Shown here: in pieces, positions 1-35,530 of the stretch
How the letters are laid out: every line of letters starts with the position of its first letter
Numbering within the stretch: position 1 is the stretch's first letter
Translations under genes and position numbers: made by a program
Source of the DNA: Planctomycetota bacterium
GTDB lineage: Bacteria; Planctomycetota; GCA-002687715; DRQF01
DNA: 35,530 nucleotides
Assembly: GCA_027001995.1 (NCBI GenBank)
Contig: JALTLO010000019.1
Location: forward strand, 13,334 to 48,863
Direction: 5' to 3'
Notes under the pieces: generated by a model
What the model was told of the DNA's origin: nothing
Databases searched by the model: none
The model's input: the letters and a program-made list of their open reading frames with translations, nothing else

Positions 1-2
1 GT

Positions 3-1826
3 ATTCTCCCCCACATGAACCGTCGCCTGACTCAGTATCCCTCGCCGGCCAGCTTGAATCAACAAATCAACGTCTCGAGGTTGAGCTCGGCGGTAAAGAA
101 AAGTCCAGGCATTAAAACGACCCACGGCTGTTTCTTTTCCCTTGCCCTCATAAGCCAAGAGCTTTCTCAAGCTCGGAGCGGCAAACTCTGCGTCATGAAG
201 GCAAAGAGAGTGGGTGACATAGCGAAAAAGAGTGGGTTTTGTCTTGGCAATTTTGACCAAGAAATCTCGAGACCTTTGATTCTTCTGATGGATGAGAGCG
301 TCAATAGCCGCTTCTACTTGCCCCTCCCGCCATTTCCTCTTGGTCGTAGAGGGCTGGGCGGTGGCAGAAAGAAAATTCTCGACCGATACTTGCAGCGCCA
401 TATTGGGTGCTCGTGCTGAGATCTCTTGGCAAATCATCTCCGTGTTTCTAAGAGCCATCAGGTTGTTGGCCAAAAGAGGAAGTTGTTCGGAGGTGTGATT
501 CTTGAGGATGAATTCCTCAAATTTATGACCCCACCATGCACCAACCCCCAGCAACTCAAGCCCCAAAGCTCCTGGTACATCCTCCGATGTCCAGTCTTTC
601 ATGGCCTCCTCGAGAGTCTTCAGGAAGCCCTGAGTTCGAAGCTGGAACTCGTTTGTCATGCCGCTATTCACTTGATCCCGAGTGAGAAAGAAACCCGGGG
701 GCATCTTCTCGACCCAGCCCAAGAAATCGGCAGCCTTACCTCGATTGGCCAAGACCTGACAACGGGGAAGGCCCAACTTCCATACCCGCACAGCGGCCGC
801 GGTTCCCTTTACCCCTATCATGGCGGCAAAGTAGATGTCCATGATCTGAGCATCAGTCAAAGCGATTGTCCTGACCGCATCAATAGCAGAAGAAACAAGA
901 CCCGCATCTTGAGACTGAAAGAGCCGGGCTAAGGGCTTACGAAGCTTCTTGCAGAGATTCGGGTCTGAATTCAAGGCTCCTTTAAATCCAAGAGACCCAA
1001 GGCCAGCCAAGAGTTCTTGGCAAATTCTTGGTTCTTTCCTATGGAATAGGAGCTCGAATTCTGGGGGCGTCAAAGGAAGGGCAACATGAAGGACCATCTT
1101 CAAAGCCATGCTGGCAACTTTCAGATCCTTGTCAGCAAGAAATCGCCGAAACTCCCCCATCAATTTCTTTCTTCGCATTTCCTCGCGTCTAAGTCTCAAT
1201 GTCCGCCCAACCAAGGATTGAACCACAATGCGGCGAAAATAAACGTCTTCATCATCCACAACCGTTGCCATCCAGGCAGCGACAGCAGGCCCGTCGATCT
1301 CCACCAAGACTCTTATGGCATTCTCGACAAAGCCCGCATGACTCTTCTGGGGTCGCAGAACTTTGGTAATAGGCTTGACCGCAGGCTCGCCGATGAGAAT
1401 CAAAGCATCCCGGGAGGGCCCATGGGAACGAAATAGCCCCGGGATAAGCGACTGAATGCGCTTGTTCAAATCCCCTTCAGTTTCATCTTGAGGTTTCCCG
1501 CCCTCAAGAATAATTGTGGCTCTCGCAGCACTCGCACCTGTTCCTTCCGAGGCCAATTGAAAGGCTGCCTTGGCAGCATCCTTGCGCCCCAAACGTCTGA
1601 GAAGGCGGCCAAGGCGATAGTGAGCTGTTGCGCGGATCTCTTCGGAAAGATCCGGGTTAGCACCCGCTTTGCCATAGAGCCCCAAGGCCCGATTCACATC
1701 ACCTTCCAGCTCTTCCGCCTGCACGGCCCTGTCGTAGTCGTTCGCCGGAGGCTGGGATTGTTGACCGGCCTCGGCAGTCCGACAAGTCGAAAAGACGAGA
1801 ATTGCTGCCATCAAAATGTACTTCAC
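3..1826 (-). CDS. Secreted TPR/HEAT-like alpha-helical repeat protein, >600 aa, 3' end beyond the window edge
   Basis: Not in the ORF track because no stop lies in the window. Manual reading shows a stop-free minus frame from GTG at 1826 (GGAG upstream) to position 3. It begins with a signal peptide (MKYILMAAILVFSTCRTAEAG), then TPR-like segments (YDRAVQAEELEGDVNRALGLYGKA; AHYRLGRLLRRLGRKDAAKAAFQLA) and HEAT-like segments (LILIGEPAVKPI; DDEDVYFRRIVVQSL; LADKDLKVASMAL). Confidence 0.85.
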   Translation of the reverse strand, partial: MKYILMAAILVFSTCRTAEAGQQSQPPANDYDRAVQAEELEGDVNRALGLYGKAGANPDLSEEIRATAHYRLGRLLRRLGRKDAAKAAFQLASEGTGASAARATIILEGGKPQDETEGDLNKRIQSLIPGLFRSHGPSRDALILIGEPAVKPITKVLRPQKSHAGFVENAIRVLVEIDGPAVAAWMATVVDDEDVYFRRIVVQSLVGRTLRLRREEMRRKKLMGEFRRFLADKDLKVASMALKMVLHVALPLTPPEFELLFHRKEPRICQELLAGLGSLGFKGALNSDPNLCKKLRKPLARLFQSQDAGLVSSAIDAVRTIALTDAQIMDIYFAAMIGVKGTAAAVRVWKLGLPRCQVLANRGKAADFLGWVEKMPPGFFLTRDQVNSGMTNEFQLRTQGFLKTLEEAMKDWTSEDVPGALGLELLGVGAWWGHKFEEFILKNHTSEQLPLLANNLMALRNTEMICQEISARAPNMALQVSVENFLSATAQPSTTKRKWREGQVEAAIDALIHQKNQRSRDFLVKIAKTKPTLFRYVTHSLCLHDAEFAAPSLRKLLAYEGKGKETAVGRFNAWTFLYRRAQPRDVDLLIQAGRRGILSQATVHVGEN

Positions 1827-1869
1827 TTTCTTTCTCCATAAGGGTTTCTTTGCACCCTCTTATCGCCGA

Positions 1870-1921
1870 AATCTAAAGCGAATTGTCCGGACGGGGTCAA
1901 ACCCATGTCAGGAAATTGTCA
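1870..1921 (-). promoter_or_regulatory. Putative OmpR-family operator (4 direct repeats, 11-bp period) overlapping a candidate promoter TTGACC-N19-TAGATT
   Basis: Plus-strand pentamers TGTCC 1884, GGTCA 1895, TGTCA 1906 and TGTCA 1917 are exactly 11 bp apart. On the minus strand, TTGACC is at 1900-1895 and TAGATT at 1875-1870. Confidence 0.6.
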
Positions 1922-2615
1922 GCTTGTATCCAGCCCCGTGAACAGTCTTGAGAAACTGTGGCTCTTTCGGATTGCCTTCGAGCTTCTTGCGCAGGTTCAA
2001 AATGTGGGTGTCGATGGTTCTGTTAGTGACCGACCCACCCCCCTGCCAAACGTCTTTCAAAAACTGAGCTCGGCTGACGATGCGACCAGCTTCCTGATTG
2101 AGCAGATTAAGCATGGCAGCCTCAATAGGAGTAATTGGCCAGCGTTGCTCACCGCGCCTGATCTCCAACGTCTCCAAGTCAACGAAGGCAGAGCCAATGG
2201 AAAAAGAGGTCACCGGAGCTTCTTGGTGGAGCAAGTCGAATACCCTTTGCTCTTTGCGAATTAAAGCACGTACCCTTGCTTTGAGTTCTCGCAAGCCGAA
2301 GGGTTTGGTGACATAGTCATCAGCACCGAGTTCTAAGCCAAGCACTTTGTCATTCTCGTTACCCCGAGCGGTCAGCAAGACAACAGGGGTTAAGAGCCCC
2401 CTCTCGCGCATGTTCTTGAGGACTTCTAATCCGCCTTTTCTGGGCATCATCAAATCAAGAATCACCAAAGAAAACTGGCCTTCATAAATCACTTCTTCCG
2501 CCGCCACCCCATCGGTGGCCACCACGACATCATAAGAATCCGCAGCAAAGGCATCTTCCAAAGCCATACGTAAAGTGGGATCATCTTCAACGATGAGCAA
2601 GCGATTAAGTGCCAT
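1908..2615 (-). CDS. OmpR/PhoB-family DNA-binding response regulator
   Basis: Receiver domain (LIVEDD, LDLMMP, LTA, GADDYVTKPF) plus winged-helix domain (RTIDTHILNLRKKLE, TVHGAGYKL). Confidence 0.97.
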   Translation of the reverse strand: MALNRLLIVEDDPTLRMALEDAFAADSYDVVVATDGVAAEEVIYEGQFSLVILDLMMPRKGGLEVLKNMRERGLLTPVVLLTARGNENDKVLGLELGADDYVTKPFGLRELKARVRALIRKEQRVFDLLHQEAPVTSFSIGSAFVDLETLEIRRGEQRWPITPIEAAMLNLLNQEAGRIVSRAQFLKDVWQGGGSVTNRTIDTHILNLRKKLEGNPKEPQFLKTVHGAGYKLTIS

Positions 2616-4419
2616 GAGAATTCCTTGAGGGTAGAGTCAATCGAAAGAGCGCCCCTTGAGAGGAATCGCCTGGGGGTTCAATGCAGCGCAAGTCCCCTTG
2701 ATGATCTTGCATGATTCGTCGGGACAAATAGAGCCCCAACCCGACGCCGGGGATACCCCCATGGGCTTGCTTCGCCCCTCTCTTGAAGCGCTCAAAAATG
2801 CTTTCACGGTCGGCGGCTTCAATGCCAGGGCCAAAGTCGCGGATGTCTAAGACGTAAACACCTTCAGCTTGGAATCGGGATGAGATCGATAGGCATTTGC
2901 TACCTTCACTGTATTTCTTCCCGTTCTCCAAGACATTGAGCAACACCTGCACCAAAGCCCCTTGGTCAGCCTCAGCGGTGGCGTCAGGAGCGTTAAGATC
3001 CACAGAAATCATCATGCCATCTTTCTCCGCCAAGGGAGCGAAGAGGGAAACCGCTTCGGCCACGGCTTCGTCCAAGTAAACAAGTCTCTTGTCATAAGCC
3101 CTTTCCCCCCGTTCCATCCTGCCCAAGTCGAGGACATTCTCTAACAGCACACTCAAGCGAACGGACTCGCCGGAAAGTAAACGAAAATATTCTTGTTGGC
3201 GATCTTCATCCGTGACGATCTTGTTTTCCAACATTTCAGCCAACAGACGAATGGACGCTAAGGGAGTCTTCAACTCATGGGTCACACTGGTCAAGAAGTC
3301 ACTTCGAGCCGCCGCCGCGACTGACTCTCTTCGCACCGCCCTCAGGGTTAGGAACAATCCGAGAATGAAAGATAAAGAGACGGCTGCAAGAATAAGGGGA
3401 ACGTAGTTCTTTTTGGCCTGAGATGCGCTCTCGTCGAATTCCCGGGGCAAGAACGATATGAGGGGCAAGTTGCTTATGGCATCAACCGGAGGGTCGGCGC
3501 CGAAATGAATGGACACATCCTCATAGCCCACGAGCCGAGCCAACTCCTTTGGGGGCATGACACAACCAACCCCGCTGCCTTCCTGGCCACTGGGAAAATA
3601 GGCAAGAACCAAGTCAGAAGAACCTTCGAGAAACAAAGGACTCTGCGCTTGGGAGCAAGCCCCGAGATTGCCAGCTACAATCCGAAGACGCGAACGGTGC
3701 TCTGCCGCCTCAAGAACCAGACTACGGGCCTCTTCAATGCCTTGGATTCTCGATGTGCTGACCCGGTCAAAGAATGCCTGGGCTTCGTCGAGGGGAATGG
3801 ATTGCAGATAGGCCAAGCACGAAGGAGAGATTTGTTTCGAGCTCAGAGTCGCCAAGCGGTGAGCCGCTCCTTGATTGGCCAAGGACAGACTTCCTCTGCC
3901 AAACAAATCCTTCAAGAGAGCTTCGCAGCTTGCATCATCTTGAATGCGATAGGCCACCCAAGCAGCTCGGGCCGTTAAGAACGCTTGGTCGTCTGGAGAC
4001 GGGCTCACCGCCACTCGACCTCGGAGGTAGGCTAAGGCACCCTCTCCGTTGCTATCAGCAAATTCCATTCTCTGGGCTTCCCTCACCAACTCTTTGGCAA
4101 GCCAACTGGGGGGAGATTGAGAATTTCGGAATCGCTGGACGTCGATCCACTTGAGATGTTGAGGAACAACAAGAGAGCCGTAGTCATCCAGAGTGAATCG
4201 AGCCACAGGAGGCACTCGGTCAAGAAATCTGGGAGATTGAGCCCGCTGTAAAAAGCTCTTGGCTGCATTGGAAGCCGTACGGTGAGCCTCCAAACGAGCT
4301 AAATTTTGGGCCTCTTGGGCGGTTTCTTCCAAACCCAAGAGACCAAAAGCCACCAACCCCGTGGCTGACAACAGCACCAGAGCAACCAACCGACCCAAAT
4401 GAGACCCAAAGAGTTCCAT
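2605..4419 (-). CDS. Membrane-bound sensor histidine kinase
   Basis: Two TM segments flank a ~310-aa extracytoplasmic domain. H-box VTHELKTPLASIR, N-box NVLENGKKYS, G1 DFGPGI, G2 GVGLGL. Overlaps the response regulator start. Confidence 0.96.
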   Translation of the reverse strand: MELFGSHLGRLVALVLLSATGLVAFGLLGLEETAQEAQNLARLEAHRTASNAAKSFLQRAQSPRFLDRVPPVARFTLDDYGSLVVPQHLKWIDVQRFRNSQSPPSWLAKELVREAQRMEFADSNGEGALAYLRGRVAVSPSPDDQAFLTARAAWVAYRIQDDASCEALLKDLFGRGSLSLANQGAAHRLATLSSKQISPSCLAYLQSIPLDEAQAFFDRVSTSRIQGIEEARSLVLEAAEHRSRLRIVAGNLGACSQAQSPLFLEGSSDLVLAYFPSGQEGSGVGCVMPPKELARLVGYEDVSIHFGADPPVDAISNLPLISFLPREFDESASQAKKNYVPLILAAVSLSFILGLFLTLRAVRRESVAAAARSDFLTSVTHELKTPLASIRLLAEMLENKIVTDEDRQQEYFRLLSGESVRLSVLLENVLDLGRMERGERAYDKRLVYLDEAVAEAVSLFAPLAEKDGMMISVDLNAPDATAEADQGALVQVLLNVLENGKKYSEGSKCLSISSRFQAEGVYVLDIRDFGPGIEAADRESIFERFKRGAKQAHGGIPGVGLGLYLSRRIMQDHQGDLRCIEPPGDSSQGALFRLTLPSRNSHGT

Positions 4420-4425
4420 GGCCGC

Positions 4426-4466
4426 ATTTTAGCTAGACAGCTCAGGGAAATGTCAAGAATGTGTCA
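4426..4466 (-). promoter_or_regulatory. Candidate promoter TTGACA-N19-TAAAAT with an overlapping TGTCA-N6-TGTCA direct repeat; possibly a leaderless transcript
   Basis: On the minus strand, TTGACA is at 4456-4451 and TAAAAT at 4431-4426, only 6 nt before the ATG at 4419, with no Shine-Dalgarno. Plus-strand TGTCA occurs at 4451 and 4462, with a partial GCTCA at 4440. Confidence 0.6.
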
Positions 4467-4486
4467 GGGAGCACAGATTGATCTGA

Positions 4487-6271
4487 TTAGTTTCGCTTCC
4501 TCTTCGGTGCCGGACGCCAAACACGGGCGTAGGATGAAGAGAATCGGCTACGTGAATAGATCCCCCGAACTTTTGGGGCCACAAGAGCGGCTTGGCGATT
4601 ATGGCCAAGAAAGACCCAGGGACAATCCTCCTGAATGATCTTGACCATTCTTTCCAGGATCGCTCCTCGCTTAGGACCTGGAACCAACTTGCTGGACTTT
4701 TTATAGAGAGCCTCGTACTCCTGATTCTCATAGAAACCAACATTAGGGGAGTCTACTGTTTTTCCTGGTTCTGGCCATGAATTGCGGGTAAGCATCATGA
4801 AGAAATTCTCAGAATCTGGGTAGTCCGATTGCCAATAGTTGATGGCGATTTCCGGCTGTCCCAGGCGAATACGCTCGAGCAAGGCCGAATAAGTTTGAAG
4901 GCGTATCTGAATCTTCACGCCGAGCTTCGCCCAAGATTTCTTTAGGGCGACTGTTAAAGCCTTCTCCCAATCGCTACTGCTGGCGGTTTCAAGAACAAAT
5001 TCTGGCAGTCCTTTGCCTTCCGGATAGCCCGCTTCAGCCAAAAGTTTCTTGGCCTTTTCCAAATCCTGTTTGCCGAGCTTCCAGGTGAGGTCCTTGCGAT
5101 TAAAAAGAGGGATCGCTGGAGGGCAAATGTGATTGGCCAGATCAGCCATGCCGATGAAGTAATCCTTCACCAACTGGGAACGATCGAGAGCCAAAGTCAG
5201 CGCATGACGCACTTTCTTCTTGCCCAAGATTCTGTTCTTCATGTTGAAGGAGATGTACTGCAGTTTGTCGTCTTTGGCAGAAAGTAACTTCGTCCGACGA
5301 GGCACTAACTTGGAAATAAGGCGCCCCCGTTTGTTGAGCAAACGTTGAAGTTGTATGGGATAAAGGTCAATGACAGAAAGATCACCATCGTTGAATCGCT
5401 TCTCTTGGATCTTGTTGTCGGGGATCAAGCGAAAACGAACGCCGGCATTCCAGGGCAATGGCCCCATACTCTTACCAGCTTGAGCATCCCAATACTTGGG
5501 ATTGGGTTTGAAGACCAGCTCATCAGCTTTGTTTTGGCTACGGTCCAAGAGATAAGGCCCGGTGCCCACGGGGTGAGTGGAAATCCCGCTGCCGTACTTA
5601 CGAATGGCTTCACGAGGGATGATGGCGAGCCAAGTCATGGTCATCAAGGACGGGAATCGTGAATAGGGAGACAAGAACTTCATCTCAATGCGGTAGTCAT
5701 CGATGACCTTGATGCCTGGAATCTCTTCGGCATAGTCAAGAAAGCCATTCTTAATCGCCCTAGCCCTGGCTCGCCTGGCTCCCAGCAAGTATCCGCCCAG
5801 GTAAGAACCGTAATAGGGTGACTTCGTCTTAGGGTCGATATGGCGCTTGATGACATAGGCGAAATCATGGGCCGTCATAGCTCGCCCTTTGCCATTTTCG
5901 AAACAAGGGTCATCTGCAAAGAAAACATCCTTGCGAAACTGCATTCGTAGTAAAATGCCGTCGTCGTCCAAAGTCGGCAGGGAGACCAAGAGATGGGGCT
6001 CCAGTTGCAAAATGTCAGAATTGGGGTCGCAGCGCAGAGGGGTTTCGTAGAGACAGCGATAAATATTGTCCCAAGGCAGATAGAATTCCTTGTGGGGATC
6101 GAGACGGTCATGGGGCAAATAATAGGCCGCTTCGTTGACAACGAAACTGGGGTCCGGCAGAGTCTGGGCTGGAGAAATCGACCCAAAGAAGCAGGACAAA
6201 ACGAGGAAAATGGCAAGAGTTCTTGTGAAATCCATCGGTGAAATAGTCCAAAAGTTACCGAGTCGTAACAT
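4487..6271 (-). CDS. ABC transporter substrate-binding protein, family 5 (OppA/DppA-like)
   Basis: Signal peptide, LDP, IYRCLYETPL, FADDPCFENGKGRAMTAHDFAY, HPVGTGPY, VRHALTLALDR, AKKLLAEAGYPEGKGLP, WQSDYPDSENF. The start may be the second Met (MDFTRT). Confidence 0.92.
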   Translation of the reverse strand: MLRLGNFWTISPMDFTRTLAIFLVLSCFFGSISPAQTLPDPSFVVNEAAYYLPHDRLDPHKEFYLPWDNIYRCLYETPLRCDPNSDILQLEPHLLVSLPTLDDDGILLRMQFRKDVFFADDPCFENGKGRAMTAHDFAYVIKRHIDPKTKSPYYGSYLGGYLLGARRARARAIKNGFLDYAEEIPGIKVIDDYRIEMKFLSPYSRFPSLMTMTWLAIIPREAIRKYGSGISTHPVGTGPYLLDRSQNKADELVFKPNPKYWDAQAGKSMGPLPWNAGVRFRLIPDNKIQEKRFNDGDLSVIDLYPIQLQRLLNKRGRLISKLVPRRTKLLSAKDDKLQYISFNMKNRILGKKKVRHALTLALDRSQLVKDYFIGMADLANHICPPAIPLFNRKDLTWKLGKQDLEKAKKLLAEAGYPEGKGLPEFVLETASSSDWEKALTVALKKSWAKLGVKIQIRLQTYSALLERIRLGQPEIAINYWQSDYPDSENFFMMLTRNSWPEPGKTVDSPNVGFYENQEYEALYKKSSKLVPGPKRGAILERMVKIIQEDCPWVFLGHNRQAALVAPKVRGIYSRSRFSSSYARVWRPAPKRKRN

Positions 6272-6369
6272 GGCTCTCTGCCATGAGGCGGTAAATCGGT
6301 GATTACAGCTACTTTAAGCAGATTTCGGGCCAAAGGGGAATTCTTTCGGGACGACAGCAATAGTAGGCC

Positions 6370-8253
6370 ATGGCTGTCTATGAATTCTGCATGAGTGACC
6401 CTCAAGCAAGCGCCGACACCCAGGTCGTCATCGCCGATCGTTTCCTGATTAAGGAGCGCTTAGGCGGAGGTGGGCAATCTCGCCTTTATCGGGCCGTAGA
6501 CAGAGAAACCGACCAAGCTGTAGCTCTGAAGATGATCGACCCCCGCGGGCAGGGAAACAGCAATGAAGATTGGCACAGACGCCAACTACGTTTCCGCAGA
6601 GAAGCCAAGATCCTTGAGCAGCTGAAGGATTGCCAACAAGTTGTTCGCTTCATCGCTGCCAATTGTGACGCTCCCATGCCATGGATCGCCATGGAGTTCC
6701 TTGGTGGCCGCCCACTCAGGTCACTCATTGATGATGACCCTGGAAAGATGTCTCTGCCCCGTTTCTTGCTCTTAGCCCAGGACATCGTTCAAGGGCTGAG
6801 GGGCATCCACAAACACCATATTCTGCATCGCGATCTCTCGCCGGAGAATATCTTGGTGATTCGTCACGAGGACCGGAGCATCCATATTCGATTCTTGGAC
6901 TTTGGGATCGGCAAACCCCTCCAGGAAGATGCCCAGCCTGTTACCCAAATGCCAACAATGATGGGAAAACCAGCCTATATTGCCCCCGAGCAAACTCGCG
7001 GCTCTATCTGCGCTGGGTCGGATGTCTACGCCCTGGGGGTGGTGCTCTACGAAATGCTCACGGGCGATCTCCCCATCCGTGTATCCAGCTTTGCGGAAGT
7101 CTCCCGGATCCGCAATGAAGATCCGCTTCCTTTGGTGGCCCACGAAAGCAGCCAGCGAGTCCCAGAGGAATTGCGTTCCCTGATCATGAGCTGCTTGGCC
7201 AAAGTCCCTACCGATCGCCCCACCCTCGACGAACTCTCCGAATGCCTCTGCGACGTCCAAAGACGCCATCAGTCCGGAGAAGAACTGTCGATGGAGTTCT
7301 CCAAATGGGAGATCAGCCACCTCCACGCCAGCCTGGAGAACACCAGAACAGTCCTCGAATCCAAAATGGAAGTCGGCCCCTACAAGACAGAATGGCTGCT
7401 CAATAGTGACGACAATAAGGAGTCATGGCTAGCCAAGGATCCTTCGAACGGCCAAGAAGTCAACTTAGAAATCGTCAAAGGTGAAGCTCAGGCACGGGCC
7501 ATGCGTTTGGGAGCATTCAAGGCTTCCAAGGCGCTCGCCCATGAGAACATTCAAAGAACATACGACTTCGGTGAGCAGCCTACCTTCGTCTGGGGTGCTC
7601 TCGAATTGGTCCAAGGCTCGAGCTTAGGGGCCATCCTTGAGGTTGGCAAAGCCCTTTCTCCTGGCCAGATCTTGCAGATTGGCGAAGGCATTATTGAAGG
7701 TCTGGGTGCCATCCACACTCAGGGTCAAAAACACGGTCGATTAACCCCAGACAGTGTCCTCTTGGACGAATTCGACATGGTCAAGCTGGCCAACGCTGGG
7801 ACGGATCCATCGTATTGCCCCCCGGCCTGTACCATCACTCATGGCGCCCAATCAGCCTGGGCTGCGCCAGAAATCCTCATGGGAACCAAACCCACCGTGG
7901 CCAGCGATTTCTACAGCTTTGGTTGCTTGCTCTACGCCATGATTACCATGGAGAGCCCTTACGAGGGTTCTGATATGGCCCAAGCCTATCAACATCTCAA
8001 CGCCCCGATTCCCCTGGCCCATCAAGTCAACCCAGACCTCAAGCCCCCTGGACTAGCCAAAATCACGACGTGGCTCCTCAACAAGGACCCGGATAAACGA
8101 CCCCAATCGGCGGCTCGCGTGCTACGCCAGTTCCATCGATGTTTCAGCCAAAATGCGCCACCACCGGCAACTGCCCCGGAGGTCAATAATGACTCCGTTC
8201 AGCCAAAACCACAGTCCTTGATGAACCGGATGTTTCATCGCCGCAAGAAGTAA
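6370..8253 (+). CDS. Hanks-type Ser/Thr kinase with a second, degenerate (pseudokinase) domain
   Basis: Domain 1 has GGGGQS, VALK, HRDLSPEN, DFG, YIAPE and DVYALG. Domain 2 has HENI, HGRLTPDSVLL, ANAG, WAAPE, SDFYSFG and KDPDKRP. No TM segment. Confidence 0.93.
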   Translation: MAVYEFCMSDPQASADTQVVIADRFLIKERLGGGGQSRLYRAVDRETDQAVALKMIDPRGQGNSNEDWHRRQLRFRREAKILEQLKDCQQVVRFIAANCDAPMPWIAMEFLGGRPLRSLIDDDPGKMSLPRFLLLAQDIVQGLRGIHKHHILHRDLSPENILVIRHEDRSIHIRFLDFGIGKPLQEDAQPVTQMPTMMGKPAYIAPEQTRGSICAGSDVYALGVVLYEMLTGDLPIRVSSFAEVSRIRNEDPLPLVAHESSQRVPEELRSLIMSCLAKVPTDRPTLDELSECLCDVQRRHQSGEELSMEFSKWEISHLHASLENTRTVLESKMEVGPYKTEWLLNSDDNKESWLAKDPSNGQEVNLEIVKGEAQARAMRLGAFKASKALAHENIQRTYDFGEQPTFVWGALELVQGSSLGAILEVGKALSPGQILQIGEGIIEGLGAIHTQGQKHGRLTPDSVLLDEFDMVKLANAGTDPSYCPPACTITHGAQSAWAAPEILMGTKPTVASDFYSFGCLLYAMITMESPYEGSDMAQAYQHLNAPIPLAHQVNPDLKPPGLAKITTWLLNKDPDKRPQSAARVLRQFHRCFSQNAPPPATAPEVNNDSVQPKPQSLMNRMFHRRKK

Positions 8254-8459
8254 CTCCTCCCAGGCAGTGCAAAAATGAATAGTGCGGGTTAATCCCCCAA
8301 TGGAAAAGAACTTATGGTAAAGTCGTTCGCAAGAATGAATCGGATGAATCGCTCGTTGTTTTAGCCTGTTTTGTCCATGGAATCCCTGGGGTTCTCCGCC
8401 ATCACGCACTTGGCAATCAGGCCTTCCGCACATCGCTGCGAAGAATTTTGGAAAACGGA

Positions 8460-10526
8460 ATGACGCAAAACAGCGCCCTGAAACTGACGAGAAGCATTGC
8501 AGCCCTCCTCGTTGTCTTGGTTGGACAAAGAAGTTACGAGCTCATGACCTTGCGAAGAGTCGACACTGAACTCGAATCTCTCTCAAGAAAAATGACCAAC
8601 AGCGAAGACACCGCCAACCTCACAGCGGCAATCGATCAATTCGAAGAAACAAGCGGTGGCCACCAAACTAAGAATCAAGCCCTGAGACTTGCGGACATCA
8701 AACGGACTGCCACAGACCGATTCTTAGACGATTCGACATTCTTCTCATGGAGTAGTGGCAGCGAAAAAGGTTCGATTCCTATCAAAAAAATCCGACAGAC
8801 ATCGACCCCCATTGGCATCAAAAGCCCCCCAACTATTGGACTTCATCTCGATTCAAGCGCCGAGCTCCCGACCTTCCTAAGAGACCTCAAAGTCAACGGC
8901 ATGCCCCTCGGATCAAAAGGGGCAACGGAGAAATCGCCAACGGGATCAATCGAAGAATTCACCAAGAGCAAAACCGTCCCCGTTTTGATCACCAATTCAG
9001 ATGGCTACGCCGCCGAACTTCCGATCAAATTTCAAGTCGACAACGATGCCCCTCAATTCAAACTCTACATCAAGAATCGAGGCGTCATTGAACCAGATGA
9101 AGACGACCGGGTTGGCCTCAAACCAGAAGAAACACTCAGCGTCATGATCCAAGACGCCACAATCGTGAAGAATGCACGTTTCGCCTTTCACCAAGAGTAC
9201 GAAATCAAAGACGAGCGCAATCCAATCCATAACGTGACGATTGGCCAAACTACCACCACAACAGAGTTTCGCGGCCAAGCCACGGATTGGGCAGGAAACA
9301 CGGCTTCCATCGCTTTTAAGGTAGGTCCTTGGCGCAAACCACTGCCAAAAATCGAGACCCTCACAGTTGCGGGACAGGACGCCACCCAAGGCCGCGCAGC
9401 CCAATGCAAAGAAGACCAAGTTGAAATTGCCCTGCGCTTCAAAGGAGGCGATGTGGACCGCACTCTCTTCGTCAGGACAGAAGGGGCCGCGTATCCTTTG
9501 CTGCGATCCGGATCGAGTTTCATTGCCAAGGACGTCAACATCCTTGGAGGTGATACTTGGAGTGGCGAAGTCGTCCTTAAGCAAATTGACCGAGATTTCT
9601 CTCTCACCAAGATTCAGGTTCGCCTGGACAAATCAAAGCCAATAGTCCGGCTCTATGATGAAAAAGACAACGTCATCATTCCAGAGACCATCGAAGCAAG
9701 ATCTGGAACAACCTGGACACTCGCGATCGAAGATAACTTGGAGCTCGCAACGGTAGAAGTCATCAGCGATCATCCCACAGAACTCAAAGTAACCCGTCAA
9801 GAAGTCAGGAAGTCGTTCCAGAGTTTCGGCATCTCGGTACAAGGCTCAGGAACCATTGAAATCAAAACCCGCGACTTGGCAGGCAACACGACCACGAAGA
9901 AGATCGTCTTCAGCTTGACCGCCAAGATGGGGCCTCGTGACGGGGCAGGTCCCAAGATCACTCTGTGGCAAGGCAACAATCCCATCCTTCGTGAAGAACA
10001 AGTTTTTTTTTGGCGTGAGGCCAAGGGAATCCAACTCAAAATCGAAGACCCATCGGGTATTGATCTGGACACCTTGCGATGCGAACGCAGTGCAGCGGAT
10101 GTCTCAAAGGCGAAGCAAGCCCCAACAAGTATGACCCTGCCTATCACAATTGACTCAAATCCTCGCATCGAGGTCGCCGATGTCTATGGGGAGGTCACCG
10201 ACCGCCAGTTTCTGATCCAAGTGGTCAAGAGTGCCGCCGAAATTGGCTTATTAAAGGACACAAAAATAGTCACGGAATTGCCGATAGAATTCCAGTGGAA
10301 GATTCAAGAAGGTGGCTTAGATTCCCGGCTTTCCGTGGAATTAGAAGACCCTGAAGGCCTGACCACCACGGTCAAAAGGAATGACAGTGACATCAAGAAT
10401 CGGGGGATCATCCACAAGCTTCCCACCGCAAAAAACGGGGTCTGGAAATTACGCCTCAAGTTTAGGGCGTTCGACGGTACGAAAGTCATCGCAACAGAAG
10501 AATTTAGGGTCAACCTGAAGACCTAA
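8460..10526 (+). CDS. Membrane-anchored or exported protein with repeated Ig-like beta domains
   Basis: N-terminal hydrophobic helix and beta-rich body. Recurring bacterial Ig-like motifs: VDNDAPQFKL...ATDWAGNTAS; LDKSKPIVRL...TRDLAGNTTTKKI; DGAGPKITL...EDPSGID...VADVYGEVT. ATG 8460 preferred over TTG 8448. Confidence 0.7.
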   Translation: MTQNSALKLTRSIAALLVVLVGQRSYELMTLRRVDTELESLSRKMTNSEDTANLTAAIDQFEETSGGHQTKNQALRLADIKRTATDRFLDDSTFFSWSSGSEKGSIPIKKIRQTSTPIGIKSPPTIGLHLDSSAELPTFLRDLKVNGMPLGSKGATEKSPTGSIEEFTKSKTVPVLITNSDGYAAELPIKFQVDNDAPQFKLYIKNRGVIEPDEDDRVGLKPEETLSVMIQDATIVKNARFAFHQEYEIKDERNPIHNVTIGQTTTTTEFRGQATDWAGNTASIAFKVGPWRKPLPKIETLTVAGQDATQGRAAQCKEDQVEIALRFKGGDVDRTLFVRTEGAAYPLLRSGSSFIAKDVNILGGDTWSGEVVLKQIDRDFSLTKIQVRLDKSKPIVRLYDEKDNVIIPETIEARSGTTWTLAIEDNLELATVEVISDHPTELKVTRQEVRKSFQSFGISVQGSGTIEIKTRDLAGNTTTKKIVFSLTAKMGPRDGAGPKITLWQGNNPILREEQVFFWREAKGIQLKIEDPSGIDLDTLRCERSAADVSKAKQAPTSMTLPITIDSNPRIEVADVYGEVTDRQFLIQVVKSAAEIGLLKDTKIVTELPIEFQWKIQEGGLDSRLSVELEDPEGLTTTVKRNDSDIKNRGIIHKLPTAKNGVWKLRLKFRAFDGTKVIATEEFRVNLKT

Positions 10527-10654
10527 GTTCCTGGTAGGAGATCAGAAAGGAAATCGAAGCAGTCCTAAACGATAATAAATCTTGCTTAGGCAAAGAATCT
10601 GAACCAAGCAAAACGTAGAATGACTGGTACGCGTCGATTCCGAAAGAGCAATCT

Positions 10655-11158
10655 ATGAAAGTCATGATCAACCATCTGACTGGCAGCAAGTCAGGAATCA
10701 AAGAATCATTCAACCGCGAGTCTGTCATCATTGGCCGCGGCAATTGCAACGATGTATCCTTAGACCCGTTCTTGGATCCCACTGTCTCTTCTCAGCACGC
10801 AGAAATTCGCTTTGAGGACAATACATTCGTGCTCTACGACATGGGCAGCCTCAATGGCACCTACCTGAATGGCTGCGGGGTCCGTCGGGCCACTCTTCAC
10901 GATGGTGACGAGATATCCTTGGGTCAAGAGGGGCCCAAGCTCGTTTTTCGGTTCTCAGACACAGGCAGCCCCGCACCCAGTGGAGGGCTTGCCAGAGCAC
11001 TCAAACGAATGGGACCACGCCGTGGCCCCTCAACGTCGATGGAAACAGAAATCCCCTTACTCAACGAACGGGTGGTCAGCCCTCATTTCTTGATCTATGT
11101 GGCGGCAATTCTCTTGCTTGCTTTAGTGGCGCTTCTGACCTGGAAGATCGTTTACTGA
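10655..11158 (+). CDS. FHA domain protein with a C-terminal transmembrane anchor
   Basis: FHA motifs IGR, VSSQHA, DMGSLNGTYLNG, LHDGDEISLG; C-terminal hydrophobic helix FLIYVAAILLLALVALLTW. Confidence 0.93.
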   Translation: MKVMINHLTGSKSGIKESFNRESVIIGRGNCNDVSLDPFLDPTVSSQHAEIRFEDNTFVLYDMGSLNGTYLNGCGVRRATLHDGDEISLGQEGPKLVFRFSDTGSPAPSGGLARALKRMGPRRGPSTSMETEIPLLNERVVSPHFLIYVAAILLLALVALLTWKIVY

Positions 11159-12741
11159 TGGATGAATCCAAGCCTGGGGCTGAGCTCCCTTCCTGGCTCG
11201 GACGCTCTGCCGACTTCCTACTCCTTATCTTTTGTCTCGTCATTTTTGGTTTTCAGATCTCGTGGATTGATGACCCATGGGACAACTCCCATTGTGGGGT
11301 CAACAGTGGGGCTTACTACGGTTACGCCTGCAAAGGAATTGATGCTTTCGGATACGGTGAAGCGCGAGGCCAAGGTCCTCTCCTTTTCCACCCTGACGGT
11401 AAGGGACTGTTTTTGCCCTATACCAATCATCCTGGGACCATCTATACCATCTTCTATCCGGCTTATCGTTACCTAGGCCAAAATGAAAGAGCGCTCCGCA
11501 TACCCATCTTGGTCATCCTGTTGATCAACATATTGATACTACGATTCCTTCTCGTTCCCATCATCGGACGCTTAGGAGCAACGTCCGCAGCGATTGGTTT
11601 TGCTTCCCTGCCCATGATGTATCAGTTCGGCAAGATGGTCGACATCCCACTCTTTTGCTTGGCCCTTTTTGTTCCAGTCGTCACTTCTTGGCTTCGCTAT
11701 CGCGCTCAACCATCAAAGGGCCGCTGGTTCCTTTTTGCCCTTCTTGCCTTCGTCGCCGGATCTTTGGACTGGTTCTGCTATTTCTTAGGGCCAATTCTCT
11801 GTTGCGACATCCTATTGACGAGGAATTCCTTCAAGCAGAAACTCCGCTTGGGCCTCTTAGCATTGCTCCCCTTTGCTGTCGCTTTTGTTCTTGTCTTCAG
11901 TTGGTTGCTCTGGGCAGAAGGAAGCGTAGATCAACTTAGCGACACTTTCAGTGGTCTTTTCCGTGCTGTCGGTTTTCGCAGCGATGAAACGAATACCGAA
12001 TACTTCATTGCCAAAGTAAGCTGGAGTTATTGGTGGGAATCCGTCACCACCCACGGATCATTCACCTTCACCAAGCCATTCCTCGGATTAGCGGCCTTAG
12101 GTTTGTTGGCATCTCTTGTCATTCGAAATTATCGCCATCGCCACCTGCGTTGTGGCCTCATGCTCTTAGTAGCAGGCCTCTTGCCGTGCTTGGCCTTTCG
12201 CACTCATGCCAGCAAACACGAATTCTGGCCTATGGTCAGCTTAGCTGGATTCGCCCTCTTCTTCGGCGTTGGGATTCGAGCGCTCTACGACGTAGCGAAG
12301 AGACTCAAGCTTTCCCCCGGTGGGATTGTCTTGATTGCCTTGGTTGCCTGCGGCTCTTATGGAGCTACCAGTGGTTACCACTTCAAGAAACTCCGGGAAG
12401 GCAAGCATGACCACAGGTTGACCGCAATCGAAATGAACCGTGCTTTTGGGCCAGAGGACTTGGTTTTCACTTCTGATTCCCTGTCACCGTCTCGCTTCTA
12501 TCGCAATTTCGTCACGGTCCCCCAAGCCACGAACCCCTTCTACTTCCGTCATGTTCTGAAGAGGATCAGGAAAAACCGAGGACAATTCAAAAGAGCATTC
12601 ATGTTGTGGAATAAGAGTTCGAAAGATGATTGGAAATGGCTCAAAGACATTCCTTCTATCGGCGAACTGAAAGAAGTCAGCTTTGGCGGTTCCCAGTACT
12701 TTTCGCGGGAAATCGACATCAACCGCCTTTGGGATTACTGA
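11158..12741 (+). CDS. Polytopic GT-C fold glycosyltransferase (ArnT/PMT-like)
   Basis: About 11 TM segments, loop motifs YTNHPG and ERALRIP, and a C-terminal soluble domain. TGATG overlap with the upstream FHA gene. Confidence 0.75.
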   Translation: MDESKPGAELPSWLGRSADFLLLIFCLVIFGFQISWIDDPWDNSHCGVNSGAYYGYACKGIDAFGYGEARGQGPLLFHPDGKGLFLPYTNHPGTIYTIFYPAYRYLGQNERALRIPILVILLINILILRFLLVPIIGRLGATSAAIGFASLPMMYQFGKMVDIPLFCLALFVPVVTSWLRYRAQPSKGRWFLFALLAFVAGSLDWFCYFLGPILCCDILLTRNSFKQKLRLGLLALLPFAVAFVLVFSWLLWAEGSVDQLSDTFSGLFRAVGFRSDETNTEYFIAKVSWSYWWESVTTHGSFTFTKPFLGLAALGLLASLVIRNYRHRHLRCGLMLLVAGLLPCLAFRTHASKHEFWPMVSLAGFALFFGVGIRALYDVAKRLKLSPGGIVLIALVACGSYGATSGYHFKKLREGKHDHRLTAIEMNRAFGPEDLVFTSDSLSPSRFYRNFVTVPQATNPFYFRHVLKRIRKNRGQFKRAFMLWNKSSKDDWKWLKDIPSIGELKEVSFGGSQYFSREIDINRLWDY

Positions 12742-12780
12742 TCCCAAAGGCCGATGGGAGTGAGCGCGGAGAGTAGGTGC

Positions 12781-14376
12781 CTATGCGCCCTTTTCAAAGC
12801 GCATCGAACTGGAACCACAACGAAGAATGTCACCGGCTTGCAGCACTTCTTTGCCAACAATTTTCACTTCGTTGAGGAAGGAGCCGTTCGTCGAACCCAA
12901 GTCTTCTACTGTGAACGAACGACCATCAAAGGTGATCGCTGTGTGATGCCGAGAAATCTCAGGATCGTGAGGTCGAATGTCTACCCGCAGATCTCGTCCG
13001 ATTCGACTGACCGGGCGTAGACCAAAACGCCGTCCTTTATCTGGCCCACTGATGACAACCAAATAAGCGTTCAACTCTGACTTGTCCGACATTTTAGCCG
13101 GTTTGTTGCTACGGAATTGGTCGGCAAAAGGAATGGTATCTTCGATGTCGAATTCCGGAATGGACGATTCTTCAGCATCAAAGCTAGACTCGGCGGGAGT
13201 TTCTTTGGGGGCCGCAGCGGCACCCCCTCCTACCAAACTCGCTTGTATCGTTCTTTTGCCTGGCAACATGAAGTAGAGCAAGAAACCAATCAGCAGGCCA
13301 ACCCCAGCACCAAGTCCATAGAGAATGCCTGGTGAAGTTTCTCCAAGCTCCCTTGGAAACATCGTCGGAGCAAAATGAGTGGCAATCATGACCAACAGCA
13401 AAGCCGTCGCTGCCACGGCTCCTCGAAGAGCCGAACTGAGACCATTGCCCCGGTCCGAGCCCGCCGCCGGAATCGCACTGGCGTCAAAGGCGAGGTCATC
13501 CAGGTTATGAATGTCTGTATGGCTTCGCTTTTGCCGAATTACGATTTTGCGTTTGATCAACTCAGGAAAGTGTTTCGCCAAGTCCTTGCGGAATTCCTTG
13601 GCCGACTTATAGCGGTCCTTGGGCTTCTGGGCGATGGACTTCATCACGATGCGTTCGAGTTGGGGTGAGATCGGGCGGTAGGCCGAAGGTGGCGTCGCCG
13701 TGCCCTGACAAACTCGAAGAGCAAAGTCCCTGAGAGGCTCATCTTCCCGCAGGAATTCGAAAGGTTTCCTGTCTGTGAGCATCTCATAGAAGGTCACACC
13801 AAGGGCATAGACGTCTGTTTGCTGGTTGCACATGCCCTGAGTCAAATACTCTGGAGCCATGTAAACCGTTGTGCCTAAAACGAAACCTTGCTGAGTCAGG
13901 TTCTTTCCGCCAACGACTTTAGTGATGCCAAAATCAGTGAGTTTCGCTTCCCCTTCGGAGTTGATGAGGATGTTGTTCGGTTTTAAGTCTCGATGAATGT
14001 AGCCATGGTTATGGCTGTATTGGATGGCATCCAGCACGCTGTAGAAGATCGGCACAGCGTAACGGGGTGGAACAGCCCCCATTTCCTTGATCATATCTTC
14101 CACAGACCCTTGGTCCATGTATTCCAAGATCAAGTAATGATAACCGTCCTGAAAGTGGTACTCGACAAACTGCACGATGTTCTTGTGCACGAGTTGCTTG
14201 AGGGCTTCCGCCTCGCGGACAAACCTCTCTTCGAGATTGTCCTCATCGGCGATACTCGGCTTCAGCATCTTAACGGCTACGACATGGCCTCCCCCTTCGC
14301 CCTTAAAGACAAAAGCGTGACCGCCATCACCGATCTCTTGGCTGATCAAGTATTTTCCGACTTGGGTACCGATCAT
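12781..14376 (-). CDS. Ser/Thr protein kinase with two TM helices and a C-terminal FHA domain
   Basis: Kinase motifs IGDGGHA, VAVK, HRDLKPNN, TDFG, YMAPE, DVYALG; two hydrophobic helices; FHA motifs RIGRD, ISRHH, DLGSTNGS. Confidence 0.95.
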   Translation of the reverse strand: MIGTQVGKYLISQEIGDGGHAFVFKGEGGGHVVAVKMLKPSIADEDNLEERFVREAEALKQLVHKNIVQFVEYHFQDGYHYLILEYMDQGSVEDMIKEMGAVPPRYAVPIFYSVLDAIQYSHNHGYIHRDLKPNNILINSEGEAKLTDFGITKVVGGKNLTQQGFVLGTTVYMAPEYLTQGMCNQQTDVYALGVTFYEMLTDRKPFEFLREDEPLRDFALRVCQGTATPPSAYRPISPQLERIVMKSIAQKPKDRYKSAKEFRKDLAKHFPELIKRKIVIRQKRSHTDIHNLDDLAFDASAIPAAGSDRGNGLSSALRGAVAATALLLVMIATHFAPTMFPRELGETSPGILYGLGAGVGLLIGFLLYFMLPGKRTIQASLVGGGAAAAPKETPAESSFDAEESSIPEFDIEDTIPFADQFRSNKPAKMSDKSELNAYLVVISGPDKGRRFGLRPVSRIGRDLRVDIRPHDPEISRHHTAITFDGRSFTVEDLGSTNGSFLNEVKIVGKEVLQAGDILRCGSSSMRFEKGA

Positions 14377-14487
14377 GAATCTGCCCGTATGAGCACCAAA
14401 AATGGTGCAACAAGTCCTTTAATCCAATGCCTCAATCATCGTTCACTTGAACGAAAATAATTGGGCTTTCACCCCGTTCAATTTTGA

Positions 14488-15591
14488 TCAGAACTTACCG
14501 ATCAAAAACTGCAAAATGACCAATAAGATAACTTCAGCACCGATGAGCCAATACCAACCCACGGAGATTCCTGACCCCTTATTGCCAATATCCCTTACTG
14601 TATCCGCACCCAAATCAACTCCACTCGCTTCGGCACCCTTAAGAATAGCGACATCATAGCGACCAGTATGATCTGAACGGTTATTTGATGGTGGACGAGG
14701 AACGCCTTCTGCCGTATCGGCCTCCGAATCTTCCAGTAAGGAAGGATCGAGGTCATCACGCTTTATGATGGGGGTCATTTGAGCGTTGCACTGGAGGAAC
14801 TGTTCTTCGTCAAGTTGTTTGAGATTCTTGTCTTCTGCGGGAAAGGCGTGGATCTTGATCACCGCCACGGTGATATTGTCGTCTCCGCCTCTTGCGTTGG
14901 CCAAGTCGATGAGCTTGAGACAGGCTTCTTTGCTCGGCATCGAACGCACAACTTCACCCGTCTCTGCCATTCCCACAAAATTACTGAGGCCATCGCTGCA
15001 AATACAAATGATGTCGCCCAGTTCCAAATTGCGATGGTTAAAGTCAATTTCGAGCCGGGTAGACATACCCACACAACGTGTGATGATATTCTTGTCAGGA
15101 TGCCCCTCGGCCTGCTCTGGTGTCAGTAACCCAATGTCGATCAATTCATTGAGATATGTGTGATCTCTGGTGACTTGTTCGTCCTCGTCCCCACGATACA
15201 TGTAGCAGCGCGAGTCACCGAGGTGGCCGACTACGAATGTCGTGCCACGAATAAGGGCGGCAACACAGGTCGTGCCCATATCTTTAAGCTGAACGTTCTC
15301 ATTCTGTTTCGCTTTAACAGCCTCGTTGCTGGCGAGAATGGACTCTTCGATCAGATCACGCATGGTGCTTTGCGTGGAAGCCTTGAAAGATTCGAGGATG
15401 GCGGCCGTGGTGGTTTGACTGGCAATGCTTCCGCCGGTGTGTCCACCCATACCGTCGGCGACGACCACGAGATGGCCCTTCTTCCGTTCTTCATCTTCAC
15501 CGGAAGCGATCGCCACGCAGAAGTGGTCCTGATTCTCCGAGCGGACCATGCCTACATGGGTCTCGACCGCGATCTCGACTTTATCTGCCAT
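14488..15591 (-). CDS. PP2C/PPM-family Ser/Thr phosphatase (Stp1/PrpC-like) with a C-terminal TM anchor
   Basis: THVGMVRSENQD, VADGMGGH, MGTT, HLGDSR, CSDGL, GGDDNIT; acidic linker, then WYWLIGAEVILLVILQFLIG. Start placed at ATG 15591 (GGAG upstream) rather than 15720. Confidence 0.96.
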   Translation of the reverse strand: MADKVEIAVETHVGMVRSENQDHFCVAIASGEDEERKKGHLVVVADGMGGHTGGSIASQTTTAAILESFKASTQSTMRDLIEESILASNEAVKAKQNENVQLKDMGTTCVAALIRGTTFVVGHLGDSRCYMYRGDEDEQVTRDHTYLNELIDIGLLTPEQAEGHPDKNIITRCVGMSTRLEIDFNHRNLELGDIICICSDGLSNFVGMAETGEVVRSMPSKEACLKLIDLANARGGDDNITVAVIKIHAFPAEDKNLKQLDEEQFLQCNAQMTPIIKRDDLDPSLLEDSEADTAEGVPRPPSNNRSDHTGRYDVAILKGAEASGVDLGADTVRDIGNKGSGISVGWYWLIGAEVILLVILQFLIGKF

Positions 15592-15660
15592 TGAGTTCTC
15601 CGAGCCGGATTCGTCCGCTTCCCAACGGCACCCCGGCAACATCTTGGGCGGTGACGATCT

Positions 15661-15689
15661 ACGTTGTCGATTTAGGGCGAATCTGTCAA
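15661..15689 (-). promoter_or_regulatory. Possible sigma70-type promoter for the PP2C-kinase pair
   Basis: Perfect TTGACA at 15689-15684, 17-nt spacer, weak -10 CAACGT. Confidence 0.3.
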
Positions 15690-15773
15690 GACCCTTCCGC
15701 GCTAAACCTTGGCCCAACATGAGCTTCGGCCCACAGCTAACCCCGGCTTGAGAAGAACTCTAAAGTCTCCAAT

Positions 15774-17261
15774 TCAAGAGCGGACAGAATAGGGGCTCTG
15801 ATTGAGACCTGACATCCCGGAAAACAAGCGAATTGACCCACCGGTGTCAACATAGACCGCTATTCTCACTTTGGCTTGGGGCCACTGAGAGGCAATATGA
15901 GCCAAATCATCCCTGATTTTTTCTGCCCACTGAGCATGACTCTTGCCCACCACGGCGAGAACGAAGACTTCTCGAGCCAACCCTGGACCAAAGGACGTGT
16001 GCAGCCAAGCCCGGCGCTTCACGTCATTAATAATTGTTGGCAACCTACTCGGAGCGGTCGTGGCCGCACAACCCAAGGTCATGAAACCCCCACGGCCCAA
16101 GAAGGCTGCCAGTCCTTGTTCACCCCAGTCCCCAAGAAAGGGCCGAAAATGGGCCAAGCGCTGGAGGCTGTCCAAAATCCCCAAAGTCGTGAAAGCGTAG
16201 TCGTCGTTCTCCGGATAATCCCCAGCAAAAGATTCTACGTGCTGACGGTCGACGCAAAGCACAGAGTTGAGCAGATCCAGGTCAAGAGCAGACTTCCACG
16301 GTCTGCCGTCAACCGCCTCATCGCTTGTATCTTGCACCAAGATCATGTGGATCCGCCCAGCCACAAAGCCACGGAGCTGTCGAAGAAAGGTATTCAGGCG
16401 GGATGTAGCCAGACTGCCAGCCCCAAAAAGATCTGCGGACGCCATCAAGAAAAGATCGCTCATGACGCTTCCTTGGGGCTTAAGCCAGGGATATAGGTCT
16501 GCCAAACTCAGTCCAGCCGCCACCGAAAGGGGAACCATTCCCTCCTCGTCTGCCACACGGATCACAGTTTTCGCTGGTGATTGAATGCGAGATTGAGGCA
16601 AGAGGGATTCCAGCAGGACTCTGACCCGAAGGCGTCCGAGCTGTGTCAAAGCAAGACCAAAGGAATCCCCAACTCGACCAAGCCCAAGAAAACTCCACTT
16701 AAACCGTCCCTGCTGGCTTTCGGGGCGATTTGAGATAATTTGCCCCACTTCCTCGTCGGGACGGAGGAAATGCATCTTGAGGCGAGGATTGAGTAGCCTT
16801 TGCCAGATATCTGAAGGATTGGGAGACTTGAAGGAAGCCCCAGAAGCCATCCTGATCACATCGAGCTCTGCTTGCAAAAGGCGATTCTTCGTCTTTTCTT
16901 CGAGGAGCTGGCGGGCGAGTGCCGACTCACTGGCATGAGCCGCGACTTCTTCAGGCTTGGGGGTTTGAGGCTCAGGTGCCAAAAACCTGAGGAGACTACT
17001 TCCTAGGCGAATGACGTCACCGTCCTTAAGGGGAACAGCCTCAATGCGCTCATCGCCCAAAAAAGAACCATTCCCAGACTGAAGGTCAGTGGCCTCCCAG
17101 TTACCACCCGTCGTTTCAGAAATCGCCAAGTGCTCGCGGGAGATCCATTCGTCGTCCAAAACCAAGTCACAGTGATCCAGACGACCAACCACAAATCGCG
17201 GCTGGTCGATTTCGACTCGGCGAATCACTTCGCTATTTTTCAGAACTTCTAAAATCGGCAT
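15774..17261 (-). CDS. FHA + short coiled coil + degenerate tubulin/FtsZ-like domain fusion protein
   Basis: FHA at aa 1-95 (VGR, ISREH, DLQSGNGS) is clear. Helical segment ALARQLLEEKTKNRLLQAELD follows. aa ~187-490 show the order of elements of FtsZ/CetZ-type proteins (SFLGLGRVGD; LFLMASADLFGAGS; SVLCVDRQ; LAAFLGRGGFMTLG; IAVYVD..IRLFSGMSGL). The tubulin-like call is by eye. Confidence 0.7.
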   Translation of the reverse strand: MPILEVLKNSEVIRRVEIDQPRFVVGRLDHCDLVLDDEWISREHLAISETTGGNWEATDLQSGNGSFLGDERIEAVPLKDGDVIRLGSSLLRFLAPEPQTPKPEEVAAHASESALARQLLEEKTKNRLLQAELDVIRMASGASFKSPNPSDIWQRLLNPRLKMHFLRPDEEVGQIISNRPESQQGRFKWSFLGLGRVGDSFGLALTQLGRLRVRVLLESLLPQSRIQSPAKTVIRVADEEGMVPLSVAAGLSLADLYPWLKPQGSVMSDLFLMASADLFGAGSLATSRLNTFLRQLRGFVAGRIHMILVQDTSDEAVDGRPWKSALDLDLLNSVLCVDRQHVESFAGDYPENDDYAFTTLGILDSLQRLAHFRPFLGDWGEQGLAAFLGRGGFMTLGCAATTAPSRLPTIINDVKRRAWLHTSFGPGLAREVFVLAVVGKSHAQWAEKIRDDLAHIASQWPQAKVRIAVYVDTGGSIRLFSGMSGLNQSPYSVRS

Positions 17262-17311
17262 GTATCGTCTCAGTCACCGTTTTACACTCCGACGGCGTCC
17301 GGCACAAAGCG

Positions 17312-18073
17312 TCACATGCCTTCTAACAAGCGAGAACCCAAGACAGAGTCAAGTGATGAGTTTGCATTGATACGATCGACGACAGCCTGGACGTCGTAAG
17401 ATACGCGATGATAATGAATTACGCCATCGTCATATTCAACATAGCAAGATTTAATATTGCGATCTCGGGGCTGGCCCACGGACCCCACATTGATGATGTA
17501 TTTGCGTTCTGGATCGAGCTCAAAGGAATCTTCGTCCCCTTCGGGGATCAGGGTTTTCATGTCATCTGAGATGATGACAGGCAGATGGGTGTGACCCACG
17601 AAGAGAAGACGATCGACACTTTCGAAGATCGTTCTCAGCTTGCTGTCTGCATTGAAGAAGACATCCTCCCGATAAATGTATTCGTTGACCCGATCACGGG
17701 GAGATCCGTGGACGAAATAATGGTCCCCAACACGAAGATCGAGAGGCAGCTCTTCCAAGAATTTCCAGCGCTCATTATTTGCTCGTGATCGGAAGAAACC
17801 TGGTTTTAGGTTCTTCTTGGTCCATTCAATGGCATGACGAGCGTAGGGGTTAAAGCGATCGGGCCCAGAGAAAAGTGCGTCATCATGGTTGCCGCGAATG
17901 CAAAATGTACAGCGTTCCCGGACCAGGTCGATGCAGGGGCGGGGATCGGGCCCATATCCAACAACATCCCCCAAGCAATAAATGGGGTCAATCCCCCGCG
18001 CATCGATGTCTTCGAAGACCCGCGTGAGAGCATCTATGTTGCTATGTAAATCGGATATGACAGCGAAACGCAT
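17312..18073 (-). CDS. Calcineurin-like metallophosphoesterase (putative protein phosphatase)
   Basis: ISDLHSN, LGDVVGYG, RGNHD, VHGSP, GHTH, NVGSVGQPRD; AGGAG RBS upstream. Confidence 0.95.
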   Translation of the reverse strand: MRFAVISDLHSNIDALTRVFEDIDARGIDPIYCLGDVVGYGPDPRPCIDLVRERCTFCIRGNHDDALFSGPDRFNPYARHAIEWTKKNLKPGFFRSRANNERWKFLEELPLDLRVGDHYFVHGSPRDRVNEYIYREDVFFNADSKLRTIFESVDRLLFVGHTHLPVIISDDMKTLIPEGDEDSFELDPERKYIINVGSVGQPRDRNIKSCYVEYDDGVIHYHRVSYDVQAVVDRINANSSLDSVLGSRLLEGM

Positions 18074-18150
18074 ATGTCTCCTTTAACTGCTGATATCTGA
18101 GGCTAACCCCACTGAGGTGTTTGGTCCAGTAGTCAAACCATAGCAGACAT

Positions 18151-19782
18151 TCACGGGGCAGACACAAGAGGGGCGGCCAATTGATTCATCAGCAGTTGAT
18201 TCATCGAAGAATTGGGCAGGGGGCGCTGGGAGAGGCCAGCGCGAATGAGATTCAGCACATCTTCTCCGTAAGGTGCCCGGCGCAAACGTCTCAGGATATT
18301 GTTCACCCCATGCTGGATGGCGGGATTCTCTAAATCAATGGCCCCCGGAATCGGTTCGGCAATCATGAGGCGCACCAGGATAAGTCCACCGGCACAACCG
18401 GGGCTCTCTGCGCATTCACTCCAAGCGTCCGCTGCAGCCTCGATTTGCATTTTTCCCAGATAGCACTCCCCCGATGTTCCATGACAAAGCCCAGCGTTCT
18501 CCGGAACCTTGACCTTCTGGGCCCGGAGAGCCCAGGTCTCGGCTTGATCCCAAAGGCCCAGCTCCATCATCATCTCTGCACCAATTTGCCAGAATTCCGC
18601 GTCACTCTCATCGGTGCGCAAGTAACCGGTACATAACTCGATGGCCCCTTTGAAATCCCGCTGAGCAATGCGAATGCGAGCCGTCGCCTTTTGGAGGTCG
18701 GCGCAAGTTGGCCAACGAGCAGCCCCTTCTTCGAAGAGACGAATGGCCTGGTCTTTCTCGCCCATGCCAAGCAAAGAGCGGGCAATGCCAAAGACACTCC
18801 GTCCCGCGGTAATGCCTGGCTGGGCCGGCACATGAACAGGTTTTTCGTCCAGTTCATGACAGGCTTCGAAGGCTTTCTTGGCCTCAGTCCAATTCTCAAG
18901 CTTAAGGTTGAGATGACCCCAAACCCAATGGAGCATCGGTGTAACTCGCATGCGGCTTCTGGCAACTTCGAGATGACCTTGTGCTTCTTTGAGGCGTCCC
19001 AGCTTAATCAGCTCGAGAGCTAAGAGCGCATGAGGTTCTGCCGGATAGGTCAATGCGTGCACCTCCGCATCCGACATGGCCGCCACGTTCAAGACTGACT
19101 GCTCGAGAGCGTGGAGAACTGGCCCCATGTCCTCAAACCGGCGCAGGAAGTCGCCATACTTGAACCAGACGTAGGCATCATGAGGATTTTTTTCTAAGGC
19201 TTTCTCAAAGTGAAGACGGTTACGAGCGTCCTTCTTCTTGTCTTGGCGCACCGCTTCCGTATAGCCGTAATGGTCAATATCAAGGACGCTGTCGACAACG
19301 CGCATGCCGAGCTTTTGCCCATTATCTAGAATGGGCGTGATGACCTGCTCGTGAATTGCTCCGGTGAAAATATGCTCCGGCATACGCCTAAAAAGGCGCA
19401 TGATAAGACAACTCACCTTTTTGCCATCATCCCCGTGGTTGACAATATTCTGAAAGCCAGCAATGGCGTTTTCGTCGTCCACCACGCGACTAAACTCTTC
19501 GAGGGAATCTGGTCGCAATACTTCATCCGCATCAAGCACCAAGACCCAATCCCCCGTGGCCATGGCCAAAGAATGGTTTCTTGCTTCAGCAAAATCATCT
19601 GGCCAAGCAATTTCCTCGATGCGGGCACCATGAGACTTGGCGATCGAAATCGTAGCGTCGGTGGATCCGGTGTCCACAATGCAAATCTCATCGACGTAAG
19701 GCTTTGCGGCAGAAAGACAACGGTCAAGGTTGTCTTCCTCGTCCCTGACGATCATGCACAGAGACACTCTTGATTGACGCAT
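18151..19782 (-). CDS. GT2-family glycosyltransferase with C-terminal TPR repeats
   Basis: SLCMIVRDEE, VDTGSTD, DDFAEARN, LDADE, GAIHEQ, HYGY, followed by TPR-like helices. Start placed at ATG 19782 (AAGGAG upstream). Confidence 0.92.
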   Translation of the reverse strand: MRQSRVSLCMIVRDEEDNLDRCLSAAKPYVDEICIVDTGSTDATISIAKSHGARIEEIAWPDDFAEARNHSLAMATGDWVLVLDADEVLRPDSLEEFSRVVDDENAIAGFQNIVNHGDDGKKVSCLIMRLFRRMPEHIFTGAIHEQVITPILDNGQKLGMRVVDSVLDIDHYGYTEAVRQDKKKDARNRLHFEKALEKNPHDAYVWFKYGDFLRRFEDMGPVLHALEQSVLNVAAMSDAEVHALTYPAEPHALLALELIKLGRLKEAQGHLEVARSRMRVTPMLHWVWGHLNLKLENWTEAKKAFEACHELDEKPVHVPAQPGITAGRSVFGIARSLLGMGEKDQAIRLFEEGAARWPTCADLQKATARIRIAQRDFKGAIELCTGYLRTDESDAEFWQIGAEMMMELGLWDQAETWALRAQKVKVPENAGLCHGTSGECYLGKMQIEAAADAWSECAESPGCAGGLILVRLMIAEPIPGAIDLENPAIQHGVNNILRRLRRAPYGEDVLNLIRAGLSQRPLPNSSMNQLLMNQLAAPLVSAP

Positions 19783-20130
19783 GGGGCGGACCCTCTCCTT
19801 GGTTTTCCAGCTCTGCATCTTTATCGGATGAATGATCATGCAATCTTTACTGAGACTGGTTGGGAAATGGGAGTCGCTCAACCTGGGAGCACCATCATGG
19901 GAGATGTCCACCCGGTACCAACTATACCAACAAGGGCAAAAAGGAAGGAACGCCCACTGGCACAGCCGTTTCCAACTTTCCCCAAAGAACTCAATATGAA
20001 CCGCCTGTATAGATTTCGTTCTCGACCAAGCAGATTCTTCTCGACTTTGCCTCTGGGCTCAATATGATTGGTGGGTCGCTTTCCATGCTCCCAAGAAACT
20101 TAATTTCCGCGCTTGCCAGAGATCATTCCT

Positions 20131-22050
20131 ATGAGAACGTATTCTCGTCATCGCGTGAAATACTTCGGACTATTCATGTTCGTGGTCATGATCCCGGCAC
20201 TTATCTACCTACCCTCCTGGATCGATAGGCCAGCGCCCATAATGAGTGCGGCTGGGGCTGAAGGGTACAACAACCAAGTTGCTTACCTTCTGAGCTTGGC
20301 CTGGATTATTTCGGGAACAGCCGGTGCTTGGTTTCTTTCGCGAGGTGAAGATAGCTCCGCCAGTCCAGCTCCTGAGACAATCGTCGAAAAGCCGACGTTG
20401 ACCTCCAGAAGAACTTTCACCTTCCTCGTCACTCTAGCTGTGTGTCTTTTGTACTTTCCTCCTGCCCTGGCAGAAAAAGGCCCTATGTTAGAGGAGTGCA
20501 TTCATCTCACAGCGATTCAACGCATGTTGGGTGGGGACGTCCCTTACCGGGACTTCGAATTTCTTTACGGCCCACTCATGCTCTACCCAGCCTATTGGTG
20601 GGTTTCATTGACATCATTTTCACTCACGGCCTTTTACTTCTACGTCGCTGGGTTAGAGCTCCTTGTCTTCTTGCTCCTCCTGCGACCGTTCCAGAAACGA
20701 GTCCCCTCACCCTGGATTCGCATGGGAGCATTCTTGCTGCTCGCAAGCCTTTGCTTCAACACGATGTTGGGTCCAAACCAAAACGGTCTGAGAAAGCTCG
20801 TTGGCATCCTTCTTCTCTTTGGGGCGGCCCAACACCCCTTCAACCGAAGCCTTTGGATTCTTCACGGAATCATCCTGGGGGCCTTGTTTAGCTATTCACA
20901 AGATTTCGGTGCCGCAACGGCCCTGGGGTTCGCCGGGATTTACGGCACGATAGTTGCCAAGCAGCACAGCAAGGATGCCGCCCTTGGCTTACTAACCATC
21001 GCCCTTTTCTCTGCCACCACGTGGGTGGCCCTCGTTGGCGTCTTGCTTGGTCCCGCCACACCCTCCTACTTCGAGTCCTTGCGCTATCTCACCGGACAAT
21101 TCAACAATGGTGAAGCAGCATTCCGTTTCTATTGGACTGCCAATAGTCTCGCTGTTTTCGGACTTCTCACTTTAGCTATCTGCTTTACCGGCCGTGTTAT
21201 CAGGGCTCGCTGGAAGGAAACCGCGGGAGCCAAGGAATTGCTCATCATTGGGGGCTTAGCCTATGCTGCCGTGATGTTGAAGAGCGGACTCAGCCGTGCG
21301 GATCAATGGCATCTTGATCCGGGGATCATGGCCCTGGCCTTAGCCTTTCTCTTGCCTCTGCCCAGTCGAATCCTTAGACCCATGCCGCGGTTCCAGAGTT
21401 TCTTAGGCATCGGGTGCATCGCCGTCATTGCACTGACATACTCTTTCGGCCAACTGCACATGGCCAAGTATGTCTTCAAGAAAGGGCTCATAGGAGGTTA
21501 CGTACAGCTAAGCCAAGAAAAGGCCAACTTCGCCCCGATGAAGCCCTCACCTCAAGCCCCATTCTTAGAACGAAAAGTTCGTCAGCCAAAAAGTGAGCTT
21601 GGCCGCTTGGCCAGATTCATGGCCATGACTTCAGTGAGAGAGCGGCCAGTCGTCGCCTACGGCCGCACTTGGGGTGTCCCCATGTGTATAGGGGTGAAGA
21701 AGACTGGATATTTGACAGACAACTACATCTACGGCGACGAAAGAGGGCAGAGATTGCAAATGCTCCTCAAGGAGAATCCAAACATCTTGGTTCTCATAGA
21801 TCGTGCTACCTTCGATTGGCTCCAAGGAAAACGCGACTTAGAATCAATCCAACCCGATCACAACTTGGCCGGATTCGGAATTCAAAAAGAACTCCGAGAA
21901 ATTCTCAGTTCCGTTCACATCCGTAGCCTTGCAACGGAGAATCGCCTCCTTGATCTTCGCTGGCGCAAGCTCATCGGCAACTATGTCATCAAAAATTATG
22001 AGGCTGTCTATCAGTCGAAGAGCTATGTTGTTCTTCAGAGAAAGCCCTAA
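20131..22050 (+). CDS. Polytopic membrane protein, probable GT-C fold glycosyltransferase
   Basis: About 12-13 TM segments, acidic pair in GPMLEE, loop GDVPYRDFEFLYGPL, and a C-terminal soluble domain. Confidence 0.6.
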   Translation: MRTYSRHRVKYFGLFMFVVMIPALIYLPSWIDRPAPIMSAAGAEGYNNQVAYLLSLAWIISGTAGAWFLSRGEDSSASPAPETIVEKPTLTSRRTFTFLVTLAVCLLYFPPALAEKGPMLEECIHLTAIQRMLGGDVPYRDFEFLYGPLMLYPAYWWVSLTSFSLTAFYFYVAGLELLVFLLLLRPFQKRVPSPWIRMGAFLLLASLCFNTMLGPNQNGLRKLVGILLLFGAAQHPFNRSLWILHGIILGALFSYSQDFGAATALGFAGIYGTIVAKQHSKDAALGLLTIALFSATTWVALVGVLLGPATPSYFESLRYLTGQFNNGEAAFRFYWTANSLAVFGLLTLAICFTGRVIRARWKETAGAKELLIIGGLAYAAVMLKSGLSRADQWHLDPGIMALALAFLLPLPSRILRPMPRFQSFLGIGCIAVIALTYSFGQLHMAKYVFKKGLIGGYVQLSQEKANFAPMKPSPQAPFLERKVRQPKSELGRLARFMAMTSVRERPVVAYGRTWGVPMCIGVKKTGYLTDNYIYGDERGQRLQMLLKENPNILVLIDRATFDWLQGKRDLESIQPDHNLAGFGIQKELREILSSVHIRSLATENRLLDLRWRKLIGNYVIKNYEAVYQSKSYVVLQRKP

Positions 22051-22246
22051 CTTTCCTTCTAACCCAGTGCTATTGCAACGATCTTCACAATGATTCCATC
22101 TGGTCCACCCCCCTTGCTACCACTTGGAAAGAAGTACGGTGGTGAAGTGATGGACCCTCGGTCGCCCTATCAGTTAAAGGCGAAATTAAGTCGCCCGTAT
22201 GATTCACTTCGGTTGCTTCAGATTTCATCTCGCACAACTGCGCCGC

Positions 22247-22297
22247 CATGGTACAAAACGTTTCCTTATTCAAATAAAACAGACATTTCGTACCACG
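22247..22297. promoter_or_regulatory. Imperfect inverted repeat, probable AbiEi autoregulatory operator
   Basis: Arms TGGTACAAAACGTTT (22249-22263) and AGACATTTCGTACCA (22281-22295) are 12/15 complementary. They lie immediately before the abiEi relic. Confidence 0.6.
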
Positions 22298-22800
22298 CTC
22301 AACAAAATAGACCTGATCAAGGAACTCGGAAAACGCCAAGGTGTCATGCGCCCAAAGATTTGAACCCATGAGGGATTCCGAGAAGTTATCTCTCAAGGCT
22401 ATGCAATCGCAAAGTGCTGACCCGCATCGGACGTGGACTTTAGCAATTCAATGACCGTGCCATGACTGAAAACACAGCCTGGTGGAAGCTGCCAAACGTC
22501 TGCCCCACGGAGCTGTCTGCCTGATTTCAGCGCTCCAGTTCCACAACTTGGGAACACAAGCACCATTCGAGGTCTGGATGGCCATCGCCAATGATGCTCG
22601 AAAACCCAAGGCCGACCATCTCCACTCCGAATCATGAGAATGTCCGGCGAAACCTACTCAAGCGGACTCAAAGAACACATGATCGAAGGAGTCAAAGTCC
22701 GAATTTATGAGCCGCCCAAGACGGTGGTTGATTGCTTCAGATTCCGCAACAAAATCGGGCTGGATGTTGCGCTGGAAGCACTCAAGGCATTTCAAGAAAC
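22295..22800 (+). pseudogene. AbiEi-family type IV antitoxin pseudogene
   Basis: Reconstructed across frameshifts and stops (TGA 22369, TAG 22441): LIKELGKRQGVMRP/KDLNP*GIPRSYLSRLCNRKVLTRIGRGL*.../SLVEAAKRLPHGAVCLISALQFHNLGTQAPFEVWMAI.../PLRIMRMSG...IEGVKVRIYEPPKTVVDCFRFRNKIGLDVALEALK. The C-terminus is missing. Confidence 0.88.
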
Positions 22801-22950
22801 GCACCAACCAAGCTGCATCCGTCCGCAAGCGACTTCTGAATCTCTCACAGGACCGAGGCGAAGAATTTCAATTCCTCTTGACACAATTCGCTCTTGAGCG
22901 GCTGCTATCACGACTTTTCAGAATCAGAGCACGCGGAGCGGTTTGTGTTA
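22800..22950 (+). pseudogene. N-terminal remnant of an AbiEii-family nucleotidyltransferase toxin
   Basis: TNQAASVRKRLLNLSQDRGEEFQFLLTQFALERLLSRL matches the typical AbiEii N-terminus, then is lost before the catalytic KG motif. Confidence 0.8.
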
Positions 22951-22962
22951 GAGAGCGTGATC

Positions 22963-23796
22963 TCATGAATCAGTCGGGCTCGGGTGGTAGCGCCCCAACA
23001 CCGCGGCAAACAGCTCTAAAAGTAACTTCATCTTGCCACCGATACCCTTGATTTTCGTCGGTGTTTCTTCGTTCTTTGGATAAACTCGCGTGACACCCAC
23101 CTCTGTCACTTTGAAGCCGAGCTGGGTCGCTCGAATCGACAGATAAAACAGCAGGTTGTAGGACTGAAACAAGTCTCTAAATGGCTTCACGCCCGGGTGT
23201 TGCAAATAGGAAGCCCGATAGCCGCGAAAACCGTTCGTGGTGTCAGTAAACCAGTGACGGGCAGCTAAGCTAATAGCCGGCGCGTGAATAAAACGCCCGG
23301 CAAACCATCTGGAGAAGGGCGTATTCTTTGCCAATCCTCCTGGTGCGTAACGGGAGCCCTGAACATAACCACACCCCCCCTCGAGTTGTTCTACGATGGC
23401 TTCAACGCCTTTGACGTCGTCTTTGCCATTCCCGTCGATGGTGACAATACCTTCATAACCTTCTTGAAGGGCCCAGGCATAAGCCATTCTCAATTGGGCG
23501 CTCAACTTGCCCTCCCCAGTTTTTGTCAAACAAGCTCGCACTTCTACTTCTTCCAAGAAGTCCCGGTTCAGAGAACCATCCGTTGACCCCCCATCAGCGA
23601 TCACCACATCGATGGAATTGGGTAGATCAAAAATCGCATACAGCTGTCTCTGAATCCTCTTACCTTCATTGATGACAGGGATCACCAAAACAAACTTCGA
23701 TTCCTTTGGCTTAAGGACTAGAGTGTCGAAGGTTGGTAGTTGCCAATCATCGGGGTAGTTATGCATGAAATCAGTCCCTATAAATGCTGAAGGCAA
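22963..23796 (-). CDS. GT2 glycosyltransferase, DPM1/polyprenol-phosphate glycosyltransferase-like
   Basis: LVIPVINEG, IADGGSTDGS, TIDGNGKDD, YVQGSRY, DTTNGFRGY. The real start may be the downstream Met (MHNYPD). Confidence 0.92.
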   Translation of the reverse strand: MPSAFIGTDFMHNYPDDWQLPTFDTLVLKPKESKFVLVIPVINEGKRIQRQLYAIFDLPNSIDVVIADGGSTDGSLNRDFLEEVEVRACLTKTGEGKLSAQLRMAYAWALQEGYEGIVTIDGNGKDDVKGVEAIVEQLEGGCGYVQGSRYAPGGLAKNTPFSRWFAGRFIHAPAISLAARHWFTDTTNGFRGYRASYLQHPGVKPFRDLFQSYNLLFYLSIRATQLGFKVTEVGVTRVYPKNEETPTKIKGIGGKMKLLLELFAAVLGRYHPSPTDS

Positions 23797-24590
23797 GTGG
23801 CGATAGAAGGCATAAGCGCGTCGAAGTTCTGACGCATCTCAATAGAGATCCATTTCTGCCAACCTCTTCTGCCTAGGGCATCCAAGAAAACCCCCACCTC
23901 CCTGGCATGGGGAGTGATCTCCTCTAAGTAGGGAGCACTCACATGAACATGATGAACAAGGTGGAAGGCCTCATCCAAAAGGTCATCAATCTTAGAAATC
24001 TCTCCCGTCATGATCATAGCACCCAAGTCGAGATTCAAGAGAATGGCCGGATGCTCAACGTCATTGATAACAGCCATAGTATCAATCAGCGTGTTCATAA
24101 AGTTCGTCCCATAGGGGGCGGGATTGGGTTCCAAGGCAACCACGACGCCATGGGATCTGGCCACGTCTCCGATGGCTCTCAAACTCTTCCGCCACATCTT
24201 CTTGGCTAGATCAAATTCCATGCCGTCGGGGATCCCTCTTTGTTTCGGCGAACCTAAAACCAGATTCGGAATATCCAAGCGGCTTGCCAACTCAATAGCT
24301 CCGGTCATCGTTGAAAGGAAGATTGCCTGCCCATGAGAATCGCCGAACAACTGGGCCTGAGGAGCACCAAAAAGAAGGGACTGCATGGAGACAAGTTGCA
24401 GACCAAATCGAGAGGCTTGGTCTTTGGCTTGGGCGCAAGCCGACATGTCCGCCTTGAGAGGATCAACTTGGCCAGGCAGAAGGAGCCCGGGCGCAATCTC
24501 AAGGCCCGCCACGCCCTGGTCCCGGAGGAGGGCGTAAGCTTTGTCCTGGTCGTTGGCATCCCAGGCGATGTTCGAAACTGCAAGCTTCAT
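23778..24590 (-). CDS. Sugar-phosphate isomerase/epimerase (xylose isomerase-like TIM barrel)
   Basis: MKLAVSNIAW, GLEIAP, LVLGSPKQR, ALEPNP, NLDLG, HHVHVS, WISIEM; ATGA overlap with the upstream gene. Confidence 0.88.
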   Translation of the reverse strand: MKLAVSNIAWDANDQDKAYALLRDQGVAGLEIAPGLLLPGQVDPLKADMSACAQAKDQASRFGLQLVSMQSLLFGAPQAQLFGDSHGQAIFLSTMTGAIELASRLDIPNLVLGSPKQRGIPDGMEFDLAKKMWRKSLRAIGDVARSHGVVVALEPNPAPYGTNFMNTLIDTMAVINDVEHPAILLNLDLGAMIMTGEISKIDDLLDEAFHLVHHVHVSAPYLEEITPHAREVGVFLDALGRRGWQKWISIEMRQNFDALMPSIATCLQHL

Positions 24591-25531
24591 ATCTGACCTT
24601 CCGCAAATTCTTTGATACCAGCCAAGACTTCATCCCGGCTGCAAAGATAGCCACTCTTAGACCCCCAATGAGAGGCGTGAGCACTTCGCAGATCTTGCAC
24701 CACAGGCTGAGCCTCCCCTGCGTCCATTTCTTCACCTGTCAAGGTGAAAAAGATCTCACCGGCGGATACGGGCGCCGTCACCAGATTCATCAGGTTCACC
24801 CCAAGTTCGAAAGCAATTTCAATATCGGACCAAAGACGCGACAGATCGTAAAACTGATACTGACTCTTGGCATTGGTGAAAACGAGAGACGTCGTCCCAG
24901 TTCGATGACAGATTGCCTTGAGGACCTCAGCCTCAGGCCCGGAGGAAAACTCTGCCCGATCAAAATGAAACATGCCCGTATCAGAGTTCTTTCGAAACGC
25001 CCGGCGCAAAAGTTCCTTTTTCCTCCCCTCCGCCGCTTCTAACAGTCCGTTAAAAAGTTCAGGTTTGAGAAATGAAGGCACGGGATTGAGAACATCAAAG
25101 ATGAAGTTCTTCTTCAAGCCAACACCAAAAAGTGCTGGAAGGCGCACGATCAAGCAGTTGGCAAAACGTTCCTGAAACAAGCACTCCAGCTCCCGACGAT
25201 TGCGCCCATACCCAAGCACAGTTTCGAAATCGGAATTCCTCTCGTCTTGTCCAAGAGAAGGGTCCCGATAGACAGCGATTGTCGAAATGAGAACAACACG
25301 ATGGACTTCAACACTCTCGAGGCAATCAAACATCCGACGGATGTTCTGGCGGTCGGCTTCCGGTTCTTTATTGCCCATCCACATGGCGCCAGGAGCCCCG
25401 GAGACAACCAGGGTTTCAAACTTCTTTCCGAAAATCTCATCGATATTCTTAGAGTTATACCTTGCGGCGAATTCCTTCTGGCTCGCCAGATTGCCGCCGA
25501 CAAAACCTGTGTGTCCGATCAAGCCATCCAT
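24587..25531 (-). CDS. NAD-dependent epimerase/dehydratase family protein
   Basis: LIGHTGFVGGNL Rossmann motif, LISTIAVY, YGRNRRELE, IVRLPALFG. Start placed at ATG 25531 (GAAGGA upstream). Confidence 0.88.
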   Translation of the reverse strand: MDGLIGHTGFVGGNLASQKEFAARYNSKNIDEIFGKKFETLVVSGAPGAMWMGNKEPEADRQNIRRMFDCLESVEVHRVVLISTIAVYRDPSLGQDERNSDFETVLGYGRNRRELECLFQERFANCLIVRLPALFGVGLKKNFIFDVLNPVPSFLKPELFNGLLEAAEGRKKELLRRAFRKNSDTGMFHFDRAEFSSGPEAEVLKAICHRTGTTSLVFTNAKSQYQFYDLSRLWSDIEIAFELGVNLMNLVTAPVSAGEIFFTLTGEEMDAGEAQPVVQDLRSAHASHWGSKSGYLCSRDEVLAGIKEFAEGQI

Positions 25532-25566
25532 AGGTATTCCTTCTGCTCCCGCATCACCAAGAAAAT

Positions 25567-26739
25567 TCAGAGGCGCTCCAAACAGATCGTCGACAAACGA
25601 CTCCAAGAAGAGCGCGTCTTTTTCAGTATCTCAAAGAGGTCAAAGATGTTGTCAAATTTCCCCCCTAAAACGGTAAAGAGGCCAGGTAGTTGAGCATGTT
25701 CGTTCAGCATGATGGGCCGCCCATCGTCAACCTCGTTCTTTAGCAAAACCGTCTTCACCTCGAATAAGGAGCGGTCCCAAGTGACGTCAGACATGCAAGG
25801 GAGATAACGAGCGGCGTCCTTGGCCATGTGCCGCCATCGTGTCTTTGGGTCAAGATCCTCGGCGATTCGATAGGCCGACTCGCTTTGCTCTTCATCGGTC
25901 CAAGAGGCTTGAGGGGTGTAGCGCACATGGGTGAGAGAGAATGTTTTCTCCGCTGGGAAAGGCATGATCGAGAAGAATGGTCCGTCCATGACAGTAATGC
26001 CCAATTCCCCCAGATCTGCAGGAGGCGAAACTAAGGCCACCTCTGTCAGTTCATGTTTCAGGGGATAAATCGCGAGTCCACTGTTCTTGAGGACGTGGTT
26101 GATCTGAGAATAAGTCACGTTAAAGACGTCGCCGGTAGTCAGCGTTTCACCAGACTCCAATTCCACCTCTATAGCCCCATTTTGCCGGGGCTTCAGGGAA
26201 TGCACGTCCTGTTCAAGACGTAATTCGACCCCATGAGCGCTGAGGCGTGTTCGCAAATGTGTTCTGAGTTTCTTCCAGTCAAAAGCAAATTCAGGACAAG
26301 AAAAGACCGCCTCTATGGTGCGGGAATCAAAGAGAGATTGATGAATGAGCGGAGCAGGAGAGATAGGAACACCCATGGCTTGAAACATGGATTCGAAACG
26401 ATTCGCTGACACCCGCGATTTTCTTCGGGCGATGGCATAGAGCATTTCGAACTCATCGTAGATGCACTCTTCAAACAATTCAGCAAAGCGAGGAGAATTC
26501 GCTGCTGATTGCCGAGCCGTAGAAAAATGTCGCGGATAGTGGAACCCAGAATGGACCCGGGCTTGGTTCACTGATGAAGCCCTTTCCATAAGTGTCTTCC
26601 CGCGCTCCAAGATCAGGACCCTCTGGTCGAGGCTGCGAAAAAGTAAAGCCAGGGCACAGCCATAGAATCCACCTCCAATAACGATAATATCGTAATCCGG
26701 ATTTCCTGGTGGGGCTTGGCTTATGTGAGGATCGACCAT
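25567..26739 (-). CDS. FAD-dependent oxidoreductase (DAO-like)
   Basis: IIVIGGGFYG, ILERG, ASSVNQARVHSGFHYPR, VMDGPFFS, GGKFDN. Confidence 0.9.
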   Translation of the reverse strand: MVDPHISQAPPGNPDYDIIVIGGGFYGCALALLFRSLDQRVLILERGKTLMERASSVNQARVHSGFHYPRHFSTARQSAANSPRFAELFEECIYDEFEMLYAIARRKSRVSANRFESMFQAMGVPISPAPLIHQSLFDSRTIEAVFSCPEFAFDWKKLRTHLRTRLSAHGVELRLEQDVHSLKPRQNGAIEVELESGETLTTGDVFNVTYSQINHVLKNSGLAIYPLKHELTEVALVSPPADLGELGITVMDGPFFSIMPFPAEKTFSLTHVRYTPQASWTDEEQSESAYRIAEDLDPKTRWRHMAKDAARYLPCMSDVTWDRSLFEVKTVLLKNEVDDGRPIMLNEHAQLPGLFTVLGGKFDNIFDLFEILKKTRSSWSRLSTICLERL

Positions 26740-26742
26740 TCT

Positions 26743-27768
26743 CTATTCCTGGGACCTCGATTCGGCCTCAAGGCTCTCGACGTTCGCCGCACCTCTATTG
26801 CGAAAGAGATTCGTGTTGTCCAGTTCTTGGACAATCTCATTGGTGCTGTCATCTCTGAGGAGATTGAGCACTTGAAAAAGAGCCATGGCCATGACCCCAA
26901 GGGCGAAACTCAAGAATGCTGTAGACCCGCTGATCGCCAAACTTGTGGAGAACCAACCCCGTTGCAGATCCGTGCCAGAAAGGAATAAAACCAGAGCATA
27001 AATCAAATAGAGCAAAGAGCAGATCATCACCAAGAAACTCAAAGCTGCGAAAACACGGAGCATGTGAGGTGGAGCATTGGCAACGATCTCAAGAGCACGC
27101 CCAAGTCGAGTCCAGGGGCGTAACCGCTGTCCTCTTGGGTGCGGAGCGCTCAATGGGAGTACCTTCGATTCGAAAGCACGCTGGCCATTCAAAGGTCGAA
27201 AACGAAGAGATATTTCACAGTCGGCCTTAGCAACGATGCGGCTCAGGTGACCCCGAGGATGGGCCCCCGACCGCAGCAAGAGAGGATCGACATCGTAGCC
27301 GGAGATAGCGCTTAAGACCCGCCCTCCGATTCTTGAAAAGAAACCGGCGCGGCTCGAAAGCGTCAAAAGAACAGAACCGTTCGTCTCGATAGCTTCCTCG
27401 GCGAGAGTTTGCATACTGAAAAGGGAGATCTCGCTTGCCAAGACGATCAAGACGATGTCACCAATTGTTTCTTTCGCGGCAAGGACCGCCGAACGATACC
27501 CCCCCGTTCCATCTCGCAGTATGAGAATCCGTGTGTTTCGCAGGCGCAAGAGTTCCTCATACAAAGCCAAATGCCGGGTGTGGCTCTGTCCATGGACGAG
27601 AATGAGGATCTCGAAGAACTCGACATGGGCTTCCAAGTACGCAGAAGCTTGGGTCACGGCCTGACGAACGTCGTCGGAGTTCGAGTCGGCCAGAACAGCA
27701 ATCGAAATAAGGCTCTCATCTCGCCTTGGTGATTCTGAGCTCATTGTGATGTCTGATTTATTGACCAT
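26743..27768 (-). CDS. Degenerate GtrB/ArnC-like GT2 protein with two C-terminal TM helices
   Basis: GT-A-like N-terminus (FFEILILVHG, AAKETIGDIVLIV) without a DxD motif; two TM helices with the GWFS loop typical of GtrB/ArnC. Confidence 0.75.
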   Translation of the reverse strand: MVNKSDITMSSESPRRDESLISIAVLADSNSDDVRQAVTQASAYLEAHVEFFEILILVHGQSHTRHLALYEELLRLRNTRILILRDGTGGYRSAVLAAKETIGDIVLIVLASEISLFSMQTLAEEAIETNGSVLLTLSSRAGFFSRIGGRVLSAISGYDVDPLLLRSGAHPRGHLSRIVAKADCEISLRFRPLNGQRAFESKVLPLSAPHPRGQRLRPWTRLGRALEIVANAPPHMLRVFAALSFLVMICSLLYLIYALVLFLSGTDLQRGWFSTSLAISGSTAFLSFALGVMAMALFQVLNLLRDDSTNEIVQELDNTNLFRNRGAANVESLEAESRSQE

Positions 27769-28004
27769 GCCAGAGACTACAATTTATCCATGAACCAACC
27801 ACCAGGGCGTGGCATCATTCGCACCAGAAACCGAAGACGGCAGTAAAGCGAAAACAGAGGCTTTCGACCCTGCACGAACAGTAGACCATTCCGCCTCCCA
27901 TGTCGAGCCCATCTAGTCGATGAGATTGAGGTTGTTGTGGCTGAACAAGGCTCAGGAGTTTTTGACTTTGATTCCCCTTTATCCAGGCACAGGGTTCCAC
28001 TTGT

Positions 28005-29693
28005 CTATTTTGGCACAACAAGAAACGCCGCAGCCGTCACTGAAATGGGGACCAAATCTCCAGGAGAAGGAATTGCCAACAAACCCTGAATGGCAATCGA
28101 GGTACCAGGGGGGAGGCGGGAGTCTCCGGCCCAAGCTGTTTGTAAAAGACCTTGTTGAATGGATGCTCCATGGGCGAAAACATGGTCTTTGTAGAAGCCT
28201 GATTCTTCGTCAGCGGGGGGCGGCCACGATCGGCCTTGACTGAGAATAAGGGGACCAATTTCGGTCAAAAAAGGTTTGCGCTCTGGCATCACCGTGGCCA
28301 CATAAGCAATCTCCACAGCTTCCGGCAGATCGACTGCCAAGCTCATAGACCCATCAGTCTTGAGTTCAACCCGTAGTTCAGGAGGAAGGACACAAAAAGC
28401 GTCATCGAAAACACGACTGCCCATGGGGGTCACCAATTCAATGGAAGCGAAACGGGCTGGCATTAAACGAGGCAAAGTGAGCTCGAGGATGCCATCCTTA
28501 AGCCAAGTAAACCGCGTCAACAAACCGCCACACCAAACCCGGCACAAATCTTCTGGATTCAAGCCCGAAAGGCGCAGCCGAATGATTCGCTCTTGACCAA
28601 TTGTCACCGTCTTTGGCTCAAGGGAAGTCATCGTGAACTTGGGAGCGGAGAGCATCTTCTTGGCTTGGGAACCTGCCAGAAGGTCGTCTTGGTCTATAAG
28701 ACGCCCAATGGCTTTCATGAGTTTCCTGTGCCCCCTCATGGAAAGGTGAACAGAATCCAGCCAATCAGATTTTTCCTTAGCCAAGACCATCAAGTCAATG
28801 GAAGAAATACCCTCTTTCTCTACGGTTTTCTCAATAGCCAAACGATAATGCTCTTGAGCCGTATCCTCATGAGCAACGGCAGGAATGACCACCAAAGGCT
28901 GTCCTCCTTTTTCCTTCACCCAATGTAACATCGCCCGGTAATTCTCACTGAATCTCGCCAAAGACACCCGGGGCTTTCCTTCTCCAGAATCAGCATCGGA
29001 ATCTCCTCCGGGCCCCTGGTTAGAAAGATCGTTGATGAACTTGTATTTGAAGCGCAGTAGATCCCAGGTGCGACTGAGCCCAGGTCGGAGTCGATCCAGA
29101 TTCTCCCGGTCATCTCGTTCTGCCGCCGCGACCATATCGTTGTGGGGCTCTGCCAAAAAAATGACGAGATCTGCTTGGAAGGAGTCGAGCTTTTCTTCAA
29201 GCAAGGCCCTTTGTTGCTCCGAAGAAAAACCCGCGATTCCTGCCAGGACGGTTTCCACTCGAGATCCTGGGAACTGTTTCTGGAGTTCCCGTTCGAGGAG
29301 GATGCCAAAGGACCAACCAAAAGGCATGGCAAAACCGCTGACGCCCGAGGCTCCCACGCAAACAACCCGAATGTCCTTTTGCCCCTTCTGAAGAGCAGGT
29401 TCATATCCTCGGCAGCCGAAACGATTGCTGAATTCGTCCTGGGCCGAGGGTCCCCATTTGGCTGTGGGATCTTGGGGAAAACGCCACATTGTTCGAAAAT
29501 CAAACTCGAAGGAACGATTTGCATCCTTGCCAGCGACAAAGTCCTTGGGTGCCACCAAAGGCAGATCTATGCTGCGCAGAAAGCACTCAACCACCAGGGC
29601 AGCGACAAGAAGCGAAAGCAGAGCCCGACCGCAGTGCTTGATCCGGCTCTCTGGCTTTTTCCCCGTACTCTCAACTTCAGCTTCTACAACCAT
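28005..29693 (-). CDS. Membrane-anchored SGNH/GDSL hydrolase-like protein with an IPT/TIG-like domain
   Basis: TM anchor (LVVECFLR), NRFGCRG, block I VCVGAS, block II GIAGFSS, block III HND, block V DSVH. Followed by MTSLEPKTVTIGQERIIRLRLSGL...IELVTPMG (IPT-like). Confidence 0.8.
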   Translation of the reverse strand: MVVEAEVESTGKKPESRIKHCGRALLSLLVAALVVECFLRSIDLPLVAPKDFVAGKDANRSFEFDFRTMWRFPQDPTAKWGPSAQDEFSNRFGCRGYEPALQKGQKDIRVVCVGASGVSGFAMPFGWSFGILLERELQKQFPGSRVETVLAGIAGFSSEQQRALLEEKLDSFQADLVIFLAEPHNDMVAAAERDDRENLDRLRPGLSRTWDLLRFKYKFINDLSNQGPGGDSDADSGEGKPRVSLARFSENYRAMLHWVKEKGGQPLVVIPAVAHEDTAQEHYRLAIEKTVEKEGISSIDLMVLAKEKSDWLDSVHLSMRGHRKLMKAIGRLIDQDDLLAGSQAKKMLSAPKFTMTSLEPKTVTIGQERIIRLRLSGLNPEDLCRVWCGGLLTRFTWLKDGILELTLPRLMPARFASIELVTPMGSRVFDDAFCVLPPELRVELKTDGSMSLAVDLPEAVEIAYVATVMPERKPFLTEIGPLILSQGRSWPPPADEESGFYKDHVFAHGASIQQGLLQTAWAGDSRLPPGTSIAIQGLLAIPSPGDLVPISVTAAAFLVVPK

Positions 29694-29905
29694 GATGGGT
29701 CAATTTTCTCAGTACTCAATGGGAATCAGCATATACCGATTGCACAAGCTGTCACCTGCAAAATTAGGTCTATCCCCTGTTCGCCCGACATTGTCGCCTC
29801 ATAAAAATTTCTGTTATTCTGCCTTTGCGGCATGAAGACTATTTCCTGCCGTGTGGAACAGAAGACAGTCCGTCCCAGCAGACCATTCAGCCAGACTTGG
29901 AACCC

Positions 29906-32134
29906 ATGACCATGAGCCAATCCGAACCCATCATTTATACCTTTACCGATGAAGCCCCAGCCCTGGCAACCCAATCGCTCTTGCCAATTTTCCAAGCGTT
30001 TCTCTCGACAGCAAAAATCGGTATGGAAACCAGAGACATCTCCTTAGCCGCCAGAATCTTGGCCAACTTCCAAGACAAGCTTCCGGAGATCTCTTGCCCC
30101 GATGCCCTGGCTGAGCTGGGAACCATGGTCCTCGATCCAAAAGCGAACATCATCAAACTGCCGAATATCAGCGCATCTGTGCCCCAACTCAAAGCCGCCA
30201 TCGCCGAGCTTCAAGGAGCAGGGTTCCCATTGCCGGACTACCCAGACGAAGCTGAAAGCGCAGAAGACAAAGACAACAAGGCTCGCTATGGCAAAGCCAT
30301 GGGCAGTGCGGTCAACCCTGTGCTACGAGAAGGAAACTCCGACCGTCGGGCCCCCAAGGCCGTCAAAGAGTACGCCCGTCAGAATCCGCCACCTATGAAA
30401 CCCTGGTCACCCGATGCAAACACCCATGTGGCGACTATGGGCAAAGGAGACTTCTTCTCCAACGAGAAATCAATCACCTTGCCGGCAGAAACCACAGCTC
30501 GCATTGAACATACCGATAGCGATGGGCAGGTCACAGTCTTAAAGGAATCTCTTCCTCTGCTGGCCGGCGAGGTCCTAGATGCCACTTTCATGAGTAAGAA
30601 GTCTCTGGTTCAATTCCTCGAAGAAGAGATTGAAGATGCCCGAGATTCGGGCATCCTCCTGTCGCTTCACCTCAAGGCCACAATGATGAAAGTTTCAGAC
30701 CCCATCATTTTTGGTCATGCCGTCAAGACGTACTTCAAAGACGTCTTCGCCAAATACAGCGCCGACTTAGAAGAGGCAGGGGCCGATGCCAATAACGGTT
30801 TAGGCGCAGTCATCAAGAGCTTAGACAAGCTCTCCTCCGAAAAGAAGGAAGCAATCACCGCCGACATCAGGGCAACTCTTGAGTCCAGTGCCGACTTAGC
30901 CATGGTCAATTCGGACAAAGGCATCACCAATCTTCATGTGCCAAGCGATGTCATCATCGATGCGTCCATGCCGCCCATGATTCGCGATGGTGGCTGCATG
31001 TGGAATGCCAAGAATCAACTGCAAACGACAAAGGCAATGATCCCAGACAGTAGCTATGCCCCGGTCTTTCAGGCTGTCATTGATTTTTGCAAGAAAAACG
31101 GCGCTCTCGACCCAAGAACCATGGGGAGTGTTTCAAATGTCGGATTGATGGCCAAGAAGGCCGAGGAGTATGGCTCCCACGACAAAACATTCGAAATTGC
31201 CGAGGATGGCATCGTGCGCATCGTCGACGCAAACGGGAACACCCTTCACGAGCACAAAGTAGAAAAAGGGGACATCTGGCGAGCATGCCAAACCAAGGAC
31301 GCACCCATCAAAGATTGGGTCAAACTCGCTGTTAACCGCGCAAGAGCCTCCCAGACCCCTGCCGTCTTCTGGCTCGACTCTAACCGCGCCCACGATGCTC
31401 AACTGATTGCCAAAGTAGAATCTTACCTGCCAGAGTTCGACACAAAAGGATTGGACATCCGCATCATGCCCCCCAAGGAAGCGACGACTTTTTCTTTGGA
31501 AAGAATCGTCGAAGGCAAAGACACCATTTCCGTCTCTGGAAACGTTCTTCGCGACTTCCTCACGGACCTCTTCCCGATCCTGGAAGTTGGAACCAGTGCC
31601 AAAATGCTCTCCATCGTTCCTCTGATGAACGGCGGCGGCTTATTTGAGACTGGTGCCGGAGGCTCAGCTCCCAAGCATGTCCAGCAGTTCGCTTCGGAAG
31701 GCCACCTCCGATGGGATTCCTTGGGCGAATTCTTGGCTCTTGTGGTTTCACTGGAGCACTATGCCCTAAGCAATGATTCCAGCGAAGCCCAAGTCTTAGC
31801 AGATGCCCTGGATGCTGCCACCACCCAACTACTTCTCAATGGCAAAGCGCCATCGAGGAAAGTTAAGGAGCTAGACAATCGTGGTAGTCACTTCTACTTG
31901 GCACTCTATTGGTCTCAAGAAATGGCTTCTCAGACCAAGAACAATGAATTGGCAAAAGCCTTCGCTCCTATTGCTCAGGCTTTGGCGGAGAACGAATCCA
32001 TCATTGTCGACGAACTCAATCAAGCTCAAGGAAATGCCGTCGACCTGGGAGGCTATTATTGGCCAAACCGGGATCTCATGGCCAAAGCGATGCGCCCCAG
32101 CGGCACGTTCAATGAGATCATCGCCCGTATCTAA
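29906..32134 (+). CDS. icd: Monomeric NADP-dependent isocitrate dehydrogenase
   Basis: [87 protein letters not shown]. Start at ATG 29906 or 29912. Confidence 0.98.
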
Positions 32135-32185
32135 ATGACAAAGGCCAATTTGTGGCTTCCTTTGATACCTAAATGGCCAACTAAG

Positions 32186-32227
32186 AAGAGCTGCGATTCT
32201 TCGGAAACGCAGCTCTTGGTCTTTTTT
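32186..32227. terminator. Rho-independent terminator between convergent icd and pcnB
   Basis: Stem AAGAGCTGCG/CGCAGCTCTT with an inner TTC-TTCG-GAA (cUUCGg tetraloop), followed by GGTCTTTTTT on the plus strand. Confidence 0.85.
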
Positions 32228-32239
32228 GATGGAGATGCA

Positions 32240-33694
32240 TTAAACGAGGGGGCGACCTGTGACCTTCTCGTAGCGCTCTTTCCAGGCGTGGCATTCTCCT
32301 TGAAAATCACCCAAACCTTGACTGTAGATCGTGAACAGCTTCAAAGCGTCTGGGAAATACTCTTTACGCACGAATTGGTTCGGGGAAGGTTTTCGTCCTC
32401 TGCCCTTTTTCGACACCAAACGGCGCATGGCGATCATGATCTGTTTGAGACGATAAAGATCACGTTTGGGAATCTGCAAGCGCAGGGCCACAGGATCGAA
32501 GACCTTTTCTACCATGACCCCAATGTCATATTGGGACGGATGCTCGCCTTCAGGAGCCGGACCATTATGGTGGATAATGTGGTCAAAAAGATGGCAGAAG
32601 AGAACTCCCAGCTTCACCGGCGCGTCAATGGAAAGATTCATTTTGCGCATACGGTCGAGGCTCTTCAGTGAATTCCAAAAACGTTGTTCGCCTCGATGCT
32701 GCAGCCCCTCAACTTTGTTGTCGGCGTCGAGAAAGGCTGAGACCTCTGGTAGGTAGACATCTAACAATTGGGTGTCGTAGAGGACCTCAAATGCTCCCAA
32801 GGAACCACCGCCCCCAAGAAGACGAAGCAATTCTTCAAATAAGCGCGGAGAAGCACTCTTCGTCAAGTCTTCCCGCACTTCCGTGATGGCGTCATAGAGG
32901 TCAGCAGCCAAGTCGAAATCCAGGCGACCTGCGAATTTTGCTGCCCGCAGCATGCGCACCGGGTCTTCTCGCAGCCGCGTCACCGGGTCGCCAATAATCT
33001 CGATGCACTTCCTCTTGACATCCACCATGCCACCCACGAAGTCAATCACTTCCCGCTTCTCGATATCGAAGTAGAGCCCATTGATGGTAAAATCACGACG
33101 TTTGGCGTCTTCGGCCGCTGTACCAAAGACGTTGTCGCTCTTGATCATGGGGTCATTGTCGTCCCCAGACTTCTCTGAAGTCCGACGAAATGTCGCCACC
33201 TCAAGAATGTGACCACCAAAGTGGATGTGGATCAGCCGAAACCGCCGACCAATCAACCTAGAATTGCGAAACAGGCTTTTCACCTGCCGGGGGGTGGCAG
33301 ATGTGGCAATGTCAAAATCCTTCGGCGTTTGCCCAACAAGCAAGTCACGTACGCAACCACCCACCAAATAAGACTGGAAGCCATGACGGTTCAACCGAAC
33401 CAAGACCTTTATGGCGTCTTCATTGATGGCGTCAAAATCGAGGGAATGATCTTTGTAGATGACCGCCCCGTGTTCTCGGGGGTCGATGTTGCGCTCATGC
33501 CCGTCTTCAAGGGCATCGCTAGCGACGACGTCCGGCGGCAGTGCTCTGGGTGGCCTGCTCCTGCGTCTTCTGGGTGGTCTACCACCCTGGTTGCGAGTTT
33601 TGCCCGAGCCTTGCCTGCGACCTGCCCCACGATTCCCAGAGGATTCCTGAGAGGACGATGCCGGCTTCGAGCCTTTCTGACTGCTCAAATCCAA
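32240..33694 (-). CDS. pcnB: Poly(A) polymerase I
   Basis: LVGGCVRDLL, PKDFDIAT, EVATFR, RRDFTIN, EDPVRMLRA, plus the PAP-specific signature LIGRRFRLIHIHF that distinguishes it from CCA-adding enzymes. Confidence 0.92.
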   Translation of the reverse strand: MDLSSQKGSKPASSSQESSGNRGAGRRQGSGKTRNQGGRPPRRRRSRPPRALPPDVVASDALEDGHERNIDPREHGAVIYKDHSLDFDAINEDAIKVLVRLNRHGFQSYLVGGCVRDLLVGQTPKDFDIATSATPRQVKSLFRNSRLIGRRFRLIHIHFGGHILEVATFRRTSEKSGDDNDPMIKSDNVFGTAAEDAKRRDFTINGLYFDIEKREVIDFVGGMVDVKRKCIEIIGDPVTRLREDPVRMLRAAKFAGRLDFDLAADLYDAITEVREDLTKSASPRLFEELLRLLGGGGSLGAFEVLYDTQLLDVYLPEVSAFLDADNKVEGLQHRGEQRFWNSLKSLDRMRKMNLSIDAPVKLGVLFCHLFDHIIHHNGPAPEGEHPSQYDIGVMVEKVFDPVALRLQIPKRDLYRLKQIMIAMRRLVSKKGRGRKPSPNQFVRKEYFPDALKLFTIYSQGLGDFQGECHAWKERYEKVTGRPLV

Positions 33695-33923
33695 TCAAAT
33701 TCCAATGCTGTTTCAATTCACCTGGAAAATATCACAGACACGGGACTCTGTCCAAGTCTGAATCCAAGGAATTGGGGGACAAATCGAGGACAGTCAATTG
33801 CCAGATGCCCCTCCTCCCACGGAGAAACCGGAGCGACAAACCCCTACTACTCTTCTTGATTATGAGTATGATTTCCAACAACAAGGTCAACGTGGCACCC
33901 TCTGGCAAGGCCCCAATCAAGCG

Positions 33924-34640
33924 ATGAAAAAGCACCTCAACTCTTTAGCTGATGATCCGCCCCTCAAGTTGGCCAAAATTCTATGCCTTGCCACCAAAGA
34001 GATCTTGGCTCTTCGCTATGCCCAGGAGATTCGAGCCTCCGCTTGCCAGTTTCAAGCGCGGAGCAAGAAGAACGCTTGGGCCACTTATTACATGCCGCCC
34101 CAAGCCCGAAGAAAGGATGGGGTCTCCTCGAAGATCCACATCATTCAGTTTGGCAGCCGCTGTGTGGACAGTTTCTTCGACCAAGAACGCCTGACAAGAA
34201 ACGCTCAGGACGATGAAGAAGTGCGAACCTACGGACGCTTGGCCAAGTATGGGCCTTTGACTCCAGCGGTGGCCCTGAGTTTCTTGGTTCTTCACGAATT
34301 CGCTCATTTTCTGGTCTACTTGGATGGCTACCCCCGGGAAGGTCACGGCCCAAGATTCCACGCCAAACTCCGCTCGATGCACGACGCTAATGATGGCGTC
34401 TTGGTGGCGGCCTTCCTGAGGTCGCAAGGAAGTAAAGTCGGAGTGGACTTGGACGCGTTCTTCGTCCCGATTGCCGAAAAGATACCATTTAGGGCCGGAG
34501 ACTCAGTGACATGGACCGACAGGCACGGAACTCAGATTGGTACAGTCCTGCGAGTCAACCGCCAATCACTCACCTTGCTTCCAGACCATGGCAAATGGAA
34601 GACCTATGCACCACCCAGTGCCGTCCAATTGACGAGGTAG
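33924..34640 (+). CDS. SprT-like zinc metalloprotease-domain protein with a C-terminal SH3/KOW-like beta domain
   Basis: VLHEFAH...GHGPRF zinc motif; C-terminus FRAGDSVTWTDRHGTQIGTVLRVNRQSLTL. Start uncertain (ATG 33924 vs TTG 33798). Confidence 0.65.
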   Translation: MKKHLNSLADDPPLKLAKILCLATKEILALRYAQEIRASACQFQARSKKNAWATYYMPPQARRKDGVSSKIHIIQFGSRCVDSFFDQERLTRNAQDDEEVRTYGRLAKYGPLTPAVALSFLVLHEFAHFLVYLDGYPREGHGPRFHAKLRSMHDANDGVLVAAFLRSQGSKVGVDLDAFFVPIAEKIPFRAGDSVTWTDRHGTQIGTVLRVNRQSLTLLPDHGKWKTYAPPSAVQLTR

Positions 34641-34677
34641 GTACTCCATCCCACAGAGGTTCATAATCAGTCGACGG

Positions 34678-35529
34678 TCACAGGGCTGTCGCAAGATCAG
34701 GAAAACTGAGACTCTGCTGATCAATTCCAATGAGCCTCACTTCGCTGTAGTAGTCTTGTAGTTGGCCAGCCCCCAGCATACGGCACAAGCTCTTCACCCG
34801 TATTTCGTGAGGTAGATCACCATGAAATGGCCCCGGCGAAGCCATGCGGCAAAGCTTCTTTTCAAACTTGCTGACAAACTTGAGGCAGAGATTCTCAGTC
34901 ATTTCAGGGAGTTGAGTAGGGGGATCTGCCAGCATCAGCAGATAGGGAGAAATGCGAAGGACTGTCTTCGTCTTCGCTTCGTCGTTCAGAAGTTCGGCCA
35001 AGAACATACCACCGAAGGCCCCTAAGCCATGAAGCAGAACAGTGTCGCCATTGTGATAGAACTTCACCACCGTTTGGGGCAACACGCCAACTTCTTCGAC
35101 CACCGCTCTTGCCAGCAAGAATGGCACCCCCGGAAAGCCAGACGACTTGAATTTCGCTACTCCTTCATCCCGGGATCCATCTGTGAGGACACGGCCATCA
35201 TCCACCTTGAAAATATCCCGACTTCCTCCGCCAATGTGAATCGTTGAAGAATCCGGAACATCAATGGCACCTACGATGTCTCCCGTCATACGATCAACCA
35301 CATCCAGAGTCAGGGCGTCTGAAATATTCGAATGGACAGAACCTCGTTCGTAGCGCAACTCCATGTCTTCACTGTGAACAAAAACGCCACCACCGGGAGC
35401 TTCAAATCGCCCCCTTTTTGCTGCTTGTTCCAAGATCTCATTCAAAACTGGAGGCTCATACTCGTCCCGCAAATCAGGTGGCAAGAAGCCGAAAAGATCG
35501 GCAGCGGAAACCCGCACATCGGCCCCGGC
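34678..35529 (-). CDS. C-terminal part of a probable Lhr-like DEAD/DEAH helicase, 5' end beyond the window edge
   Basis: The frame is open to the right edge. A winged-helix-like segment is followed by RYERGSVHSNI and DVVDRMTGDIVGAI, resembling the post-helicase region of Lhr-like proteins. No helicase core motifs are visible in the window. Confidence 0.5.
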   Translation of the reverse strand, partial: AGADVRVSAADLFGFLPPDLRDEYEPPVLNEILEQAAKRGRFEAPGGGVFVHSEDMELRYERGSVHSNISDALTLDVVDRMTGDIVGAIDVPDSSTIHIGGGSRDIFKVDDGRVLTDGSRDEGVAKFKSSGFPGVPFLLARAVVEEVGVLPQTVVKFYHNGDTVLLHGLGAFGGMFLAELLNDEAKTKTVLRISPYLLMLADPPTQLPEMTENLCLKFVSKFEKKLCRMASPGPFHGDLPHEIRVKSLCRMLGAGQLQDYYSEVRLIGIDQQSLSFPDLATAL

Positions 35530-35530
35530 T

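Follow-up and report, generated by a model that had tools for sequence, protein, structure and literature searches.

The locus described here is best read, with confidence only a little above even, as a class-restricted membrane Ser/Thr signalling hub that carries an optional adaptor composed of an FHA domain, a coiled coil and a pseudo-tubulin domain. This reading is built on observed gene content, motifs, distribution and homology. The locus lies within a 35,530-nucleotide stretch of DNA (the window) from an uncultured planctomycete, and all hosts in which the FHA-tubulin-like family was seen are likewise uncultured. According to the accessible parts of reviews, ftsZ was lost in all planctomycetes (PMC12673574). 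Among 23 genomes of the class, all of them incomplete assemblies, none contains an FtsZ above the PF00091 cut-off, the host genome included. A planctomycete host without canonical FtsZ, raised as a possibility in the initial annotation, is borne out, and no tubulin-superfamily protein other than the FHA-tubulin-like one was found in this class. The latter is unlikely to account for planctomycete division, since it occurs in one class only and is often missing there. A phosphothreonine-wired tubulin-fold protein in an FtsZ-less host would represent a rare case of a bacterial pseudo-GTPase with the tubulin fold, and its family, which spans nearly intact to lost domains, would provide a series for studying how a cytoskeletal enzyme turns into an adaptor. 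Literature searches retrieved papers on other systems and none describing this family.

Layout of the locus

Four co-oriented genes on the minus strand encode a calcineurin-like metallophosphoesterase (17312-18073, 253 aa; PF12850/PF00149), the FHA-coiled coil-tubulin-like protein (15774-17261, 495 aa), a PP2C phosphatase (open reading frame 14488-15720, with a likely start at 15591 set by the ribosome-binding site before it) and a kinase-FHA protein (12781-14376, 531 aa). By coordinate arithmetic the intergenic gaps equal 50, 182 and 111 bp, so that the order, orientation and spacing (about 50, 180 and 110 bp) given in the initial annotation are real. The run is unbounded on its upstream side, because GT2-TPR, a fifth gene in the same orientation, terminates 77 bp upstream of the metallophosphoesterase gene.

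Convergent plus-strand genes recognized with Pfam, namely a second kinase (6370-8253), a 692-aa protein (8448-10526) and a short FHA-TM protein (10655-11158), are part of a wider phospho-signalling neighbourhood. The identical convergent set was found in five other loci (L029, L030, L034, L036 and L039), and a related FHA gene in L026, L037 and L045. Pfam also places genes for isocitrate dehydrogenase and for poly(A) polymerase in the window, and synteny looks vertical across four families of the class, which together led us to reject a TubZ/PhuZ segregation system.

Homology and motifs of the FHA-tubulin-like protein

The FHA domain (17001-17192, minus strand, residues 24-87; Pfam E 1e-17) retains R27, S41, H44 and N64, which we take to be its phosphothreonine-binding residues, in all 19 family rows. 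It is followed by a predicted coiled coil (16842-16919, minus strand, residues 115-140), deduced from hydrophobic columns 115, 119, 129, 136 and 139/140 across the family, and by a predicted tubulin/FtsZ-fold domain with both subdomains (15792-16706, minus strand, residues ~186-490). Hydropathy revealed no membrane segment in this protein, which is soluble, or in the metallophosphoesterase.

Direct library searches, Pfam and NCBIfam among them, returned no tubulin family for the window protein's C-terminal domain, which scores ~0 bits against each of the FtsZ, TubZ and viral profiles. It matches a relative in genome G022 (E 4e-8), the family profile in turn matches FtsZ 9v7v across both subdomains (E 1e-5), and Pfam Tubulin is matched by three of the 19 family members (best E 4e-6). 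Profile-profile alignment (hhalign) linked the family to a motif-intact FtsZ-like family with a probability of 99.7% over 331 columns and to FtsZ rows with 95.7%. From these comparisons the domain belongs to the FtsZ/tubulin superfamily, with homology reachable only via relatives; the tubulin-like identity first proposed is confirmed by this route and not by a direct library match. Tubulin clusters in the ESM Atlas at 0.81-0.84, below the 0.9 level, are a lead only. A fold search with a low-confidence single-sequence model (mean pLDDT 44.7) gave CetZ at Z 7.0 (rmsd 5.7, 208 aligned) and TubZ at Z 6.4 (rmsd 6.4, 232 aligned), no match at Z 8, and unrelated esterases tied with both. Weak phylum-wide matches of the family profile (L083-L085, L094) were, among those read, Rossmann-type or unrelated proteins; a weak match in L160, downstream of its kinase gene, turned out to be ThiF, and one in G047 (L014) is an unrelated FHA protein. 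The loci were collected via the kinase, since no stretch of the family alignment was conserved enough for a pattern scan.

The two acidic T7 residues, the T3 loop and the T2 and T6 asparagines are among the GTPase features of an active FtsZ. The catalytic T7 Asp, the T3 loop and the T2 Asn are absent from 18/18 aligned family rows and kept in eight Sedimentisphaerales and eight viral rows. In the window domain glycine occupies both acidic positions of T7 (380, 383), changes affect the T2, T3, T4 and T6 loops, and the GGGTG(S/T)G signature loop (T4) is missing from residues 273-286. The protein is predicted to be a pseudo-GTPase unable to use GTP, because the T7 Asp and T3 loop are lacking throughout the aligned family; the cytoskeletal system envisaged earlier is not supported, given the loss of GTP-binding and catalytic loops. 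The T4 glycine loop is partly kept in five of the 18 rows (L010, L013, L026, L027 and L105), and nucleotide binding may therefore persist outside the window's family.

The tubulin-like gene is still under constraint, as judged from a pN of 0.43 against a saturated pS of 0.81; the pN of the other three genes is 0.10-0.17. Conceivably only the FHA-coiled coil half matters in the window's family, with the tubulin domain in decay and on its way to being lost. Such decay, which we regard as unlikely, would fit the graded erosion of the domain (~0-4 bits against the motif-intact profile for the window and L009, compared with 59-90 bits for six members linked to an ADP-ribosylhydrolase-like (ARH-like) gene), the shorter proteins of L039 and L041, both missed by the domain profile, and the four genomes without the gene. 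However, the window, P0001, P0002 and P0003 each have an intact, full-length domain, and both subdomains have a pN of ~0.4, similar to the FHA domain (0.38) and below the linker (0.62).

With the family profile, TubZ-like rows score 17-48 bits and FtsZ 1-21 bits. In a quick-search tree with long branches, which lacked archaeal CetZ, PhuZ and eukaryotic tubulin and omitted the eroded L039, L041 and P0005 as well as two duplicates, the family falls outside canonical FtsZ, as do the TubZ-like rows; the family, the TubZ rows and a Sedimentisphaerales/viral group form an open fork. The nearest relatives of the family are TubZ-type proteins from Sedimentisphaerales and from viral contigs, and FtsZ is more distant. 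We give a low probability to the scenario in which the ancestor of the FtsZ-less class acquired a tubulin of viral or plasmid type that was then fused to FHA and became a scaffold or filament independent of nucleotide, with membrane assembly switched by Thr phosphorylation and not by GTP hydrolysis.

The kinase-phosphatase pair and its variable neighbours

The Hanks Ser/Thr kinase (12781-14376, minus strand) combines a kinase domain (residues 11-257, E 1e-52), a membrane hairpin (hydrophobic segments 313-331 and 351-369) and an FHA domain (458-520, E 5e-16). K36, E55, D130, N135, D148 and T161 are invariant in six of six aligned sequences and include the catalytic Lys, Glu, Asp and Asn and the Mg-binding Asp of a Hanks kinase; equally invariant are R461, S475 and N497 of its FHA domain. 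By hydropathy, an anchor is found in 16/18 full-length orthologues. The linkers are variable except for Thr 287 (16/18) and Thr/Ser 430 (18/18). The PP2C (14488-15591, minus strand; PP2C_2 E 3e-17) passes the Stp1/IreP model NF033484 (240.3 bits, cut-off 230) and bears a C-terminal hydrophobic segment in the window and in 23/23 orthologues (hydropathy), consistent with a tail-anchored Ser/Thr phosphatase. It is the single PF13672 match in the host genome (G000), which has 61 kinase-domain and 29 FHA matches. Functional residues are retained in the writer, readers and eraser, in agreement with the original proposal, and the membrane tethering of kinase and phosphatase stands; a self-contained switch is not supported, given a sole PP2C among so many kinases and FHA domains.

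The kinase occurs in 18/23 class genomes and a full-length FHA-tubulin-like member in 12/23. The tubulin-like gene accompanies the kinase in 11 of 18 genomes and is not seen in seven, three of which (G001, G009, G018) have contig breaks inside the cluster. In four fully visible loci of the window's family the kinase and PP2C are kept without it, and the phosphoesterase, PP2C and kinase follow each other with no intervening gene in L034, L036, L038, L040 and L100; L155 and L156 retain PP2C, with neither kinase nor tubulin-like gene found. The stable core of the cluster, as judged from this synteny, is the PP2C-kinase pair. The tubulin-like protein would be an optional adaptor and not the purpose of the cluster, because relatives often drop its gene, and the initial view of a module built around it as the only output is not supported.

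An 8-mer with a perfect sigma-70 -35 hexamer (15683-15690, minus strand), located in non-coding DNA ~90 bp upstream of the PP2C start, is invariant in 8/8 aligned loci of the window's family. Of the 23 loci checked, nine have it, occurring in each of the three frames with respect to PP2C, and the ARH-type loci all lack it. It has no good -10 element, was not called by a promoter scan, and its hexamer is not enriched genome-wide outside long ORFs (5.6 vs 6.0 per 10 kb). It is a candidate internal promoter.

The metallophosphoesterase (Metallophos_2 E 9e-18; best solved relative 3rqz, E 1.5e-37) scores too low for the YfcE, Ser/Thr phosphatase and ApaH models of NCBIfam, and reaches 21.6 of the 326 bits for a PPP-type protein phosphatase (NF008516), a score that says nothing against protein substrates. 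It is matched in 22/23 class genomes and lies next to the cluster in the window's family alone; elsewhere its gene is found between PD40-M28 peptidase and CarboxypepD_reg genes. It is probably a positional neighbour and not part of the core. Its orthologues in G022 and G013 lie beside another kinase and PP2C, a context that hints at a phospho-signalling role. The proposed synteny holds for the tubulin-like gene, PP2C and kinase across one class and fails for the metallophosphoesterase outside the window's family, so that a four-gene unit is not supported.

The original model, in which a dedicated four-gene switch governs a tubulin-type filament that serves division or membrane remodelling, is in our estimate very improbable. 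It can draw on the full gene order in 4/9 genomes of the window's family and one metagenome contig, on the two membrane anchors and on the protein's position as sole tubulin relative in its class. Against it are the lost GTPase loops, the unlinked phosphoesterase in other families, the unrelated gene that follows the phosphoesterase in G001, of the same genus as the window, and the absence of the tubulin-like gene from 11/23 genomes, so that it is not essential for division.

Clusters of other families contain an ARH-like gene instead of the metallophosphoesterase; this gene comes directly after the tubulin-like gene in 8/8 genomes of families f2-f4 that have the latter. This linkage would suit a decoy or sensor in conflict, in which a dead FtsZ-like domain draws phage tubulins or toxins directed at FtsZ or TubZ and signals to the kinase, and the ancestral ARH-like neighbour reads or removes ADP-ribose. 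A precedent, according to the accessible text of PMC8120803, is the ADP-ribosylation of FtsZ by Tre1 and its reversal by the DraG-like Tri1, and viral-contig proteins are among the nearest motif-intact relatives. However, the ARH-like gene is found in 0/9 genomes of the window's family, a loss that counts as a single event and not a correlation; it is kept without the tubulin-like gene in G010, G018 and G020, which also weakens any dependence of the tubulin-like gene on it; the metal-binding motifs of its product are altered; and the genes appear slow-evolving and single-copy, not like typical defence islands. We consider such a decoy very doubtful.

In the favoured signalling hub, the core would be the PP2C-kinase pair, which probably has a promoter of its own. 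The input of the kinase is likely cytoplasmic, because it has no extracellular sensor, and its FHA domain would dock on phosphothreonines written by this kinase or by the numerous others of the cell. The tail-anchored phosphatase, sole PP2C found in the genome, would be the general eraser. The FHA-coiled coil-tubulin protein, derived probably from a TubZ-type GTPase with catalysis lost, would be an optional reader and probable dimer, recruited to the membrane after phosphorylation of conserved threonines in the kinase linkers (287, 430) or of other targets, where it would present a GTP-independent tubulin-fold surface for protein binding. The docking sites, dimer, promoter activity and adaptor role we infer from these features. 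The metallophosphoesterase would have arrived through rearrangement in one family.

Comparison with known systems

Both subdomains of the window protein are homologous to those of FtsZ, but the T2, T3, T4, T6 and T7 motifs are missing, its presence is patchy and it has no division-gene context. With TubZ/RepX and phage tubulins (PDB 4ei7; Bacillus phage G gp138) it has the predicted two-subdomain FtsZ/tubulin fold in common. In contrast to these, it is chromosomal, has an N-terminal FHA domain and coiled coil, lacks GTPase motifs, and has kinase and phosphatase neighbours in place of a segregation locus.

FtsZl1/Tubulin_2 genes also adjoin Ser/Thr kinases, and planctomycete members are fused to a kinase (PMC2875224); GAP1-N2 systems include one theme with kinase and PP2C (PMC7159879). 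However, in FtsZl1 the tubulin domain is N-terminal and its signature loop intact, the FtsZ C-terminal subdomain is missing, and the partners are vWA/GTPase proteins (PMC2875224). The window locus shares none of these traits, and membership was rejected; PF13809 matched neither G000 nor any of 19 family rows. Halo_FHA ESCRT loci of haloarchaea, with ESCRT-III/Vps4, join FHA to a cytoskeletal-type domain beside kinase and phosphatase genes (PMC10936438), a likeness to the window that is an analogy only.

In Stp1/PstP-PknB operons, as in the window, PP2C is directly upstream of a Hanks kinase with FHA genes adjacent. The window kinase differs from PknB in that a membrane hairpin and, at the C-terminus, an FHA domain stand in place of PASTA repeats (259.8 bits against the PASTA-kinase cut-off of 450), and the FHA partner at the window locus bears a predicted tubulin fold.

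Homology of the tubulin-like domain and loss of its GTPase motifs

The protein at 15774..17261 (minus strand, 495 aa) combines an FHA domain and a predicted coiled coil with a C-terminal domain that, taken by itself, was recognised by no domain or family library searched. Its homologues are scarce, with 11 matches (two of them repetitive) among 1.84 billion representatives and members in 8 of 61 related genomes. The initial annotation had called this protein tubulin-like, and the call is borne out through relatives rather than by the window domain alone. A seven-member profile aligned with both subdomains of FtsZ 9v7v (E 1e-5) and, at E 1e-21, hit an FtsZ-like protein with its motifs intact, encoded by two genomes from a different family; the reverse search with the latter regained five FHA-fused members (E 4e-26 to 1e-8). 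Family-profile cross-scores were 133-163 bits for Sedimentisphaerales proteins, 85-114 for viral ones, 17-48 for TubZ-like proteins and 1-21 for FtsZ. In a quick tree, all 18 family rows form one clade (support 99) outside FtsZ (support 100), sharing an open fork with the TubZ rows and the Sedimentisphaerales/viral group. Sequence comparison through relatives, by profile matches, back-search, cross-scores and tree, therefore establishes homology of the window domain to the tubulin/FtsZ superfamily and identifies TubZ-type proteins as the nearest active kin. The only structure model, alignment-free and poor (pLDDT 44.7), had its longest matches with TubZ and CetZ, and no match of any kind reached Z 8.

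None of the 18 family rows of the joint alignment has the T2 asparagine, T3 loop or catalytic T7 aspartate, all of which are kept in 8/8 Sedimentisphaerales and 8/8 viral rows. The T4 glycine loop, partly kept in five family rows, is lost from the window protein, which has glycine at both T7 acidic positions and is probably dead as a GTPase. Compared with the same-genus genome G002, the tubulin gene shows pN 0.43 and pS 0.81 (saturated), against pN 0.10-0.17 for neighbouring genes; it is thus much less constrained than they are, though still constrained.

The motif-intact FtsZ/TubZ-like GTPase (L081:1462-2784 in G386, L082 in G316; proteins P0013-P0132) occurs in 2 of 401 sampled planctomycete genomes. 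Named entries among its 678 database matches are from Sedimentisphaerales or Phycisphaerae, its close named relatives including Anaerohalosphaeraceae, and eight viral contigs (L124-L131) encode relatives of 40-51% identity. It may be an active tubulin-family member in a phylum described as having no FtsZ. A further paralogue in each of these two genomes (L095:1489-2532 in G386, L096 in G316) is degenerate and has no FHA; here the GTPase loops were lost independently.

Organization and distribution of the cluster

ORF reading and Pfam agree with the initial gene order: a calcineurin-like phosphoesterase (17312..18073), the FHA-tubulin protein, a PP2C (14488..15591) and a kinase with C-terminal FHA (12781..14376), all on the minus strand, are separated by 50, 182 and 111 bp when 15591 is taken as the PP2C start. 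The host, for which the initial annotation had raised the possibility of a planctomycete, is one, with no FtsZ found. Planctomycetota account for 16 of 17 named-record loci of kinase relatives with at least 44% identity, the remaining one being an "uncultured bacterium". Neither PF00091 nor PF13809 finds a match in the window's genome (G000; 5.2 Mb, 92% complete), and the PF00091 cut-off was reached by 0/23 genomes of the class versus 13/14 controls.

Class assemblies are all incomplete (76-97%). The kinase is present in 18/23 and the tubulin gene, counting only matches that extend beyond FHA, in 12/23 (11/18 of the kinase-bearing ones). Within the window's family, the order phosphoesterase, tubulin, PP2C, kinase occurs in 4/9 genomes, with the domain eroded in two (L039, L041). 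Four loci (L034, L036, L038, L040) have the phosphoesterase directly before the PP2C-kinase pair and no tubulin gene, and in G001 an unrelated gene follows the phosphoesterase. The other three families show tubulin, an ADP-ribosylhydrolase-like (ARH-like) gene, PP2C and kinase, whole in six genomes and to the contig ends in two. The ARH-like gene was found in 12/14 of their genomes versus 0/9 of the window's family; in G010, G018 and G020 it is kept although no tubulin gene is present. Outside the class, a weaker full-length kinase relative adjoins a PP2C in 3/379 sampled genomes, with FHA genes too in two and a tubulin domain in none. Tubulin gene, PP2C and kinase are syntenic across the class, but the phosphoesterase adjoins them only in the window's family, and a module built around a tubulin gene not found in 11/23 genomes is not upheld.

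The phosphoesterase is matched in 22/23 class genomes, including three without the kinase. Outside the window's family it lies on other contigs than the cluster, preceded by a PD40-M28 peptidase gene in 5/7 loci read and followed by a CarboxypepD_reg gene in 6/7, one at short distance; the peptidase is still upstream of it in L038. This different neighbourhood points to a rearrangement that placed the gene beside the cluster; against this reading, a kinase and PP2C other than those of the cluster precede it in G022 and G013. It is probably not a core part, and a four-gene module was an overstatement. The FHA-tubulin protein itself is real and unusual.

The ARH-like protein (L013:9185-10489 and orthologues) is highly conserved (69% mean column identity), with a long Arg/Gly-rich tail and metal-binding motifs that differ from those of DraG; no partner transferase was seen nearby. 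In families f2-f4 (L010, L012, L015, L026, L027, L028, L156), two large secreted-looking IPT/TIG proteins (~1000 and ~1200 aa), without a match in G000, are encoded divergently from either the tubulin gene or the ARH gene.

In the accessible text of PMC2875224, FtsZl1 accompanies kinases, vWA and GTPase genes, an architecture different from that of the FHA-tubulin protein. The family is not described in the accessible parts of PMC7159879, PMC10936438, PMC11032199, PMC11929135, PMC12673574 and PMC8120803, nor elsewhere in the open-access main texts searched; supplements of the planctomycete kinase survey may list the kinase.

Phosphosignalling parts and a candidate mechanism

Alignments show no variation at the catalytic residues of the kinase, nor at the positions through which the two FHA domains bind phosphothreonine. 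The PP2C scores over the Stp1/IreP cut-off and is the sole PF13672 match in G000, where kinase domains give 61 matches (some of them two halves of a single gene) and FHA domains 29. Two further genes that converge on the cluster, a second kinase and a third FHA gene, are also seen in relatives. The description "self-contained" is not supported. The second kinase (6370-8253) has two Pkinase stretches and keeps its place facing the cluster across the family.

All 8 family loci aligned share, upstream of PP2C, an unchanging 8-mer that contains a perfect -35 hexamer. It is found in all three frames relative to PP2C and is therefore not conserved for coding reasons. The 8-mer suggests that PP2C and kinase are transcribed separately; no -10 was found for the hexamer, nor genome-wide enrichment.

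Hydropathy places two hydrophobic segments in the kinase and one at the PP2C C-terminus. Because only a short loop separates the kinase segments and two orthologues lack them, the hairpin would be an anchor, not a receptor. Those orthologues (L031, L102) have just a short amphipathic-looking stretch. Thr 287 (16/18 kinases) and Thr/Ser 430 (18/18), conserved within variable linkers, are candidate docking sites. The tubulin protein, dimerised by its predicted coiled coil, would bind these sites through its FHA once phosphorylated, and at the membrane would expose a nucleotide-free tubulin surface until PP2C reset the state. Rival readings take this surface as a decoy or as a filament.

Upstream of the cluster, 18151-29693 holds glycosylation-type genes (GT2-TPR, GT2, epimerase, FAD oxidoreductase, GDSL). 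G002 does not have them at the corresponding position; there GDSL lies directly beside GT2-TPR, which makes an insertion of ~8 kb probable.
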